IMG/VR virus record: IMGVR_UViG_3300033074_000977
Coordinates: 9,729-73,728 of that record
Direction: 5' to 3' (one strand)
DNA length: 64,000 bases
DNA from: a virus
Taxonomy: Duplodnaviria > Caudoviricetes
Shown here: positions 1 to 64,000 of the stretch, in pieces
How the letters are laid out: each line of letters starts with the position of its first letter
How positions within the stretch are numbered: position 1 is the first letter of the stretch
The notes under the pieces: model-generated
What the model saw: the letters and a program-made list of their open reading frames with translations, nothing else
The model's database searches: none
What the model was told of the DNA's origin: nothing
Translations under genes and position numbers: made by a program

Positions 1-69
1 GCTGCATCGGGAGTTGCGGAGAGTGGCGGCTGGGTCAGCTACGACAATAACTGAGGAGGTATATTAACG

Positions 70-285
70 ATGCCCAGACAAGCTAAACCAACCCCAAGCG
101 CAACTACAACCACAGTCTACGTGTTGCGTAACAAATACATTGTAATGATCGAAGCTGTTACTACCGATAAAGTAGTAGCAGCCGCGTGGGAGCAGTCTGA
201 CGATTACCGATATAGCGTGCCATTGATAGTGGATGACCCTGCCGCGTTGAAAGCTGTTAAACAACTCATCAAGGAGGCTAAGTAG
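70..285 (+). CDS. small early hypothetical protein (71 aa)
   Basis: ATG preceded by GAGGAGG RBS; starts MPRQAK like the next gene. Confidence 0.8.
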   Translation: MPRQAKPTPSATTTTVYVLRNKYIVMIEAVTTDKVVAAAWEQSDDYRYSVPLIVDDPAALKAVKQLIKEAK

Positions 286-287
286 CT

Positions 288-698
288 ATGCCCAGACAAG
301 CTAAACAGTTCATCCCGTGGTCGCAGCGGCAGCTATTACCCAGCGAGGAAGATCTACGTGTACTCGCAGCTTCTTTGTTACAGGACTGTCCCAGATTACT
401 GGCAATCCCCGTCCCTACTACAGCACGCGTGCAGTGGTATTATAACGGGCCGCTGCAACTGGAGGCACTTTCACCGACCATTCACGCCCTACTATACGGT
501 CGCCAACTTAAATCCGCCCCCCTGCACCCAGGTCGTACTGACACTTGGCACCGAGGTTTGCAGCTTGCTACCGACGTAGACTTCACGGATCCCGGTTGTG
601 CTGTGTGGTGGGAGAGGGAGTTAGCCGCGTGTGCAAGGACAGTGGGTGTGGAGTTACGAGTTCGAGTTCAAATCGTAAACTTAACTAAAGGAGAATAA
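288..698 (+). CDS. hypothetical protein (136 aa)
   Basis: ATG with AAGGAGG upstream, 2 nt after the previous stop; starts MPRQAK. Confidence 0.8.
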   Translation: MPRQAKQFIPWSQRQLLPSEEDLRVLAASLLQDCPRLLAIPVPTTARVQWYYNGPLQLEALSPTIHALLYGRQLKSAPLHPGRTDTWHRGLQLATDVDFTDPGCAVWWERELAACARTVGVELRVRVQIVNLTKGE

Positions 699-704
699 CT
701 ATCT

Positions 705-866
705 ATGCGCTACATCCCTAAAACCCTTCCCACCATGCCAGCCGGTCAATGGGCTGTTTGGGACACTAAATTTGAACGCTGGCTGGTCTACGGAGGTGAG
801 CCACCTATTCCAACCAACACCTGGGAGGTAATTAACCAGCGGTGTCAGGAGTTAAATAAAGGATAA
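705..866 (+). CDS. small hypothetical protein (53 aa, MRYIPKTLPT...QELNKG)
   Basis: Translated by hand (below ORF-track cutoff); AAGGAG upstream; fills the gap between neighbours exactly. Confidence 0.65.
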   Translation: MRYIPKTLPTMPAGQWAVWDTKFERWLVYGGEPPIPTNTWEVINQRCQELNKG

Positions 867-868
867 CT

Positions 869-1306
869 ATGGACTACAAAGATGCTTTAATTGCAGCCGG
901 TGCCGAAGTACTGGCTTACGAAACTTTCGGCAGCTACCAGGGTGACTGGTGGGCGAAGGTTAACTACGAAGGCAAACAGTTCTGGGTTAGGGGATCATAT
1001 GGTTCATGCTCAGGGTGTGATGCATTGCAACATGACTTTGGTTGGAGGCTATCAGCTGGCTGTGAAGATCATGAATACACCTACGATGACAAAACCATTG
1101 CGGCGTGTTCAGCTTGTCAGGCAGTGTTAGCGGACAACGAGGGCAAGTTTGCAGCCTTTGGCAAGGGTTACTTAACCGACGAAATCTATGACCAAGCAGG
1201 CGCGGAGGCGAAGGCTGCTGAGAACCTGGATTGGGATCAAGATGCCCGCCAGATGTGGGACTTTTTGCGTACAAATTCCATTGACAGCCTGCCCGTCATC
1301 AAGTAA
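869..1306 (+). CDS. phage hypothetical protein with Cys motifs (GSYQGDW...GSYGSCSGCD, CxxC)
   Basis: 145-aa ORF, AAGGA RBS, possible metal-binding cysteines. Confidence 0.75.
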   Translation: MDYKDALIAAGAEVLAYETFGSYQGDWWAKVNYEGKQFWVRGSYGSCSGCDALQHDFGWRLSAGCEDHEYTYDDKTIAACSACQAVLADNEGKFAAFGKGYLTDEIYDQAGAEAKAAENLDWDQDARQMWDFLRTNSIDSLPVIK

Positions 1307-1309
1307 ACT
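1281..1309 (+). promoter_or_regulatory. sigma70-type promoter TTGACA-N17-TAAACT containing a TTGAC-N9-GTCA(T) palindrome
   Basis: Read directly; near-copy of 6010-6038; upstream of the ParB-like gene. Confidence 0.7.
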
Positions 1310-1386
1310 GCATCCCGTGAAATCAAACTAACTGGTTCAACCGTCTAGGTAAACCAATTCAACTTTAACAACTTAAACGAGGTCAT

Positions 1387-2367
1387 ATGGAAACTGCAAC
1401 TGCAACCGCGCCTGTGAAACAAACCTACATCCCAGGCCGCGAATACACCTACTCCGCCGACGATCTACTCATCCCCGAGAAAGGGGATCCGCTGTTCATC
1501 GAAGGCCGTACCAACTCCAACGAGGGGGTAGATAAACTCGAAGCTTCAATGAAAGATCAAGGCTGGGGGAATATCCCACCGGTGTTGGTGATTGAAGTCC
1601 AGCCCGGTCAATTCAAAGTCGTGGCCGGGATCCGCCGCACGAAAGCCGCGCGCAAAACCAACACCCCCGCACAGATTCGTGTGCTGGATCCGGGTATGCC
1701 GGTGACTGAGCAATTGTCGCTCAACATCGAGGAAAACGAAAATCGGACAGACACCAATGCCATTGCTAAGGCGCACAGCTTTCAAAGCTTTGTCACCGAA
1801 TACGTCAAGCAGGTACTTACTGAGGAGTTCCCGGACGCTACCGAATACACCGCGAAGGCCATTGCGAAAGCCACTGTCCAGGCCAAGAAAGTCTTAGGTC
1901 TGCGGCTGAAGCTCACCGCTCAAACCGTGGATGAATATCTCCAGTTGGTGAATCTTATCCCCGCCGCCCGTAAAGCTGTCGCAGAAGGTACACTAACCCG
2001 CACCGCAGTGATCGACCGTGGCGCGGGGTTGACCCGGATGCTCAAGGAGGATGGTACACCGGATGTGGAGAAGCAAACCGCTGCGTTGGAGAAGCTGATG
2101 AAGCATAGCGAGGCTGCGGGGGGTAAGACTGTGAGCCGTGCGGCTGCTAAGCAAGCTGCCACCACCGAAGCAGTTGGTTACAAACCATCCGCCTGGGAGA
2201 TTCGTCAAATGACTGTCAACATGGAAGAAGCTGGTGAGTATGCTGAACAGCTGGCATTGATCAACTTCCTGCGTGGTGATCTGACGCTGCGCACTGCGAA
2301 GAAGCGGTTGCCCTGGTTGAAGGATGTGTTCGTGGCGAAGGCGGGGCCGGGGGCGGCGGAGGAGTAA
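1387..2367 (+). CDS. ParB/Srx-family nuclease-domain protein
   Basis: PPVLV...VVAGIRRTKAA and NIEENENRTD motifs typical of the ParB N-terminal domain, followed by an HTH-like region. Confidence 0.8.
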   Translation: METATATAPVKQTYIPGREYTYSADDLLIPEKGDPLFIEGRTNSNEGVDKLEASMKDQGWGNIPPVLVIEVQPGQFKVVAGIRRTKAARKTNTPAQIRVLDPGMPVTEQLSLNIEENENRTDTNAIAKAHSFQSFVTEYVKQVLTEEFPDATEYTAKAIAKATVQAKKVLGLRLKLTAQTVDEYLQLVNLIPAARKAVAEGTLTRTAVIDRGAGLTRMLKEDGTPDVEKQTAALEKLMKHSEAAGGKTVSRAAAKQAATTEAVGYKPSAWEIRQMTVNMEEAGEYAEQLALINFLRGDLTLRTAKKRLPWLKDVFVAKAGPGAAEE

Positions 2368-2473
2368 CCGGTGGAAGATGCGGATATACTGTTAACAATC
2401 ATAGCCTGTGTAGTGGTATTAGTAATCGGTAGCTGGCTGGTCAGAGTCACCTCCGATAAATCCACCCGGTTGC

Positions 2474-2503
2474 GTTGAGCTAAGTTAAGCTAAGTTGAGC
2501 TAA
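2474..2503. repeat. tandem repeat GTTRAGCTAA x3
   Basis: gttgagctaa-gttaagctaa-gttgagctaa, intergenic. Confidence 0.85.
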
Positions 2504-2662
2504 GCAGCTGCCGAAACCGTGCCCCTCCCAGCTGCTAACTGCCCGGGAGTCAGTACCTTACGCACCAGCTAGGCAACTGTGGTAAGGTCGTGTTAAACTG
2601 GCTCCCGTTGCAACGATGTGTGACTAACGAAGTTAATTAACTAACCAAGGAGATAAAACACA

Positions 2663-2842
2663 ATGCCCAAATACAACGTAAGTTTGACCAATGTGAAACC
2701 CGGTAAAGATGGCAAGTTGCCCGAGCCGGTAGTGATCGAAGCTCCCGACGCGCCTGCTGCTAAGGCTAAAGCGATTGCCCAGCTGAAGCCGGAAGTGAGT
2801 CAGGATGTGGAGGTGGTTGAAGTGGTCGAAGCTACGGCCTAG
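2663..2842 (+). CDS. small hypothetical protein (59 aa, MPKYNVSLTN...)
   Basis: Translated by hand; AAGGAG RBS; stop lies 15 nt before tRNA-Trp. Confidence 0.75.
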   Translation: MPKYNVSLTNVKPGKDGKLPEPVVIEAPDAPAAKAKAIAQLKPEVSQDVEVVEVVEATA

Positions 2843-2857
2843 ACTTATCCACTGTGT

Positions 2858-2930
2858 AGGAGCGTCGGTTAATTGGCTAAACCCCTGGATTCCAAACCCA
2901 GTACTCAGAGTTCGAGTCTCTGCGCTCCTG
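2858..2930 (+). tRNA. trnW: tRNA-Trp(CCA), 3' CCA not encoded
   Basis: Acceptor AGGAGCG/CGCTCCT, D arm GGTT..TGG..AACC, anticodon loop TTCCAAA (CCA at 2892-2894), T arm CAGAG-TTCGAGT-CTCTG. Confidence 0.9.
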
Positions 2931-2935
2931 TTGGT

Positions 2936-3065
2936 AGGGCAATGGCGGAACTGGTAGACGCGCAGGATAATACAGGAAAGCGGGAAGCTGTCTAGTTAGT
3001 TAATAGCTAACTAGGCGGGCCAGATAAAACTCTTCCCATTGTGGGTTCAAATCCCACTTGCCCTG
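2936..3065 (+). ncRNA. tRNA-like RNA with the anticodon/variable region replaced by a ~79-nt structured insert
   Basis: Acceptor AGGGCAA/TTGCCCT, Leu/Ser-type D arm GCGGAACTGGTAGACGC, T arm GTGGG-TTCAAAT-CCCAC; no canonical anticodon arm. Confidence 0.7.
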
Positions 3066-3690
3066 TTAACCCCACCCAAGCTCTTTAACATAGTTATCCT
3101 TATCAACCCCATCCGGGGCAACCCATTGGGGGAGTGATAGCTTACTTAACGGGCGGGAAAACAACAACGTCAACAACAATCATTCGCTGGAACTCTGACC
3201 AACCGATAAGCATCCTAGGGTGACAGCACACGAGTTTGATTGTGGGGTGGGGTTATTCGATTATGGCAGCTATAACCTAGCTAGGTAGTGGTAGTCATGA
3301 CACCGCTAAAGCTGCCACCAACATTAGCAGCACGTTCGCTATACTGCTAATCATAGACCCAGGGTAGCTAGTTAAACCTTGTTATACCCCGCGTATCTAT
3401 GTAGCTCTTTGTCTTGTAGGATTTACACAGCAAGCTTTAAGGTACTTAACCAATCAGCGTAATCAACTTGACTGATGCAGAAACCGTAGCGTCTGGTGAA
3501 ATTGAATTGTCTTGAGGAAGTTGTTCAACGATAGCCAGCTGCCACAGTAGAATGCTGACGTGCAAGGGTCGTCAATTTGGAGTAGATAGAGGATTAGTAT
3601 TGATTACATTGATTGGTGTGACGGTACTCGGACGCTTACTATAATTATCTTCAAGACGTTTGTGCGAACCCCTGGATCTAACTCCGGCTG
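3066..3690 (+). ncRNA. candidate large structured ncRNA, GOLLD/ROOL-like; boundaries approximate
   Basis: No ORF of 60 aa or more on either strand; several complementary segments; directly follows tRNA elements; GTAGAAT..TGCAAG..TGGAGTAG segment recalled as GOLLD-like but not verified. Confidence 0.5.
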
Positions 3691-3779
3691 ATTGTTACTA
3701 AATCAGGTTTACTTTACCTGTCTTACTGGTTTAGCGAACAGCGGACATTGAAGTTGGCTCCGGGGGTTATTTACCCGGC

Positions 3780-3806
3780 TACCTAACTTACCTAACTTAC
3801 CGAACT
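3780..3806. repeat. tandem repeat TACCKAACT x3
   Basis: tacctaact-tacctaact-taccgaact. Confidence 0.75.
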
Positions 3807-4057
3807 TGCCAATGGCAACACCTAACCATAACTCCAACGCAAAGTTAATCCAGCAGCTTCGTGCAGTAAAACCTGTCCGTCCAGTCAAACCTTCCATTCC
3901 AGCTATCCACTGCCCAGAATGCGGTGAGCATATTGCGGGTAAGTTGGCCAAGCTGTATGTACCCGAGCTGATTAAACTCGGTCGGATGCTGGTGCGGAAG
4001 GTTAACAAGGCCAACAAAACGGCGGCGGCGGCGGCGAATGGTGACGGGGGTGGGTAG
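3806..4057 (+). CDS. small CxxC zinc-finger-like protein
   Basis: HCPECGEH motif; basic protein; start uncertain (TTG 3806 or ATG 3812). Confidence 0.6.
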   Translation: MPMATPNHNSNAKLIQQLRAVKPVRPVKPSIPAIHCPECGEHIAGKLAKLYVPELIKLGRMLVRKVNKANKTAAAAANGDGGG

Positions 4058-4157
4058 CCTGATCACAGGATCCAGGGATCCGTTTATCTCCCCATACCCC
4101 TGGCAGCTTAGCTCAAAGCTTATACCCTAATCGTCTCACAAGATAAGGATATGAACA

Positions 4158-5789
4158 GTGGCGATGATAACTTTTGATGCACATGCACAGAACTCTTCCA
4201 TAGTAACTCAGGAGGTTGAAGGAAATGACAGCAATGGCAGTAATAGCTATAGTGACAATCTTAATGGGGGTATTGGCTGTACTAGCGCTTGTAGCAATGC
4301 AGCTACAATACTTGGCGAATATCCTAGCGAGCCGGATAGATCTAGTGAACATCAACCTGGATCTGATCCACAACGCCCAGGAACGGCAGTTGTTGGAATT
4401 CAAGCAGTGGAACGAAACCCTGGAGGGGATCAACCAGGGCTATCCATCCTCTCCCCCGCCACCCTCGCAGCCCAACGCTTAATCGCCCAGATCCACCACC
4501 TCGCCGACCAGTACTGGGAAGAACCTGACCACGAAGCCTTAAACGTAGTACTAGCCTTCATCGCCAGCTACTTCCTGCACGAACGCAACCCCTTATGGTT
4601 ACACATCGTAGGCGAATCCAGCAGCGGTAAAACCGAACTCGGTATGGCACCGGTCGCGCTGGACTATGCCGAATTCCACCACCTTGATGATCTCACCTCC
4701 AACACCTTACTATCCGGCCTCACCAAAGGTAAAGATTCCGGTAAACGCAACAGCTTCCTGCACCGGGTAGGGATCTTCGGCTTAGTCTACCAGGAGGACT
4801 TCACTACCTTCCTCGAAAAAGACGAGCGGATGGTCGGTGCAGTGGCAGGGCAGTTACGTAAAGTCTACGACGGTCAGCTTACCAAGGAAACCGGCGTGGA
4901 GACTCGTGACGGTAACGGTGGCTGGCAAGGTAGGATAAGTTGGATCACAGCTATGACCCCGGGCGCTGAACGGAAATGGGTGCGCCATAACCCAATGGGT
5001 GAGCGGTTCAGTATCGTGCGCTGGCGGGCCGCGCGGAATCACGAGGCCGTAAGTAAGAAGGTATTACTCCAGTCAGCGGTTGAAGCCAAGCTCACCTACC
5101 TAGACGCTGATAAACAAATGAACCAGCAGATCGCTGGCCCCAGGAAATGGATCGGTTGGCTGACGCAGATGCTGATAGAAGGTGAGCGATATGCTGGGCA
5201 GCTACCTGGGAATGGGATTAACGAGGGGTTATTACGAGAGCTGGTGAATCAACTGCAAGGGTTGGATTTAACTCCGAAGCCGGATAGCCCTAGTGAACGG
5301 CTGGTGTATGACGGTGGATTGTACGCGCTGGCTGAGGTGGTAACGCAGCTGCGCACGATACCTAACCGTCCAGACGGCAGGAATATAGGTCAAGTGTTGG
5401 ATAGGGAAAGCTCCGGTAGGTTGCAGCACCAGCTGATTAAGGTCGCCCGCGGGTGGGCCTACTTACACAGGCGCGAGGTAGAGGCTGCGGATATGCGGCT
5501 GGTGCAGCGAGTCGCTGAGGACAGCATACCGATCAGTAAGAAACCTATCGTGGATGCGCTGTATAAAGCGGGCCGGTCGGGTATGTGGATGGATGTGGAT
5601 AGTTTGCGGCAGGAAGCTGGGTATCAGACTCAAGCGGCGCTGGTGTGGCAGTTGCAGGAATTGCTGGCGGTGGGGGTAGTGATGACCAGTGATGGGGATA
5701 TACAGCGGAACTGGGAGAATCCTTACACGGAATGGAAATTAACTGAGCAGTTCGAGGAACTGTGGAGGAAAGGGGGATTGGGGAAGTAA
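4158..5789 (+). CDS. AAA+/MCM-like P-loop ATPase, putative replicative helicase
   Basis: Walker A GESSSGKT, Walker B-like VYQEDF, Arg-finger-like GERF, winged-helix-like C-terminus; low-complexity N-terminus so the start is uncertain. Confidence 0.7.
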   Translation: MAMITFDAHAQNSSIVTQEVEGNDSNGSNSYSDNLNGGIGCTSACSNAATILGEYPSEPDRSSEHQPGSDPQRPGTAVVGIQAVERNPGGDQPGLSILSPATLAAQRLIAQIHHLADQYWEEPDHEALNVVLAFIASYFLHERNPLWLHIVGESSSGKTELGMAPVALDYAEFHHLDDLTSNTLLSGLTKGKDSGKRNSFLHRVGIFGLVYQEDFTTFLEKDERMVGAVAGQLRKVYDGQLTKETGVETRDGNGGWQGRISWITAMTPGAERKWVRHNPMGERFSIVRWRAARNHEAVSKKVLLQSAVEAKLTYLDADKQMNQQIAGPRKWIGWLTQMLIEGERYAGQLPGNGINEGLLRELVNQLQGLDLTPKPDSPSERLVYDGGLYALAEVVTQLRTIPNRPDGRNIGQVLDRESSGRLQHQLIKVARGWAYLHRREVEAADMRLVQRVAEDSIPISKKPIVDALYKAGRSGMWMDVDSLRQEAGYQTQAALVWQLQELLAVGVVMTSDGDIQRNWENPYTEWKLTEQFEELWRKGGLGK

Positions 5790-6001
5790 TGGATATTTAT
5801 AAATTGTGTAAGTGTCTCTGGGCAGTGGCTACGTTTTTAGTAATCTATGGTATGTACGGTACCTTAGCACAGGGTTATCCGTTATCCACGAAGTTGATTG
5901 ATCTGCCTGCGGATCTGGGGCTGGCTCTAGCGATTTCAATAGGGCTGAATACGATAGTCGTGATAACCTTGTCGCTGCATGGTATGGGAAGCGACGACTA
6001 A
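5790..6001 (+). CDS. small membrane protein (~70 aa)
   Basis: Two hydrophobic segments; ATG immediately after the previous TAA. Confidence 0.65.
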
Positions 6002-6009
6002 TTTCTCAA

Positions 6010-6038
6010 TTGACAGCCTGTCCGTCAACTGATATACT
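6010..6038 (+). promoter_or_regulatory. sigma70 consensus promoter TTGACA-N17-TATACT with TTGAC-N9-GTCAA palindrome
   Basis: Read directly from the sequence. Confidence 0.85.
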
Positions 6039-6048
6039 TACAACCATT

Positions 6049-6363
6049 ATGAGCAATCAATCCGGCGCTAGGACCGCCCTTACAACCATCCTTACTTCGT
6101 CAAGTGCTGCCGTGCCAACAACCACCGACCAACGCGTCCGGGTCTTTCGACTCCGCGTACTCAACTGCACTGACTTCGACCATTACACCACACTCTACTG
6201 CCGCGCGGGTCGTAACCAATTCGAGCACGACATCTACTTCAACCCTGACACCGAGGAGAAGTTATTCGATGCGGTGCGGGCCGGGAAGGTGCCGTTGGAT
6301 AAGGTATCGGTAGGGGAGGTGATTGGGTGGCTGATGGAGCGGGGGATTGAGAGTTTAGGTTAG
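6049..6363 (+). CDS. hypothetical protein (104 aa), probably leaderless
   Basis: The ORF-track TTG start at 6010 is the -35 box; the ATG at 6049 lies 10 nt after the -10 box with no RBS. Confidence 0.7.
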   Translation: MSNQSGARTALTTILTSSSAAVPTTTDQRVRVFRLRVLNCTDFDHYTTLYCRAGRNQFEHDIYFNPDTEEKLFDAVRAGKVPLDKVSVGEVIGWLMERGIESLG

Positions 6364-6376
6364 GGAGTGTAGTGTT

Positions 6377-6583
6377 ATGACTCCGTATCAAAAGTTAAAA
6401 GCTAGACGCGAGCGTTTGAAAGCCGAAGGCCGCTGCATAGATTGCACAGAGGATCGGGGAGCTGATGGAACATCAACCCGTTGCCGTAAATGTGCGGATA
6501 AGTGCAACCACGCAACGGGCATAAAACCCGCAGCGAATCTGTACGTATGTTTCGATGATGTAGATAGATTAGTTACCAAGTAA
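6377..6583 (+). CDS. small zinc-finger protein
   Basis: CIDC...CRKC; GGGAG RBS. Confidence 0.7.
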   Translation: MTPYQKLKARRERLKAEGRCIDCTEDRGADGTSTRCRKCADKCNHATGIKPAANLYVCFDDVDRLVTK

Positions 6584-6596
6584 GGAGATTCACCTG

Positions 6597-8021
6597 ATGT
6601 TAGCGATTAGAAAAGAACTACCTGTGATCTACACAGACCGTAGCCGGATTGAAACCGGCCAGCGCTGCCTACGTAAGCGCTATTGGGAGTACCATTACCA
6701 ACTGCCCACAATGCTACACGCTGGGCTACAACCCGCTAAGCCAGCGCTGGAGCTGACGGTTGGGTCGGCGGTGCATAAGGGGGTGGAGCTGTTACTTCAA
6801 GCAGCCATGACCTTGGATTACACACCCCCACTAAATAGTATAGATTTAGATACGGCTATCTTTGCGGGGTTGGCCGACTTCGATGCAGCTTGGCAACCCT
6901 GGCTGGAGCAATCCGATGCCTTCCAGGATAGCAGTGAAAGTAACCAGCTGCTATCCTACCAACTCACCGAAGCACGCGCGCTAATAGAAGCTTTAATCGC
7001 AGCGTTCTACTACGCACCGACAGGCTTACAACTACTCACAGAAAACTACGAGATCCTGGCAGTTGAACAGGAGATCGCGGTACCCCTTACCGACTGGCTG
7101 GTATTGAACTCTCGCCCGGATGCTATCCTGCGTCACCGTCGCACCGGGCAGTACTTCCCGTGGTCGTTGAAGACCGCTAAGTCATGGGATGATCGTACCA
7201 ACCAGCAGGCTGATGTAGATAACCAAGGGATCAGCGAGAGTGTTAGCACCGAATACTGGTTGAATCGCTATCCCGCTCCGCAACTCGAAGGTGCTGGTGG
7301 AGATTACACCGTCGCGGGGGTGCTGATGTGCTACCTCATCAAAGGCGAAAAACGCGCGGACGACTTCGGTATCTACCGCACCAACTCTCCGTTGATCCGC
7401 CCCTACTTCAACACCGGTGCCTTCGACCCTACCGACCTAGCCCAGTACGCACCGTCCAATAAATGGACTTGCACTGAGGAACACGAATGGAAAGGGGCGC
7501 GATTTGGCTACACAGTCAACGGCAAGAACGGTTGCCCGGGTGGTAAGAACCATATGCGCGGGGATAGCTGGCAGCAGGTGAATATCTGGGAACAGGGTGT
7601 GCGTGTGCAGGATTGGGTGAAGGAGCTATTCGAGCAGCAGCCTGAGCTGGGTGAGAAGTTCGTGCAGGTGCCTGCACCGTATCGGAGGGAGCGGGAGGAG
7701 CTGGAAAGCTGGATAGCCGAGCGAATCTTCCAGGAGCGTAGACTGGCGGATGGGACTGAAGTGATACATACTGGGTTATTATCAGATGTTACTACCATTC
7801 CTGGGTATGAAACTAGAAGTATCCTAGCTTCGCACTTTCCGATGTCACGCACGAGCTGCGTGTACCCTTGGAAGTGCAATGCACACTCTCTGTGCCATGC
7901 GGGAGGAGGTAGTAGATTGCTAGATCCAAACCTATTCTATGGCGAAAATTTGCTGGAATCTGAAAGTATCCCACAGGAGTTAGGTTATGCTTCACGAGTC
8001 CCAAACCATCCCGAAACCTAA
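6597..8021 (+). CDS. Cas4/RecB-like PD-(D/E)xK exonuclease with an Fe-S cysteine set
   Basis: N-terminal QRCLRKRYW, E-x-E-I, RPD, LKT and C-terminal C-x5-C-x5-C; AAGGAG RBS. Confidence 0.8.
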   Translation: MLAIRKELPVIYTDRSRIETGQRCLRKRYWEYHYQLPTMLHAGLQPAKPALELTVGSAVHKGVELLLQAAMTLDYTPPLNSIDLDTAIFAGLADFDAAWQPWLEQSDAFQDSSESNQLLSYQLTEARALIEALIAAFYYAPTGLQLLTENYEILAVEQEIAVPLTDWLVLNSRPDAILRHRRTGQYFPWSLKTAKSWDDRTNQQADVDNQGISESVSTEYWLNRYPAPQLEGAGGDYTVAGVLMCYLIKGEKRADDFGIYRTNSPLIRPYFNTGAFDPTDLAQYAPSNKWTCTEEHEWKGARFGYTVNGKNGCPGGKNHMRGDSWQQVNIWEQGVRVQDWVKELFEQQPELGEKFVQVPAPYRREREELESWIAERIFQERRLADGTEVIHTGLLSDVTTIPGYETRSILASHFPMSRTSCVYPWKCNAHSLCHAGGGSRLLDPNLFYGENLLESESIPQELGYASRVPNHPET

Positions 8022-8736
8022 ATTTGAACTATTTGTTGGTGCGAAAATAGGTCGCCTCACCATTATTGGTGAACGTGTTAGGTATAAAGAGACATTTAAG
8101 CACCCTTGTAGATGTATTTGCGGTAAAGAAGTGCTGATAATTCAGCAAAATCTTCGTACCGGGAAGGCCCAGTCATGTGGGTGCAGAGCAATTGAGGGTC
8201 GCACAAAACACGGACATCGAATATCCGGTAAGCGAGATCCAGAGTACTATACCTGGGTGTCAATGAAAGATCGTTGTTTGAATCCACGCAATAAACAATA
8301 CGCTAACTATGGCGGGCGCGGAATATCTGTGTGCGAAGAATGGGTCGCTAGCTATGAAGAATTCTTAAATGCTGTGGGTAGACGGCCCTCTAATAAACAC
8401 TCCTTAGATAGATACCCTAACAACGATGGTAACTACGAACCCGGGAATGTGCGTTGGGCCACTCAAACTGAACAAGCCCGTAATAGGCGAAATAATGTAC
8501 TAATCGCATTCAGGGATCAAGCAAAGTGTTTGATGGATTGGTGCAGGGAATTCAACTTGCCTTTTCCGGTCGTGCGTGTGCGGTTGAGTGAACTTGGCTG
8601 GACCATAGAAGCTGCACTTACGACTCCCATAGATGCGGTTAATAGATCAGACAGCTCAAGAAAGAGTTGGATAACTAGAAAGGCTAACTTAGCCAAGTTA
8701 AAAGAGAGCGAGGTAACAACCGATGTCAACAGCTAA
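7987..8736 (+). CDS. HNH-type homing endonuclease-like protein
   Basis: CxC/SCGC N-terminus, YGGRGISVCEEW, SLDRYPNNDGNYEPGNVRWAT. Confidence 0.85.
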   Translation: MLHESQTIPKPKFELFVGAKIGRLTIIGERVRYKETFKHPCRCICGKEVLIIQQNLRTGKAQSCGCRAIEGRTKHGHRISGKRDPEYYTWVSMKDRCLNPRNKQYANYGGRGISVCEEWVASYEEFLNAVGRRPSNKHSLDRYPNNDGNYEPGNVRWATQTEQARNRRNNVLIAFRDQAKCLMDWCREFNLPFPVVRVRLSELGWTIEAALTTPIDAVNRSDSSRKSWITRKANLAKLKESEVTTDVNS

Positions 8737-9031
8737 GAACATAATGTCTATCACCTCCCTACGCCGCACCATCCAGCGTATGGAGCAACTAACCGCACCC
8801 GTCGCCGGAACCAACTCCGAACGTCGCAAGCGTCATCGCCGCTGGCAGATGTTACTAGGTAAACTAGGCGAGGAAGCTAAGGCGCTCGCGCATCAACAGG
8901 TGTTAGACATCTTCTACAGCAGCGGCTCCATCGACGCACAAACTGCCTGTAATATGTACATCTACGGAAAGGAAGCAATCGAAAATGCCAAACCCATCGG
9001 AACTGAACCAACACATCCTGCAAGTAGCTGA
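8723..9031 (+). CDS. hypothetical protein (102 aa)
   Basis: GAGG RBS; overlaps neighbours in operon style. Confidence 0.65.
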   Translation: MSTAKNIMSITSLRRTIQRMEQLTAPVAGTNSERRKRHRRWQMLLGKLGEEAKALAHQQVLDIFYSSGSIDAQTACNMYIYGKEAIENAKPIGTEPTHPASS

Positions 9032-9329
9032 CCAGCAGCACATCGACAACCCAGCTCACTTGCTGGTCGAATCAATGGCCTCGCCGCAACTCGTGGCCAA
9101 CTCAGAAGCTGGTCGGAATAACTTCGACGCGGAGGCTATTCGGAAACTCAAGGGCGCGGGCCATAACTACGACGATACGTTAACCTTGGAGCAGAACTTA
9201 GCGAAGCTGCACCCCAGTAAATCTAAACCGGAAGACCTGGAGCGGTTGAACAGTCAGCTGGGGAACACTGTCGTCGTAGATGAACACATCTCAGGCGGCG
9301 GCGGGAACTTTTGGACTGCGCGCTGGTAG
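8985..9329 (+). CDS. hypothetical protein (114 aa)
   Basis: AAGGAAG upstream of the ATG; typical codon style. Confidence 0.6.
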   Translation: MPNPSELNQHILQVADQQHIDNPAHLLVESMASPQLVANSEAGRNNFDAEAIRKLKGAGHNYDDTLTLEQNLAKLHPSKSKPEDLERLNSQLGNTVVVDEHISGGGGNFWTARW

Positions 9330-9336
9330 TTTAGCT

Positions 9337-9444
9337 ATGCCAGCTACTATCTGTGAACTCAAAGGACACGCCTACCGATTACTCAAAGGATTCGGCAGGT
9401 ACTACTGGAAGTGCGACCGTTGTGGGAAAGTACTAAATAACTAA
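9337..9444 (+). CDS. micro zinc-finger protein (35 aa, MPATICELKGH...WKCDRCGKVLNN)
   Basis: Translated by hand; C-x4-H...C-x2-C pattern; fills the intergenic gap. Confidence 0.6.
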   Translation: MPATICELKGHAYRLLKGFGRYYWKCDRCGKVLNN

Positions 9445-9458
9445 GGAGACTAACCCAA

Positions 9459-10472
9459 ATGCCCGAAGTAACAGAACAACAAAAAATCAATAACTCCCTA
9501 ATGATGTATAGTTATAGTGGCTGCGGCAAGACACGCGAATGCGGTGCTATCGCAGATTATTATTACTTCAAAACAGGTGGCAAGCGCGTTCGCTACATCA
9601 CTGCCGACACAGGCGGCTGGCAGCCGATTCAACCTTACATCGACGCCGGAATGATCGACGCTGTTAGTATCGCCGGACACCCGGACTTTCTCCATGTCCT
9701 ACGCGGGTTATCAGAAGGCTACTGGCTAACCACTGAAGGTAAGTTGATCCCTGAGAAGGGCCGCCTAGCTGATACTGGGTTAATCATCATCGAATCCCTC
9801 ACCTCCATCTGCCAGGAGATCATGGGTTACTACCAGGATAACCGCTTGAAATTCGCGCAGGATCTGGTAGCGGTGCAGCAAGTGCGCTCCCACGACCCTG
9901 AGTTGGATAAGATTCTTGGGGCACAGACGATTTCAGCAGTAGCACAGGCGCATTATTCAGGGTTGCGGGATGAATTGTTTGGTAGGATCCGAGATTTCCA
10001 GCGACTAATTGCACAGGGCGTAGATGGATTGGTGTTCACCTCGCACGAGAGTTCAGGGCAGGAGTCAATCGCCGGGATCAAACGCACCCAGCTGGGTATT
10101 GGCGCATTGGGTCAAGCGATTAGCCCAGCCCTACCGCAGCGCTTCGGGGATCTGATCCACCTGGACACGATCACGGTGAATAACAAGCTGGAGTATCGGG
10201 CGTACTTCCAACCACACCAGGATGCTGAGCTGCGCCGTGAATGGCCTGCTCGGTTGCGCACGGATGCCAGCTTGAACAAAGCGATACTTGAACATCCCGA
10301 TTTCAAGCAGGGGTATTTGGTACTGACTGATGAGGCGGATCCCACTCAGCGGCAGGGGATTACCAAGCTGTTGAGATTCAGGGATCAGTTGCAGAGTAAC
10401 GCGGCGGATAAGATTCGTGCACGGATGGCTGCGGCGAAGACAGCTACTGAAGGAGCTGTTACTAATGGCTAG
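9459..10472 (+). CDS. AAA_24/Sak4-like RecA-fold ATPase (recombinase)
   Basis: Walker A SGCGKT, Walker B IIIES, FTSHE motif; lies next to the exonuclease and SSB-like genes. Confidence 0.75.
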   Translation: MPEVTEQQKINNSLMMYSYSGCGKTRECGAIADYYYFKTGGKRVRYITADTGGWQPIQPYIDAGMIDAVSIAGHPDFLHVLRGLSEGYWLTTEGKLIPEKGRLADTGLIIIESLTSICQEIMGYYQDNRLKFAQDLVAVQQVRSHDPELDKILGAQTISAVAQAHYSGLRDELFGRIRDFQRLIAQGVDGLVFTSHESSGQESIAGIKRTQLGIGALGQAISPALPQRFGDLIHLDTITVNNKLEYRAYFQPHQDAELRREWPARLRTDASLNKAILEHPDFKQGYLVLTDEADPTQRQGITKLLRFRDQLQSNAADKIRARMAAAKTATEGAVTNG

Positions 10473-10722
10473 TGTAGAGTTGTGGCTAGATGTCATCTAC
10501 AAGCTAACTAATGACGAAGCCCGACTAATAGGCTTAGCATTAACACATACAGCTAATGATGAAGCTTATAAGCTGTCCAGAAGTCAGGACAAAGAGGCTA
10601 TGGCTAGCTTAAACAACAGGCTACTGGAGCTGCGTAAATTGAAGTTACTGGAAGCGGTTAAAGTTACGGAAGCCGCGCAGCAGCGTATAGCGAAAGCTGC
10701 TGAAGGAGGTGATGCCAAGTGA
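10465..10722 (+). CDS. helical hypothetical protein (85 aa)
   Basis: ATG at 10465 with AAGGAG RBS, overlapping the previous stop. Confidence 0.65.
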   Translation: MASVELWLDVIYKLTNDEARLIGLALTHTANDEAYKLSRSQDKEAMASLNNRLLELRKLKLLEAVKVTEAAQQRIAKAAEGGDAK

Positions 10723-10857
10723 ATGAAATTAGCATAGTCCCAAAGACCATTGGGCTTTCCCGGGGGATACGCATCCGGTAAAACACGCTAAACCGATACA
10801 ACTCAACTCGATTAACTCGATAACAACCAACAACGATAACAAAGGACAACAACAACC

Positions 10858-11634
10858 ATGAACAACTTAGATAACAACACAACCGATTCGTTCGACATCA
10901 ACAACCCCAACCTCGCCGCCGAAGGCGAAGGCATCGAAGGCTTTGACCCGAACGCCGACTCCAACGCCCCGCCGAAACCTCCCAACGCCGGAGCCTACCT
11001 CCTCCAACTCGACTTCGCTGAAGCTGAAGTAGAGAAGCGGTTCAAACATGGCAGCAAGGATGACCCTACCAAGGATCAACTGATGACTTCCTTCACCGCC
11101 ACCATCGTAGGCTGCGACAAGCAGGACTACGAGGAGAAGCATTGGCAGGGTCGGAAGATCGGCGGGAAGTCCGGGTTCATCGTGGGTAGCTGGACCGTCC
11201 GTGGCCAACGTGGTACCTCCGGCTACGGCGATCTGCTCAAGGCTTACGGGTTGAAACCCAAGCAACTGGCCGGGTTGGCAGGCGCGGGTGGACAGAAGCG
11301 CTGGGAGGATACCCCGGTCGAAGAGCTGATCACTGACTGCGTACTGTCCGGTCAACCAGTCCGAGCCTACTGCGACTGGGAGTGGGCTGGTTCCACCAAG
11401 GAACTGATCGACCCCAACACTGGTAAACCTTACTACATCCGCTTCGACTACAAGGACGATCAGCTGAAGAACGTCCCGCAGGGGATGAAGGCGGCGAAGG
11501 ATGATGGTAAGGGTGGGAAGCTGCACCAGCAGACTTTCCACTTCCAGTCACCGGATGGTGAGGGTAGTGAGGATGTGCAGCTGTTTGCGAGTCTGCGGGT
11601 GGAGCGGTTTATGCCGCCGAAGGCTGGGCAGTAG
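10858..11634 (+). CDS. putative ssDNA-binding/annealing protein (DUF669-like OB fold)
   Basis: Acidic N-terminus, PP..G.YLLQL motif, position in the recombination module. Confidence 0.55.
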   Translation: MNNLDNNTTDSFDINNPNLAAEGEGIEGFDPNADSNAPPKPPNAGAYLLQLDFAEAEVEKRFKHGSKDDPTKDQLMTSFTATIVGCDKQDYEEKHWQGRKIGGKSGFIVGSWTVRGQRGTSGYGDLLKAYGLKPKQLAGLAGAGGQKRWEDTPVEELITDCVLSGQPVRAYCDWEWAGSTKELIDPNTGKPYYIRFDYKDDQLKNVPQGMKAAKDDGKGGKLHQQTFHFQSPDGEGSEDVQLFASLRVERFMPPKAGQ

Positions 11635-11697
11635 GGTAGCTGCCGGATTAACCGTCAACGACTTACCATCACAGTTCCTTCTCTCGTCTAACTAAAA

Positions 11698-11752
11698 AGA
11701 TCCCAGGTTAGGTTAGCTTCACAACCTACCCCAGCCTGGGATCTGATTTTTT
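11698..11752 (+). terminator. intrinsic terminator with an inner AGCTTCAC-loop hairpin
   Basis: AGATCCCAGG/CCTGGGATCT 10-bp stem followed by T6. Confidence 0.75.
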
Positions 11753-11774
11753 CCTACTCAGAGGTATCTCACCT

Positions 11775-14324
11775 ATGGAAACCCAAGAAATCATCGACCA
11801 TTTCGAGCGGCTCCGCTGCACTGCCAAGTACCCTGTCTTCTACTTAACTGGGCAGGCAGGCACCGGCAAAACGTACACCATCAAACAAGCTATCGAGCAA
11901 CAACCGAACTTCGCGCAGCTCGCAGCATCCACCGGTATCGCAGGCGTGAACCTGGGCACCACCACCATCAACCAAGTGCTGAAATATTTCAACACTGACT
12001 CGCTGCTGGACTCCTACCAATCCGGGCAGCTGACTATGAACTTACGTAAAGTGCGCAAGTTCAACCGCTTTCTGGTGATCGACGAAGCATCAATGATCCC
12101 CTATCAACAGCTGGATATATTCCTCTGGGCGTTGGATGAGATCAATGCTGATGTGGAGGATGACGCGCGGTTAGGTTTAATCCTCATCGGAGATTTTTGC
12201 TTGGGTTACGGCACTAAAGTGATGATGGCCGATGGTAGCCTAAAAGTTGTTGAAGACATTAAAGCAGGCGATCAAGTAATGGGACCGGATAGCAAGCCCC
12301 GCAATGTGCTCAGAACTACGACAGGATTGGATACTTTGTATCAAGTTAACCAGACTAACGGTGATTCTTATGTAGTTAATTCTAAACACCCAATTGTACT
12401 GCGGCGTAGTAAGGATGGTAAAGCTTCGTGCGATGGGCGTTGGCCCAGATACCCTGACTACGCTGATAACTTAACGTTAACTGCGCCGGAACTGCTGTTA
12501 AAATCCGATAAATTTCGTTCGTGTTTCTTTGGGTATAAAGCAGGCGTGGTTAAGTTTCCTGTGCGACAGGCACCTACTTTAGATCCGTATTTTGTAGGCT
12601 TATGGCTAGGCGATGGCGACAAAGATGCGCCTCGAATAACTACGGCTGACCCGGAAATTGTAGATTACTTGGAATCCTTGTCGAATGTGTACGGATTGAA
12701 TCTCACAATTAGTGGGTGGGATAGAACATCCGCAGTACGGATAGGAATTACACATGGGAAATCCAAGGGTAATATTCCCAACCCTATACGAACCAAACTA
12801 AGCGCGTTAAGCTTGTTCAATAGCAAGCACATACCTGATGATTATTTGTATGCCATAGAAGCTGCTAGGTTGGATCTACTTGCAGGACTTATAGATTCTG
12901 ACGGAAGCTTTACAGGTAATCGTTACACCATTGCTTGTGGGATAGAAAAGTTGGCTCACCAAATAAAACAACTAGCTGATCAATTAGGTTTCAGGTCTAC
13001 TATTCAACCAGTAAAAAGCGGGCCATACGCCAACAATCCAAATAAGTCTATGTGGAGGATTTCAATTGGGGGTGACACTTGGAGAATCCCCTGTAAGGTT
13101 GCCAGAAAAGTATCCAACCCTAGATCACTTGGACGCACGCGCATAGAGTCTAAGGTTTCAATTGAACGGTTAGGGCGCGGTTTGTATGCAGGATTTGAAA
13201 CCGATGGTGATCATTTGTTTCTGCTGGCAGACGGTACTGTTACCCATAACTGCCAGCTCCCCCCAGTCCCGGGCAATCTCATCGTCGCGGGCAAACCAGT
13301 CCTAACCAAAGATGGTCAGCGCAACGTCAAGGAACCTACCCCCTGGGCGTTTAAGTCTGAGTTGTGGAGTAGGTTCGAGGAAGAAGGCCATATTATTAAG
13401 CTGGAAAAGATCTACCGACAATCCGATCCGACCTTCCTCAATGGTATTAACGCCATCCGCAAGGGACTGGGTAAATCAGGAGTGAGTTACCTCGCCGCCG
13501 CTGGGGTTGAGTTCACGCGCGAGCTGGATAACTACTTCGACGGCACCACCATCGTAGGCAAGAACGAGGAAGTAGATCGGATTAACAAGATCCGGTTGAA
13601 CCAGCTGGAAGGTAAGACCCAGCAGCTACCTAGTACACGCTGGTGGGCAGGGGAAGTGTTGGGCTGGAAACAACCCAGCGAATGGCAGTACATCCCCGAG
13701 CAGTTGGAGTTAAAGCTGGGTGCGTATGTGATGATATTGAGTAACTTGAAGGATCCGCTGACAGGGCGGATGGAAGCTGCGAATGGAGATTGTGGGTGGG
13801 TCAGGGAGATCACTCAGCTGCGTGTGCCTGTGTATGGTGCGCCAGATCCTGAGTCTGATGATCCCACAGCACCTCCTACGATTATCTCAGAGGAGATCCA
13901 GTGGGTGGTGCGCGTAGAGTTAGTCCGCCGCCCTGATGAACTCGTCACCATCCCAGTAGTCAAACGCAACATCGAATCTCGGCATGACGTTGACGACGTA
14001 CTTAAAACACATCCTAAATTCAACCGCGACGAAGCTGGCAACCCTAAGAAGATCCGTAATTCAATGGGTCGGTCGGTCTGGTGTTTAGGCACGATTGAAT
14101 ACTTCCCATTGCGGTTGGCTTACGCTACTACTACACACAAGTCGCAAGGGTTGTCATTGGACAGGATCCAGATTGATCCGCGCGGGCACTTTATGGGACA
14201 ACCGGCTATGGCGTATGTAGCGTTGAGTCGCGGGCGCACGCCGGAAGGGATTAAGATCGTGGGGAATAGTAGTTTATTTGCGGAGCGGGTGCGGCTTGAT
14301 GAGGCTGTGCGGCGCTTCGTTTAG
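11775..14324 (+). CDS. SF1B (Pif1/RecD/Dda-like) helicase containing an intein
   Basis: GQAGTGKT, VIDEASM, GDF|C-QLPPV, FPLRLAYATTTHKSQGLS, YVALSR. Confidence 0.9.
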   Translation: METQEIIDHFERLRCTAKYPVFYLTGQAGTGKTYTIKQAIEQQPNFAQLAASTGIAGVNLGTTTINQVLKYFNTDSLLDSYQSGQLTMNLRKVRKFNRFLVIDEASMIPYQQLDIFLWALDEINADVEDDARLGLILIGDFCLGYGTKVMMADGSLKVVEDIKAGDQVMGPDSKPRNVLRTTTGLDTLYQVNQTNGDSYVVNSKHPIVLRRSKDGKASCDGRWPRYPDYADNLTLTAPELLLKSDKFRSCFFGYKAGVVKFPVRQAPTLDPYFVGLWLGDGDKDAPRITTADPEIVDYLESLSNVYGLNLTISGWDRTSAVRIGITHGKSKGNIPNPIRTKLSALSLFNSKHIPDDYLYAIEAARLDLLAGLIDSDGSFTGNRYTIACGIEKLAHQIKQLADQLGFRSTIQPVKSGPYANNPNKSMWRISIGGDTWRIPCKVARKVSNPRSLGRTRIESKVSIERLGRGLYAGFETDGDHLFLLADGTVTHNCQLPPVPGNLIVAGKPVLTKDGQRNVKEPTPWAFKSELWSRFEEEGHIIKLEKIYRQSDPTFLNGINAIRKGLGKSGVSYLAAAGVEFTRELDNYFDGTTIVGKNEEVDRINKIRLNQLEGKTQQLPSTRWWAGEVLGWKQPSEWQYIPEQLELKLGAYVMILSNLKDPLTGRMEAANGDCGWVREITQLRVPVYGAPDPESDDPTAPPTIISEEIQWVVRVELVRRPDELVTIPVVKRNIESRHDVDDVLKTHPKFNRDEAGNPKKIRNSMGRSVWCLGTIEYFPLRLAYATTTHKSQGLSLDRIQIDPRGHFMGQPAMAYVALSRGRTPEGIKIVGNSSLFAERVRLDEAVRRFV
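12198..13250 (+). mobile_element. 351-aa intein with LAGLIDADG homing endonuclease
   Basis: Starts CLGYGT, ends THN before a Cys +1; blocks GLWLGDG and LAGLIDSDG; AT-richer than its flanks. Confidence 0.92.
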
Positions 14325-14338
14325 GGGGAGGCAATACA

Positions 14339-14776
14339 ATGAAACTATCAGAAATCGAACACCGTATTTTGGCGCTTGAACATGCGCTGAGTAACTTACA
14401 ACAATGCCCAGCGGATCCGTGTCATGTGCATTACGCAGCAGCGGCGGAGGCTGAGGCTGAGGCTGAACCTAAGTACGATGTCACTCAGGAGAATTGGCGA
14501 GTAGGCTATGTAGGAGATTCCGGGGTACTAGTAACTAGTGTAGACCCCATCAAACCACTGCAAGTTTGCCAAGCCCCGGAATCCTGGATGCGCGGACGCA
14601 AGCATTGGCCCCAACGCAGGGCGCTGATCGCCCACGCACCGGAGATGTACCGACAGTTAGATAACCTCGAACAACTCATTCGCTATGCCCCAATGACCTC
14701 CAAGCTAATGCAAGCTTACACAGGTTTACGACAGTTACTGGACACCATTCAAAAGGAGCTAAAAGAAAATGAATAA
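14339..14776 (+). CDS. hypothetical protein (145 aa)
   Basis: GGAGG RBS. Confidence 0.7.
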   Translation: MKLSEIEHRILALEHALSNLQQCPADPCHVHYAAAAEAEAEAEPKYDVTQENWRVGYVGDSGVLVTSVDPIKPLQVCQAPESWMRGRKHWPQRRALIAHAPEMYRQLDNLEQLIRYAPMTSKLMQAYTGLRQLLDTIQKELKENE

Positions 14777-15164
14777 CAACCAACCCGCACAACCATCGCA
14801 GTCACCTAACATCAACCCTGACTCTAACCCTAACCTACGCTTCATCCAACAAGCCCTATCCAACACCTTGGAACCATCCGTCCCACCCATAGAACGCGTG
14901 GACATGCTGGCAGCTATCGCTTTGGTCCTGCTGGAAAAAGCAAAACTCTCCGGTGAGGCAGAATCAACCTTCCTTGAACATATTATGCTAGCGCAGTATG
15001 GAACGTCTGCGGAATGGGCGGAGCATCGGAATTGCATAGCCAAGTTGCACATGGCTACTGCCGAGATTGCGATGCAAAGGCTTACTGCTATGGAACAGGC
15101 CGACAATTCTAACAACGACACCACTGATAACTTTGAATTTCCGGAGGAGCTTAATACATTATGA
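14769..15164 (+). CDS. hypothetical protein (131 aa)
   Basis: AAGGAG RBS; overlapping start/stop. Confidence 0.7.
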   Translation: MNNNQPAQPSQSPNINPDSNPNLRFIQQALSNTLEPSVPPIERVDMLAAIALVLLEKAKLSGEAESTFLEHIMLAQYGTSAEWAEHRNCIAKLHMATAEIAMQRLTAMEQADNSNNDTTDNFEFPEELNTL

Positions 15165-15421
15165 CTACCGACCAATCCACCCAACTACCGCAACCACCCG
15201 CCCACTCCGCTGTCAACATAACCACCGAGCGCGTCATCCGCCTCGACGCACCGAATTTCCTCAAGGATCCACTCGGGTACACGCGTGCTTTACCCAAGCA
15301 GATCCCGGTCGTGGTGCCAGCTGAACCCGTCCATTTTAAGGAATGGCTGGACGCAGAGATCGGGCAGCTGGTTAAATGTGAGGATTTCTTCGATTACCTG
15401 GATCGGTTTCTGGAGGAGTAA
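15161..15421 (+). CDS. hypothetical protein (86 aa)
   Basis: ATGA overlap; GGAGGAG RBS. Confidence 0.7.
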   Translation: MTTDQSTQLPQPPAHSAVNITTERVIRLDAPNFLKDPLGYTRALPKQIPVVVPAEPVHFKEWLDAEIGQLVKCEDFFDYLDRFLEE

Positions 15422-15427
15422 CTATTT

Positions 15428-15601
15428 ATGTATATTCTTTACTTAATTATTGGTTCGGTCTGTTTGGCAGCAGCCAAGGCACATCATACCGAAACTCATA
15501 GCCACGACATCTATCTAATCATAGTAACGACGGCTTGCTACTTCATGGCAGGCTGTAACTTACTCGCCGATGCTGTAAACCAGCGAAAGGATAGGCAGTG
15601 A
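15428..15601 (+). CDS. small membrane protein (57 aa)
   Basis: Translated by hand; GAGGAG upstream; two hydrophobic stretches. Confidence 0.55.
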   Translation: MYILYLIIGSVCLAAAKAHHTETHSHDIYLIIVTTACYFMAGCNLLADAVNQRKDRQ

Positions 15602-15605
15602 ACCA

Positions 15606-15749
15606 ATGACACCTAATAACACCCAACTACCGATTCAAGTTAAACCACCCAACGACGGCTTAGGCTGTGCGTTGATTATCATCGCTGCCTGCGTAGGCAC
15701 AGCGCTTTTGATATGGGCTAATCAGGGGTTTCCGGGGGTGGGGAGATGA
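15606..15749 (+). CDS. small membrane protein (47 aa)
   Basis: Translated by hand; one TM segment; ATGA overlap with the next gene. Confidence 0.55.
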   Translation: MTPNNTQLPIQVKPPNDGLGCALIIIAACVGTALLIWANQGFPGVGR

Positions 15750-15982
15750 GTAACATCTACAGCACTAATGAGCGTAACCCAGAGGCCGACAACACTGAGG
15801 CATCTCAACTACTCAAGATCATCTACGATGAGTCTGAATGCGAGTTAGGTTATGACAGTGAGCTACTAACTAACTGGGAGCGTGAGTTCCTGGAGTCGGT
15901 AGACAGCAACCTAGCTCGGGGTTGGAACGTAACCCAGAAACAACTTTTCAAACTCCGTGACATAAAGGATAAACTTCTATGA
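15746..15982 (+). CDS. phage hypothetical protein (LTxWExxFL..S..KQ type)
   Basis: LTNWEREFLES...TQKQL motif; ATGA overlaps on both sides. Confidence 0.75.
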   Translation: MSNIYSTNERNPEADNTEASQLLKIIYDESECELGYDSELLTNWEREFLESVDSNLARGWNVTQKQLFKLRDIKDKLL

Positions 15983-18750
15983 CACCAAAACCTCACACTT
16001 GCTCGTCGTGCCTTTTAGCTGACACCCCCGGCTGCACCGGCTTCATGCCAGCCCCCGAGGGTAAAGGTTTAATCCCGCTTCTCGTAACGGCAGAGGCTTT
16101 AGGCGAGAATGAGGCACGCGATTCAAAACCGCTACGTCCCTATGCGGAATCTGGATCTCTATTTGAACGTGCGTTACGTTCAGTAGGAATCCAGCGCGAG
16201 CAAATAATCGTAACCAACATCATAAAATGTCGGCCTCCGGCTAACCGGCTCGCTGGCGAATACTACGAGCAGCCAGCTATTGAACACTGCCGACAATACT
16301 TCGACGCCGAAGTATCCCAATACAAACCCAAAGCTATCCTGGCAATGGGTGCGATACCATTCAAGTATCTAACCGGGATGTCAGGTCACAAGCAAAACCT
16401 CGAATACGTGCGTGGCTACCCGGTAGAATCTATCTGGTATCCAGGGATCCCCGTGATCGGCACGTTCCATCCGTCGTATATCCGACGTGGCGCATCTGAG
16501 ATGTTTCCGGTGTTGGTTCACGATCTGCATAAAGCGTTACAGATTGCCAAAGGAAAATTACCCTGGACAACTGCGCCTGAACAGGTAACTTACCAGCTAG
16601 GCGGAGTAGCTGAATTAAAGCAGATGTTGGATATACTTAGATCCCAACCTGACAGACTGCTGGCCTACGACATCGAAACCCGTGAGTCAGCTAAAACCAA
16701 CGAAGACGAATACGATTCGTTGTCGCCTAACGCTGAGATCGAATTAGTCCAATTATCCATCGCCCCAACCACCGGGCTGGCTGTGTATTGGAACAGCGAT
16801 ACTATCCCCTTACTTAAAGAGATCTTCGCTACCGCTAACCCCAAATCAGCCTTCAATGGATGGTTATTTGATAATAGAGTCCTTGAGGCTAAAGGTTTAA
16901 CCCTCAACGGAGAACTCCGTGACGCAATGGCAGCATGGCATCATTTGCAACCAGACTTACCAGCTAACTTACAATTCGTCTCATCGTTCTACGGTATGCC
17001 TCGTCCTTGGAAACACGAGATGGGTGCGGATTTAGTCACCTATGGGATCCGTGACGTGGATGCGGTGCAACGTATTGAGTCTAAGATTAACTCTGACCTA
17101 GCCCAAATGAAGATCCATGACGGCTATAAAAACTACGTAGTCGGTTTACGTCCTATCTTGAAAGCTATGGAGGAGCGTGGAATTGGCCGGGATCAACAAG
17201 CGATTGACGAATTAAAACTATGGATCGAACAGGAGAAGGTGAGGTTGAACGCTGAGATCCAGCAGTTAGCTCCAGCTGAGATTAAACCTGTTCAGAGATG
17301 GACTAGCTGGCCGCTAGACCTATCCGAAGCTCGCAAGACTTGGGCAGAAGCCAACCCCTACATCCCGATCTCCGTGAAAACTGGTAAGCCTTTGAAGGCT
17401 AGGATACCGGTGGTCAAGATCGAAGATCTGCGGTTGGCTGTAACCCAAGCAATGCATCCCGTAGGTGTGGGCGCACACGATATGTTAGCCACAGTTGAGA
17501 GATTAGGATATAAGTTCCATCCAACTAAACAAGAACTATGTAAAGAGCTACCGTTCCTTCCAGGATCCACGCAGCATCTAATGGCTTACCTACGTCACCA
17601 AGGTGTCGCAGTGCCTAAAGATCTGGACGGTAAAGATACCACCGGTCGTAGCGAGTTAGATAAATTAGTTAAAAAACTCAACCGCTCAACCAAACCCAAC
17701 GAACAGGAAGCGGCCACGTTTATCAACAAGGTACTGGAATATCGCAAGCTGCATAAAGTTCTAGCTACCTATATCGAAGGCTGGAAGAACGGCCCGGACG
17801 GTCGGATCCATACTACGTTTACGTTCTTACCGGCTACAGGTCAGCTCTCCTCCCGCAACCCTAATGTTCAGAACGTAGGCAAAGGTTCCGAATTAGCAAA
17901 GCGTTTTCGCAGAACTATCACACCAGCCCCGGGGCACGTGCTAGTCGAAGCTGATTACAAATCGTTCCACGCTTTGACATTAGGCTTCGAGGCGCAAGAT
18001 CCAGACTATATGCGGTTAGCCCGACTGGATTGTCATAGTTTCGTGGCAGCGCATCTATTGAAACTACCCGAAGCTACATCGGGTAAACTGATTGAAATGT
18101 CCGACGCTGAAATGTTGGACTTCTTCAAATGGTTCAAATCAGATCCTGAACGCAAGCTGATCCGTGACAAAAAGGCGAAGCCTAGCATTCTCGGTATAGG
18201 TTTCGGCTTAGGCAAACACAAACTCTACACAATGAACGAAGATTCGTTCGCCAACGAAGCCGAAGCTGGCAAGGTCATCACGTTAATCCGTGGAATCTTT
18301 CCTAAAGTGTTTGAGTTCCAGGAAAACGTTAAACAACTAGCTTATCGTCAAGGTTGGTTACGGTCACGCTGGGGTTTTGTGCGTAGGTTTTCAGATGTGT
18401 ATCGGTACAACTCCAGATCTCAAGGGTTGACTGCGGGAATGGATGCTGAAGCTTGTATCGCATTCCTACCAGCTAATTCAGCGTTCGGCAAAGTGCGTGA
18501 GGCAATGTTGGACTTCGAGCGCGAGGGGTTGAACGTTAGGTATAACTGCGTGTCCAGCGTTCACGATTCGATTATATTTGACGTACCTGGAACGTTGATC
18601 GACGAAGCGTTGCCTAAGATCAAGGAGATAATGGAGCGGCCTGGAAGTATGTTGGTGGATCCGGTTGTGGCACCGAATGGTTTACATTGTGAGGTTGAGT
18701 TGTCTATTTCGGACAGATCCTGGGCTGATCTACAGGAGGTGAAAGTATGA
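15979..18750 (+). CDS. polA: family A DNA polymerase with N-terminal family-4 uracil-DNA glycosylase domain and 3'-5' exonuclease
   Basis: UDG: CxxC, EALGENE, TNIIKCRPP, FHPSY. Exonuclease: YDIET, YGIRD. Polymerase: TGQLSSRNPNVQN, EADY, AKPSILGIGFG, VHDS. Confidence 0.92.
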   Translation: MTPKPHTCSSCLLADTPGCTGFMPAPEGKGLIPLLVTAEALGENEARDSKPLRPYAESGSLFERALRSVGIQREQIIVTNIIKCRPPANRLAGEYYEQPAIEHCRQYFDAEVSQYKPKAILAMGAIPFKYLTGMSGHKQNLEYVRGYPVESIWYPGIPVIGTFHPSYIRRGASEMFPVLVHDLHKALQIAKGKLPWTTAPEQVTYQLGGVAELKQMLDILRSQPDRLLAYDIETRESAKTNEDEYDSLSPNAEIELVQLSIAPTTGLAVYWNSDTIPLLKEIFATANPKSAFNGWLFDNRVLEAKGLTLNGELRDAMAAWHHLQPDLPANLQFVSSFYGMPRPWKHEMGADLVTYGIRDVDAVQRIESKINSDLAQMKIHDGYKNYVVGLRPILKAMEERGIGRDQQAIDELKLWIEQEKVRLNAEIQQLAPAEIKPVQRWTSWPLDLSEARKTWAEANPYIPISVKTGKPLKARIPVVKIEDLRLAVTQAMHPVGVGAHDMLATVERLGYKFHPTKQELCKELPFLPGSTQHLMAYLRHQGVAVPKDLDGKDTTGRSELDKLVKKLNRSTKPNEQEAATFINKVLEYRKLHKVLATYIEGWKNGPDGRIHTTFTFLPATGQLSSRNPNVQNVGKGSELAKRFRRTITPAPGHVLVEADYKSFHALTLGFEAQDPDYMRLARLDCHSFVAAHLLKLPEATSGKLIEMSDAEMLDFFKWFKSDPERKLIRDKKAKPSILGIGFGLGKHKLYTMNEDSFANEAEAGKVITLIRGIFPKVFEFQENVKQLAYRQGWLRSRWGFVRRFSDVYRYNSRSQGLTAGMDAEACIAFLPANSAFGKVREAMLDFEREGLNVRYNCVSSVHDSIIFDVPGTLIDEALPKIKEIMERPGSMLVDPVVAPNGLHCEVELSISDRSWADLQEVKV

Positions 18751-19265
18751 CACGTGAAATATGGAAACCCATTCCTTGTACTAAAGGTTGCTACGCCGCG
18801 TCTAATTTAGGGCGCGTGCGTAGTATTCTAGCTATCGGATCCAGACGTACTGGCAAGGTGCTAAAGACGCAACAAGAATCTGACGGCAGGTATCGAGTGT
18901 CGTTACATTTGCCGTGGGTAGGTAAATGGGGATTGAAACGATTCTTGGTACATAAGCTGGTGATAGAAGCTTTCAAAGGAGAATGCCCAGTTGGTTATGA
19001 GGTTAACCATAAAGATGGCGTGCATACTAATAACCGATTGACTAACTTGGAATATATTCCTAAGCGAAAGAACTACGATCACGCAGTCGAGCATAAGCTA
19101 TATGCTCACAGCGAAAAACGTGGGCTGTCAAAGCTGACTACGAATACGGTTAAGGTGATTCGTAAGTCGGAGTTACCTGGAAAGGTTCTGGCAGAGATTC
19201 ATGGAGTAAGCACCGCAGCTATCTCTGCTATTCGTAAACGTAAGATATGGAAGTATGTTGATTAA
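18747..19265 (+). CDS. NUMOD4-HNH homing endonuclease
   Basis: EIWKPI..Y.ASNLGRVRS (NUMOD4); VHKLV..AF, VNHKDG..NN...NLEY (HNH). Confidence 0.88.
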   Translation: MTREIWKPIPCTKGCYAASNLGRVRSILAIGSRRTGKVLKTQQESDGRYRVSLHLPWVGKWGLKRFLVHKLVIEAFKGECPVGYEVNHKDGVHTNNRLTNLEYIPKRKNYDHAVEHKLYAHSEKRGLSKLTTNTVKVIRKSELPGKVLAEIHGVSTAAISAIRKRKIWKYVD

Positions 19266-19289
19266 CAATGTAAATGGTCAGGTGGAAGC

Positions 19290-19805
19290 TTGGCCGGAAA
19301 GTGTAAGGGGGTTAATAAGCTGATGAAGAAGGTAAAAGTTGCGGGTACGTGTCCCGTGTGTCAGAAAGAGTTTTATACCAATTATCGTAAAGCAGTCGCA
19401 CGCCATATGCGCAATCATCCCGGGTATCTGTCGGCGGGGCGTAAATGGTTTCCGGGAGCTGCCATAGCAGACTACGACTTTGAGTTACTCCGAAATTCTT
19501 TTAGATCGTTAACTGCCCGAGAACGAGCTGTTATGGAAGGCGTGGAGGTTGTAACGGCTGACCCGGATCCAGTCGACCCAACCGTTCAACACCCCATCCA
19601 CTACGGCGGCGCAGACGACCCCTACGAAGCTATCAAAGTTATCCATGCCTGGGGATTAGGGTTCGACCTGGGTAATGTACTGAAGTATATCCGCCGTGCT
19701 GACCTCAAAGGCACACCTATCCAAGACTTGGAGAAAGCTAAGTTCTACCTGGAGGATGAGATTAAGCGGCGGAAGGAGGTGGCCAGCTTTGATGCTCAAA
19801 CCTAA
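19290..19805 (+). CDS. DUF3310-domain protein
   Basis: HPIHY...EAI...FDLGNVLKYIRRA..KG...DLEKAKFYL; alternative ATG start at 19323. Confidence 0.75.
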   Translation: MAGKCKGVNKLMKKVKVAGTCPVCQKEFYTNYRKAVARHMRNHPGYLSAGRKWFPGAAIADYDFELLRNSFRSLTARERAVMEGVEVVTADPDPVDPTVQHPIHYGGADDPYEAIKVIHAWGLGFDLGNVLKYIRRADLKGTPIQDLEKAKFYLEDEIKRRKEVASFDAQT

Positions 19806-19971
19806 ACAACGGCACAAAACCAGAATTACCAATATAGAATTCGATCCCTACCGCCACCCATACCAGGATCCTGCGCTACGGCAGGCGCGGGCTGAGCTAG
19901 TGATCGACATCTTAGCGGCACTGGGAGTAGGTTGTATCGCAGCTGCCTTGGCAATGTTACTAGGCAGTTAA
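19792..19971 (+). CDS. small membrane protein (59 aa), last gene of the + arm
   Basis: ATG at 19792 with AAGGAGGT RBS; C-terminal hydrophobic helix. Confidence 0.65.
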   Translation: MLKPKQRHKTRITNIEFDPYRHPYQDPALRQARAELVIDILAALGVGCIAAALAMLLGS

Positions 19972-19990
19972 CTAACTTCCCGCTGCCTTT
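19962..19990. terminator. possible bidirectional terminator at the convergence point
   Basis: AGGCAG/CTGCCT 6-bp stem between converging stop codons; weak T tract. Confidence 0.35.
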
Positions 19991-20702
19991 ACTGTAATTT
20001 CCACCCCATCCCCATCATCGCCCCAATCGCCCAACCGGTGTGCTCACCCCTAGCCGGTCCATTCGGCTGAGTGTAGTTAGTCCGTTGCGTGAACACCTTC
20101 ATGCGCACCAACCACTTACTGCGCTCAGCCAGGGGCAGATAAATATCCAATCCAAATCTATCACTGGCCACCTGATTCTGAGTTTGATTCTCTCGCAAGT
20201 AATGTTCCCAGGTGACTGCGTACTGATCGTTAAAGTTTATTCCCGCGCCTGCCACTCTGAACCACGCAGTTTTACTGTATCCACCTACCCCTGTGGTATG
20301 GTTATTAACTGCGGCCACACCGCCCAGCAGCAATGGACTTATCCTACGCTGCGGCAGCACTAACCATCTAACCTGCCCCCAACCGCGCGTAGCAGTACCG
20401 TTCCCCAGGTAGCGTTTAGCGGCCAGCTCAAACTGCGCACCTCCCACCAACCGGATACTTTCAAACTCTTTAGGAACACGGACCACTCCCTCAAGGGTAA
20501 TCCCTACGCCATCTGCATGCCCCGTACCGGGTGAGTGTGAATACGTAACCCCCGCCGTCACCGAGGGCTGCTGGGCACATACGTGACCAACAAGCGCAGT
20601 ACCGCCGATACACACCCAACTAACCAGCAGGAGCAACGCAGCGATTCGGGAAGTAACTGCCGGTCGGACTCGCCTGCGGTTCTGTAGTTCGCTTGAGATC
20701 AC
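19989..20702 (-). CDS. putative outer-membrane beta-barrel protein with signal peptide
   Basis: R-rich n-region, hydrophobic h-region, VCA|QQ; alternating amphipathic strands; aromatic-containing C-terminal strand GMGWKLQ. Confidence 0.6.
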   Translation of the reverse strand: MISSELQNRRRVRPAVTSRIAALLLLVSWVCIGGTALVGHVCAQQPSVTAGVTYSHSPGTGHADGVGITLEGVVRVPKEFESIRLVGGAQFELAAKRYLGNGTATRGWGQVRWLVLPQRRISPLLLGGVAAVNNHTTGVGGYSKTAWFRVAGAGINFNDQYAVTWEHYLRENQTQNQVASDRFGLDIYLPLAERSKWLVRMKVFTQRTNYTQPNGPARGEHTGWAIGAMMGMGWKLQ

Positions 20703-20718
20703 TGATCACCTTCCTTTG

Positions 20719-20988
20719 CTAAGCTTTGGGTTGACGTGCTTTAAGATTCTCATACGCAAGGTTAAGCAGAATCGTGATCCACGTCCCGCGCAGCTCACCA
20801 TACCGCTCCTTCGCCAGCGCAAACGCTTCATCGGCCCACATCTTAAACTCAGCGTTGTTATGCTTGGTCATTAGCTGCCCAACCAGCATAACCGCATCGT
20901 CAATATACTTCTCCAGAAACTGTTGCATCCCCGGGCGGGTGTACAGCTTCTTGAAGAAATTCCAGATTGCCTTAAATGGATTAGCCAT
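20719..20988 (-). CDS. amphipathic helical protein (89 aa)
   Basis: ATG at 20988 just after the previous stop. Confidence 0.65.
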   Translation of the reverse strand: MANPFKAIWNFFKKLYTRPGMQQFLEKYIDDAVMLVGQLMTKHNNAEFKMWADEAFALAKERYGELRGTWITILLNLAYENLKARQPKA

Positions 20989-20992
20989 AAGC

Positions 20993-21346
20993 TTACCTAT
21001 TCTCCTTATCCAGCTGGTCAATCAGCTGATCGTTCTTTAGTTTAGATTTCAGATCCTCTGGTGAGGATCCTTCGGGTAGGTTGAGCGCGGTAAGCAGCTG
21101 GTTCAAATGCAGCTTACCCAGCGCGTACTTCTCCAGTACCGACCAAACCACCGCTGCCAGGAATACCGGCAGCAGCGTGGCAATCTGGCCAGCGGTGGAT
21201 TCGTCTACGATTTGTTTGGTAAGTAACCATGTGCTAACGGTGAGTAAGAGGTTCCGCAGCACGCCGGTTACGATGGACATCAGGATAGATTTTACTAGGC
21301 TCATTGGGGGAGTCACCTTTGTGTTTAGGTTGTCAAGTCTATTCAA
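20993..21346 (-). CDS. holin-like small membrane protein
   Basis: Two to three hydrophobic segments and a charged C-terminus. Confidence 0.5.
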   Translation of the reverse strand: MNRLDNLNTKVTPPMSLVKSILMSIVTGVLRNLLLTVSTWLLTKQIVDESTAGQIATLLPVFLAAVVWSVLEKYALGKLHLNQLLTALNLPEGSSPEDLKSKLKNDQLIDQLDKENR

Positions 21347-22089
21347 TACGGTCTAAAGATCGACATAAGTATAGCGGCGAGTTGTGCAAACTGCAATGGT
21401 TTCTGGAATCTGCGCGCCTGCTTGGTAATCGGTGGCAGTTCGGCAGTAGCAGCGTCTAAGTTAGCAGTTATCCCGGCAGCATGTTGAGTAGTGCTTAACG
21501 CCGCCGTTACCAAATCATCCAGCTTCGGATCCGCCAACCGCTGGTTCACCGTCTGCACCGTCACATCGCCCATCGCTACTAAATGATTCAACGCACCGAT
21601 CACCTGCTCCACCGATGCACCCGTGCCTTGCGCGATAACATTAACCCCATCCACCAGCTTCGTCACAGACTTCGTACCAGCCACAATCTCAGGCAACAGC
21701 TCCTGGTTAACTCGTGTGTTTGTATCTGCTACCAACCTACTTCCCTCACCAACCAACCCTTCCAACCGATCCGTTGCGGCGGTGCTAGACCTCAACTGCG
21801 CCAACACAGCTGGTATCACTTGTGTGTTAATCAACCTACCCGTTGCTTGATAAGTCGCGCCGACCGCCAGTGCCGCCTCAACAGCCTTTTGGTTCTTGGT
21901 CGATTCCAGTACCTGTCTCTGTGCCACCCAATAGTCATTAAACTCCTTTGAAGTGTTACGGAGGTTTTCCGTGGTGCCGCGTAGGTCACGCAGCAACCCG
22001 CGTAGGTTCCACCAGAGATTACCTATGACGATCAAGCTTAACAATAGCAACCCTACCTTCAGCCAATCTTTTACCTTATTTATATCCAT
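21343..22089 (-). CDS. membrane-anchored coiled-coil protein (MlaD/MCE-helical-like or spanin-like)
   Basis: N-terminal TM helix, long heptad helical region, hydrophobic C-terminus. Confidence 0.55.
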   Translation of the reverse strand: MDINKVKDWLKVGLLLLSLIVIGNLWWNLRGLLRDLRGTTENLRNTSKEFNDYWVAQRQVLESTKNQKAVEAALAVGATYQATGRLINTQVIPAVLAQLRSSTAATDRLEGLVGEGSRLVADTNTRVNQELLPEIVAGTKSVTKLVDGVNVIAQGTGASVEQVIGALNHLVAMGDVTVQTVNQRLADPKLDDLVTAALSTTQHAAGITANLDAATAELPPITKQARRFQKPLQFAQLAAILMSIFRPY

Positions 22090-25000
22090 TACTTATTCAC
22101 ACTCCCTGCCGCTGCCTTCCGCTGCTGCATCAACTGCAACTGCTCCTCTGCCAACGTCGGCCTACCCGCACGCTTACGTTCCTTATCCTCCACCCGACGC
22201 TCCCAACGATTGAACTCCCCAGCATCCTCCAGCTTCCGCTCCACCTCGGGATACCGGCTCAACACTTCTTCGAATGCATCATCTGCCACCGCCCGCGCGA
22301 CATCATACGTATCCACGATCTTCTGGTCGATGTCCATGTGCTGCTGAGTAGCTTCCAAATCAGCGGTACGTTCCTTCATCAGCCTACCTATAGTAGCTAC
22401 GAGATCCCGGTCTACCTCTGTTACACCCGTGAACGGGATCCAGTCGGTGAGCTTGATCCCCGCGTGCTGGAAGATCCGTGCCGGGTAGGATTGCTCGGGT
22501 AGGACAGTAAACCCGGTGATAGCTTTAATAGCTGGTAAGTCAGTACGATGTACCGGCATCCCGGTGTACGGGTCGATCTTATCGGAGAGTTGCTCACGCG
22601 CAACTGGCACACGGTTAAGGATCGGCGCGAATAAACTCCCTGCACCCATGCCGTAGAGATCTTTCACGTCACGCATTGAAGTGAAGTATTGTGCACCGAT
22701 GTCGGTGTACATATTCAGCGGGGTTAGGTACCTACCGAACCAATCACTGAACGCGGTCGCCGCAGCTTCAGCAGCCTTGGTGCCCTTGTTCCCGGTTTGA
22801 TCCTGCGCAGCGGTTATTAAATCATCCAGCCATTTGAACGTGCCCGTGATATTCCGCATATCCAACCCGGCCAGGATGTTGAAGAACTCCAGTGCTGAGT
22901 CAGCTTCCGGCGCGGCTAACCCCCGGCGTTGACGCGCGATGTAATCAGCCACATATAACGGAGCTACCAGCTGTGGGACGTTACGCACCGACACCCCGCC
23001 TACACTATGCCACGAACCAACCGGCTTGCCTGTGCGTTCAGCCTCGTCGTATTTATCTTCGATCATTGCTGCCACTGCCACGTATACTGCGGTACCCAGG
23101 GTAGCTTTGATCAGCTTCTGGTGGTTCTCGACGGTCGGGCCGGACTCACCCGCGCCTACCAGCGCAGCTTTGATAATCGGTAACGGTGAGTAATCCAGTA
23201 CCATCTTGGCGTAGTTGCCCATAAACCCGACAAATGGAAACACAGCTGAAGTTAACACCGCAGCCGGGTCATTGGACTTGGCATACCAGTTATACGCTTG
23301 CGCAGTTAGTGACCCCGGTTCCGGTCGGGTTGCATATGTATCCTGCAACGCTTGGTTAACCGCACGCTCTACCACCGCAGCCGGTAGTTTATGGATCTCA
23401 TTCGCAGTATCCAGCTGCTCCAGATCCAACCCATACCTAGCTGCTTCGGTTTCTAAATTACTCACTAAACTAATCGTCCGCACGAACCGCTCACCCATCC
23501 GCGCGAGGGTTAGGTATTTATGCAGTCCGCGTGAGGCTTCGTGCAGTACCTTCGGCAACCAGCGGTCAGATTTAGCTAACCTAGCCTCAGCTTCTTTAAT
23601 CCGTGCCAGCCGCTGAAACTTATCTGCCCCTGCGGGCATATTCGTGACTTGGTTTTTCAGTAGAGTTAAAGCATCCCGCTCAGCTTGCACGGCCTCAGCA
23701 TGCGGTAACAGATGGATCTGGATCACATCATCGCTAAGCTGGCTATCGAACTTCCGCATTAACTCCGGCTGGAAGTTATGCAGCTCCTGCGCTATGCGAA
23801 TAGACTTCTCAGCTGGACGGTCAGCGGGGTCGTTCAGCGTTCCATCTTTTAACTTGCCGTGCGCGAACCAGTACGGATTATTAAGTATATCCTTGGTTAC
23901 GTTGCTCGCTGCGAACACCGGTGCCAGCACCGTACTTAACGGCGGCACCGAATTCTGTTCAAACTTGCTTGGCTCCCCCGGCCCACCTGTTAGCTCGCGC
24001 TTGCTCCCAATCGCCCGCTCAATCACCTGATCAGCTAGGTTGATAATGCTTCTAACTCCGGTGGCGTTCACCAACCCAGTCACCACGTTAGGGGTTTGCG
24101 TAGCCAGTTGCGCAATCGTCGCCCCTATATTCAAGTTCACCAGCTGCCGCGCGATACTCGGCCCATTCGCAATCGCGTCGATCTCCTGCATCGTCGGCGG
24201 GCGGGAGTTGATCCAATCGTCGAGTTCGGGCGACAACCCACGAAGTTTATTGATCTCACGCTGCTGGCGGGCGAAGATGTTAAGGTCGCGGCCAGCGGCG
24301 GAACCGAACTGCCGGAAGCGCTCGAACAGTTCAACCGTATCTTTTAACCCGTAACGCTTGGCTACTTCGTCCAGCTGGGGCACGGTGGTACGTCCGGTAC
24401 GCATGGCGTTGATCAGCTGATCCGTAGTGGACATTTCGCTGCTGTCAAGTAGCGGCACATCCGAAGCTATCAACATATCCTTAGCTACGTTGGCTAGGAA
24501 GTTCCCGTATTCGTTGGACATCCGCACTTGGTCTAGCGGCGCGTCAATCGGTGGAAGTTGATCACCGTTGGCCAACCTACCTTTAGCCGCCAGCTTCGCT
24601 TCAGCACGTTTCCGCGCGGTGTTATCCCCTAGTTGTCCGGCTAACTCACCCTTGAGTACGCTACCACGACTTCGCAGCTCACGGAACTTCTTCACTGCTG
24701 CAACGTGCTGTTGCTTTAACTCAGTACCTAGCTGTTGGATCTCAGCATCCAACTCAGGCTGCGGTAGTCCAGCATCCTGCTGCATTTTAGTCGCAGCGGC
24801 GGCGAGGTCGTTATTGCGGCGGATTCGCGCGCGCAGGTTAGCTATCTCACGGTAAGCTTTACGTTCAGCTTCGCGTTGGGTAGCTACCTGCTGCGAGATC
24901 TCTGACGATGCGTTGGTTTTACGGAGGTGAGTGATGTCTGGATCCAGCTCCAGCTTACCTGCTGCTTCGTCAGCGGCTTCCCCCGCTGGGTTGGCGGCGT

Positions 25001-28000
25001 CGTAATCAGGATCCGGTTGGATGTTCAATGGGATAGCTTGACCTTGGTAGAGGACGGCTTCGCGCATTGCGGGGGTGATGTCGAATGCGTATCCTTTCAA
25101 AGATACATCCTTGTTGACTGTAAACGACTCCGCAAATCCGTGCAGATCTGGATCTAACAAGGCAAAAATATCTTCAATGTCATCAGGGGTTGCAAGAGAT
25201 TGCTCAGTTGTATCCGGCTTGTGGAACTCATCAACCTTCCCACCGAATTTCTTCAGAATATTATTCGTCGTATTGATCAAATTCCGATCATAGAACCACC
25301 CCGACTTCCCACCCACCGACTTATCTGCATCCTCCCCACGTACCCATGCCACCCGATCATAACCATTCTCAGCAGCGTAGCGGATCATCCGCCGCATAGC
25401 TAACTCAGGCCAGGTCTTTTTGAAGGGGCCGTCCGGGACTTTTAGATCTGAATCACGCTTCATTCTGTTTAACTTGGTAGTTAACACGGCTGCTTGTTTA
25501 TTTAACTCTTCATAACGAGCGTATATTTCATCTGTAGGGTTACGCATGTATTCTACATAGGCTTTATCAGCTAACTCAATAGCCTTAGTTCGCTGATTAT
25601 CCAGTTCGTCCAAAGCTTTATTATCACCTATGTATCCCTGCTTCGCCCCAGCCTGATGCCAGTCACTCTGCACTTCCTCGATAAACAACACCTTCTCACC
25701 GTTGCTGCCAGTGCGGTCGGTCATGCGCACATGGGCTAGGATGTTCGGTTCATCGAAGTGGCTTGAGCGGTAGTTATCATCGGCTGCCGGAATTCTAGGA
25801 TCATCCTCAGCAATCCAACGATCATCTACGCCGCCCTTCTCAGGTAATGTAAGTAACAACTCCCGGTAGTTCGAGGATTCACCGGGTTGGACATAGGTGG
25901 AATACTTAGTTGTATCTTTACTCAGCTTCTGTTCTAGGGCTTCCCGTTGACGATTAAGTTCAGCCAACTCCGCGTTTTCTTCGTCTGTCAGTAATCTGGC
26001 TAACCTTCCATCAGGATAAAACTCATTGTACCAACTATCAATTGCGGCATTTACTTTACGCAATTCAACGAAGTCTTGTTGATCCCTACCTTTCCAAACC
26101 TCCTTCACCTCAACCTGCCTCCGTGCCACCTCCGCCAACACCTCATCCCTAGTAACCTTCCTCCCGCCCTGCTCCTCCAACCAATCCTGCACCCCAGTCC
26201 ATTCCAACTCCCCTGGGCGTAACCCTGCATTCTTTAACTGTGCTTGAAGTTGTTTCGCGGGCACCGGCCCATTGACCTTACTCTTAATATACCGCTCCAG
26301 CCCGCTGTACCAAGTTGGCGCGAGGATATCTGCGTCATAGTTTGGATCTTGTTGCTTGCTAAGATGCGGCTGACGGTTCACACCATACCCATTGTCAGGT
26401 AGCCGCTCCGGGAACTTCGGCGTTTCCACTCCCCGCCATTCCAACCCCAACCGCTTACCACTAACCGGATCCCGCGAATAACGCACTCGATTAGCTTCAT
26501 ATAGTCTCTTGAAAGCTACAGCGGCTACCTCCCGATCCATCCGCCCCACCCACACCTGCTCCATCACCCCCGGCCCGTGTTTATCCATCACCGCCGCAAA
26601 GTAATCCCCGACCAACACCCCGCGCTCCTGCTTACTCAACCCCAACCCAGGATCCGGCCCAGGCTGCGCGGCATATGCAATCGCCTCATTCGTCCATTCC
26701 ACCGGGTCGTACCCTTGCAGCGGCGACTTACTATCCCCTATCCCTAAAATAACCTTCGCGCCAATCGGATGATCCGCCAGCCACCCAGGGCTGACCGTAG
26801 CCCGCGGGTCCACCCCCAGCTCCTTGGCGATTTTATCCGTCTGGACATGGATGCTCTCGTGCCCGGTTACGGTTTGATCGAACGCACGTGCTACTGGGTT
26901 AGCCGGATCCGCCGCTTTCTGCTTATTCAACACCCGTAACGCTGCGGATCGTTCACCGCCAGCTGTGGCAGCTTGTAGATGTTCAGCTAAACTCTCGAAC
27001 ACCACCGCGCCCGTGGCTAGGTCATTCAACTTCGGATCACCATTCGGTAGCTGCTTGATAGTTTCCTTGAACTGTGCTGCCTTCTCTAGTAAATGCTCCG
27101 CTACCAGCCCGGCATCACGCGCGGGTAAACTCATCCCCTGCGCCACCCCGGACATTATCTTACTGCCGGGTAATACTGCCTGACTTGCACGGTCAATCAC
27201 TGCCGCCGCTTGTGGGTTAAGGTACAGCACGCCTTCCGGGTCGGCTGGATTATCCACCAGTTGCACGCGTGCTTTATTAAGTAATCCAACCGTGACCCGG
27301 TTATCCCAGGGCAGATCCTGCGGTTGCCAGAAGTCCTGTCGCAAGGCAGCTAAGTTATCTGGAGGTAGGTCTAAGTTGTAGCTACTCGGATCCAACTCAC
27401 CGCTCATCCGTGTCGCAGCCTGGGTAGCCTTGCGTGACCTGCCACTCCCGCCCAATACCACCGGGTCCATAATCACGTTCGCCACACCGCCGTGTAAGTA
27501 ATCCAGCCAGTCCGGCGCAGGCTGACCTGGATGTAACATTCCATCCACTCCAGTCTGTGCTATCCCACCTACCAGCTGCGCGCCTGCCTGTGCGGCTACG
27601 GGAGACTTCTTCAACAGATCCACCACCGGCCCCGTGCGCGGAGTCTTCCGTATCACATTCGCAGTCTTACCCAACGCTGACAGCAGCACCCCTTCCGCCG
27701 CCCCTTGCACGAATGCACCAGCTAAGGTGGCAGGATCCTGCTCACCAGCTGCGTGTAGCGACTCCGCTTTGTAAACCCCGAACCCAGCTGCTGGACCAAG
27801 TAGCTCCGTCGCCACTGCCATCTGTGGGAGTTGGATACCCAGCTGCGTCAGAAATCCCACCGTGCGATCCAACGCTCCACGTTCTTTAATCGGTCGCGCA
27901 ATGTCGTAATTCTCGAATGTCGGTGCAGATTCCTTGGCGATGTTACTAAGCGCCTTCCCCAGATCGCCCAGCACGGTTGGCATGTCATCTGACCCGAACA

Positions 28001-28508
28001 CGTCCTGTAGAACTTGACCAGTTAAGGCTAGGCTGTTGTTCAACCCTTGGTAGCCGTAGCGCATTATTGAACTTAGCACCAACCCAGATCCAGGTTGAAT
28101 TGCACCGGTAGCCGATAACGTAATATCCGGCACCGTAGTCAGCTCCTCGAACCGACGTGCCTCCGCCTCGCGCTCATCGCGTAGCCGATAATCCGCCAAC
28201 TCAGCTGGAGTCATCCGGGCGTTCTCTATGAAGGCGTATACCCTGCGTGCACGCCAGTCGAATGGGTTAGCCGGATCCGCCGCCTGCATAGCCGGTTGAT
28301 CAGCTAGCTTACGCGCTACCTTGCTTACCCGGGCACGCGGCTTAGCCACCGGACGCTTGCTCGCAGCTGCCACCACCTTCTCAGCTGTAGTCTGTCCAGG
28401 GTTAAACGCGAGTTTCTTCAGCGGATCTACATAATCCTGCGGCTGGTCTAGGTCGCTGATGATCGCAGCTGGAATTACTTTGCGCTGCTTCTTGCTTTGT
28501 GGAGGCAT
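22089..28508 (-). CDS. large internal virion/ejection protein, polyvalent type (2139 aa)
   Basis: HESIH zincin motif with downstream Glu; conserved block YRELLLTLP..SHFDEPN..HVR..IEEVQSDWHQ..PFKKTW; position after the tail genes. Confidence 0.7.
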   Translation of the reverse strand: MPPQSKKQRKVIPAAIISDLDQPQDYVDPLKKLAFNPGQTTAEKVVAAASKRPVAKPRARVSKVARKLADQPAMQAADPANPFDWRARRVYAFIENARMTPAELADYRLRDEREAEARRFEELTTVPDITLSATGAIQPGSGLVLSSIMRYGYQGLNNSLALTGQVLQDVFGSDDMPTVLGDLGKALSNIAKESAPTFENYDIARPIKERGALDRTVGFLTQLGIQLPQMAVATELLGPAAGFGVYKAESLHAAGEQDPATLAGAFVQGAAEGVLLSALGKTANVIRKTPRTGPVVDLLKKSPVAAQAGAQLVGGIAQTGVDGMLHPGQPAPDWLDYLHGGVANVIMDPVVLGGSGRSRKATQAATRMSGELDPSSYNLDLPPDNLAALRQDFWQPQDLPWDNRVTVGLLNKARVQLVDNPADPEGVLYLNPQAAAVIDRASQAVLPGSKIMSGVAQGMSLPARDAGLVAEHLLEKAAQFKETIKQLPNGDPKLNDLATGAVVFESLAEHLQAATAGGERSAALRVLNKQKAADPANPVARAFDQTVTGHESIHVQTDKIAKELGVDPRATVSPGWLADHPIGAKVILGIGDSKSPLQGYDPVEWTNEAIAYAAQPGPDPGLGLSKQERGVLVGDYFAAVMDKHGPGVMEQVWVGRMDREVAAVAFKRLYEANRVRYSRDPVSGKRLGLEWRGVETPKFPERLPDNGYGVNRQPHLSKQQDPNYDADILAPTWYSGLERYIKSKVNGPVPAKQLQAQLKNAGLRPGELEWTGVQDWLEEQGGRKVTRDEVLAEVARRQVEVKEVWKGRDQQDFVELRKVNAAIDSWYNEFYPDGRLARLLTDEENAELAELNRQREALEQKLSKDTTKYSTYVQPGESSNYRELLLTLPEKGGVDDRWIAEDDPRIPAADDNYRSSHFDEPNILAHVRMTDRTGSNGEKVLFIEEVQSDWHQAGAKQGYIGDNKALDELDNQRTKAIELADKAYVEYMRNPTDEIYARYEELNKQAAVLTTKLNRMKRDSDLKVPDGPFKKTWPELAMRRMIRYAAENGYDRVAWVRGEDADKSVGGKSGWFYDRNLINTTNNILKKFGGKVDEFHKPDTTEQSLATPDDIEDIFALLDPDLHGFAESFTVNKDVSLKGYAFDITPAMREAVLYQGQAIPLNIQPDPDYDAANPAGEAADEAAGKLELDPDITHLRKTNASSEISQQVATQREAERKAYREIANLRARIRRNNDLAAAATKMQQDAGLPQPELDAEIQQLGTELKQQHVAAVKKFRELRSRGSVLKGELAGQLGDNTARKRAEAKLAAKGRLANGDQLPPIDAPLDQVRMSNEYGNFLANVAKDMLIASDVPLLDSSEMSTTDQLINAMRTGRTTVPQLDEVAKRYGLKDTVELFERFRQFGSAAGRDLNIFARQQREINKLRGLSPELDDWINSRPPTMQEIDAIANGPSIARQLVNLNIGATIAQLATQTPNVVTGLVNATGVRSIINLADQVIERAIGSKRELTGGPGEPSKFEQNSVPPLSTVLAPVFAASNVTKDILNNPYWFAHGKLKDGTLNDPADRPAEKSIRIAQELHNFQPELMRKFDSQLSDDVIQIHLLPHAEAVQAERDALTLLKNQVTNMPAGADKFQRLARIKEAEARLAKSDRWLPKVLHEASRGLHKYLTLARMGERFVRTISLVSNLETEAARYGLDLEQLDTANEIHKLPAAVVERAVNQALQDTYATRPEPGSLTAQAYNWYAKSNDPAAVLTSAVFPFVGFMGNYAKMVLDYSPLPIIKAALVGAGESGPTVENHQKLIKATLGTAVYVAVAAMIEDKYDEAERTGKPVGSWHSVGGVSVRNVPQLVAPLYVADYIARQRRGLAAPEADSALEFFNILAGLDMRNITGTFKWLDDLITAAQDQTGNKGTKAAEAAATAFSDWFGRYLTPLNMYTDIGAQYFTSMRDVKDLYGMGAGSLFAPILNRVPVAREQLSDKIDPYTGMPVHRTDLPAIKAITGFTVLPEQSYPARIFQHAGIKLTDWIPFTGVTEVDRDLVATIGRLMKERTADLEATQQHMDIDQKIVDTYDVARAVADDAFEEVLSRYPEVERKLEDAGEFNRWERRVEDKERKRAGRPTLAEEQLQLMQQRKAAAGSVNK

Positions 28509-28513
28509 AGGGT

Positions 28514-30067
28514 TTATTTCTTCCGCACTAATAACTTGCTGCCGTCGCTACTCACCGACAACACCAGAAACACACCGCGTTCCGTGGTGACAGTCTGACC
28601 TTTCGTCACAGCTCCAGGTTTAATCCCGAACCCTTGTGGATTCAGTAGGAAGATCTTAGGATCACCATACACGCGCGCGAGCGAACGAATCGGCGCATCT
28701 GGGGGTGGAGTTGATTCGTCGTCGATGTAGTAGTCGTGTTGAGTGTATTGTGTGTCCGCTGTGGTGGTAGTTTGTTCCTGACGCAGCACACGGTCAAGGT
28801 CTAATTGCTGACCACCGGTACCTCCACTAACTCCTCTAGGGACTGATTTACTCACGGTACTCTTGGCTTGTTTCGCAGCCGCTAACTTAGTCTGCGCAGC
28901 AGTTAACGCAGCCGTTACCTTACGGTACTCCTCAACCTCGCCCTTCGTACTCTTGCGATTGAACATCTCAGCTTCGATACGTTCAGCCGGGGTATTGGGT
29001 AACTTACTCCGCCAGTTATTCCAGATGTTATCCTTGAGCTGTTGCAGTCGCTGCACTTCAGCCATAGCCTCAGCCTCATCCTGCTGCGCTTTAAGCACAT
29101 CGGTACGATCCTGGCGTTGAATCGTAGCCGCCTGCCCACCCGTAACCCCACCCCGCCCAGCATTCGCCAACGCTTCAGCAGTCTTAGCCTGCTTATACGG
29201 CACCCCTAACTCCGCCGAACTAGCCTGCGACTCCTTGACCCGGGCAATCATCTGCCGTGCGCGCAAGGTATACGCCTTCATAATCGGATCATCTTCACCG
29301 ACCGCATCCAAATCCAACCCTTCGTTAGCTGCTAGCGCGCGAGCTATGGAAGCTTCCTGGCGGCGGGTAGGGTCGGAGGCAGTTGCCTTGCCGCTGCTAC
29401 GAATCGTAGCGATGTTCTCTTTTTCAGTGCTACCTCGCCGAATCGGCTTCTCGTGAATCTCGCCAGTCTTCTGATCGTACAACTGCACGTACCGCTCACC
29501 AGTATCCGGGTCAGTGATAATCCCTAACGGTTGGTACTTGCCATCTGATGGGAATTGGAACTTCCCGGATGGTGGCACATACCCAGCCCCTTGTTCAGCC
29601 ACTGACCGTACCCGACTAGCCGGTTCCTCACCTTGCTGCTGGGCTATCTCGGATTCATTCGGCAGCAATTCTGCGAACTTACCTAAGAACTGTGCCTGCG
29701 CAGTATGATCCGCCTGGGGGTTCCAAACTTCCTTCCAGCCTCTCTGGGTTTTCGGATGAAGGATGCTGGTTAGCAGCTGTAGCTTCTTGGGCGTGTTCTC
29801 AGGTGAATCCGGGATCGCATCCAGTATCGCCAAGCTTTGCTGAATCGCCGCGTCATCCTGTGACTTAGCTTCTTCCCGGCGACGATTATGCTCACCGATA
29901 ACGCCCGCCATCAATCCCTGAAAAGGAGTCTGGGGTGCTGCGGCAGTAGCCTGCTGTGGTGCGTAGTTATCCCGCACCTGCCCAGCGCGCTGTGCAACCT
30001 GCTGCAACACCTGCATCAGCTGGGATAGTGACTGGGCACCGTATTTCGCGTTTGATACTGATGGCAT
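28514..30067 (-). CDS. putative internal virion/ejection protein (517 aa)
   Basis: Q/A-rich coiled-coil; position in the ejectosome gene block. Confidence 0.55.
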   Translation of the reverse strand: MPSVSNAKYGAQSLSQLMQVLQQVAQRAGQVRDNYAPQQATAAAPQTPFQGLMAGVIGEHNRRREEAKSQDDAAIQQSLAILDAIPDSPENTPKKLQLLTSILHPKTQRGWKEVWNPQADHTAQAQFLGKFAELLPNESEIAQQQGEEPASRVRSVAEQGAGYVPPSGKFQFPSDGKYQPLGIITDPDTGERYVQLYDQKTGEIHEKPIRRGSTEKENIATIRSSGKATASDPTRRQEASIARALAANEGLDLDAVGEDDPIMKAYTLRARQMIARVKESQASSAELGVPYKQAKTAEALANAGRGGVTGGQAATIQRQDRTDVLKAQQDEAEAMAEVQRLQQLKDNIWNNWRSKLPNTPAERIEAEMFNRKSTKGEVEEYRKVTAALTAAQTKLAAAKQAKSTVSKSVPRGVSGGTGGQQLDLDRVLRQEQTTTTADTQYTQHDYYIDDESTPPPDAPIRSLARVYGDPKIFLLNPQGFGIKPGAVTKGQTVTTERGVFLVLSVSSDGSKLLVRKK

Positions 30068-30091
30068 GGTTTGAGTAAACTCCTTATCAAC

Positions 30092-30886
30092 TTAGGCCAA
30101 CACAATCCCCGAATAATCCGGGCCTTTCAACCCAGCCGTACTTCCCCCGCCGCCGCCCTTGCCAGCTTTGATCTGACCCATAATATCCGTCAGCAACGGC
30201 CCTAGCCCCTGCAACACCCCAGCCATCCCCTGATCCTTGCGAGCTTTATCCGACATCTGCCCAGTCAGCATTGAAGTGATCGCCTGCAATACCGCAGACG
30301 CTTGCTCGGTGGATAAATTTCCCCACTGGATAGCTTGGTTGCCGGTAGCTTGACCGGTCTGCAACGCCCCAGCAGCTGCTTGCGCGCGTGCTTGTGGGAT
30401 GAGTTCCATCAGCGCACGGTTACGGTCAAACCCAGCATTAGCCAATCGTTGGTTCCGCCCGCCGCCCCTGGGTGCGAACATCCCGATCTGATTCAGCAAC
30501 CCTTGGAATTGGTCGTTCACAGCGGTACGTTGCGGGCCTAGGACGCTGTTCAATGCGGTAGGGTTATCGTTAGATAGGATACCCTGGTAGTAGTTGGACG
30601 CAGCGGTCAGATTGGGTAGCGCGAGGTCATACATCGCGTTCTGTTTGTCGCGCGACTGCCCGGACCAGTTCATTAAGTTGTTAAGGCTGGGGTCGATTTT
30701 ATTCTCCAGCTGTTTCTGGAGCTTCGACTTCCCACCCGTGAACAACCCGGCAATCCCACCGATCCCTGCACCAATCGCCATCCCCACTGGACCGCCGATA
30801 GCACCGATCTGCGCGCCGGTTGCTGCACCGCCCAAAGCGCCTGACAAACTTGGCAAATTACACCTCCTTAGAAAACCTGCACCCAA
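30092..30886 (-). CDS. putative DNA ejection/pilot protein
   Basis: Gly/Ala-rich hydrophobic N-terminus GAATGAQIGAIGGPVGMAIGAGIGG followed by a Q/N-rich helix. Confidence 0.65.
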   Translation of the reverse strand: MGAGFLRRCNLPSLSGALGGAATGAQIGAIGGPVGMAIGAGIGGIAGLFTGGKSKLQKQLENKIDPSLNNLMNWSGQSRDKQNAMYDLALPNLTAASNYYQGILSNDNPTALNSVLGPQRTAVNDQFQGLLNQIGMFAPRGGGRNQRLANAGFDRNRALMELIPQARAQAAAGALQTGQATGNQAIQWGNLSTEQASAVLQAITSMLTGQMSDKARKDQGMAGVLQGLGPLLTDIMGQIKAGKGGGGGSTAGLKGPDYSGIVLA

Positions 30887-31227
30887 GTGGCAGTTTCGTT
30901 ATCCGAATAAACACATTCATAAATAGCTGGGGTGTTGGGTAAGTACCATTTACTCCCAGCTGTGTAACCAGATGATAAGTTATCAGCGGTAGTAGGGGCG
31001 GCGGTTGCATTTAGGTTCCGCACGCGCGCTATTTGAGTTAACCCTAAGTCAGTCAACACCTGATCAGGTAAGGGTTGCGGTTGGGGTTGTGGCGGTATGG
31101 GAATGAACTCAACCGGGGGCGTGGCGGCGGCACGGTTAGACAGCTCGCCAAGTTTACTTGCTACGTCACGCAGGTAACGTTGAAGTTGAGTTGGATCCTT
31201 TACTTCGTTTGGAGTTATTTCACGCAT
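30868..31227 (-). CDS. hypothetical virion-associated protein
   Basis: ATG at 31227; Pro-rich linker and a C-terminal beta domain. Confidence 0.55.
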   Translation of the reverse strand: MREITPNEVKDPTQLQRYLRDVASKLGELSNRAAATPPVEFIPIPPQPQPQPLPDQVLTDLGLTQIARVRNLNATAAPTTADNLSSGYTAGSKWYLPNTPAIYECVYSDNETATWVQVF

Positions 31228-31232
31228 AGTTA

Positions 31233-31445
31233 TCAACTTCCCAGCTGCCTGAAGTATTCTCGCTTAAACTCTGTCAACGTAGTACATCTGCCTACCTCTA
31301 TCTTGATCGGATGACACGGGCAACTAGCCAGATTACTATGCTCAACATCAACATCCCGATGCACCCAGACATCCGTATCAGGTGAACTGGTGTAGTACAA
31401 ATCCGCCAACGCATCTCCGAGTTCGGTGTAATGATTCTTTGGCAT
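31233..31445 (-). CDS. small hypothetical protein with H..CPCHP motif
   Basis: 70-aa ORF inserted between structural genes. Confidence 0.55.
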   Translation of the reverse strand: MPKNHYTELGDALADLYYTSSPDTDVWVHRDVDVEHSNLASCPCHPIKIEVGRCTTLTEFKREYFRQLGS

Positions 31446-31450
31446 AGCTG

Positions 31451-34400
31451 TTAAATCTCCGCTCCCGCTTCCATCCCAGTCGGCCCACCAAACGGCGTCA
31501 CCGTCCGATACGCCTGCTCGAAGCTCCTACCCCAATCCGCCACCTTCACACACGAGCTATTAAACACCCGCACACCGTCTGTATTCGCTAATCTAAACTG
31601 GTAGATTTTACCCTTGGTAGGGTCTAACCTCAAGTAATATCTTGCCATTACGCCCCCGGTGCTGGGGATTGGATACGTATATGCCACCCCGTCTATCGTT
31701 ACGGTAAGCGTAGTCTCGGAGTCACTCTCCAGGTCAATGTAGCTCTCCGCCACATGCTTCCACCCACAACTCCCAAGATCAGTCGGCGCGGTTTCCCAGA
31801 CAGTCGCGGACTCGGGATACGGCGTGACAATCCAGGTAACATTATAGATCCGCCAGGGATCCGCATCGGTAGGTACAATCCTTACCAACCTGCTCTTACC
31901 CGGTACCTCCAGCGAGAAGCTCCGGGGATCCCCCTGGCCATCCTGCTGGGTAGTAAAGCTCCCTAACGTGGCCTCACCATCCCCCTGCACTTCAAAAGTG
32001 CGACTTACGCCCAGTGTGTCTGCCTCCAGCACAAACCCCAACACACGCTTCGTGCCCGGTGTCCCACAGTCATCCCAGTCAGTTACACGTAGGTTACTCA
32101 GCTCGGGCCGCAGTAGTAAACTAGGTTCCCAGGTATACCAAACAAACCCGCCCCCGAACGCTGACTCGAATGTAAACCGTGCCCCCAGGTTGATCGCAAA
32201 TAAATCTTCTGGCAGATCAAACCTGGGCCGATTGCGGCCGATCTCCAAGGTTATGGTATCGGTCTGGATTAGGTTAGTGAATTCGTTAGAGTATATCGCA
32301 ACTTCCAGCTGATCACCCACGTCAGTAGCATCTAAGTTGCACTCGTAATCACCCCAGTGTTTCTGCGCACGAAACTCCCCAGCGTTGTATGCCATCGTAT
32401 CCCATTGACACTCGAAGGCATCGCCGTAGTCTTGCGTTAGCACACCAGTTAACGTCCCGACTTTGCTAGCGGTAGCGCACACCATTCGGTAGTCGGAGCT
32501 GTTCGCACCGATAGCTGGGTAGCGACAGCGCACGCCCTGATCAGCGTATTCATCGTACATCCAGGCACCACGTTGGATGGTGAGTACTAGCGTGGCCATG
32601 TCGATGACCAGCTCATTTGGGCGATCTTGAATGAGGTAGTCGAAGTATAACATTCCGGATAACGCGCTGAGCCGGAGATACATATCCTGCGTCATATCCG
32701 GGGCTGGGATCTGGTTAATATCCTTGCCCGGGATCCCGTCATGCGGGAATAGTTCGTATAACGCTTCAGTGGTGAGGGAGGTAGGCTGCCCACCTTCCGA
32801 GTAGTAGATGCCATCCTTACTTACAAAATAGATCAGCTTATCCACACACAACGCCCACGGAGCTACCAGCCCGCGTGAGTTGGCGATTTCCTGTGGGACA
32901 TAGGTGAGCGCGCCGGTGAGGTCGCGGGAAGCTGTCACCTGCCACATACGCTCACTGCTAAACACAAACACCCTGCCGTCGTACACGCAGCCGTTGATCA
33001 GCGGTTCGTTGGGTGGAGTTACTTCGATGTAGTTAGCGTCGGTAGTGGTGTTGGGGTCGTTTTCGTTGGTCCAGTATAAATAGCCCGGGTTAACTGGATC
33101 ACCGCAGGCGAAATAGACCAGTGCTTCAGCTCCGGTTCCATACGGGCCAAACACGCGCGACAGTGGTTTTCCCAGTCTAATTGGCGAAGGGAAGTAGAAA
33201 GATGTTGTTGTAGCAGCTCCAGCTGAGGCGGCAAGCTCGATGTGGGTAGTGTCAGCGGGTTGCTTGTAGAGTAAATGCGTTTTTCCATTGATCACAACCT
33301 CCGTCCCAGGTGCCCAGGTGGTATCGAAAGTATCCCCAGACAGCCAGATCATTTTATTGCCTACAATCCTGCACGTCCCACGCGCGGGTCGGCCAGCCGT
33401 AGCGAACGGTGCGTATAAGTTAAACCGCAGCAGTTGATTATTCGCTATACTCTCATCAGGTAAGTTATCGGTGAAAGTCGTAGTCGCACCTGCTGGGTTA
33501 TCCACCTGTCCAACATACAACCATTGCTTCAGCGTGCCACCATAGCGGTAGATATTAAGTTTCGTAACCTGCGGATCCGGGTGTTTTGCCAGTTGGATTT
33601 GGTTCTGCTGCCGCCGTGACAAGACACCAACTCGGGTGGCGGGACTCGGCAGGGATTCATCGCCAGTCGTATCATTCCAACCAGTATAGCGATAGTAATA
33701 AGCATCAGAGAAAACTGTCGGAGAGCTGTAGCTATCCAACGCATATCCACCTCCAATCCACCAACTGCTAATGGCACAGTCAACCGTAGCAGGCGTGGCC
33801 AGCTGCGTCAGCTGGAAGCTCGCCATAACCGCCGTGACATTCTTCAACGTCCGCGAACGATCCGTACCTACCCGCTGGAGATCCTTTACCTTGACGGTAA
33901 GTTGGTACCACTGCTCCTTACCAGACCCGATCTGAAACAACGGTTCGTTCTGATCGTTAACTGATACCCCATACCGATCCTGGAACTTCTTGAGGATTTC
34001 CCGTTTGTTCCCTGCGAATAGCCCTTTGGTCGTATCACCGAACCCAGACTTCAACGCACGAAAATCTGCTAATGCCTGGTCATAGCTGATCAGCTTCCCG
34101 GTTTCGTTATCGCGGACTAAAGTGTTCGGTCCAGCGTTGAACTTATCGTAAATGGATTTCTGGATCCGCCCGGGAGTGGCACCGACCAACGAGGTGGCCA
34201 GCTGAAAGTCAGCGTAGGATTGTAAGTCAGCAGCGCGGGCTGCGTAGAAGTAGTAGTTACGGGAAAGGTCAGTACCCGCGTAGGTATTTAGTATAGTTCC
34301 CGGATCCACGTCGAACCACAACCTTACCTCAATCAGCCGGTTGATGTCCTGGATGTATAACCCAATACTGATCTCATCATCCTCGGTGATGGTCTTGCCG

Positions 34401-35515
34401 CCGACCTGGGTGATGTCGCGCGGGGCGTTAAGGCGGATATTCCCGATCCCCGCGGGTGTGCCCACAGTTGGGTCAATAGTGGTCTGGATGGATTTGCAGA
34501 CCAACGTATGCGCAGCTGCTAAGGTTGTAGTAGTGTAGCAGCGGAACGCCCCGAGTCCGACGACTGTGTGCCCAGCCGCAATGGTCGTAGTCGTACTAAC
34601 CCGAATACAAGGTATGTTGTCAAGTCCGTCGATAACTTCGAGCACGCGTACTGGCTCAACGGCGTTGAGTAACAGCATTGAGTTTGGTTGCAAGCCTGCG
34701 GTAGCTGCGGTAAGTTGTATCGTACAGAGTCCGGTCGTGCCGGTATCATACTCAATCGCCTCCACGGTAGTATCTGAAATCGCAGGCAACACCTGTTCAA
34801 CCAGTACATACTCAGCTGAATTAGCGAACAATCGCATGTTCGGCTGGATGTCTTTGCCCATCGCAGCTGGTTGGATTAGGCAGTACCCCGTAGTGCCCGA
34901 GTCGTAAAGTATTCGCGTGATGGTAGTGTTGGTTCGGTTAACCAACGACAGCGCGCCCGCTCCGACTGAATTATTCCAAGTCGCACCATCCTGGGTTAAG
35001 TTGGTGCAGTCAGTAACACTTAACATCTTAGCTGGGTCAGGGTTGAGCAATGTCGGTCCCTGCATTGGCGGCGCAATACCCCAGTTACGCACAGAGCTAT
35101 CACTCCCTACCGCGACCATCTTGTTCTCGTCACCTACAAATAACCAGGGATCCGGGGTACGTTCAGGTCTACCCACCACTCCGGTTAACGGATGTCCTGA
35201 GAATCCGGTAGCGACTGGCGTAACCAGATCGTCACTGGTGAATAAGTTCGTGCCTGCGCCGTAGATAAACGGATACTGTGAGTTGTAGTTATCTTGTAGC
35301 TGGAAGATCGAATGCACGCCCGCCAGCTCATGGAGTAACTCCAACCCCGGACGAGGCTGTAACCCGCCCCGGTTGTAGCTGCGGATGTTTTTCACATAGG
35401 GGTGCCGGTCGTCAGCGAGCTGGTCGATGGGGTTGGTTAGGTCTAACCCCTTGCCAGCTTTGACCGTCGCACGTTGAAATGGTTGGCCGATCCCACGACC
35501 GAACTCTCTGCCCAT
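31451..35515 (-). CDS. tail nozzle/stabilization protein (P22 gp10/T7 gp12-like)
   Basis: 1354 aa, beta-rich; propeller-type repeats (GLVAPWALC...IYFVSKDGIY); position. Confidence 0.7.
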   Translation of the reverse strand: MGREFGRGIGQPFQRATVKAGKGLDLTNPIDQLADDRHPYVKNIRSYNRGGLQPRPGLELLHELAGVHSIFQLQDNYNSQYPFIYGAGTNLFTSDDLVTPVATGFSGHPLTGVVGRPERTPDPWLFVGDENKMVAVGSDSSVRNWGIAPPMQGPTLLNPDPAKMLSVTDCTNLTQDGATWNNSVGAGALSLVNRTNTTITRILYDSGTTGYCLIQPAAMGKDIQPNMRLFANSAEYVLVEQVLPAISDTTVEAIEYDTGTTGLCTIQLTAATAGLQPNSMLLLNAVEPVRVLEVIDGLDNIPCIRVSTTTTIAAGHTVVGLGAFRCYTTTTLAAAHTLVCKSIQTTIDPTVGTPAGIGNIRLNAPRDITQVGGKTITEDDEISIGLYIQDINRLIEVRLWFDVDPGTILNTYAGTDLSRNYYFYAARAADLQSYADFQLATSLVGATPGRIQKSIYDKFNAGPNTLVRDNETGKLISYDQALADFRALKSGFGDTTKGLFAGNKREILKKFQDRYGVSVNDQNEPLFQIGSGKEQWYQLTVKVKDLQRVGTDRSRTLKNVTAVMASFQLTQLATPATVDCAISSWWIGGGYALDSYSSPTVFSDAYYYRYTGWNDTTGDESLPSPATRVGVLSRRQQNQIQLAKHPDPQVTKLNIYRYGGTLKQWLYVGQVDNPAGATTTFTDNLPDESIANNQLLRFNLYAPFATAGRPARGTCRIVGNKMIWLSGDTFDTTWAPGTEVVINGKTHLLYKQPADTTHIELAASAGAATTTSFYFPSPIRLGKPLSRVFGPYGTGAEALVYFACGDPVNPGYLYWTNENDPNTTTDANYIEVTPPNEPLINGCVYDGRVFVFSSERMWQVTASRDLTGALTYVPQEIANSRGLVAPWALCVDKLIYFVSKDGIYYSEGGQPTSLTTEALYELFPHDGIPGKDINQIPAPDMTQDMYLRLSALSGMLYFDYLIQDRPNELVIDMATLVLTIQRGAWMYDEYADQGVRCRYPAIGANSSDYRMVCATASKVGTLTGVLTQDYGDAFECQWDTMAYNAGEFRAQKHWGDYECNLDATDVGDQLEVAIYSNEFTNLIQTDTITLEIGRNRPRFDLPEDLFAINLGARFTFESAFGGGFVWYTWEPSLLLRPELSNLRVTDWDDCGTPGTKRVLGFVLEADTLGVSRTFEVQGDGEATLGSFTTQQDGQGDPRSFSLEVPGKSRLVRIVPTDADPWRIYNVTWIVTPYPESATVWETAPTDLGSCGWKHVAESYIDLESDSETTLTVTIDGVAYTYPIPSTGGVMARYYLRLDPTKGKIYQFRLANTDGVRVFNSSCVKVADWGRSFEQAYRTVTPFGGPTGMEAGAEI

Positions 35516-36885
35516 TACTTCCTACCTCCCACACTAACCATCCCAGTTTCGTCCAGCTTACCTTCATCCTGCCACCGAGGTTTAGACTGTTGATCCGTAG
35601 TAGCACGTTTCTTGAATAACCATAGATCCGTCACGCGTGCTTGTAACCGTTGGTTGAACTCCATCGCGGCTTCGAGTAAATCCTTATAAGCACCAATAGT
35701 CATGGCGAACTCTGCACCGGAAGTTTTCAACAGCGCTAGGTGGTGCGCGAAGTCCACCAGCAGCTCATGGTACTCCCTGGGCAGCTGCACTGTGTCTGCA
35801 TCATCGACCAGCAACGGCGGCTGCGACTGCACTTCCACTGTCAACGTCAACGGTGTATTCGCCAACTGCGCACTGGTTGGTTGCGGCACCACGATCAAAT
35901 GATTCCAGCTAACCATCCCCACCACCGCAGGCAACCCCGGTGTGTTATGCCAGCGTGGCCGACGCGCCGCCACATCTTTCACTCCACCTACCACAATTGG
36001 CCGACCATTCAACCAGCAGTTATACACCGATGGATAATTCCGTCCCAGCACTAAGCTATCTTCATACCTGCGCGCGCAGTATTCAGCCCGGTGTGGATCC
36101 CGACACTGCCCATCGAATTCAAACTGATCTTGCAGCATCGAATACTTCAATACCCAATCCAACGATGGTGGGATAGGTAGCGGGTCCGCGTCTAGGTCAT
36201 CCTGCGTAGGTAGCTGTAAGTTGAATATCGCTAGCTTGCCTATATCCTCTGGTGGGGGGTACAGACGCACCGAGTTAACCGGCTGCGTCAAACTCACATA
36301 TCCACGTGGTTGACCGTTGGTAAAGTAGGTAGTGTAGTTAACCTGATCCGATTGCGTCTCACGTAGTTCAGTGTAGTAATGCGTCGCAGGGGTGGGCGTA
36401 GGTTCGGCTTTCCATTCCGCATGCCGTAGTTCCAGATTCCGCTCGGGCAACGCTACCACTTCCTGTCCAGCTAACTCCTGGTAGGTGGTGATCAACCCAG
36501 TATCACGTAGCCATTGTTCGTAGTTCGCGCGCAACGCGAACTTCATCCCATCTATCTGCGGGCTAGGGTATTGATCTAAGAACGTAGCCAGAGTAGCCGG
36601 TTCCAGCATTACCTGCTTGGCGCGTGCGATTAAGCTATCTGATAAGGCTGTATAAGCCAGCGGTGATGCAGTTAGGGTAGGTAGGTCGTAGATGGCTTGA
36701 CCAGCTACTAACGGTATATCGTAACGTTCAGTCCAGTACCCACTGAACGCCTGCCATGTAGTCAACGATTCATTAAGGTAGCCAGTTAGTTCATCCTCCA
36801 CCCAAAACACCATTCCGGGATCGCCTAACTTTCCAGCTAAACGCTCCCGGAGGGTTTGTAGAGTTACTTCAGTATACACACTCAT
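35515..36885 (-). CDS. head-tail adaptor / tail tubular A-like protein
   Basis: TLRERLAGKLGD..W....L..YLNE N-terminus, LYPPP and LVDFA motifs; repeated domain architecture. Confidence 0.6.
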   Translation of the reverse strand: MSVYTEVTLQTLRERLAGKLGDPGMVFWVEDELTGYLNESLTTWQAFSGYWTERYDIPLVAGQAIYDLPTLTASPLAYTALSDSLIARAKQVMLEPATLATFLDQYPSPQIDGMKFALRANYEQWLRDTGLITTYQELAGQEVVALPERNLELRHAEWKAEPTPTPATHYYTELRETQSDQVNYTTYFTNGQPRGYVSLTQPVNSVRLYPPPEDIGKLAIFNLQLPTQDDLDADPLPIPPSLDWVLKYSMLQDQFEFDGQCRDPHRAEYCARRYEDSLVLGRNYPSVYNCWLNGRPIVVGGVKDVAARRPRWHNTPGLPAVVGMVSWNHLIVVPQPTSAQLANTPLTLTVEVQSQPPLLVDDADTVQLPREYHELLVDFAHHLALLKTSGAEFAMTIGAYKDLLEAAMEFNQRLQARVTDLWLFKKRATTDQQSKPRWQDEGKLDETGMVSVGGRK

Positions 36886-36886
36886 G

Positions 36887-37240
36887 TTAAGGCTTCGTCG
36901 GTCGATCCAACGCTCGCTGTACCAACCCAGTCAACGTTTGCATATTCTGTCCCAAGCTACCCAGCTTCAATTCCATAATTGTCTGCAAGCTCGCCACCTC
37001 CCGCGCCAGATCAGTCTTCGTCGCCGTATCAACTGCCTTAGCTTTCAGATCCACAATATCCCGCTCCAACTGGCTCACCTTATTATCCAACCCTTGTAAC
37101 TTGGACTGTAAGTAAATACGTTGTGCCAACGCACCTACCGTACCCGCCAGTGACAACTTAACCACCTCTTCTACACCGTCGCTCCAGGTCATAAGTAAGT
37201 GAGGTTCCTTATAATAAGTAAGCTGCGGTTGCCGTTGCAT
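36887..37240 (-). CDS. membrane-associated coiled-coil protein (possible lysis accessory)
   Basis: AAGGAGG RBS; hydrophobic segment then heptad repeats. Confidence 0.6.
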   Translation of the reverse strand: MQRQPQLTYYKEPHLLMTWSDGVEEVVKLSLAGTVGALAQRIYLQSKLQGLDNKVSQLERDIVDLKAKAVDTATKTDLAREVASLQTIMELKLGSLGQNMQTLTGLVQRALDRPTKP

Positions 37241-37282
37241 ACTGATCGCCTCCTTCGTGGGGGAGAAGTTAGCGGGGGATTA

Positions 37283-37786
37283 TTACGTAGCTAAGTAGAC
37301 TTGGACCGTACCACCGCCAGCAGTGATAGCGGTAATACGGATCCGTACCTTACCGTATCGGCCTGGGATGTTTACCTGCTGCCATTTGGGGGAAGCTACA
37401 GAACCGTCGTCGGTAAAGTCGATGGTGGTTACTTGCGCCCAGCTGGCACCGGAAACCGCGAAGGGTGCGGTTTCGACGGCGATGGTATAGGCGGATACAC
37501 CGGTGGAGGAGTATACCGCTACGGTGAGGTTGGGCTGGTTGCTGGCGTCATAAATGTCCGAGGTAACGGTCGTGCCGAAGTCGGAGGTCGCGCCACTGTT
37601 GACCTTCTTCCAGCTTGACCAGATGAGGGGTGGGGTGGCGTTGGTTTGGGCGTGGGCTATGGAAGTAACGCGCGCGTCCAACTCAGCTATTTTCTTGGGT
37701 ACCCACGCCTGAAATGCGGCTACTAAACTAATAACCAGCACGCAAATTGCCACAAACTTTGCTACTTTATATTTCTCTGGCTGCAT
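37283..37786 (-). CDS. exported beta-sandwich protein
   Basis: Basic n-region, h-region, AHA|QT; beta-rich remainder. Confidence 0.65.
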   Translation of the reverse strand: MQPEKYKVAKFVAICVLVISLVAAFQAWVPKKIAELDARVTSIAHAQTNATPPLIWSSWKKVNSGATSDFGTTVTSDIYDASNQPNLTVAVYSSTGVSAYTIAVETAPFAVSGASWAQVTTIDFTDDGSVASPKWQQVNIPGRYGKVRIRITAITAGGGTVQVYLAT

Positions 37787-38322
37787 TACTGCTTACCTCC
37801 TTGGAGTTCCGGTTCCGCAAACGACCACTTGCCATCCTTATCCTGACTCGCTTCGCAAGTAGCACACTTGAACTCTTTGCGCTGTGCCAGGATCCATTCG
37901 TTGATCTGCTTCATCGACGTAGCGAATTGACTATACAGTTTGCTCTGCCGATCAAACACCGCTGCACGGATGGTTTCATCCTGTGACTCGTAGATCTTGG
38001 GATCCGAGATATAGTTGAGCAACGCACGCTCGGAGAGGTTACGCTGATCTACTAACTGGGAGATCTTGGTAGCCAGGGCTTCGGGGAGGGGGTAGGATTT
38101 GCGGGCCGGAGCCAACGCTGAAACCGTGGGAGTAGGTAATGGGATGGTGGACGACACACTGTTATTTGACGGGCCGCTAACTACTGGTTTGTTATCCTGG
38201 GTCGCTGCGCCCACCCCCACTGGCTCACCCTTCGCCCACACGAACGCAATCACAGCCATTACGATGATCCCCAGGATCAACATTCCAATTTCTCGACGGG
38301 TTTGTTTATTTGACGTAGACAT
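37786..38322 (-). CDS. membrane-anchored or exported protein (spanin-like candidate)
   Basis: N-terminal TM, Ser/Pro linker, helical region, CxxC; adjacent to the endolysin. Confidence 0.55.
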   Translation of the reverse strand: MSTSNKQTRREIGMLILGIIVMAVIAFVWAKGEPVGVGAATQDNKPVVSGPSNNSVSSTIPLPTPTVSALAPARKSYPLPEALATKISQLVDQRNLSERALLNYISDPKIYESQDETIRAAVFDRQSKLYSQFATSMKQINEWILAQRKEFKCATCEASQDKDGKWSFAEPELQGGKQ

Positions 38323-38338
38323 TTCTATTCGACCTTCC

Positions 38339-38941
38339 TTATGTACTTGTTGTTGCAGTTAGCGGCGTCAGGGTAGGCGTCTGCTGGATACCGCTATCCA
38401 ATCCCAACGCCGCCTTAGCCTTCTTAGTTCGTTCAATTCTATCACCGAGGCCATTACTTCCGCCATTGATTTTACGCGTAAGCCCAACAATATCATCAGC
38501 ATCGGCAAATTTATTACAGTTGTTATCCTGCCAGAACAACCCCGCAGCTCTAAATCCATGCTCTGGAGTACTTAGCAGTTCCGGGTGGGCTACGCAGTCG
38601 ATCTGTAATGCCTTGGCTACACGGGTATAGTTAGCCCGACCGGTGGTTTGAATCGGCCCACGCCCCATATACCGCTTGCCATCCCCAGCCACCACGTTCC
38701 CCAGATCCAACCTGCCTTCATAGCGTAGCTGTGCCTTGGTTGGCCCCCATAGCTCTACCCAGTATTTCAGATCCATACTCTCGTGCGCGAGCTGCCCGAG
38801 AAAATGAGCCGCGCGGAGGGGTGTGTTAATCCCAAACTCCTCCAGCGCGGCGTTCAACGGATCCAGGTATTGCTTAGCACGGGGTCGATCCAACCCCCGC
38901 ATTGAACGGTAAAGTTGTTCTTCGGTTAGTTGGAAGGACAT
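38339..38941 (-). CDS. glycoside hydrolase family 19 endolysin
   Basis: RAAHFLGQLAHES, GRGPIQTTGRANY, TRKINGGSNGLGDR. Confidence 0.92.
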   Translation of the reverse strand: MSFQLTEEQLYRSMRGLDRPRAKQYLDPLNAALEEFGINTPLRAAHFLGQLAHESMDLKYWVELWGPTKAQLRYEGRLDLGNVVAGDGKRYMGRGPIQTTGRANYTRVAKALQIDCVAHPELLSTPEHGFRAAGLFWQDNNCNKFADADDIVGLTRKINGGSNGLGDRIERTKKAKAALGLDSGIQQTPTLTPLTATTST

Positions 38942-39068
38942 AGTTAGTTAAGCTCCTTTGATACGTTAATTACGTCACCACAGTAATCGTCTGTGCTTCT
39001 TCAGCCAACGGCATACAGATCCATTTCGTGCCGTCACAAACGATATGCCAGATGTTACTATCTGTGTG

Positions 39069-40082
39069 CTAATTCTGTGTGGCAAAACAGCGCCACACAC
39101 CATTGAGCCGGACAGCAAGTGCCCCATTGCCACCTGACGTGCAGGTATTGTCTGCTCCGCTTGTTACCTGACAATCGGTGCAGATCGCAAACGTGTTTGC
39201 GGCTGTGCCTAAATTGGCAAAGGCTACACCGTTGTCATTGCCTAGAACTCCGGTTGCCCTCACGCTAAACCGTATATCACCCGATGCTGTGCCGCCGCGC
39301 ACAGACAGCAGCTTGCGATTTACGATTGAACTTAACGTTCCATTATTGGGGTCGCTTGCACTGTCTGTGCGAAACGCGGCAAGATCAAGCAGTCCGAAAG
39401 TTGATGAGTCGCTAGCGTCACTAGCGGCGCTTGTCATTGCACGAAATTGAAACCCTGACTTATCCGCATCCACCTGATAACCAGCAGCCATCGCTACTAA
39501 CGCGGCATCGGTGCTAGTGGCATTGCCTAAATACAGGGCGTTATTTCCTGCGTCGCTAACTGTGCCTTTGAGAATTTGCTCGCGTATGCCCGACCCGGAG
39601 CTAATTGTGACTAATACCGAGCCGGTGCCTTTTGGTGCAAGAATTAAATTTTCATTGCTCCCGCTGCTTGTGACTCCAAGGGTTATACCACTCCCCGCCG
39701 CCGCCCCCGTCACCTTCACCCCAGTAGCTTCACTTGCTACCGAGCAATCCACGGCAAACGTTGGATTCGTGCTCCCATTCGGCCCCACCGCCATACAAGG
39801 GTTACTGGTACTCGTAACGATAACCGGTGTGCTGAATGAGCTGCTACCCGAGAACGTTACAGTCACCGTCTGCCCAGCCCTCGTCAAACTCCCATTCGGA
39901 AACACCAACGTCTGCGTCCCAGGCACATTTGGAGATCCATCTACCTCTTTAACACGCACGCCACTACCTGCTGGGTAGTTTCCTCCCCCTGATTGTTGGG
40001 CATAACTGGATAGCGGTAAAAGTACTGCAATCATAAATAGATTGAGTACTGCGGTAATTAAGTGTCTGTACATAAAAATCAT
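39069..40082 (-). CDS. tail fibre-like protein with signal peptide
   Basis: G/S/T-rich beta repeats; AGGAG RBS favours the ATG at 40082 over 40097; SYA|QQ. Confidence 0.65.
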   Translation of the reverse strand: MIFMYRHLITAVLNLFMIAVLLPLSSYAQQSGGGNYPAGSGVRVKEVDGSPNVPGTQTLVFPNGSLTRAGQTVTVTFSGSSSFSTPVIVTSTSNPCMAVGPNGSTNPTFAVDCSVASEATGVKVTGAAAGSGITLGVTSSGSNENLILAPKGTGSVLVTISSGSGIREQILKGTVSDAGNNALYLGNATSTDAALVAMAAGYQVDADKSGFQFRAMTSAASDASDSSTFGLLDLAAFRTDSASDPNNGTLSSIVNRKLLSVRGGTASGDIRFSVRATGVLGNDNGVAFANLGTAANTFAICTDCQVTSGADNTCTSGGNGALAVRLNGVWRCFATQN

Positions 40083-40096
40083 GAGCTGACTCCTCA

Positions 40097-42100
40097 TTAG
40101 TTTTGAATTACAGTGGCTCGTACTGTCGCAGCCGCAGGATTTGAGCCATCAGCACTGATGACGCAACGCCGCACGCTGACGGTATTTGGAGCCGAGCGCC
40201 ATGCAGTGAAGGTGGCAGTCGAGTTATGGCTTTGCAGCGCATTGGGTACACCAAGTAAAATCGTGTCGCCATCTGCCGCGCTAGTTACGGTGAGAGTAAG
40301 CGTTTCGCAAGTGTTTGCGCTTGCCTGGGCATAATCAAGCGAGCCTGTGCCAGACAGGATCGTTGATACATCCGCCCCCGATGACCCAAGCTTCAGCTTG
40401 CCACCTGAAAAGGTTACGCGGTTGTTGGCAAGGTCGGGAATAAACCCCACCTCTGCGTAGTTCGTGCCCGCTGCCCCACCGTTCCAAAGCAGTGTCTGAC
40501 CACCAATCGCAAATGGCGAGGTGTATGTTCCCGGTGCCGGGCCACCGTTCTGAGTCGTTACAGCATATGCCCCTATGCCACCCCCACTGTTTGGTCCACC
40601 ATTACGATAGTAAACGTTACCATTTATTGTGAGACGCGAATTGGCGACATTTATTCCAGCGCCTTTCAGCCAGTCTGCCCTAGTAAAGTAATTTCTCTGA
40701 AAGCTCTGACTAAATACCGTGCCAATTCCATTGTCTATCTCGACCCGTCCAAAACCGAATTGGTTTAGCCGGAAGTCGGCCATCCCCGACACGTATACTT
40801 CGTTGTAGTCATACTGCATCCACGTCACGGTGCCATCCGTAACGATGGCACCAATCCGGTAGGTCGCGCCTGAAACTGTTGTCCCTGCCGCTGCTCCCAA
40901 TGTCCACTGGCTGTCGTTGGTGTAGGTCGCCATGGTAGTATAGAGGTTCGCCCCTGCCACCCCGGCCCCATTGACCACGATGCCGTAATTTAGATAACTG
41001 CTATACAAGCTCCCGCAACCCGCACAGGTAAAAGTAGTACCTGATGCGGTTATTGCACCGTTAGCCTCGTAAGCTACATTTGTAGCTGGCCACGACGGTT
41101 CACTAGCCGCCGAAGTACCCGAACCGATACAGATGTAGTATTTCCCATTGCCATTGCCCGAGGTTTTCCCTTTGACAAGTGTGCCTAGCGAATAGGCGGT
41201 TGATTGTGCCCACTCATTTATACCTCCAGCAATGATGTTGTTATTCACCACGTCTACCGTGTGGTAGGCCGATACATACAGAAACGCTGCCGACTCGCTC
41301 CGACAATCTCGAATAGAAGAATGGTCGTTAGCCGACTCCTGAATCCGAATATCCCAGCCGCCCGCCTCTAAGGCAGCCCGCACGCCGCCATTGGCATTCT
41401 GGAACCCGACCGAGTAGACGTTCACCGAACCATAAGCGACATCTATCCCGTATTTACAGCTTTGGAAATTGCCTCCAACGAAGGTGTTTTGTAAGGCGTT
41501 GGCTCCGCCAGAATAGAAGCCTGCGGACAGTGCGGACTGAAAGTGACAGTTGATAAAGAGATTCTCCGACCCTTGTGCCTGTCCACCCCCCGTGCGCGTT
41601 ACGGCAAAGGCATGTGTGGCCCTGCTTGCCGCATCAAAATAACAATCTCGAAACGTATTTCCCTGTGTGCCGACATGATTGGAGCCGTCATAGTCTCCGT
41701 CTAATTCAACACATGCCCCGGTACGATTATCAAGCACCAGAAAATAAATGCCTTCAAAGGTGCAATACTGCGCGCCGTTGGTTTGTAGGGCAGGACTGCC
41801 GCCAAAGCCAGCCAATACCGAATTGTAGCGGCCCGACCCTTTCAGCTTCACTCCATAACCCAGCGTAAGAACTGCATTGGCTTTGCAGGTGCGTGGCGGG
41901 AAAAGGACTTCCCCGCCACCCGCCGCGACTGCCGCTGCAATGGCTTTATTGACGGCTGTGGTGTCGTTCGTGGAGCCATCGCACTTGGCACCGTACTTAA
42001 CAACATCATAGGTCTTGTAGGTGGACTGCGCGCCCGTGTCACCTGTATAGACGAGGGTCACTAGCAGCATGATCCCGATTAAGATAATAAATTGCTTCAT
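40097..42100 (-). CDS. tailspike/depolymerase, pectate-lyase-like beta-helix, with signal peptide
   Basis: YDVVKYGAKCDGSTNDTTAVNKAIAAA..GGGEVLFP N-terminal cap; parallel beta-helix repeats; TGA|QS. Confidence 0.8.
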   Translation of the reverse strand: MKQFIILIGIMLLVTLVYTGDTGAQSTYKTYDVVKYGAKCDGSTNDTTAVNKAIAAAVAAGGGEVLFPPRTCKANAVLTLGYGVKLKGSGRYNSVLAGFGGSPALQTNGAQYCTFEGIYFLVLDNRTGACVELDGDYDGSNHVGTQGNTFRDCYFDAASRATHAFAVTRTGGGQAQGSENLFINCHFQSALSAGFYSGGANALQNTFVGGNFQSCKYGIDVAYGSVNVYSVGFQNANGGVRAALEAGGWDIRIQESANDHSSIRDCRSESAAFLYVSAYHTVDVVNNNIIAGGINEWAQSTAYSLGTLVKGKTSGNGNGKYYICIGSGTSAASEPSWPATNVAYEANGAITASGTTFTCAGCGSLYSSYLNYGIVVNGAGVAGANLYTTMATYTNDSQWTLGAAAGTTVSGATYRIGAIVTDGTVTWMQYDYNEVYVSGMADFRLNQFGFGRVEIDNGIGTVFSQSFQRNYFTRADWLKGAGINVANSRLTINGNVYYRNGGPNSGGGIGAYAVTTQNGGPAPGTYTSPFAIGGQTLLWNGGAAGTNYAEVGFIPDLANNRVTFSGGKLKLGSSGADVSTILSGTGSLDYAQASANTCETLTLTVTSAADGDTILLGVPNALQSHNSTATFTAWRSAPNTVSVRRCVISADGSNPAAATVRATVIQN

Positions 42101-42103
42101 AGA

Positions 42104-45100
42104 TTAGAACCGCGATATTACATACCAATTAGTCCCATTTGATTGGATAGCTACACCCTCATAAGCCGAGGAAAGGACAATGGTAAGATTACCATCTATT
42201 GTTTCCGTAGAATTACCGTCAATCGTAACTGTGTTGACTCCACCGTCTATCTTCTTCACTACCAGGATTCGGCCCGACATTGTAGAAGCGGCAGGCAGAT
42301 TTACAGTCTGACTGGCGGAGGTCGGGTCGCAAAGAATTGTCGTATCAGTTGTTGTCGCTGTTACGGTGGCTGACGTGGACGAGCGCAGCCCTACACCAAA
42401 CCCCTGACTGACTGACAATGAGCCGGTGATAGCCACCCCGGTGGACGATGCAGCCAGGGTATCAACATTCGTTGAGCCTGACGTTTTAGTTCGTAAAATT
42501 ACTGTTGCATTGTCGTTAGGGTAGATATTGGCTAAATAGGCTTTTGTATTGCCTGTAGCATCGTAGCTGAATTCCAGGCCGTAGGAGCTAAGCACTCCGC
42601 CGATTTGCGTAGTGGACGAGATAAAGCCCGTGCCAACAACGTGCAGTTTTGTGGATGGCGATGTCGTACCAATGCCCAATCCAGTGGCATTCAAAGTAGT
42701 CAGCGCTACGTTATTAACACCGTTAGTTATTTTTGCACCGGAGGTATTCGCATTGATGAAGATCCCGGCAGTTGCCAGAGATTCAGATTGGATGAACACC
42801 TGTTCAGCTACGGTTGGGCCTGATGTTGCAAATCCCGATGAGCGAATACCTACGCGTAGATAGTTGCCAGTGTCGTTGACAAAATCAAATTCTGATGTAG
42901 CCGCATTGCCGTTTGAAGAGTTTGTAAAACTGGGGCCAGTAGCTGCGTTGGAAGAAACCGTCGTGGCAGTTGCCAATAACGTACCGCTGGTTGGCAGTGT
43001 TACATTTGTGTTATTGGTAGTAGTTAAAGTTAATGAATACGCACCAGATGTAGCAAATGCGCCTGCGGTAGTAAACGCTCCAGCAGTAGTTAGCGCACCA
43101 GTGGTAACTAAATCTCCGCCTAGAGATAACCGCCGCGCGGCGTCTTGGACTTGGATGGTTAAGATACGATTGGCGGTTAGGGTTTCGTTAGCCAGAAAGC
43201 GAATCGAGAAAGCTCCAGTACCGGAGTTAAAGGTGGATAAATTAGTAACAGCTGTGATTGATCCACCCGTGATAGTTGGAGATGTGCCAAAGACCAGCGC
43301 ACCAGAGCCGGTTTCGTCAGATAAGGCACCTGAAATACCTGCTGATGTGGTTAGTCCTGTGAAGGCTGATGTACCGTTGCCGAGCAAGATGCCCGTTAGA
43401 GTCGCTGCGCCAGATCCACCGCGACTAACTGCCAATGTACCCGCCCAGGTCAATACATGTGCCGAACCGCCACTTACGATTGTAACGTTCGTGTCGTTGG
43501 TAAAAGTCTGCGGATCGGCTGTCAATCCATTTAGCGTGGTAATACCAGTGCCACCTGCACCTGTCTGATCCGTGCCACAAGAAAACGTCTGTGTTCCGTT
43601 ATCGTATAAAAGCTTCGAGGTAGTCGCATTGGAACATGACGGTAAAGTCTTCAGTGCCCCGGTATTAACTCCAGTCCCTACCAGCACCTCGTTTGCTGCC
43701 CAAGTACCCTGACCCGTGCCGCCTCTAGTTAATCCTAACGTACCGGTAGTTAGTGCGGCAGTGCTGATTCCCCCAGTACCCACAGCTGTTACGACACCCG
43801 TGGTACTCATTCCGATTCCGTTAGATCCGTTTACGATTTGTAGCGGCGTAGTAGAGTCAGTTGATATCGTAAAGGTGGTTGAATTGAACCCTAGTTTACC
43901 ATAGGTGGTGTTGGTATTGTCATTCCTTACATAGATAGATCCAGGCCCGACGTTAACTTCCGACCAACGGAGCGCCGAAGTCCCCAGCGCGTATAAGTTA
44001 TCTGAAGTTGGGTTAATGGATGTGGTGGATAGCGTGGAAGTAAAAGTCTTAGCCCCGGCGTAGGATTGGGTGCCGTTGTTAACCAACCCTTGGGCGCAGG
44101 TTGTGCAGGCGTCGTTGAGGTTGAGCGTGATGGTACCCGAGCCGGTGATCGGGTTGGTACCGGATAAATTCGGCGCAGTGCCGGTAGTGCCCAAGGCCAG
44201 CCCAACCGACGTAACTGTTCCCCCGCCGCCTCCGCCCCCTCCGCAACCGAAGCTATTAACCACACCGTTAGCGTCGACACAGACTGTGCGGGTGCCCGTA
44301 CCGATCCCATTTACCAACGTCAATACCGCGTTCGATTGCAGTGTCCCACCGCGTAACTCGGTGATCGGTTCGTCTTCATCATAGGTAGCTTTGGTGCCGT
44401 AGAGTAACCTGAAATTCGCCACCCTAAATACTGCCGCGTTTGCGCCCTGGCCGCATTCGATCTGGACTTTCAGGGTACGGCCGGTGCCCGCTCCGATTCG
44501 CGTGGTAATGGATCCACGTTCCCAACGCTCGATGATTCGACCCTGCGCAGCTGAAGGGTTGTAGCCAAATTGTCCGGTAGTACCTACGGATGGGATAAGT
44601 TTAACCCGCAGCTCGTTATAAGTAGCCCCAGAAGTAATCGCATCCGCGCCACGGCTTACAATGTAGAAATCAAACCCGAGTGTGACTGTCTGATGTTCAG
44701 CCACCCCATCCGGTACATTGATCGTCTGCGACATCTGTTCGGCATAGGCATTCCCGCCCCCAGTGGTGGGTGCGACTTCGATATAGCGCAAGCCCCGGTC
44801 TGTGCCAGCGTTAACGGCAGTCAACGCCCCTGGAGCAGTTTGTGTCCATGATGTCAGTCCACGCGCGAACGCACCGTTAAGCAGCAACCCACGCCCGAAT
44901 ACAGTGCTATAGAGATCGGCAGTGTCGTAGGCTGGTCCGGAGTTGGTTCCTTCCAGGTAGCGCACGCCAAGGCCGATCTTCGGTGGATAGAAATCCGGCG
45001 TCGAGTCAATGGTGTTGCCATAAAGGATCGACTGCGGTGAGGTGAGGGTGGTGTTGTCTACGGTAACCCCACGCGTGCCGTTTTCCAGATAGATGTCCGC

Positions 45101-47233
45101 TGCGGCGTCACCAGCTGTGCCGATATAGCTACCTTCGTCGATCTTAGCCCCCTGGACGTTGTTCAACCGCAACCCGATAGTATAACCGGTAGGGGTACCG
45201 TTCGCGCCAACGTTCGAGTTTAGGAAGCTAAACCCACGCACTGAACTGGCCATCACTGCTGCGCCACCTGAACCACCGTTCCCTTCCACCCAGATCGATC
45301 GATGTGTAATCTGGTCGGAGTTCTCGTACAGCGCTGCGTAAACCTCATCGCCAGTGGTGGAGTTCGTCCAGTTCCCTTGCCAAGTGCCACCGTCGATGGT
45401 GATGTTATTAGCGTTGTTGGTGTAAACCTGCGCGAACGCGCGTGGGTAGAGGGTAGCTGTGAGTCCGGTTGTGGCAATCCACGGGGGTTGCGATACCTCA
45501 AAGGATGTGCTGCTGATAATGCGTGTGATTAAGGCAGTGTGCTCGGTTTGGTTAACTGACGCACCAGTGATCTTGACCAGCCGGTAGAGGTCGGTTGAGC
45601 TGACTGAGCCGGATGTAACAGTGATGACATTGGACGCCGTACCAATGGTTACGCCGGAGGTGTTATGTGCGCCTGCTGTGGTGACTGTAATAGTACGACG
45701 CTGGTTTGACGGCAGCACTGTGGAGTACTGAAAAAACGTATCTCGGATTGTGTTGGCGTTAGGTTCGGTTTGTGATCCCAAGCCTCTTACATTGGACGTG
45801 GCTGGAAGAAAAATCCCGTTGTTACAGTAATAGCAGCTAAAATCCTTGATCGAACTAGACTGCATGTTATCCGAGATAATCCCATACTTGAACCCAATCC
45901 CGCGCACCTTGTCGAGCTTAACTGCGGTTGCGCCAGACTGCGGCACCCCCTCCGAGTTGTACTGATCCGATTGCAGATATAGCGCAGCACCGGTATCAGT
46001 GTAATCCGGAGTTTGCAACTGGTAGCGGTTCGCGTGAAACAGGCCGATATTGCGCAGGTTGAGATTAAGTAAGTTAGTTCCGGCTGCTTTAAGTAAATGG
46101 CCTGGACCCGTCATGATAAACGCAGACCGGTATTCAGCCGACCCTTCGATTATCCATTGTTCGTTGCGGGCTTCGGAGGGACTTGGGATGGCTAGCGCGT
46201 AAGGGTGCGCGGAGTCATAGTCGTAGAATGAACTAACTGGAATCCAGCCATCTGGTAATTGAAGCGTGCCGGAAGTATATGTATTGAAGAACACTCGCAG
46301 CGCTGCGGTGTCATCGTGCTGAATAAAGTCAATCGAATTTGCGTTACTAACTGCGGGCGTAAAGGTTAAGGTATTCCCGCTGACCGCCGTAACCGTTGCA
46401 ATTAGATCCACCCCATTGCTCACCCCATCCGGTATGCGGATCCCTTGACCCACTTTCCATGTGTTAAGTGAGTTGGCGTAGTAGCGTAAGGGGTAGTAGG
46501 ATTGGGTGGAGGTATCTGCGGTCGGTCCAAGATTAACAGTCTCCGCAGTAATCCCGGTCATCGTGACTGAGGTAGCACCTACCGCAATCAACCCGGTCAC
46601 TAGGTATAGCCGGGGATCTGCTGACACCCCCAGATCAGTGACCGCGTTATACACCCCGGTCGGAGTGCGCTTCGTCGACAAGCTACTTGCGGTACGGGCA
46701 GCATCATCCACCGCCGTCAGAAAAGGATTCGGCAGGTCGATCTTATTCCGCTGGGGATCCAGAGTAGTACCTAGATTGCTCAGCTGCAACGTCCCGGCAC
46801 CCAATGCCAAATCTGTCCGCCAGAAGAATGGTGTAGTTATATTATTTGGTGCGGTACCGCCACTTAACTGCACATCAAGTCGCTGCGCAACGGAGCTGTA
46901 GAACTCGAAGTAGCCATTTGCATCGGCTGTGAATGGATTGGACTTAGCTCCATACGAGCTATTACTATAGATAGTTTGCAGCGTCGAAGTGCCTGTTCGG
47001 TAAACTGTAACAGTACAGCTCGGGTAGGATTTCTGCACCGTAGTCGTGCTGGTCTGACCTGCTGTAGTAACTTTCTGCCCGCCCCGTTCGCAGTAACCGG
47101 ATACCTTTTCGACGGTAGTTTGGGCATGGGCAACCGTTGCAAGGGAGGATGATCCGAGGGGGATGTTACACGTGAAAGAGACGGTTAAAAGTAATACACA
47201 GGCTATGAGCAGCCAGCACAGACTACGGTACAT
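42104..47233 (-). CDS. long tail fibre/tailspike (1709 aa) with signal peptide
   Basis: SNPFTADANGYFEFY anchor-like domain, beta-helix (HDDTAALRVF), CBM-like domain, G/T-rich fibre repeats, C-terminal LPAA...KKIDGG..SNGTNWYV domain; AHA|QT. Confidence 0.8.
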   Translation of the reverse strand: MYRSLCWLLIACVLLLTVSFTCNIPLGSSSLATVAHAQTTVEKVSGYCERGGQKVTTAGQTSTTTVQKSYPSCTVTVYRTGTSTLQTIYSNSSYGAKSNPFTADANGYFEFYSSVAQRLDVQLSGGTAPNNITTPFFWRTDLALGAGTLQLSNLGTTLDPQRNKIDLPNPFLTAVDDAARTASSLSTKRTPTGVYNAVTDLGVSADPRLYLVTGLIAVGATSVTMTGITAETVNLGPTADTSTQSYYPLRYYANSLNTWKVGQGIRIPDGVSNGVDLIATVTAVSGNTLTFTPAVSNANSIDFIQHDDTAALRVFFNTYTSGTLQLPDGWIPVSSFYDYDSAHPYALAIPSPSEARNEQWIIEGSAEYRSAFIMTGPGHLLKAAGTNLLNLNLRNIGLFHANRYQLQTPDYTDTGAALYLQSDQYNSEGVPQSGATAVKLDKVRGIGFKYGIISDNMQSSSIKDFSCYYCNNGIFLPATSNVRGLGSQTEPNANTIRDTFFQYSTVLPSNQRRTITVTTAGAHNTSGVTIGTASNVITVTSGSVSSTDLYRLVKITGASVNQTEHTALITRIISSTSFEVSQPPWIATTGLTATLYPRAFAQVYTNNANNITIDGGTWQGNWTNSTTGDEVYAALYENSDQITHRSIWVEGNGGSGGAAVMASSVRGFSFLNSNVGANGTPTGYTIGLRLNNVQGAKIDEGSYIGTAGDAAADIYLENGTRGVTVDNTTLTSPQSILYGNTIDSTPDFYPPKIGLGVRYLEGTNSGPAYDTADLYSTVFGRGLLLNGAFARGLTSWTQTAPGALTAVNAGTDRGLRYIEVAPTTGGGNAYAEQMSQTINVPDGVAEHQTVTLGFDFYIVSRGADAITSGATYNELRVKLIPSVGTTGQFGYNPSAAQGRIIERWERGSITTRIGAGTGRTLKVQIECGQGANAAVFRVANFRLLYGTKATYDEDEPITELRGGTLQSNAVLTLVNGIGTGTRTVCVDANGVVNSFGCGGGGGGGGTVTSVGLALGTTGTAPNLSGTNPITGSGTITLNLNDACTTCAQGLVNNGTQSYAGAKTFTSTLSTTSINPTSDNLYALGTSALRWSEVNVGPGSIYVRNDNTNTTYGKLGFNSTTFTISTDSTTPLQIVNGSNGIGMSTTGVVTAVGTGGISTAALTTGTLGLTRGGTGQGTWAANEVLVGTGVNTGALKTLPSCSNATTSKLLYDNGTQTFSCGTDQTGAGGTGITTLNGLTADPQTFTNDTNVTIVSGGSAHVLTWAGTLAVSRGGSGAATLTGILLGNGTSAFTGLTTSAGISGALSDETGSGALVFGTSPTITGGSITAVTNLSTFNSGTGAFSIRFLANETLTANRILTIQVQDAARRLSLGGDLVTTGALTTAGAFTTAGAFATSGAYSLTLTTTNNTNVTLPTSGTLLATATTVSSNAATGPSFTNSSNGNAATSEFDFVNDTGNYLRVGIRSSGFATSGPTVAEQVFIQSESLATAGIFINANTSGAKITNGVNNVALTTLNATGLGIGTTSPSTKLHVVGTGFISSTTQIGGVLSSYGLEFSYDATGNTKAYLANIYPNDNATVILRTKTSGSTNVDTLAASSTGVAITGSLSVSQGFGVGLRSSTSATVTATTTDTTILCDPTSASQTVNLPAASTMSGRILVVKKIDGGVNTVTIDGNSTETIDGNLTIVLSSAYEGVAIQSNGTNWYVISRF

Positions 47234-47300
47234 GGGGGATCTCCGTGAGGTAAGTCAGTGGAACGCTATGTGATAGCTGGAATTTTACTGTCCGCAGCTA

Positions 47301-47630
47301 TCAGCGCCAATTAAACGATGTATGCTTCGGTGAATCAATCGGATCCGTCATACCGCGCTCGCTGTTGCCGACCTTCTCGAACGCAGCACCGGGCATTGCC
47401 AGCGGTTCCACGTCGATGGAGTCAATCGCGGACATCGCAGCCTTACCACTGTAGGGTACCATTGTGACTACTTGGTTAGGGTCTTGCACCGGAATGGACA
47501 GCGGCGCGGCGGGCATCGACGGGAGGTTAGTAGCTCCCGGGACGCCATTCGTGTGGTTCGGCCAATCTTTAACCGGGAACGGCATCTCGGTCATCTTGGA
47601 ATCTTCCCAGCCGTATGGTTTCAGTGACAT
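47301..47630 (-). CDS. Pro-rich hypothetical protein (109 aa)
   Basis: AAGGAG RBS. Confidence 0.65.
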   Translation of the reverse strand: MSLKPYGWEDSKMTEMPFPVKDWPNHTNGVPGATNLPSMPAAPLSIPVQDPNQVVTMVPYSGKAAMSAIDSIDVEPLAMPGAAFEKVGNSERGMTDPIDSPKHTSFNWR

Positions 47631-47651
47631 AGTAAGTAACTCCTTTGGTTG

Positions 47652-47714
47652 AAAAATGGGGTAGCAACACAGTGTTATGAAGCTAACTCTTTGGAACCCA
47701 CCCGTTGCTACCCC
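47652..47714 (-). terminator. intrinsic terminator with an inner AGCTTCAT-loop hairpin
   Basis: GGGGTAGCAAC/GTTGCTACCCC 11-bp stem, T5 tract on the - strand. Confidence 0.7.
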
Positions 47715-47784
47715 TTATCAGGAGGTTCACCCGTGGAGAGAATTATCGTGCAAGGGACATGCTGGAGTCAAGGGGTTTACAAGG

Positions 47785-48945
47785 TCAGCCTGGGTAGCCA
47801 CCGATAAACACCCGGTTGGGATCCAGCATAAAACTACCGTCACCGTACCCTTGCGAATTCGGGCGTGGTGGTTGCAGAGCTTCCATGCCGTATCTCCCCT
47901 GACCAGGATCCATATTGCTATCCTTCGACCATAACTCGTCATCCTGCATGATCGCTTGGTCGAGGAGTTTGGTGTAGCGCAGAGTGTCCACTTGGATATG
48001 TTTGAACCAGTCGGTAGATTTTAACTCCATCCGGGTGGCTTTGTTACGGTCGCACCATTGGGCAGCTTTTACCCTGGCTAGCGAGAGAATTAGGTCGGTA
48101 GTAAAGGGCGCTGGTAAGGTGCCTTCGCGCGAGTTGTAAACCTCGCTCAGCTCGCCGCCGTTGGTCATGTACTGGCATTCGTAAATTAGGTTCGCGCTGC
48201 CGTTATATGCTGGATAGATTTGGAACCTAGGCATACCCGCATAGAGCGGCCCGTCTACAGCTACACCCGGGAAGTCTGGCCCAACCGGGTCGAGTGGATG
48301 CAGGGATCGTGGGTAAGCCGTAGCTTGATAGCCAGGGGAATTTGGTGCGGCAGCTGGAATGTAGTATAGCTTATCCTGCGCCGTGGTGGAACTGCTACTT
48401 ACCTTACGGATAGTAATGAAATGCCGGAAGGTCCAATCCTCACGGATGCCGTAGGTGTCGCCTACTGCCGGTGGGGTAGCTTCATCGAATTCAGGAATGG
48501 AGTAGTACGGTGCGAGACAGTAAGCTTTTACGATGCTAAACGACGCGCTTGCGGCGGTATCACCGAAGTATGGTCTATCCAATACTACCTTCAAGTCAGC
48601 GCTGTACCACCTAGCAATATGGTAAGGTCTGCCATCCGGTGCAATGATCGTCATTCGGGCAGCTTGGAGTTGCGGTAACGCGTCTAAGTAAGTCTGCGTG
48701 GCAGCGTTTACTACCACTAACCGGGATCCGCTGGTGAAATTCGCCGACCCTGACGTAAACCCAGCTGGAAAACTCAGCCAACCCACGCGCTTTAACCCAT
48801 ACCACGGACGCTCAGCACACAGCTCCCGATAAGCTTCTTGAACTAATGCAAGATCCAGTTCCGGGGGTAGGGAATTGGCAAAGTCCTGGCGTAACCGGCT
48901 ACCAAGGTTAATCAGTGGACTGTTACGTGTAAGTTCTATTGCCAT
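47785..48945 (-). CDS. putative head completion/adaptor protein
   Basis: Helical N-terminus, FTSGSANFTSGS beta insert, FQIYP motif; downstream of the capsid genes. Confidence 0.55.
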   Translation of the reverse strand: MAIELTRNSPLINLGSRLRQDFANSLPPELDLALVQEAYRELCAERPWYGLKRVGWLSFPAGFTSGSANFTSGSRLVVVNAATQTYLDALPQLQAARMTIIAPDGRPYHIARWYSADLKVVLDRPYFGDTAASASFSIVKAYCLAPYYSIPEFDEATPPAVGDTYGIREDWTFRHFITIRKVSSSSTTAQDKLYYIPAAAPNSPGYQATAYPRSLHPLDPVGPDFPGVAVDGPLYAGMPRFQIYPAYNGSANLIYECQYMTNGGELSEVYNSREGTLPAPFTTDLILSLARVKAAQWCDRNKATRMELKSTDWFKHIQVDTLRYTKLLDQAIMQDDELWSKDSNMDPGQGRYGMEALQPPRPNSQGYGDGSFMLDPNRVFIGGYPG

Positions 48946-49126
48946 AATTCCGCCTTGAAGAACTGGATCCTTGCTTAGCTGTGCGCAAGGTTAAGGATTA
49001 TATTTCTATCCGTGAATTCGCTCATCCCTGCAACGTAGACTCGCGCGTTCTCGGCCTCCCCAGGAATCCTTAACCTATGCGCACGGGGATTGGTGATGGT
49101 TATACGAGGTAGTATAGCGGTTACGC

Positions 49127-49465
49127 TTACGCCCCGTGAACAACCATCTGAAACGTAATCGCGGACAGGTCGGTTGTGGCAGCAGCTTCCTCGCCGTCAG
49201 CCATATCGGTAACGATAACCTTACCGTCATCCTGACCTTCCCCGCGACCATTCGGCATATACAAATCAGCTTTCCACAATCCTTGACCGGATGCGTTATA
49301 GCCGATTGCTGTAGTGGCTCCCCAGAACCACACCAAGCCGAAGTTTCGCGCGTAGACCGTTTCCCCGTACTGTGTGTACGAGGCCGGTCCTTTGAACGAA
49401 ACCAGAGCGTGTTGTGCCCCAGGGCTACCCTTGACCATTTTATGGATCTTGACATCAGTTAACAT
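49127..49465 (-). CDS. small virion protein (112 aa)
   Basis: GPASYTQYGE motif; GGAGG RBS; capsid operon. Confidence 0.6.
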   Translation of the reverse strand: MLTDVKIHKMVKGSPGAQHALVSFKGPASYTQYGETVYARNFGLVWFWGATTAIGYNASGQGLWKADLYMPNGRGEGQDDGKVIVTDMADGEEAAATTDLSAITFQMVVHGA

Positions 49466-49482
49466 AGTGCTTCAGATCCTCC

Positions 49483-50157
49483 TTAGATCATGCGGAGTTT
49501 CGGTTGGATGTAGGTCCGCACCAAGCCGCCGTTGGAGAGCGTGGCGATAACCTTACCAACTTCGGTGCCCAGGATCAGGTTAGTGACTGCGGTGGCATCA
49601 GCCAAGCCATCAATCACACCCAAGCTGGAGTCGCTAACGGCGTAGACCGGTTTGCCTGCCGTGGATGCGTTCGTGACCGTAGCCTTGCAACGTGCTTCCA
49701 CGTCACCCAGGTTGACGATCAGGCAGTAGTCGCCTTTGTTAGTCGGGGTCCAGAGATATACGCCGACAGCGTTGCCAACGTTAGTATCAGGGTCAGGTGT
49801 TACAACGAACCCGGTACGATCCGACATAAACGCCAGCTTACCCGCTGCCGGCGCACCGGTGGACGATGACAACCCTTTGACGAGCTGGATCCGGCAACCG
49901 CCGAAGTTCAGCAAGGTAGCCTGTTCAGCAGCTGTCAGGGATTTGTAAATCTCAGCCCGCACCGCTGCGGCTGAGAACATCCCACCAGTTTGACTACCAA
50001 CCTCGAATTCCTGCCCTAACGCACCGGGGATCCAATCACCGGATACGCGTGTCGCGGCACCCGTAGCATACGCGCCTTGCGGCAGGATACCGGTACCACC
50101 AATTGCACCCCAATTCCCCGGGGCCGGGAGTTTCAAACTACGAAGTGAAATCAACAT
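49483..50157 (-). CDS. capsid decoration/cement protein
   Basis: Follows the MCP; G/A-rich with AVGVYL..GDYCLIV..G motif. Confidence 0.6.
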   Translation of the reverse strand: MLISLRSLKLPAPGNWGAIGGTGILPQGAYATGAATRVSGDWIPGALGQEFEVGSQTGGMFSAAAVRAEIYKSLTAAEQATLLNFGGCRIQLVKGLSSSTGAPAAGKLAFMSDRTGFVVTPDPDTNVGNAVGVYLWTPTNKGDYCLIVNLGDVEARCKATVTNASTAGKPVYAVSDSSLGVIDGLADATAVTNLILGTEVGKVIATLSNGGLVRTYIQPKLRMI

Positions 50158-50194
50158 ATAAACTAACTCCTTTACTCCAAGTTATTGTGGTTAA

Positions 50195-51382
50195 TTAGAT
50201 CACCGGTTGTAGACCGTAACCTTGACGGTTCAGGCGTGGTTCGAGGCAACGCGCGTTACCCGCGAAGTGGATGCGACCGATTACGCGAGTCGTTAACGGA
50301 TGCGTCATCCAGCCCGAGAAACCCATCGAAAACAGCGGAGATGCAGAGATGTCGAACAACCAAGAATCGCTGTTCAAAGCCCACATCGTATCGCCTACGG
50401 TGAGGACGGTACTGGTAGCGGGTTTTTGGAACGCAAACTCAGCGCTGATGTTGTCATAAGCAGTACCCGCACCTGGGAGGGTGACAGTTTTGTTCAGGGT
50501 GTTGAAGTTACCGTAACCGACATCCGCACCGCGCAGGCCCGGAGCGTACTCATCAGCTACGATCAAGGCTTGCTGGAACTTGGTGCCGCCGATCACACCC
50601 CAGTAAGGATCGCGCTCGGATTGGACCAGCTGCTTGCCTTCGAGGACTGACCGGATACCGGCTGTGACGCCTTTGGTGGTGACGATCAGATCGGGGGATT
50701 GAGAACCCACGGTCGGGCCGTTGTAGCCGCCAGTGTACAGAGCTTCCAGTTCCTCGTAAGTCAGACGCTTGGTGCCACCGTTCGTGTCGCCCATCCAGCG
50801 GGGGATGGAGTTGAGGGCACGACCGACTTCCGAGCGGGACTGACCGCCATAGCTGGTCCAGACATTCGCGTCGTAGCCAGGAGTAACACCGTCGTTCAAA
50901 GCTTCTGGCATACCGTTGATATGCAGGCTGCGGTCTTCGACAGTCGCACCAAAGCTACCTGCGGAAGTGACGTTCTGACCGTGGAGATACATCATCACGC
51001 CGAGACGGGCAGAGAGCGAACTGATCGCAGCGCCGACCTGGACATCCAAAGTATTAGCCACGTTCAGCGATGAATCGCCCTGGACAACTTCGAGATTTTC
51101 GAGAAGATCCAGCAGCAACGCCACGTAGAACTTCGGATAGAAGTTATTGCTGGCGATGATCTGACGGCGGATGGGGGTAAATTCACTGCCCGCGCGGTAA
51201 GCATCGGTCTGCACCGCGTCGAACAGGAACTGTTGCTGGATCGTGGTACCGCCCTTGAAGGCGCGGATCATGCCCTTCGCGCGCATATACGCGAGCAGTG
51301 GGGAATTCCCCAAGAAGAAATTATCGCGGATCTTGTTCGGGAAGATCAGCCTGCGAGTTACAATACTAAGTTCATCTAACAT
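50195..51382 (-). CDS. major capsid protein
   Basis: IRDNFF..SPLL, GG..I, PDLIVTT, LNSDSW..; AAGGAG RBS supports the ATG at 51382; between scaffold and decoration genes. Confidence 0.8.
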   Translation of the reverse strand: MLDELSIVTRRLIFPNKIRDNFFLGNSPLLAYMRAKGMIRAFKGGTTIQQQFLFDAVQTDAYRAGSEFTPIRRQIIASNNFYPKFYVALLLDLLENLEVVQGDSSLNVANTLDVQVGAAISSLSARLGVMMYLHGQNVTSAGSFGATVEDRSLHINGMPEALNDGVTPGYDANVWTSYGGQSRSEVGRALNSIPRWMGDTNGGTKRLTYEELEALYTGGYNGPTVGSQSPDLIVTTKGVTAGIRSVLEGKQLVQSERDPYWGVIGGTKFQQALIVADEYAPGLRGADVGYGNFNTLNKTVTLPGAGTAYDNISAEFAFQKPATSTVLTVGDTMWALNSDSWLFDISASPLFSMGFSGWMTHPLTTRVIGRIHFAGNARCLEPRLNRQGYGLQPVI

Positions 51383-51457
51383 TAAACGGCTCCTTATGTT
51401 AAGGGGGAGAGCCACCTGGGGGATCAGGGGGAGTTGCGTTATTTTACAGCAGCTACC

Positions 51458-52741
51458 TTAAACCATCCCGGGCGCTCCCATTGGTCGGGTTGGGTCAAAC
51501 CGTGAGTTAGCAAATCTGCCAGATGCTAACGCAGCTGCCGCGGCTTCCAGGCCGGTTGTGTCAGCAGGATTCGGCGGTGGTGTGGCCGGTTGTTGTTGGG
51601 GTACGGTTGTTGCAGCAGGAGCCGCTTGGGGAGTAAGCGGTTGTTGGGAAACATTACTACCTGGGGATGTATAAGCTTGTCGCAGGCCGTTCGGACGTGC
51701 GGCGATGGCGTCGAAGAGAGGCGTACTGCCGGGGTTCGACGGAATGCCATTGCGGAGACTGCCAGCGGTGGTCATTTCAGCTAGGCGCTGCTGGAGTTTC
51801 TGCTCAGCCGCAGCGTCCACCGCAGATTGAAAATCAGTAGTACGTTTGGCCTCGCGCGCTTCCGAGAGCTTAAACCGGTCTTCCAGGAATTCATTAAACT
51901 GTTTGCCCGAGTTAACGAACTCTTGATTCAACTGGCGCGGGTCGATGTCTTCGCCTTTTAGGGCTTTCCACTCGGCTGCGAAACCTTGCATTTCCAATGC
52001 AGTTTGCGAGGATGCGCCGTAGACTTGGGCCAGCGCAGCGGGTAAGACTTCGCCTAATGCGGCCTGCACGCGCGCGTTGACCAGGGCTTCAAAGTCGGGA
52101 GCAGCTGCGGCAGCAGGTTGCGCTGGAGCTACTGCTGGTTGATATTGTGGTTGCGCGGCAGCCGGTGCCGTCATGGGTAAATACCACTGACCATTCTGCC
52201 ATACCGGCATCGGAGTACCAGCTGGCGGTTGTTGTCCATTTCCATTAGGTGTTGCAGGATCAGGCATTTGATTATCCTCTGGGATGGTAGCCGAACTAGC
52301 TAGCTGGCTCAACCCCCTAAACTGTTGTACTTCGTCGCTGTCTAAAACTAACTCAGTCAGATCCATCTCGTCGAGTCGAGTCCGTAAGGTATCGACCCAT
52401 TGTGCACGGTTGCGAATGTCAATCAGTTGTTGCTGGAGCTGATCGTATTCGCTACGGGCTACGGCGTTCGCTTGCAGGTGTTGCAGTTCCTGTTCGCGTT
52501 GAGCTAGGGCAGTAGCTTGCTGTTGCAGCTGGGTAGCCTCAGCTCGTTGCTCCGAGATAATCCGGCTGTAGTCTCGATGGAGAAGTACTCCGTTGTCAAG
52601 AAACTTTTGCGCTTCGGGTGGAGTATTTTGAATTAGCTCTCCGAAAGTCGCAGTGAATTGCTGCGCTAGGGCTGGATCAGGGATCTTAGCTGCCGCAGCA
52701 GTGATGAAATCGGTAAAAGTTGTTGCAGGTTGTTTCGGCAT
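51458..52741 (-). CDS. capsid scaffolding protein
   Basis: Coiled-coil with P/A/Q-rich segments, directly upstream of the MCP. Confidence 0.65.
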   Translation of the reverse strand: MPKQPATTFTDFITAAAAKIPDPALAQQFTATFGELIQNTPPEAQKFLDNGVLLHRDYSRIISEQRAEATQLQQQATALAQREQELQHLQANAVARSEYDQLQQQLIDIRNRAQWVDTLRTRLDEMDLTELVLDSDEVQQFRGLSQLASSATIPEDNQMPDPATPNGNGQQPPAGTPMPVWQNGQWYLPMTAPAAAQPQYQPAVAPAQPAAAAAPDFEALVNARVQAALGEVLPAALAQVYGASSQTALEMQGFAAEWKALKGEDIDPRQLNQEFVNSGKQFNEFLEDRFKLSEAREAKRTTDFQSAVDAAAEQKLQQRLAEMTTAGSLRNGIPSNPGSTPLFDAIAARPNGLRQAYTSPGSNVSQQPLTPQAAPAATTVPQQQPATPPPNPADTTGLEAAAAALASGRFANSRFDPTRPMGAPGMV

Positions 52742-52755
52742 TACGGGTTAATTCC

Positions 52756-53151
52756 TTAGACAATACTCCTTGGAATACCTCCTTCGGAGAACTTCGCAGC
52801 GATCTGCTGCATACAAGCCATCACTTGGCTACCCGCCGCCTTGAGCTGCTCATCCAGTTCCGGGTATTTCTGTGCGAGGCCAGCTAAACCTTGGAGTACT
52901 GGCATGAACTCCGCGCCGATGGACTGTTGCTGTTGCTGCACGCCTGCTGGATTAACTACAGACGGCGGTAGCATCGGCGAGTTGGCCGGAGCCTGTGGTA
53001 AGTAGTTAGTCGGATTCCGGGGAGGCACCTGTTGCGGGGCGTATTGAGGTGGCCCAGGCTGCGCAAGGGCGGGGTCAGGTGCTGCTCCAGGGGTCATCAC
53101 CGGTTGGCCGTTGGTGGTGAGGGAGTTGTAACGGTCTAGGTATTGTTGCAT
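52756..53151 (-). CDS. Pro/Gln-rich hypothetical protein
   Basis: Coupled to its neighbours in the head operon. Confidence 0.6.
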   Translation of the reverse strand: MQQYLDRYNSLTTNGQPVMTPGAAPDPALAQPGPPQYAPQQVPPRNPTNYLPQAPANSPMLPPSVVNPAGVQQQQQSIGAEFMPVLQGLAGLAQKYPELDEQLKAAGSQVMACMQQIAAKFSEGGIPRSIV

Positions 53152-53369
53152 TAGAACCTTCCTTCCAAAGCTACTGCCGCATTTGCGGCCATTCTAGCTT
53201 CAGCTAGCTTGCGTATAGCTACGGTAGCACCGGGACCAGCAGGCATCACAGCGTCAATTTGCTTGGCACATTCCAGCATTGCATCATTGATAAGTTCGTA
53301 TTTGATACGCTGAGCTTCTGTCGGCGCGTGGTAGCAAAAAATGTCTTCGAGTTGTTCGTGCGTCATCAT
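53151..53369 (-). CDS. Acb2/Tad1-hairpin-like small protein
   Basis: IF.YHAP...Q..KYE.I...A..I...P.....A..KL.EA.M.ANAA.A pattern; GGAGG-like RBS (GGAAG). Confidence 0.55.
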   Translation of the reverse strand: MMTHEQLEDIFCYHAPTEAQRIKYELINDAMLECAKQIDAVMPAGPGATVAIRKLAEARMAANAAVALEGRF

Positions 53370-53373
53370 AGTT

Positions 53374-55818
53374 TTAACTTCCTGATTCTGAAATTACCTG
53401 TCGGGTGGTACCGTCAGGATTGACTTTGTTGATCAGCTGCGGTGGTTCCGCACCAGAACTCGGTCGGCCCGGGCCTCTGCCACTTCCTGCTGCCATACCC
53501 AGCGCTGCTCCGCCACCTTCACCTCCACCCTGTTCCCCAGCCAGCTGCTGCGCTGCCATCATCAGCTGTTGTTCAGGCGTAATCGCACCTTCCCCCTGCA
53601 ATTGCTGTGCAGCAATCCCTTGTGCTGCCTCACCTTGGACCATCGCCACCATTTGCGCGACGATCTGCTTCTGCATCGCTTGGATTTGCAGGTCAGTTGT
53701 GAACTGTGCAGTCATCCGCTGCTCCTCAACCCAACGTTCGATAATGGTATTACCTGGGAGTGTGCCGTAACCTTCAATGCCCATCACCTCAGCCAAAGTC
53801 TGGGAATCCATTTTGAAGTTCGGTTCGCGGAACAGCTGTAGCATTACCATCTTCCGCTTCCAGTCGGTTAGGTTGAAGATAGATTGCGGGGTAATGAAGA
53901 ATCCTATCCGGCGCGCGATGTAACGTAAACGCCGGAAGAAGCTGCTGTTGTCGAGATCCGACGCACCCGGTATCTCGGCTGGTACGATATTCCCTGGTTG
54001 CCAGTCAACTTCACTGTCGAGCATCCCGGTTGGGCCGTTAACACGTAAGCGGCGCGCGGTAGTATCGAACTGCATCCAAAGCCAGCTGCATTGGTAGCCA
54101 AGCTGGGTCATGGATTTCTCCAAGGAGGCGGCGTAATCACTCATCAACGGACCCATCGCCTGCATGAGTTTCTCGATACCGTCTGCGTCGGGGATCTGGT
54201 TGAGCTTGGCAAGGCTGGAGAAATCCTCCGCACCGATGTTGTGATTCATGAAGGTACGGATGTATTCAGCTACTTCGATGGTTTTGTCACCCATATCGTA
54301 ATTTTGATAAGGCACCATCGGGCTAAGTACGTCATCGCCGTATTTCGGATCGTACTCTACAACCTCTCCCGGGTTGCGGAAATCCTTCGTAGCCAGCACC
54401 CCCGGTGAGAAAGCGCCGCGCTTGACTTTCATCGGCGGCTTCAACCGCAAGTTAACCGCGTCAATCCAGCCACGCAGTATAGAGGTCAACCCAGCCTGTG
54501 CCTCACGGTTCTCCTCGACGATACTGCTAGGCATGTAGCTCCACACCCAGGGATCTAACTCTACCTTAATCAACGGTACTTGTCCGTGATGCCAGAAGCT
54601 GGGTCCATCGTACAGGATCGAATTCTGTGTCCAAATGATCATCCGCCGCGACGGGTACATCATACAGTCGTTGTAGCTGTACATCCGGGGTGGTTCTTTG
54701 GAGTCGGGATTGATTTTGACTTCCACGCCCATCGGTGGGACTACGTAATCACGTACTGTCGTAGGGAGATGTTCTTCGTCGGTGTCGGTGAATTGTTTGG
54801 CGTAGAGGAGCTGGCCGGATTCGTTACAGGTGCCGTCCATTACATAGGTGATGTAAAGGTCGGTATACTGGAACGAATTCACATTCATCTTCCCAGCTAA
54901 CTGCTTCGCACCACTCCCAGCTTGTTTATCACTGTCAATCCAGTTCCCACCGAGTAACCCACCAATCGCTGACTGAGCTTGGCCGATCCAGCCTCGCACA
55001 CCGGTTGGCTGGGTGCCTACGCCACGGACTGAGTTGTCGGTTAGCGCAGGCGTGTTAGGTAGGATGCGGTTGGCCTGTTGGTACCAAAGCTGCCGCAGCC
55101 GTAAGGTAGGCATCCGCTCATAGCAGTGGACCGCGTAGGCTTTTTGTAGATCCCAGTCGTCGGTGATTTGATCTGGGAGTACATCCCCCGGACCGTAAAC
55201 CTTCAGATCTATATCGGCTTCGTTGCTACCAAATATCTCATCACGCCAAATCGGGTTGATGTACCCCATCGCGGTGGCCGCGTGTTGCAAGGCTTCTTTG
55301 ATCCGCGCAGCTGGAAAGGTATTCCCCTTCCACCATGTCTTCCAGCGACCGTTAAGTTGATCTACGAGGTCATTGAAAAAAGGATCATCCTCGGAGTTGT
55401 TGGTGTATTTAACCTCCGGGTTCATGTTGTGCATCGTAGCGACTACTTCCTTGACGATGCGTTTGATTTGGTTGAGTCGGATCCGTGCGCGGCGAGTGGT
55501 GGGTTTACCGGTGGATTGATCCAGCCCACCCGACCCTTCGGCCTCGAAGCCTTGTAAAATCCGCGCAGCCATCTCGATAAATGGGAACGCTGGTTGAGAG
55601 GCTAAGAATGCCCTACCCCGCGCGGCTGATTGTAGAAGCCAGCCCACGCGTTCTGATTCCGGTGCGGTGACTGGCGGGATCGTAGCCAGGGGGTTGGGAG
55701 GGTTAGTGGAATTAGTTGGTAAACCGGTTACACGGGTAGTAGCGGATGGTAGATCCTGGTACCCGGATAACGGTAAGTTATACGGCGAATTGGCACTGGG
55801 GGAATTCGGGGGAATCAT
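53374..55818 (-). CDS. portal protein (814 aa)
   Basis: NQIKRIVKEVVA, PLIKVEL, SIVE...Q..L..I, PG.VVE motifs; between terminase and scaffold. Confidence 0.8.
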   Translation of the reverse strand: MIPPNSPSANSPYNLPLSGYQDLPSATTRVTGLPTNSTNPPNPLATIPPVTAPESERVGWLLQSAARGRAFLASQPAFPFIEMAARILQGFEAEGSGGLDQSTGKPTTRRARIRLNQIKRIVKEVVATMHNMNPEVKYTNNSEDDPFFNDLVDQLNGRWKTWWKGNTFPAARIKEALQHAATAMGYINPIWRDEIFGSNEADIDLKVYGPGDVLPDQITDDWDLQKAYAVHCYERMPTLRLRQLWYQQANRILPNTPALTDNSVRGVGTQPTGVRGWIGQAQSAIGGLLGGNWIDSDKQAGSGAKQLAGKMNVNSFQYTDLYITYVMDGTCNESGQLLYAKQFTDTDEEHLPTTVRDYVVPPMGVEVKINPDSKEPPRMYSYNDCMMYPSRRMIIWTQNSILYDGPSFWHHGQVPLIKVELDPWVWSYMPSSIVEENREAQAGLTSILRGWIDAVNLRLKPPMKVKRGAFSPGVLATKDFRNPGEVVEYDPKYGDDVLSPMVPYQNYDMGDKTIEVAEYIRTFMNHNIGAEDFSSLAKLNQIPDADGIEKLMQAMGPLMSDYAASLEKSMTQLGYQCSWLWMQFDTTARRLRVNGPTGMLDSEVDWQPGNIVPAEIPGASDLDNSSFFRRLRYIARRIGFFITPQSIFNLTDWKRKMVMLQLFREPNFKMDSQTLAEVMGIEGYGTLPGNTIIERWVEEQRMTAQFTTDLQIQAMQKQIVAQMVAMVQGEAAQGIAAQQLQGEGAITPEQQLMMAAQQLAGEQGGGEGGGAALGMAAGSGRGPGRPSSGAEPPQLINKVNPDGTTRQVISESGS

Positions 55819-55840
55819 TGTTTTGGGGGATTAGCTCCTT

Positions 55841-56494
55841 TTAGCGATTGCGTTGTTCGTCGTAGTGCAGTGCGCCCAAATGGACACCGGTGTCAATCCC
55901 GCCCCAGCGGCGGCGGTTGGCGTATAATTCAGCGATTTGTTTCTCAGCCAGATCTTTAGCTAACCTAGCACGCGCGCCGTCGTCCTGGATCTTGGGACGG
56001 TAGGGTGTGGAGTCACCATATTCCTCGCGTTCGTTCTGCTCGCGCTGCGCACGTTCAGCCCGGGCAGCTGCTGTTAAAGCTGCTTCACTGGACTCGCTCC
56101 GCCACGCTGCACGTTCCATTGATTCGCGCATCTCCTCCATCGCCTGCATCTGCTCGCGCGCGATGGTGGATTTTTCGTAATCCTGTGCTTGGAGTTTCTT
56201 TTCCAGGAGCTGTGTTTCGTGGTAGGTGGTGGTGACGCGGCGAATCCAACCGTGGGGTGTTCGCGCACGGGTGGAAGCGGCGACCATACGTTCACCGGTG
56301 GTAGGGTTCTCGAAGTACACCGTGCCGATGGATTGTTCGGCAGCGGAGTAGTTCATCCCACCCCAGGCGAAGGAGAGTTCGGCGGTGCAGGTGGGATTGC
56401 CGCACTTACAGGGGATGATGTCTGGTATTCCGTCCCAGAATACGTCTTCCCATTTAGTTCCGCATTGACCGATTAGATCGTGCCTTGCTGCCAT
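55841..56494 (-). CDS. zinc-ribbon (FmdB-like) protein with coiled-coil C-terminus
   Basis: D..C......CKC..C N-terminus. Confidence 0.5.
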   Translation of the reverse strand: MAARHDLIGQCGTKWEDVFWDGIPDIIPCKCGNPTCTAELSFAWGGMNYSAAEQSIGTVYFENPTTGERMVAASTRARTPHGWIRRVTTTYHETQLLEKKLQAQDYEKSTIAREQMQAMEEMRESMERAAWRSESSEAALTAAARAERAQREQNEREEYGDSTPYRPKIQDDGARARLAKDLAEKQIAELYANRRRWGGIDTGVHLGALHYDEQRNR

Positions 56495-56745
56495 TACTCA
56501 GTACCTCTGCGAGATCTCAGATATGATTCTAACTGCTCGCGGTATTCTTCGGGTGTTGGGTGTTCGGCTTCTGTATATTCGTAGCTATATCCACTGCTAC
56601 AACCACCTGATACCCCAGAAGACATTTGGCCGGTGCTGATGAGATATTCAATGTTTCTCAATGCTACAAGGATCTCATCTCGATTATCGGCACCCAGCTT
56701 AAGCTCCAACCGACAAGCTCTTACGGGTGGATTTATTTCAGACAC
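56494..56745 (-). CDS. hypothetical protein (83 aa)
   Basis: AGGAG RBS; TAATG coupling with the next gene. Confidence 0.65.
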   Translation of the reverse strand: MSEINPPVRACRLELKLGADNRDEILVALRNIEYLISTGQMSSGVSGGCSSGYSYEYTEAEHPTPEEYREQLESYLRSRRGTE

Positions 56746-56773
56746 TTTAACTCTCCTGTTAAATAGCTTAATG

Positions 56774-57343
56774 CTAGTTAGTTTGGTTAGTCAACTGAAT
56801 TAGGAACTCATAAGCCTGCTTATTCCAGCGCGCGTCGGCTAAGGCGTGATGTTCGCCCTTGCCTTGTTCGGGTAACTTGGGATTGCCAAGCGAATCGCAA
56901 AGCTGCTTGATGTCACGCGTGTACATTGGGAACCCTTTAGGGAGATCCATCATTGTTCCGAATAATTGACATAGGGCGACATGATCGTATGCAGAGTAGT
57001 AACCCCACAGTTCAGGCTTACCATACTTCTCCGGATCACAAAAACGCTTAAGTTTCTCTCCTAGTGCACTATGGTATTGCCAGGGACACTCTATCTTTCC
57101 GCAATCCCCGTCACCTCGAAAATCACCAGGAGCACGCGCAGCCGTACAATTAGGCTCTCCAGCTAGATAGAAATGATCCAAGTGTGGATATACGTTACGG
57201 TATATCCAATCAGATGCCTTCTTAAATTGCACATCACGATTCTGCAAATATAGCTCTCGGCCATCTTCGGCCACCATCCCGATTGAGATCAATTGAATTC
57301 GTTCACCATCTTCGATAAATTCGGTGTCGTACCAGTATTTCAT
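56774..57343 (-). CDS. DEDDh 3'-5' exoribonuclease (RNase AS/Rv2179c-like)
   Basis: YDTEFIEDG..LISIG.VAEDGRELY, WGYYSAYDHV.L.QLFG.M..LP, HHALADARW. Confidence 0.85.
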   Translation of the reverse strand: MKYWYDTEFIEDGERIQLISIGMVAEDGRELYLQNRDVQFKKASDWIYRNVYPHLDHFYLAGEPNCTAARAPGDFRGDGDCGKIECPWQYHSALGEKLKRFCDPEKYGKPELWGYYSAYDHVALCQLFGTMMDLPKGFPMYTRDIKQLCDSLGNPKLPEQGKGEHHALADARWNKQAYEFLIQLTNQTN

Positions 57344-57362
57344 AAATAAACTTCCTAACAAC

Positions 57363-59588
57363 CTAATACATCGGATTCGCTAATTCATCCCAGCCTGCTG
57401 TGTCATATTCACTGGTAGGGATAATCACCAACATACCCCCCGGATCAGGCATCTGAACATCAAAGCTACTCTGCACCGGACCCGCCAGTTCCACCTGTTT
57501 CTTGGTATGTTCAGCCGCTGCAATCCAATGTGGATCACGTTCATCGCGGTATACATCCAACTCGTGTCCAGTTACTAACCCTATCGCCAACGCCATAATC
57601 CTATCATCGTGCGCATCGCGGCCTGCTTGTACCTTAATCTGACCCATACTACCATCGCGCGCACGGGTAACGTGCATTACAAAATCCCGCAGCTCATCCA
57701 ACACCCACGGGGAGTTGATGATTACTTGGTGACGTTTTACGAAATTCTGGATCCAGCTAATCAGAATAGCCCGCGTGGATTGGTTAGTATCCCAACCGAG
57801 GTTGGGCTGCTCGAAGGGAGTTACTTTACGTTGGTCGGACTTTTGGCGGATGTAGATGTTCGGCCAGCCGCGTTTGAAGATTTCGTTCTGAGCCGTGCGA
57901 CCATCAGCTGCCATTTCAATCGACGCCAGCGCGTACTCCCGTGAGCCGTCGAATTTGTGAGGTGAATACCATTGCAGCAGCATCAGCATCACCGACCAGC
58001 ACTCAAATGCATTGGCTAGGTCGGTAGCATACTCAGCCACCTGTGCGGCAGGTTGGTAGGGGTTGCCTAGCCGCACTACCTGGATCACCGTGCGGTCCTG
58101 CCCTAGCCCACCGCCGCAGTCCATTGACACCACGTACTTTTGATTTTTGGTAGGTAGCTCCCACACCCAAAGCTTATGCAACGGGTCAAGTTCGTCTTCG
58201 TAGTTAGTAAACGGTAGCCCGTAGAGCTTCCAGGTCATGCGTTGACCAGCACCGGCGTTCGCGTGGTAGGTTACTTGATGGATCGGTTGCTCACCTGGGT
58301 CCAGTATCGGCTTGCTTACTTCGGGCACATCTGGCCCGTCGAACATCAACGGTGGGAGTACAGGCTGGGGCAGACGGCGTTGGTACTCCATCATTAGTTG
58401 GATAGGGAATATACTACGCTGCCAACTTTGGAAAGCCTCCTTACTGTTAGCGGGTACTTCGGCAAGAAAACCTGCTAACTTACGAGGATCTAGCGAAGCT
58501 TTAGAGTATTCACGATAATACCACCATTTCTGCCCTATATCCATTCTCCACCCAGCTGGCATCACCTGACTCAATACAGGGCTGGTACGCGCATATTCCT
58601 CACAGGAAGCAGCGTGTTCCTCGACGAACTCAGGCACCTGCCAGTTATCAGGCACCGGCATAGATTTCTCTTCGCCTGGGGGTGGGTAGATGTCTCGACC
58701 GATGAAGTATGGTAGGAAGACCGGACGTACCATCGTCAACCCCTGGGGGTAGTCACGTTCGGTTTCTTCCCAGTAACGGTGGAAGTCTGCTCCACGCGGG
58801 GAGGCGGTAGTTTCTTCGACGCCGAAGGTTCTAGCTGTACTATGGATAGCCCTATTGAAGCCTGTTTCGACTAAACTCGCATAATCCGAAAATTCGAGCA
58901 ACTCTGAAAAATGATAAGTGTTTGCTGTGTCACCGCGTGCCATTCCAAGCTTTTGCCGACCATGCTGAACTACTAACATAGATCCAGCTGAGCGTACTGT
59001 CATGAACTCATCACCTGAGTGTAGGAAAGTTACGTCGGGTCTAACCAACCACCACGGTAACATCTGGAACCGCTTCTCGACCATTTTTTCAACCAGCTTG
59101 CGGGTTTTCTCCTCGTCACCGGAGGCTACGATAGCAGTGGTGGAGGGCATGAACAGCATACGGTGGAGGATGATGAGCTGGAAGAGGGTAGATACACCTA
59201 GCTGTCGTGCCTTGAGGAACAGCATCCGAATCGGGACGCCCTGGAGTTGCATCTGCGAGATGATTAGTAAAGCTGCACGCTGGGCAAGGTTCAGCTTCAT
59301 CAGCACCATTTCACCGGTTAATACGTGCTCAATAAAAGCGTACCGTTCGCACCAGTAGATAAAGCTGTAGCTGCACATCTGGCGTTCGTTAACTATAAAA
59401 GCCAGTTCGTCAGGGGTGAGCTTGCGTGTGAAGTTAACTGGGGTGCCTTTTTTGTCGTATTCGTAGAGAGACTCGAAATGACGCACGTAGTACCGCACTT
59501 GGTCGATGGGGTATTCGACCAGTGGGGCAGTAGGGGTAGTACGGTTGTACTCCTGGATGGCTGTGTCAATTAGCTGTGGATGATACAA
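57363..59588 (-). CDS. terL: terminase large subunit
   Basis: LKARQLGVST Walker A, HFSE Walker B, VEETTA; RNase H-like SMDCGGG...HDDRIMALAI. Confidence 0.9.
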   Translation of the reverse strand: MYHPQLIDTAIQEYNRTTPTAPLVEYPIDQVRYYVRHFESLYEYDKKGTPVNFTRKLTPDELAFIVNERQMCSYSFIYWCERYAFIEHVLTGEMVLMKLNLAQRAALLIISQMQLQGVPIRMLFLKARQLGVSTLFQLIILHRMLFMPSTTAIVASGDEEKTRKLVEKMVEKRFQMLPWWLVRPDVTFLHSGDEFMTVRSAGSMLVVQHGRQKLGMARGDTANTYHFSELLEFSDYASLVETGFNRAIHSTARTFGVEETTASPRGADFHRYWEETERDYPQGLTMVRPVFLPYFIGRDIYPPPGEEKSMPVPDNWQVPEFVEEHAASCEEYARTSPVLSQVMPAGWRMDIGQKWWYYREYSKASLDPRKLAGFLAEVPANSKEAFQSWQRSIFPIQLMMEYQRRLPQPVLPPLMFDGPDVPEVSKPILDPGEQPIHQVTYHANAGAGQRMTWKLYGLPFTNYEDELDPLHKLWVWELPTKNQKYVVSMDCGGGLGQDRTVIQVVRLGNPYQPAAQVAEYATDLANAFECWSVMLMLLQWYSPHKFDGSREYALASIEMAADGRTAQNEIFKRGWPNIYIRQKSDQRKVTPFEQPNLGWDTNQSTRAILISWIQNFVKRHQVIINSPWVLDELRDFVMHVTRARDGSMGQIKVQAGRDAHDDRIMALAIGLVTGHELDVYRDERDPHWIAAAEHTKKQVELAGPVQSSFDVQMPDPGGMLVIIPTSEYDTAGWDELANPMY

Positions 59589-60288
59589 GCATAGCCTCCT
59601 GCTCTACGAATTCAGCCTCCACCACATTCTCCACACTCGCTGCTGTCAGCTGCTTAACCCCATCCACCCCATCATTTCTAGCCAATCCCGGCCACGCAGG
59701 TAAGCCGGCTGACTGACCTGGATAGTTGTTGTTTACCGTTACGCTGCGCTGGTCGATATTTACCAACGCGTTGGCAGGTTCCACTACCTTCGCAGCCTCC
59801 AACAACAGCTTCCTATCCGCCGCGCCTTCCTTGCCAGAGATCTTCGCTGACGCAATGGTCGCTCGCACGATCTCAGGCGCTGCTACTACTACTGCTAACT
59901 TAGCTTGTTCCATTCCGAAGTAATGCAACGCTGCGTAGCACTGACCTAGGAACTCGCTCGGGTCGATCCCGGCGTACTGGCAGATCTCATCCTGGGTAGG
60001 TTCACGCCATTCACCGTGTTCGTCGCGGAGGGTAGGGAATAGAGCTTTGTTGATAGGGTTATTGAGTAGTGATTCATGTTCCAGGAACTTTGCCACTAAC
60101 TTCGACCGATGGGCGTAGCTGCGCAGGGCTTCGGTGAGTACCGGTAATCCACGCAGGAAAGTCGGCTCCGACATTGGATCCAGAGGGTCGCCCGGGATCT
60201 CGACGTAGCAGGAGGCGGTTAGCCGGAGTAAGTTATCCTCGACTTGCTTGGAGGTGGTTGGTTGGAACTTTTTGGGTTGTTTGAGCAT
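59566..60288 (-). CDS. putative terminase small subunit (240 aa; the ORF track extends it to 60810)
   Basis: Directly upstream of terL; helical; ATG at 60288 is 8 nt after the stop of 60297-60782, so the longer extension is probably a shadow frame. Confidence 0.5.
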   Translation of the reverse strand: MLKQPKKFQPTTSKQVEDNLLRLTASCYVEIPGDPLDPMSEPTFLRGLPVLTEALRSYAHRSKLVAKFLEHESLLNNPINKALFPTLRDEHGEWREPTQDEICQYAGIDPSEFLGQCYAALHYFGMEQAKLAVVVAAPEIVRATIASAKISGKEGAADRKLLLEAAKVVEPANALVNIDQRSVTVNNNYPGQSAGLPAWPGLARNDGVDGVKQLTAASVENVVEAEFVEQEAMLVSSTAN

Positions 60289-60296
60289 AACTGTGA

Positions 60297-60782
60297 CTAA
60301 CCGCGATGATTCATTGTCCGACGAACTCCAATTGGCTCCAGCGTCTGTAAGAGACAAATCGGTGAACAACCCAGGTAATCCGTTCCGCAACTGCGCTGAT
60401 GCTCTAACTTCAAAGCAGTAGGGGTAACTTCCTCGGGTGAGCTGGAGCTTGGTGCCTGTAAGATCACTGGTATAACTACAAACGCGCCTAGTTCTCTGGT
60501 TGACAGGTAGTACCGCATGGATTCGGTTCCACCCTCCCGTTTCGCTTCCCAAATATCCGCTTCTCCGCCTAATCCGACCACGTTCGCAGGCAGCTCGATC
60601 TGGTATTCTTTCTTTACATATTTGCTGCCCGTATATTGCTCGCCGCAGATACGGATCTGTAGGTAGAGCTTTTCTGCGGTGTCGGTGGGTGGGGGCGAGG
60701 AAGGGGGATTGGTCGAGTTCCAGTTCCCGCGTACCACTCGCTCGGTTATCTTCGATAGTTCCGTTGCCATTTCGGGTGTCAT
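60297..60782 (-). CDS. hypothetical protein (~161 aa)
   Basis: Fits between 60786 and the ATG at 60288; AAGGA RBS. Confidence 0.55.
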   Translation of the reverse strand: MTPEMATELSKITERVVRGNWNSTNPPSSPPPTDTAEKLYLQIRICGEQYTGSKYVKKEYQIELPANVVGLGGEADIWEAKREGGTESMRYYLSTRELGAFVVIPVILQAPSSSSPEEVTPTALKLEHQRSCGTDYLGCSPICLLQTLEPIGVRRTMNHRG

Positions 60783-60785
60783 CGT

Positions 60786-61208
60786 TCATTTTCCTTTCAT
60801 TTGTAACCACCTAGCCTTGTCTAACCACGCCTGCCTCTCCTCTGGCAGCGCAATCAACCACCATTCATTCATCCCAGCTTGTGCTTCCAACAACTCAGCC
60901 AGCTGCCGTTCTGCAATTAAATCTTCATACATTTGTTCAGTGTTGAAGTTTAACGGATCAGCTGCTGCCAATTCCTCATACTCAGCTATGATCTGATGGT
61001 CGTCCTCCCGGTAGAAGGGTCGGGTTGGGCGGGTTAGGACAGCTTCCTGGAGAGCTAGCTGGCGTAGCTGGAGTTCCTGGGAGTGGATCTCGCCCAGGGT
61101 GGGTAAGCCAAGCTGTACGGTCGCTGGACGGATCTGCAATATCCATTCCAACAATGTGCTGTATATCCCCATCAATCCAGACCACGCTGCCAAAATACCC
61201 TGTCGCAT
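60786..61208 (-). CDS. hypothetical protein (140 aa)
   Basis: GGGAGG RBS. Confidence 0.7.
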   Translation of the reverse strand: MRQGILAAWSGLMGIYSTLLEWILQIRPATVQLGLPTLGEIHSQELQLRQLALQEAVLTRPTRPFYREDDHQIIAEYEELAAADPLNFNTEQMYEDLIAERQLAELLEAQAGMNEWWLIALPEERQAWLDKARWLQMKGK

Positions 61209-61215
61209 TCATCCC

Positions 61216-61836
61216 CTACCTCCCATACCCACTAATCATCAAATCCAACCCTGACAACTGCGCCGCGTCATCCTTCACCAGTTCAGGTCCAACTAACCTT
61301 AAATGCTCCAGCACAGCCTTCGTAGGTGGGTATCTGAACTCCACCACAGTCCCACTCCCAACCGACCGACCTTCATGCCATAGCCCAATCCCGGCTTCCG
61401 CGCGTAGGTAATCCACATTCGCCTGACCAAGATCCAGCTCCAGCTGTTTCGCAGCTTCTAATCTGATCACATCGCCTTGATCGGTTGGGTTCGCCACTTC
61501 CACCAGCACCTGCATACGCAGTTTATGCTTAGTAAAGGCTGCGATCTCGCTTAATCGGCCATTCACCGCGAACTGTGCAGCAAGCGCGGCTGCGAGTTGG
61601 TAGATCACTACCGCACCCAGCTCCTGGCCGTTCAGTGGCCGAGGGGTTTTACTTACCGATACGCCTGTCACAGCACCCGCACCGGGGATTTGGATCGGTT
61701 GTTGAGCGTTTGGGGCGACCGATAAAGCCGGTTGCTGGGTGGATTGGGGTTGGAGTTGCTTGGAATTGGCAGCTGCTCCAGCCTGTTGCTGCTGTTGCTG
61801 CGGGATTCCCGCACCTCGTTGGGGTTGATTAGCCAT
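61216..61836 (-). CDS. hypothetical protein with Q/P-rich N-terminus
   Basis: GAGG RBS; overlaps the previous stop. Confidence 0.7.
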   Translation of the reverse strand: MANQPQRGAGIPQQQQQQAGAAANSKQLQPQSTQQPALSVAPNAQQPIQIPGAGAVTGVSVSKTPRPLNGQELGAVVIYQLAAALAAQFAVNGRLSEIAAFTKHKLRMQVLVEVANPTDQGDVIRLEAAKQLELDLGQANVDYLRAEAGIGLWHEGRSVGSGTVVEFRYPPTKAVLEHLRLVGPELVKDDAAQLSGLDLMISGYGR

Positions 61837-62245
61837 TAGAATTCAATACCTCTTGTTTAAGTTCGCGGCGTTTATCCGCCGATAGTAAGTAAAGTTTGTG
61901 AAGCGCCCGTATCGTAGCCCGCGATGGACATAATCTGCCAGCTTTGAGCCTGGATATGCTTAGTTTACCGGTAGTTGCTTGACAAATAGGCTCTTGTGTA
62001 ATCATCAAACGCACTAATATATCGTTAATTACCTTGAAGCGGACTGCTTGGAGCCAGTATAGCCAGTAACTAAATGCTATGCGACATAGCTTTTCATCAT
62101 CGGTCAGGCTGTTGTAGGCATTTTTCAAAAATTCCCACGTCTCTTCGGGGGTTAATTCCTCCCACAACTTATGATCAGCCTTGCGCAAGTCCACTGCGGT
62201 CGGAAATCGCTTGTGCACAGCCACGAATTCACTGATTTTAGTCAA
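61829..62245 (-). CDS. putative HTH DNA-binding protein; start approximate
   Basis: C-terminal ISRLKAGRLCPSRATIRAL resembles an XRE-type HTH; TTG at 62245 overlaps the upstream stop. Confidence 0.5.
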   Translation of the reverse strand: MTKISEFVAVHKRFPTAVDLRKADHKLWEELTPEETWEFLKNAYNSLTDDEKLCRIAFSYWLYWLQAVRFKVINDILVRLMITQEPICQATTGKLSISRLKAGRLCPSRATIRALHKLYLLSADKRRELKQEVLNSNG

Positions 62246-63080
62246 CAAAGTGCTCAAAATTGAACCTCGGAGTGGTGATGGTCGGGTTTGGGATCGGATT
62301 CCCAGCTTCGTCGAATAATTCCTTGCGTAAACTAGCTGGCACACGCACATCTTCGGGGTCTGTAGGGAGCCATTTACCATCCACGATAGCGTTAATGATC
62401 AATCTGGCTGGTACACCCCCTAAATTAAGTATGAAAGTCTTATTAAACCACCAACCCCAGTTGGCGTCGAAGTAATTACCTAGTTCGTCGATGAATTTAG
62501 CGGTTAAAATCTCGCGCGGGTGGATGCCTTGCATGACTTCACGCTTGAGTTGAGTGAGTTCTTGTGGATCCAGGTAACGGTATTCGCCGACTGGGTACAG
62601 ACCTAGGTTGCCTTCGTCCATTATGAATAAAGCTATGTCTTCGATAGTGGGTAAGGGTGGTTGTTTGGTGCTACGGGTGGCCGCAGGCGCAGTTGATAGC
62701 AGTCCATCTACCAGTTTAGGTCCAGGTGCTGGTTGATATTTAGACTTGGTTTGAGCATTTCGACTGCCGAGCGGTCTACCGTAACGCACGGGATTGGGTG
62801 GTAAGGCTACTTCTACACCGTTATCAGCTAGGTATCGGACTATGAAACTGTTGATCACACTGGAGATGGACTGGCCATTGGTGTTTAGAGCTTCATAGAA
62901 CGCGTCTCGGAGTTCTTGATTAGCATATTTGAATGATGATGTGAGTGCGTTGGACATAAGTTTACTGGTATTACCTCTGGAATTAGCTTCACCGATGAGG
63001 GATTTGACGGTGTTGGCGCGCTCGCGGCGGGAAGCTAGGTTGACGGTACGAGTAGTTGGTGATGAAGTTGCAGTGGTCAT
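62238..63080 (-). CDS. putative regulator with ribbon-helix-helix-like segment (280 aa)
   Basis: FKYANQELRDAFYEAL...QSISSVINSFIVRYL; ATG at 63080 lies just downstream of a consensus promoter. Confidence 0.6.
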   Translation of the reverse strand: MTTATSSPTTRTVNLASRRERANTVKSLIGEANSRGNTSKLMSNALTSSFKYANQELRDAFYEALNTNGQSISSVINSFIVRYLADNGVEVALPPNPVRYGRPLGSRNAQTKSKYQPAPGPKLVDGLLSTAPAATRSTKQPPLPTIEDIALFIMDEGNLGLYPVGEYRYLDPQELTQLKREVMQGIHPREILTAKFIDELGNYFDANWGWWFNKTFILNLGGVPARLIINAIVDGKWLPTDPEDVRVPASLRKELFDEAGNPIPNPTITTPRFNFEHFVD

Positions 63081-63090
63081 GATGTTTGGT

Positions 63091-63119
63091 AGTATAGTGC
63101 ATGGGAGCATAGTTGTCAA
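63091..63119 (-). promoter_or_regulatory. sigma70 consensus promoter TTGACA-N17-TATACT
   Basis: Read directly on the - strand; heads the leftward arm. Confidence 0.85.
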
Positions 63120-64000
63120 GGAGTATCTACATATTTAGTATAGTACTAATATAATATAGAAGTTAGGTAAAGTCTACTAGCAGGCGTGTGGTGGAGTAGT
63201 ATTGAGAGGTATACTACGAGTATTATATGTCTAGTATAGAGTATATTATAGGTATAGTATATCGCTAGTATGCTAAAAAGTGGCCGCAGGCGCACGTAAG
63301 TGGGTAAAAAGTGGTTAAGTAATTAACCAAAACACCTTATACTACCATTATACTAATGTGTACTAGCGCTCCTGGTGGAGAGAGGTAGGGTCATTGTATT
63401 AAGTAGTAATATAGGTAGTATAGCACGCGTGCTGTAATATGGGTAATATAGCTATGATATACTGTAGTATAGTGTAATATAGGCTATACTACAACTTAGT
63501 CGTATTCATGTAAGTTATTGATACTACTGTAGTTACAGATTCTATTATATTATATTATAGACCTTCACGTAACACGCTACCTCTCTCCATAATTGGAGCT
63601 AGTAATATCATAATATAGTGCTAGTATGTACATAAATTAACAAGTAGCCCTATACTAGACTAAATTGGATAAAATAAAATACTAGAAAAAACTATTTGGG
63701 ACCGATCTCCACCACGCCAGCGACGCACCCACCCACCCCCCGGACAACTAATGTCTATTATGTAATATATCATACATATAAGCTGGCCGCGGGCGCACTC
63801 GCAGGGTAAGTTGTTATAACATCATGTAATGGGTGAACACACGCGTGCTAAGTATATGAATATAATAGGTTTAACTACTAATACAATGATAGGTATGCGC
63901 TGTGCTGTGTCATAGTGACACACATTAACTACAATGTGGGCGCGGCTGTAAGTAGTTGTAAACACAATTAGTTACAACATAAATGTGTCATACTGACTCA
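63120..64000. other. AT-rich non-coding control region (origin, packaging or terminal-region candidate)
   Basis: No ORFs, sharp AT enrichment, inverted repeats and repeated GC-rich 15-mers. Confidence 0.6.

Follow-up and report, generated by a model that had tools for sequence, protein, structure and literature searches.

What occupies a gene-free stretch of about 710 bases that lies 3′ of the tRNA genes in the 73.7-kb IMG/VR record of an uncultivated wastewater phage? We analyzed it within a window of 64,000 nucleotides (positions 9,729 to 73,728 of record IMGVR_UViG_3300033074_000977), the numbering of which is used throughout. A sequence-only reading of this DNA had proposed a structured non-coding RNA next to the phage tRNA genes at 3066-3690, and this proposal is borne out by the lack of an ORF of at least 60 aa, by covariation and by the presence of parts of the stretch in RNA libraries. 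The proposed start stands, whereas the element continues beyond the proposed end to about 3775. That 3066-3775 is a functional structured RNA locus of the + strand is, in our judgment, highly probable. Our fuller reading, to which we assign a probability of about 0.6, is that it is a conserved multi-domain structured non-coding RNA locus, cotranscribed with the phage tRNA genes and organized as a chain of separately folding modules (Table 1).

Genomic setting of the RNA locus

The locus follows directly 3′ of a tRNA-Trp gene and a tRNA-like gene, abutting the 3′ end of the latter, and all genes around it are on the + strand. In the tRNA-like gene, which was not called by ARAGORN, a 68-nt insert replaces the anticodon arm position. 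A ParB_N-like gene lies upstream, and replication genes (the 81-aa gene and the gene for a primase-like 543-aa protein) lie downstream. The 81-aa gene starts with the ATG at 3812, directly 3′ of a G-poor leader in which no Shine-Dalgarno sequence precedes this ATG; similar G-poor leaders are present in the relatives L039 and L004. The G+C content of the RNA locus (0.43-0.45) is the lowest in the first 10 kb, compared with 0.50-0.57 elsewhere.

Table 1. Features of the RNA locus and its borders (window coordinates).
Feature	Position	Strand	Description
tRNA-Trp (CCA)	2857-2931	+	ARAGORN; Rfam tRNA, 50.3 bits; first gene of the RNA cluster
tRNA-like gene	2936-3065	+	Rfam tRNA, 35.3 bits; model positions 1-71 with 68-nt insertion
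RNA locus	3066-3775	+	RNA modules A to F; early/replication arm, rightward
Module A	3066-3257	+	Closed domain of ~190 nt: closing helix 3067-3077/3245-3255, 5′ hairpin ~3080-3155, 3′ hairpin ~3186-3225, small hairpin
A/C-rich linker	3157-3182	+	Inside module A; unpaired in RNAalifold consensus; variable length
Conserved loop AACCGATAAGC	3201-3211	+	In the 18-nt loop of the predicted 3′ hairpin of module A
Module B	3258-3322	+	Short hairpin, 3264-3271/3310-3317; variable insertion site
Module C	3323-3351	+	Hairpin; conserved base 3323-3327/3347-3351, exchangeable top; all six lineages
Module D	3352-3411	+	Conserved core; P1 3352-3357/3396-3401, P2 hairpin 3360-3391
Module D, unpaired parts	3358-3359, 3392-3395, 3404, 3406-3409	+	CC and CGUA (internal loop); G and UCUU (tail)
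Module E	3411-3660	+	Rod-like imperfect hairpin of ~250 nt, including arms 3449-3466/3600-3617; lineage-specific sequence
Sigma-70-like promoter match	3618-3645	+	GTGACG-16-TATAAT; 10/12 consensus positions; inside 3′ strand of rod E
Module F	3667-3775	+	Extended hairpin of ~100 nt (3667-3768), G-U-rich, then UUAUUUA; terminator-like locus end
G-poor leader	3776-3811	+	9-mer TACCTAACT three times (tandem repeat 3780-3807); boundary of RNA locus

Coding potential and database searches

Neither strand of 3066-3690 contains an ORF of at least 60 aa (the longest are 30-39 aa), and no credible ORF was found in 3066-3775. Comparison of the relatives' syntenic gaps by tblastx gave no protein-level conservation, and a census of small ORFs across lineages found no small ORF in common. 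One alternative is that the stretch is evolutionary debris, composed of tRNA-gene and deleted-gene remnants from cassette exchange, or a type I toxin-antitoxin-like locus in which a 30-aa hydrophobic ORF (3552-3644) sits in a highly folded mRNA. Indeed, tRNA genes and cassettes have been swapped at the RNA locus among near-identical phages, and the 30-aa ORF, with its hydrophobic tail, is identical in L034; however, no Shine-Dalgarno sequence precedes this ORF, and L039, L002, L005 and L004 lack a counterpart of it. A Shine-Dalgarno-like GGGGTTATT followed by an ATG at 3264 would also fit a small gene, though it opens only a 5-codon frame, which is not conserved. GG(A)GGTTATT is a Shine-Dalgarno sequence plus spacer before an ATG elsewhere in the genome, and at 3250-3266 it opens this short frame only. 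Rfam models detected no tRNA remnants in 3066-3775 at E-values up to 10, and debris would keep neither the compensatory pairing nor the single-copy cores that we found across six lineages. We consider both variants of this explanation very unlikely.

A cmscan of 2300-4300 with all 4227 Rfam 15 models returned two tRNA matches only, both at gathering scores and at E-values up to 10, and in the relatives L002-L005, L034-L037 and L039 the Rfam models matched tRNAs only (E-values up to 5 in four relatives). The same 2300-4300 region had no blastn match among 50,697 phage records, and searches with single proteins and with protein alignment A3 against IMG/VR and 185,579 prokaryote genomes gave no relatives. 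An 11-nt identity between tRNA-Trp (2880-2890) and 3667-3677 was rejected as within chance for a 2-kb region.

Syntenic relatives of the locus

A syntenic gap of 0.7-1.2 kb, located between a 59-aa gene with tRNAs and the 81-aa/543-aa genes, is present in six divergent lineages of metagenomic relatives: the window with L003, L034 and L044; L039-L043; L080; L002; L005; and L004 with L035 and L036. The flanking proteins are just 56-70% identical across these lineages, in all of which the RNA locus lies on the same strand as the tRNAs and directly abuts them. In L005 a tRNA sits between modules A and C/D, and in L078 and L079 a methyltransferase-like gene (phrog_757) is found at the site of module B. 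Because modules are swapped, lost or split by a gene, a string of independently folding RNAs from a tRNA transcript is favored over a single ornate fold. The comparative support presented below comes from six lineages, and hence few independent events, with a shuffle control uncorrected for relatedness; in addition, the fitting of alignments A11 and A12 to the model favors the structure.

Module A is closed by a helix that recurs with different sequences

The closing helix of module A, which begins 1-2 nt past the tRNA-like gene, was matched by 1 of 500 shuffles. Closing helices of different sequence occur right after the ends of tRNAs or tRNA-like genes in L002, L005 and L004 (0 of 500 shuffles each), so that in four lineages helices of 11-16 bp start 1-6 nt after the 3′ end of a tRNA or tRNA-like gene. 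Of the 52 pairs of module A, 13 have changed on both sides, with 97.5% paired and 0 of 500 shuffles as good, in a model-fitted alignment uncorrected for relatedness. A covariance model of module A (R2) found L080 at 9.6e-14 and L002 at 0.0024; L005 and L004 were not reached at E-values up to 1, and there module A is recognized by the closing helix and short motifs only. The A/C-rich linker singled out by the sequence-only reading was confirmed as unpaired and variable in length, with ACGTCA units expanded in L039 and part of it deleted in L034. From the conserved loop of the 3′ hairpin, ACCGATAAGC is also present in L039, L042, L080 and L005, and a variant of it in L003 and L078.

All complementary segments that had been quoted earlier exist where they were placed, and their pairings fared differently. 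AACCCCACCC/GGGTGGGGTT and TTAGCAG/CTGCTAA are both part of the predicted folds and have comparative support. Two AGCTGCCA partners had been offered for TGGCAGCT; the one at 3310 appears in the predicted folds, whereas the one at 3537-3544 is without comparative support. TGACG/CGTCA forms in the MFE fold only, and GCTTA/TAAGC is not supported, TAAGC falling in the conserved predicted loop.

Modules C and D form a conserved core

In L034, L039, L042 and L043, structured RNA of another kind (~190-290 nt) takes the place of module B, which spans 47 nt here. The module B helix is weakly above chance in the window (24 of 500 shuffles) and not above chance in L002, L005, L034 and L039. In module C, the exchangeable top reads CAG..CTG here and GG(G)..CC(C) in L003, L002, L005 and L004. 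Together with module D it makes up a core of ~85 nt, of which a regular expression and a second model (R1) found a single copy in each genome across all lineages. Of the 19 pairs of this C/D core, 10 have changed on both sides, with 93% paired, 0 of 500 shuffles as good and 33-42% paired in slid controls, again in a model-fitted alignment uncorrected for relatedness. P1 is CATAGA/TCTATG, CCCCGG/CTGGGG or CTTAGG/CCTAAG, three versions related by compensatory changes, and pair 3360-3391 is C-G everywhere but in L080, where it is U-A. The unpaired bases CC, CGUA and G.UCUU are near-invariant across lineages. Two DNA patterns of the C/D core gave only chance or coding matches in IMG/VR, in which no more than 3 of the 5 P1 positions could pair, and a tighter pattern had zero matches in prokaryote genomes. 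The RNA family is thus known only from metagenome contigs.

These compensatory changes also bear on the possibility that the stretch functions as DNA, namely as a replication origin or a partition/operator region for the ParB-like and primase-like 543-aa proteins; its inverted repeats would then act as cruciforms or protein-binding sites, and any transcript would be a by-product or a primer for replication. The position between the ParB_N-like gene and the replication genes, the low G+C content, the tandem 9- and 10-mers that flank the region, the enrichment of AGCTGCCA (5 of the 11 copies in the window lie in 2154-4108) and the shape of module E, a 250-bp imperfect palindrome equally stable on both strands, are all consistent with such an element. 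However, DNA-binding sites would conserve sequence and not pairing, whereas here pairing is kept via compensatory changes and G-U pairs, the latter being A-C mismatches on the other strand. In addition, the close relative L034 carries mutations in two of the AGCTGCCA copies, and parts of the stretch occur in RNA libraries. A DNA-level role is thus improbable for the locus, but could still be true for module E alone.

The 3′ part of the locus is lineage-specific

The MFE of module E is about −71 kcal/mol on either strand, and its z score is −1.5 on + and −5.0 on −; because the MFE is equal on both strands, we attribute the better z score on − to base composition. Among close relatives, 3400-3600 is 96-100% identical, compared with 85-95% for coding DNA. 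In contrast to this close similarity, a blastn search with the 3′ part (3420-3811) gave no match in L039-L043, L002, L005 and L004, and module E therefore has no covariation support; the same is true of most of module F. The resemblance to the GOLLD 3′ domain that had been suggested for 3547-3690 concerns this least conserved part between lineages, for which L039-L043 gave no blastn match, and was not upheld. For module F, RNAalifold on four close relatives predicted 42 pairs, many of them U-G, and differences between the sequences leave the pairing intact; a scan for consensus terminators flagged a small sub-hairpin alone. The ends of the relatives' loci likewise consist of a hairpin and a U-run (an 11-bp stem followed by UAUUUUUU in L005, a 13-bp stem followed by U9 in L004).

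Locus ends of this kind would also be expected if the RNA acted in cis, as the 3′ trailer of the tRNA operon and the 5′ leader of the replication genes, with hairpins for RNase III/E-type processing, module F as a terminator or attenuator, a promoter in module E and no trans-acting RNA. Such elements would keep the tRNA transcript separate from the 81-aa/543-aa replication genes, whose expression they would also control. Every lineage ends the locus with a hairpin and a U-run 40-90 nt before the next gene, the leader of the downstream gene is G-poor and without a Shine-Dalgarno sequence, the long rod of module E has the shape of an RNase III substrate, and modules E and F are lineage-specific, as is often the case for regulatory leaders. 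The sigma-70-like site in module E also fits a cis-acting role, but the region has about as many such sites as chance would give (3, against an expected 2.1) and RNA-library contigs run across this one. Moreover, 0.7-1.2 kb is very long for a leader, and it is the parts next to the regulated gene that vary, the universal ones (A and C/D) being the most distant from it. The near-invariance of the unpaired C/D bases, despite the divergence of the flanking proteins, also argues against a purely cis-acting RNA, which we regard as unlikely.

Folding energy, strand and RNA-library contigs

Dinucleotide-shuffle z scores were −3.7 on + and −2.2 on − for 3066-3257, −4.3 on + and −1.8 on − for 3661-3775, and −0.9 on + for modules B, C and D alone, compared with −0.5 to −2.1 for three coding controls. 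A folding energy better than that of shuffled sequences, as expected from the sequence-only reading, was thus seen for modules A and F on the + strand, whereas the value for the whole stretch is modest (−2.25 on +, −3.07 on −) and does not tell the strands apart. G-U pairs in comparatively supported helices (the closing helices of L004 and L005, P1 in L005 and many in module F) point to an RNA of the + strand.

Contigs from RNA libraries of four studies cover 3078-3254, 3083-3252, 3335-3683, 3358-3508, 3481-3729, 3545-3742 and 3387-3731; such contigs are uninformative on strand, ends and level, and RNA libraries may contain DNA. Two studies gave contigs that end at 3254 and 3252, without loose ends, at the 3′ edge of the module A closing helix, and a contig from X3 (an RNA library, not a DNA run) continues across 3252/3254; the stops are a weak hint of an RNA end. 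Metatranscriptome runs X17, X19 and X20 were without a contig on the flanking genes in window positions 1-10000; this absence carries no weight, because the runs had been selected for containing the RNA stretch.

Comparison with known phage RNAs

Among large phage RNAs, GOLLD is reportedly an Rfam family that goes back to Weinberg et al. in 2009. It is phage- or prophage-encoded, frequently in the vicinity of tRNA islands, measures many hundreds of nucleotides and can have tRNAs inside; its 3′ region is universally conserved, its 5′ region less so, and it forms an RNA-only 14-mer nanocage (bioRxiv 10.1101/2024.12.08.627333). Like GOLLD, the phage-borne locus described here abuts tRNA genes, and in L005 it has a tRNA between modules A and C/D. 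In contrast to GOLLD, it has no covariance-model match, its 3′ part varies and its conserved core is central, the parts shared by all lineages being A and C/D. Moreover, GOLLD is a nanocage by cryo-EM, whereas the locus here is described from sequence and predicted folds. ROOL is a large non-coding RNA with a mean length of 581 nt that occurs near tRNAs and in prophages and is possibly cotranscribed with the tRNAs (Weinberg et al. 2017, PMC5737381). Proximity to tRNAs and a comparable size (~710 nt here) are shared with ROOL; a covariance-model match is again absent, the predicted folds consist largely of hairpins and rods in series, with one or two junctions (MFE prediction being blind to pseudoknots), and modules are gained, lost or split by a gene.

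Given the common habit (phage-encoded, beside tRNA genes, several hundred nucleotides) and the tRNA embedded in the L005 RNA, as sometimes in the GOLLD linker, the locus could in principle be a very divergent GOLLD or ROOL that the Rfam models missed. The scans, however, gave not even a partial match at E-values up to 10 in the window and up to 5 in four relatives, the 3′ part is the variable one here, and the predicted folds with their few junctions differ from such an RNA, so that we give this explanation hardly any credence. Membership in GOLLD or ROOL, as first suggested for this DNA, is therefore not retained. Its fallback, a new class, proved the better reading, but a separable module chain is favored over a single ornate fold. 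We propose the RNA locus as a candidate new family of large phage RNAs that has the genomic habit of GOLLD and ROOL and belongs to neither.

Two non-tRNA stable RNAs of ~120-140 nt, species 1 and 2 (rnaC and rnaD), are encoded in the tRNA cluster of phage T4 and are made from tRNA precursors by tRNA-processing nucleases. By their description, they fit a reading of A and C/D as beads on a tRNA transcript, which presupposes similar processing here; unlike these two RNAs, the locus extends over 0.7-1.2 kb and has five modules. A comparative-genomics catalog of structures from the intergenic regions of IMG/VR phages, among them terminators and tRNA-like structures, contains candidates of 29-151 nt and required at least 3 IMG/VR regions for each (Fremin et al. 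2023, PMC10690425). Because two pattern scans of IMG/VR gave no other C/D copy, the RNA family is probably absent from this catalog.

A model for the RNA locus

How might such a chain function? RNase P, acting at tRNA 5′ ends, and a single-strand-specific endonuclease could cut the precursor, with the cuts falling in the A/U-rich spacers that flank the closing helices. The products would be compact RNAs, resistant to nucleases, which would build up and function in trans, and the hairpin and U-rich tail of module F would end the unit ~40 nt before the next gene. The chance that the locus is processed in this way into separate stable trans-acting RNAs is, in our estimate, somewhat short of even. 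The C/D core may be the functional center, as a binding or catalytic site, with the other modules as exchangeable accessories. As for the function in trans, our guess is that the RNAs assist translation or the supply of tRNAs, or that they serve as decoys for host nucleases. More speculatively, and we rate this as a long shot, the locus would represent a third, unrelated class of large tRNA-linked phage RNA, an RNA-only machine like GOLLD and ROOL, in which the C/D core is a new catalytic or ligand/tRNA-binding motif. The C/D motif might cut the module chain from the tRNA precursor, or might seed a higher-order assembly in which the exchangeable modules form the spokes.

Significance for tRNA-linked phage RNAs

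To our knowledge, only a handful of large bacterial and phage non-coding RNAs without known function have been described (GOLLD, ROOL, OLE and raiA). Two of these sit beside phage tRNA genes, a habit that is unexplained. Finding this habit again in an additional family, of different sequence and visibly modular build, would suggest that the tie to tRNAs is functional (co-transcription, co-processing or a shared task) and did not arise by chance in a single lineage. Both the C/D core (~85 nt) and module A (~190 nt) are small enough to be probed, assayed for self-cleavage and binding, and studied structurally, and the swapping of tRNA/module cassettes among near-identical phages from wastewater and sludge amounts to a natural experiment on which parts are dispensable.

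Genome setting and relatives of the gene-free stretch

The source record is a 73.7-kb IMG/VR phage rated complete by CheckV, of which the window covers bases 9729-73728; the metagenomic runs that contain the stretch sampled wastewater, activated sludge, freshwater and air. Over roughly its first 20 kb the window has all its genes on the + strand. A DNA polymerase of family A is encoded farther along, as is a Dda-like helicase, with portal and terminase genes in the opposite arm of the genome. The Dda/PIF1-like helicase (849 aa; 11775-14324) matches terminase-type families in its middle part, and its counterpart in contig L002 (10692-13190) matches Intein_splicing and LAGLIDADG_3 and is probably interrupted by an intein. 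In the part of the genome preceding the window there is a class-II tRNA-like gene (L075, genome 1-9800, at 4646-4738; 39 bits against the tRNA-Sec model, gathering score 47).

Features at the locus and its surroundings (window coordinates)
Feature	Position	Strand	Description
ParB_N-like gene	1387-2367	+	5′ of the locus
59-aa gene	2663-2842	+	between ParB_N-like gene and tRNA-Trp
tRNA-Trp	2857-2931	+	after 59-aa gene
tRNA-like gene	2936-3065	+	68-nt insert replaces anticodon arm; adjoins gene-free stretch
Module A	3066-3257	+	closing helix 3067-3077/3245-3255
Module B	3258-3322	+
Module C	from 3323	+	hairpin with conserved base and exchangeable top
Helix P1 of module D	3352-3357/3396-3401	+	directly 3′ of module C hairpin
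Remainder of module D	to 3411	+	internal loop CC versus CGUA; variable hairpin P2; tail G.UCUU
Module F	3667-3768	+	42-pair hairpin with many U-G pairs, then UUAUUUA
81-aa gene	ATG at 3812	+	first gene 3′ of gene-free stretch
543-aa P-loop protein gene	after 81-aa gene	+	PrimPol/PriCT domains in some distant homologues
PD-(D/E)XK nuclease and HNH endonuclease genes	3′ of 543-aa gene

Cultured phages and other IMG/VR records gave no matches; relatives were reached in metagenome assemblies via homologues of the flanking proteins. The contigs fall in six lineages, numbered 1 to 6 as follows: the window with L003, L034 and L044 (neighbouring protein ~86% identical), L039-L043, L080, L002 (70%), L005 (61%) and L004/L035/L036 (56%). 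A gene-free gap of 0.7-1.2 kb occupies the same position in all six and is absent from more distant relatives (L006, 34% identity).

Noncoding status and known RNA families

A sequence-only reading had proposed a GOLLD/ROOL-like RNA at 3066-3690. All the segments that it quoted are present, and the interval indeed has no ORF of at least 60 aa; tblastx among the gaps of relatives found no coding conservation. A 30-aa ORF within module E (3552-3644, +), identical in L034 and hydrophobic in its C-terminal half, lacks both a ribosome-binding site and any counterpart in the other lineages, and we consider a small toxin gene, or evolutionary debris, very unlikely. The suggested comparison with shuffled sequence gave a modest advantage for the whole stretch (z = −2.25 on +, −3.07 on −), and the signal is clearer by natural part (on +, −3.7 for 3066-3257 and −4.3 for 3661-3775; three coding controls, −0.5 to −2.1).

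Searches with all 4227 Rfam 15 models (cmscan) returned only two tRNA matches, both across the whole window at gathering score and in 2300-4300 at E up to 10, and likewise only tRNAs in the relatives' loci. Because not even a partial match to GOLLD or ROOL was obtained, membership is not supported, nor is the likeness to the GOLLD 3′ domain that had been suggested for 3547-3690. The locus shares phage origin, nearby tRNA genes and size with both families and, in one lineage, an embedded tRNA with GOLLD. It fails both covariance models, reverses the GOLLD conservation pattern and looks modular, not ornate, and we regard a divergent GOLLD or ROOL as extremely improbable.

Comparative analysis of modules A to D

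The closing helix of module A starts two bases past the tRNA-like gene. Equivalent helices of 13, 16 and 15 bp occur at the same site in L002, L005 and L004, beginning 1-6 nt past a tRNA or tRNA-like 3′ end. The helices vary in distal sequence and include G-U pairs. None of 500 shuffles reached the helix length in these three contigs, and 1 of 500 did so for the window. R2, a covariance model of module A built on the close group, recovered it in full from L080 (9.6e-14) and L002 (0.0024). In the R2-fitted alignment 97.5% of cells are paired, a value that fitting to the model flatters. In this same model-fitted alignment both partners had changed in 13 of 52 pairs, compared with 3.6 ± 1.4 in shuffles (0/500 reached the observed number) and 0-2 in slid controls. 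The A/C-rich linker noticed earlier (3157-3182) lies unpaired and variable in length inside the module, and four lineages share the loop sequence AACCGATAAGC (3201-3211); the GCTTA/TAAGC pairing once proposed there found no support.

In module B, the proposed TGGCAGCT/AGCTGCCA hairpin rose only weakly above chance (24/500 shuffles). The module is replaced by ~280-290 nt of other RNA, with its own helices and compensatory changes, in L034, L039 and L043; L042 has two thirds of this RNA. In L078 and L079 a 202-aa gene, predicted to be DNA-methyltransferase-like, follows module A and occupies the module B site (L078 1258-1866; phrog_757, 3.9e-72), and in L005 a tRNA fills the interval between A and C/D. 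Since the site is exchanged in several relatives, module B is a cassette slot, which speaks against one continuous fold that extends from A through D. The window contains 11 copies of AGCTGCCA versus 2.5 expected; five of them fall within 2154-4108, two of which are mutated in L034.

The C/D core (3323-3411) is present in all six lineages as a single copy per genome. P1 takes the forms CATAGA/TCTATG, CCCCGG/CTGGGG (one G-U) and CTTAGG/CCTAAG; an A-C mismatch in L039 is restored to G-C in L043. C3360 and G3391, otherwise invariant, are U and A in L080, a compensatory change that lengthens P2. Among ten sequences the 19 pairs are 93% paired and 10 changed on both sides, which 0/500 shuffles reached; slid controls were 33-42% paired. 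We take this near-invariant central core to be the strongest candidate for a functional site.

Modules E and F and the 3′ boundary

Modules E and F together span 3411-3775. Module E is a rod-like imperfect hairpin of ~250 nt, whose identity between close relatives is 96-100% over 3400-3600 (adjacent coding DNA, 85-95%). It has no sequence counterpart in other lineages, and covariation is therefore uninformative for E. The rod has equal energy on either strand, and a DNA element is possible there; for the locus, in which G-U pairs occur in the comparatively supported helices, this explanation is unlikely. A sigma-70-like match inside E (3618-3645) occurs at the chance frequency for the region.

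Pairing in module F is preserved where close relatives' sequences differ; in other lineages the gap ends in plainer terminators (an 11-bp stem then UAUUUUUU in L005, a 13-bp stem then U9 in L004). The leader that follows is G-poor, has no Shine-Dalgarno sequence and carries three tandem 9-mers (TACCTAACT; 3780-3807) directly 5′ of the ATG of the 81-aa gene. Three tandem 10-mers (GTTGAGCTAA; 2474-2504) that are approximately the inverse of these occur 1.3 kb upstream, and in L039 and L004 this gene also follows a G-poor, C/A-rich leader. Such repeats and leaders may be a Shine-Dalgarno-independent translation signal or a protein-binding site. That the whole locus is only a cis-acting trailer or leader, with processing sites and a terminator, is rather unlikely.

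Strand, transcription and the tRNA site

The G-U pairs in comparatively supported helices, the stronger z-scores that A and F show on +, and gene orientation all point to the + strand. RNA-library contigs from four studies cover 3078-3254, 3083-3252, 3335-3683, 3358-3508, 3481-3729, 3545-3742, 3092-3321 and 3387-3731, although such contigs reveal neither strand nor level and the libraries can contain DNA. They extend across the promoter-like site in E. Contigs of two studies terminate at 3254 and 3252, where the module A helix finishes, with no loose ends, which weakly suggests an RNA end; a contig from a third library continues past this point.

In every lineage the locus abuts a tRNA, whichever one is present (Trp, Thr, Tyr, Pro, Ile or Leu), and for this reason joint transcription with the tRNAs is most likely. 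At one site, near-identical phages carry different tRNA genes: Trp plus tRNA-like (window 2857-3066), an unassigned tRNA (L003), Thr (L034), Trp plus Pro (L039), Tyr (L042), Trp alone (L078), Ile(aat) (L080) and Leu(tag) (L002). Sequence becomes common again within the T arm and acceptor 3′ strand, with module A next in all cases, which looks like cassette exchange, with recombination falling within the conserved 3′ end of the tRNA. The tRNA-like gene keeps intact acceptor, D and T arms (Rfam tRNA, 35.3 bits; no ARAGORN call), and L005 has a comparable 117-nt tRNA with an insert (1596-1712; 40.1 bits). These could be tRNA mimics or decoys, or intron-bearing tRNAs.

We conclude, with a probability of about 80%, that this stretch represents a functional locus for structured RNA on the + strand. 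An endonuclease would cut in the A/U-rich single-stranded spacers flanking the closing helices and would thereby free compact stable RNAs. The tRNA cluster of phage T4 encodes small stable RNAs, to which the locus appears similar in idea. We regard the locus as a new RNA family with an already known genomic habit, and a rare one, present in six lineages, all uncultivated.

Follow-up and report, generated by a model that had tools for sequence, protein, structure and literature searches.

Leader-bearing genes of the late block

The window analysed here, a stretch of 64,000 nucleotides, covers most of the complete genome of a soil phage (73.7 kb, about 74 kb). Four adjacent late genes lie on the minus strand within positions 37283-47233. 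P0001 (42104..47233) encodes a 1709-aa fibre or tailspike-like protein, as read from the ORF and its translation, in which a leader is followed by an N-terminal anchor domain, a long fibre body and a fibre-tip domain. P0002 (40097..42100) encodes a 667-aa beta-helix tailspike or depolymerase-like protein, assigned from PF12708 in residues 32-240 (34.9 bits versus a cut-off of 27) and from PHROG tail-spike matches (E 1e-6 and 5e-6). P0003 (39069..40082) encodes a 337-aa fibre-like protein with a conserved N-module and then a Cys-rich C-terminal knob, and P0004 (37283..37786) a small, apparently exported beta-rich protein with a 121-aa mature part and 9 homologues.

As a preliminary description of this DNA had claimed, each of the four begins with an n-region, a hydrophobic core and an A-x-A↓Q site, where the arrow marks the predicted cut. 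The predicted Sec signal peptide of P0001 (47123..47233) is 37 aa long and ends AHA↓QT, with a helix at residues 2-22 in the AF2 model; the leaders of P0002 (42029-42100; 24 aa, TGA↓QS), P0003 (39999-40082; 28 aa, SYA↓QQ) and P0004 (37649-37786; 46 aa, AHA↓QT) lie on the same minus strand. A fifth leader, also described before and borne out by the sequence, has a long Arg-rich n-region (19 aa), ends VCA↓QQ and belongs to a 237-aa protein (19989..20702, minus strand) that is predicted to be exported and is not a fibre. A positive n-region and a hydrophobic h-region are present in all five proteins, and every one of these window leaders has an A-x-A-type site and Gln at +1.

By a strict heuristic rule of our own, not SignalP, 4 of the 92 ORFs in the 73.7-kb genome carry a leader, all of them within 37283-47233, and the n/h/c architecture with an A-x-A↓Q site is restricted to these adjacent late genes. 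Under the same rule the P0002 leader alone is textbook, with a c-region of 7 aa. The leaders of P0001, P0003 and P0004 are atypically long (33-46 aa): the c-region spans ~15 aa in P0001 and ~17 aa in P0004, where the hydrophobic core at residues 11-29 is followed by 17 more residues before the cut, and the core of the P0003 leader contains an Asn. Homologues mostly have short c-regions.

The starts are backed by ribosome-binding sites or coupling, as previously proposed. GGAG lies 7 nt upstream of the P0001 start, and P0002 starts 3 nt past the P0001 stop and is translationally coupled to the anchor fibre. For P0003 the reading frame opens at 40097, but GAGGAG 7 nt ahead of 40082 marks this position, 5 codons further in, as the likely start. 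The first 65 codons of P0001, and of gp17 of the related Tunturi phages, contain no alternative in-frame ATG, GTG or TTG and therefore allow no leaderless isoform. Across the predicted cut, identity rises from 11% to 66% in the P0001 family, from 24% to 93% in the P0003 family and from 17% to 79% in the P0004 family; because identity jumps at this point in three families, the leaders do not appear to be start-codon artefacts. The recurrence of the pattern in homologues, together with the sharp shift of conservation at the predicted cut, likewise argues against chance. Among the 9 homologues of P0004, A-x-A↓Q-T is invariant or nearly so. Judging from these patterns, the leaders are very probably real and cleaved.

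All leader-bearing genes had been taken for fibres or tailspikes. This holds for P0001, P0002 and P0003, but P0004 and 19989-20702 look like exported non-fibres. The mature part of P0004 is beta-rich by eye. We considered P0004 as a spanin and rejected this assignment, since its beta-rich mature part is strongly conserved and its leader is divergent, cleavable-looking and without a lipobox. The 19989-20702 protein is possibly an outer-membrane beta-barrel: its counterparts by language model are OMP_b-brl or PagL-type clusters, at 0.95-0.96; as recognition falls short of the threshold, this is a lead only. The sequence of a 178-aa protein (37786..38322, minus strand) predicts a membrane anchor at the N-terminus and a helical portion in the periplasm; this protein may resemble an i-spanin or help in fibre assembly. 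Comparable small helical proteins with leaders are encoded beside fibre genes in L004, L008, L010 and Tunturi 1.

Inspection of the N-termini of the portal, MCP, adaptor, nozzle, 2139-aa protein and GH19 endolysin found no leader, in agreement with what had been said of the endolysin, nozzle, portal and MCP. The GH19-type endolysin (38339..38941) is identified by PF00182 and phrog_181 at E 2e-66, the SU10-type tail adaptor (35515..36885) by PF24175 at E 3e-17, and the 1354-aa nozzle-like protein (31451..35515) by PHROG virion-protein matches and its place after the adaptor, as in L008, L010 and L014. All three genes are on the minus strand, as is the holin gene (20993..21346; PF23987 Phage_holin_10, 29.6 bits versus a cut-off of 27).

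The anchor domain of P0001 and its family

At the mature start of P0001 lies an N-terminal anchor domain of ~105 aa (46808..47122, minus strand) with the Cys pair C48/C73. Its family comprises 2006 relative clusters at E<=1e-3 (clusters at 50% identity). In 134 of 144 aligned representatives the domain stands directly behind a hydrophobic leader, defined as a 10-mer with a mean KD >= 2, and 131 of these 134 have K or R in the n-region. Related phages thus keep the leader, a check that the preliminary description had suggested, and the same is true of the cultured phage Tunturi 1. Each of the family leaders has an A-x-A-type site, mostly 7-10 aa before the first Cys, and the +1 residue is Q in 52 and R in 26.

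The same description saw a virion-anchor-like domain straight after the P0001 signal, and comparison of the domain model (pLDDT ~95) with known structures points the same way. Four of the top seven VIA matches are tailspike particle-binding domains, with Z 6.4-7.4, although below a Z of ~8 chance fold arrangements are still common and a shared common arrangement is possible; E-values are ~5e-3. The matches include Pam1 (7eeq_A; Z 7.4), P22 gp9N (8eb7, 8tvr, 2vnl; Z 6.7-6.9), Sf6 gp14N (7sg7; Z 6.4) and Pan3 (9vyg; Z 5.9). Foldseek gives Pam1 and two of three Pan3 chains a probability of 1.0, and the third chain 0.96. Like the P0001 domain, these are all-beta, ~100 aa long and located at the mature start. 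Unlike them, the P0001 domain has a cleavable-looking leader ahead of it and a co-varying Cys pair, and identity is just 9-22%. In the relatives L010 and L014 the gene for this domain lies between the adaptor and nozzle genes and is the sole fibre-like gene there; on the P0154 contig it directly precedes the adaptor gene, and here and in L008 it belongs to the same late block as the adaptor and nozzle.

Paired cysteines occur where they had been noted, at C48/C73, C985/C997 and C1200/C1219 of P0001 and at C306/C309/C319/C337 of P0003. Their use as a sign of export is upheld in part. The nozzle has 18 Cys and no leader, so cysteine richness alone is uninformative. The N-domain pair, in contrast, co-varies: both residues are present in 126 of the 144 representatives, neither in 13, with only the first lost in 5 and only the second in 0 (Fisher 8e-15, uncorrected for relatedness). 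An intact pair is absent from the two natural leaderless lineages, P0154 and P0084/L013; 13 leader-bearing clusters of the family also do without it. Export with disulfide formation is, on these alignments, the best reading of the pair. At the other end of P0001, the last 76 residues share 45% identity with a segment from a Thermocrinis virus that is annotated as "T7 tail fiber protein" and "hypothetical protein".

Relatives, host and the Gln at +1

The phage is a podovirus of the same kind as the Tunturiibacter phages Tunturi 1 and Tunturi 2 (PP887698, PP885685; PMC11924767). These two are likewise podoviruses and are distant relatives, with a portal 25% identical to the one here over 81% of its length and a common gene order of terminase, portal, capsid, fibre block, lysis genes, adaptor and large nozzle. 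In Tunturi gp12, a leader precedes the N-domain known from P0001 (39.5% identical). All five of the Tunturi 1 proteins gp12, gp13, gp14, gp16 and gp17 carry a leader, four of them with Q at +1. Tunturi 1/2 differ from the phage here in having other fibre bodies and short, textbook leaders. The fibres of Tunturi 3 have no leaders, though its host strain is the same as that of Tunturi 1. Signal peptides are not mentioned in the paper on the Tunturi phages (PMC11924767).

Because the nearest cultured phages infect Tunturiibacter, a member of the Acidobacteriota, the phage here probably infects a soil bacterium of this phylum. The preliminary description had read Gln at +1 as the mark of a Bacteroidetes-type host, which was not borne out. 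In addition to the kinship with Tunturiibacter phages, the six matches of the P0001 N-domain family in MAGs comprise five Acidobacteriota and one Gemmatimonadota, and in 400 kb of an Acidobacteriaceae MAG Q stands at +1 in 27 of 73 heuristic leaders, compared to 4.0% Q overall. On this sequence evidence, the leaders of the phage conform to the style of its host, Gln at +1 included. They resemble the Bacteroidetes Q-rule (PMC5837995, PMC10653852) in being cut before Gln; a Bacteroidota host, which goes with Q-rule substrates, is not what these relationships indicate, and we did not retain that assignment. Acidobacteriota are not mentioned in three papers on the Q-rule (PMC5837995, PMC10653852, PMC10367356).

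Leaders of this type are found in other phages. Q-rule proteins are present in Porphyromonas phages (PMC10367356), which are similar in that the phage uses the secretion style of its host; the genes concerned are non-fibres of unknown function, unlike those here. Cellulophaga phage phi10:1 (KC821618) encodes the consecutive tail-end proteins gp091-gp094, which have a leader and Gln at +1 as in the phage here. These are annotated as structural proteins from MS/MS, and phi10:1, unlike our phage, is a siphovirus with a Bacteroidota host; it would be a precedent from another lineage. Pyroglutamate possibly forms at the mature N-termini. A search of three related MAGs found no glutaminyl cyclase of the plant type.

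A proposed periplasmic route and its alternatives

In the textbook view, the assembly of tailed phages takes place entirely in the cytoplasm. The leaders on fibres and tailspikes, here and in Tunturi 1/2, make it probable that these proteins mature in the periplasm, apart from cytoplasmic particles, and because the adaptor and nozzle are leaderless, fibre and docking site would be made in different compartments. We propose that the anchor fibre P0001, the beta-helix depolymerase-like spike P0002, the second fibre P0003 and the small beta protein P0004 form a host-recognition module whose members would be made with Sec-type, signal-peptidase-I-type leaders. It is likely that they would cross the inner membrane unfolded and be cut at A-x-A↓Q, and that folding and the formation of at least the C48-C73 disulfide would take place in the periplasm, where all partners of the fibre complex would be located. 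DNA-filled heads with adaptor and nozzle would be built in the cytoplasm and would meet the fibres only once the holin opens the inner membrane, with docking via the P22-gp9N-like N-domain of P0001; we hold this step to be rather doubtful. Prior to lysis, depolymerase in the periplasm may in addition attack the exopolysaccharide of the host itself. The whole sequence of Sec export of the module, periplasmic maturation and joining at lysis has, in our estimate, slightly less than an even chance of being correct. To our knowledge, nobody has observed an assembly step joining periplasmic fibres to cytoplasmic particles, and we found no description, for any tailed phage, of fibres maturing in the periplasm apart from cytoplasmic particles. 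It is a shade more doubtful than the docking step that the soil podoviruses of a large lineage, mostly uncultured and with Tunturi 1/2 among its members, have Sec-exported receptor-binding fibres and spikes that mature in the periplasm by cleavage, disulfide formation and possibly pyroglutamate formation and attach after the holin breach.

One alternative, which we consider unlikely, is that the proteins are exported and stay outside the virion: as enzymes and adhesins, either free in the periplasm or released, they would remodel the envelope of the host. They could clear EPS for progeny escape, destroy receptors or exclude other phages, while the virion binds the host via the nozzle or another leaderless protein. 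The nearest relatives of P0002 (41% identity) are leader-bearing proteins in exosortase-type EPS loci of Chthoniobacterales MAGs; as these appear to be cellular polysaccharide-locus enzymes, a free, non-virion P0002 would also fit. As leader-bearing beta-helix proteins of polysaccharide loci, they resemble WceF of Pantoea stewartii and similar EPS-locus enzymes with a tailspike fold (PMC7949094); unlike the WceF type, P0002 has its gene in the fibre block of a phage, where its translation is coupled to that of the anchor fibre. P0004 and 19989-20702, apparently exported non-fibres of the same late operon, are consistent with free enzymes as well. However, the P0001 N-domain matches tailspike particle-binding domains, and in relatives a P0001-type gene stands between adaptor and nozzle as the sole fibre-like gene. 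Homologues of P0003 have a nearly identical mature N-module and differ in their C-termini and leaders, and this combination of a conserved N-module and swapped C-termini is like that of receptor-binding proteins, as would suit a virion part. No leaderless fibre or spike candidate was found in the genome here, and MS/MS detected the leader-bearing tail-end proteins of phi10:1 in its particles.

Export followed by attachment, the reading we prefer, also has to be weighed against the existence of two pools, in which some of the precursor, late in infection, would not leave the cytoplasm and would enter particles within it. Its hydrophobic N-terminus would in that case persist, be removed by a different protease, or hold the protein briefly at the membrane and so set the time at which fibres are added. 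In favour of this, the docking partners are located in the cytoplasm, and the long leaders of P0001, P0003 and P0004 could mean slow or partial export or a signal-anchor. We find two pools quite improbable, given that the A-x-A site keeps a fixed distance before the domain and conservation breaks there, that the Cys pair co-varies and is not intact in either leaderless lineage, and that relatives, including Tunturi 1 gp12, have short textbook leaders. Starts called too far upstream, or N-termini that are hydrophobic by chance, with the real proteins beginning downstream, would suit a home-made leader rule and a P0003 ORF that extends beyond its likely start. Such an artefact is all but refuted by P0001, whose first 65 codons offer no other in-frame start, by the SD motifs or stop-start coupling at the called starts, and by the retention of leaders both in 134 of the 144 family representatives and in the cultured phage Tunturi 1.

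Export followed by attachment, if true, would introduce an extracytoplasmic step into tailed-phage assembly. Routine export of host-recognition proteins would alter when and where the last step of assembly takes place, as well as the link between lysis and infectivity. It would widen fibre chemistry to include disulfides, a blocked N-terminus and perhaps glycosylation, and would allow depolymerases to act on the host envelope from inside before release. Annotation practice would change too, because a signal peptide is often counted against a virion role. Since two cultured members exist, the question is directly testable, and the lineage is abundant in soil, with ~2000 anchor-domain clusters at 50% identity.

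Leader peptides in the late arm

The virus record is 73,728 bp long with an IMG/VR completeness rating of 100%; the window spans its positions 9729-73728, and the late arm lies on the minus strand. Genes for the terminase (57363-59588), portal (53374-55818) and capsid protein (50195-51415) are followed by a block of leader-bearing genes (37283-47233), an SU10-type adaptor gene (35515-36885; PF24175, E 3e-17), genes for a 1354-aa nozzle-like protein (31451-35515) and a 2139-aa internal protein, the holin gene (20993-21346; PF23987) and a last gene at 19989-20702. The preliminary description read the block as exported fibres and tailspikes with predicted Sec-type signal peptides (leaders) on four ORFs: P0001 (42104-47233), P0002 (40097-42100), P0003 (39069-40082) and P0004 (37283-37786). 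The translations match these ORFs and N-termini as described, and the portal, capsid, nozzle and GH19 endolysin, said to be signal-free, indeed have no leader-like N-terminus; nor does the adaptor. GGAG lies upstream of the P0001 start, P0002 starts 3 nt past the P0001 stop, and the P0003 frame, open from 40097, starts at 40082 with GAGGAG 7 nt upstream. Under our own strict heuristic rule, 4 of the 92 ORFs screened in the whole genome passed as leader-bearing, all four within 37283-47233. Only P0002 has a textbook leader by this rule; the c-region is approximately 15 aa in P0001 and 17 aa in P0004, the P0003 core contains Asn, and the 19989-20702 leader has a 19-aa n-region.

We consider the leaders likely to be genuine, based on a break in conservation, the lack of other starts and the presence of leaders across a family. 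The drop in conservation falls exactly at the predicted cut: identity among relatives is 11% before it versus 66% over the next 30 columns for P0001, 24% versus 93% for P0003, and 17% versus 79% for P0004, in which the A-x-A-Q-T motif spanning the cut is invariant or nearly so. No in-frame ATG, GTG or TTG occurs within the first 65 codons of P0001, and therefore every molecule would be made with the leader; a leaderless P0001 isoform from a second start is thus ruled out. The same is true of gp17 of phage Tunturi 1, and the sole alternative start in its gp12 is a GTG at codon 50, within the domain. In a library of clusters formed at 50% identity, the domain directly behind the P0001 leader (N-domain) has 2006 relative clusters (E<=1e-3). 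The preliminary description suggested asking whether homologues keep the signal, and they do: a hydrophobic leader begins 134 of 144 aligned N-domain representatives, preceded by Lys or Arg in 131 of the 134. The modal leader length is approximately 20 aa, and the A-x-A-type site is mostly 7-10 residues upstream of the first Cys.

Among cultured phages, the closest are Tunturi 1 and 2, podoviruses that infect Tunturiibacter psychrotolerans (Acidobacteriota); they share the gene order of this phage and have portals with 25% identity over 81% of the length. Tunturi 1 gp12, which has an N-domain 39.5% identical to that of P0001, gp13, gp14 (the "tail spike"), gp16 and gp17 all have short textbook leaders, four of the five with Gln at +1; signal peptides are not mentioned in the Tunturi paper. 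Consistent leader-bearing runs occur in a 72.9-kb contig (five consecutive genes at the same place) and in a fragment (four genes). None of the tail fibre proteins of Tunturi 3, an unrelated podovirus of the same host strain, has a leader, and the feature is therefore a trait of the phage lineage rather than one imposed by the host. Searches of a viral contig collection with single proteins (P0002, the adaptor and the major capsid protein) returned no relatives.

Host and the glutamine at +1

The preliminary description took Gln at +1 as the mark of a Bacteroidetes-type host. This did not hold, and a Bacteroidota host is improbable. In species genomes, a pattern search recovered the N-domain from six MAG contigs, five assigned to Acidobacteriota and one to Gemmatimonadota, a small sample because the search rested on one pattern from a shortened alignment. 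Of the 144 N-domain representatives, 52 have Gln and 26 have Arg at +1. Across 400 kb of an Acidobacteriaceae MAG, Gln occupies +1 in 27 of 73 heuristic leaders, compared to 4.0% Gln overall, and therefore Gln at +1 in this phage reflects the host's own style. This bias resembles the Q-rule outside Bacteroidota; Acidobacteria are unmentioned in two Q-rule papers. A plant-type glutaminyl cyclase (PF05096), the one enzyme type searched for that could convert the +1 Gln to pyroglutamate, was not found in three MAGs. Pfam scans of the larger ORFs in the window, which covers all but 9.7 kb of the record, revealed no signal peptidase, Dsb protein or cyclase encoded by the phage.

Verrucomicrobiota may be an alternative host group. 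The nearest relatives of P0002 (41% identity) are leader-bearing proteins of exosortase-type polysaccharide loci in Chthoniobacterales MAGs. In two such loci (L002 and L003, each at 10001-11692), these cellular relatives have leaders ending in Ala with Gln at +1, amid exosortase, glycosyltransferase and flippase genes. They resemble the tailspike-fold enzyme WceF (PMC7949094).

Folding compartment and virion assembly

The N-domain contains a pair of cysteines, C48 and C73 in P0001, that co-varies across the family: both are present in 126 representatives, both are lost in 13, only the first is lost in five and only the second in none (Fisher 8e-15, uncorrected for relatedness). Two natural lineages have the N-domain without a leader, in the same kind of podovirus: P0154, whose gene is packed tightly against the preceding gene, and P0084, whose reading frame, like those of its copies at L011 6001-6576 and L013 6001-6810, is closed by a stop directly upstream. 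The intact pair is missing from both, with V..S in the first and A..C in the second. We read the co-varying pair as a sign that folding takes place in an oxidising compartment. The number of cysteines as such is uninformative and was dropped as a mark of export, given the odd count of 13 in P0002 and the 18 in the leaderless nozzle. Those 18 cysteines of the nozzle-like protein (31451-35515), 1.33% of its residues, outnumber the cysteines of every exported protein here.

We propose that the fibre module is probably exported and that the periplasm is where its mature proteins would fold and become oxidised. All members of the module carry leaders, as fits a complex obliged to form in a single compartment. 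More tentatively, the fibres might dock on particles built in the cytoplasm once the holin opens the inner membrane; we infer this step because the adaptor and nozzle are leaderless and because the endolysin, being leaderless too, depends on the holin. P22 heads without tailspike can be completed in vitro.

Alternatively, the exported proteins could be free enzymes rather than virion parts. The phage spike P0002 and its cellular relatives, host polysaccharide enzymes, are of common ancestry. We consider free enzymes unlikely. An alignment-based model of the N-domain (66 sequences; pLDDT approximately 95 over approximately 105 residues), which replaced an AF2 model built from the sequence of P0001 residues 1-300 alone (pLDDT 38), most resembles, among solved structures, particle-binding domains at the N-termini of podophage tailspikes: Pam1 (7eeq_A; Foldseek probability 1.0; Z 7.4 and rmsd 3.8 over 87 aligned residues), P22 gp9N (three entries; Z 6.7-6.9), Sf6 gp14N (Z 6.4) and Pan3 (Z 5.9; Foldseek probability 0.96-1.0 across its three chains). 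The proposal of a particle-anchor-type domain directly behind the P0001 signal thus gains modelling support, suggestive rather than proof because the Z values are middling. A predicted complex of the adaptor and the P0001 N-domain scored 0.00, which speaks neither for nor against binding. In two relative loci (L010 and L014), the N-domain gene sits between those of the adaptor and the nozzle; it is the sole fibre-like gene there and has a leader. In the P0154 contig it directly precedes the adaptor gene. Relatives of P0003 join a near-identical mature N-module to varied C-terminal domains, a modularity usual for receptor-binding proteins. P0002 is a PF12708 beta-helix, and the genome yielded no candidate for a fibre or spike that lacks a leader. 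Indirect precedent may come by analogy from Cellulophaga phage phi10:1, in which gp091-gp094, annotated as structural by MS/MS, all have a leader and Gln at +1.

It is also conceivable, if improbable, that the virion is supplied from a non-exported precursor pool. That the leaders are an artefact is extremely improbable. A full-text search, with subscription journals mostly uncovered, found no literature on signal peptides in virion fibres of tailed phages. The closest prior art is the remark that the Q-rule holds for some genes of unknown function in Porphyromonas phages.

Small putatively exported proteins and neighbouring genes

The 37283-37786 product, P0004, previously listed among the fibre and tailspike genes, is instead predicted to be an exported non-fibre protein. 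It is small and appears beta-rich, with a mature part 60-100% conserved across contigs (family N-terminus QTNATPP) and a wholly divergent leader of approximately 45 aa. A spanin role was rejected for this conserved mature part behind a freely diverging leader. The 178-aa product of 37786-38322 combines an N-terminal anchor with a helical body, and similar small proteins lie beside the fibre genes of relatives; it may resemble an i-spanin or assist assembly in the periplasm. The 19989-20702 product resembles an outer-membrane barrel, a lead from language-model features alone.

The holin gene is flanked on the same strand by 21343-22089, encoding a 248-aa protein in which a long helical body lies between an N-terminal anchor and a hydrophobic C-terminus, and by 20719-21021, encoding 100 aa; these two products may be spanin-equivalent lysis partners. 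On the plus strand, the AAA_30/PIF1-like helicase gene (11775-14324) contains an intein, with matches to Hom_end_hint (residues 142-213; E 5e-18) and a LAGLIDADG domain (residues 367-414), and the DNA polymerase gene is immediately followed by an HNH/NUMOD4 homing-type endonuclease gene (18747-19265).
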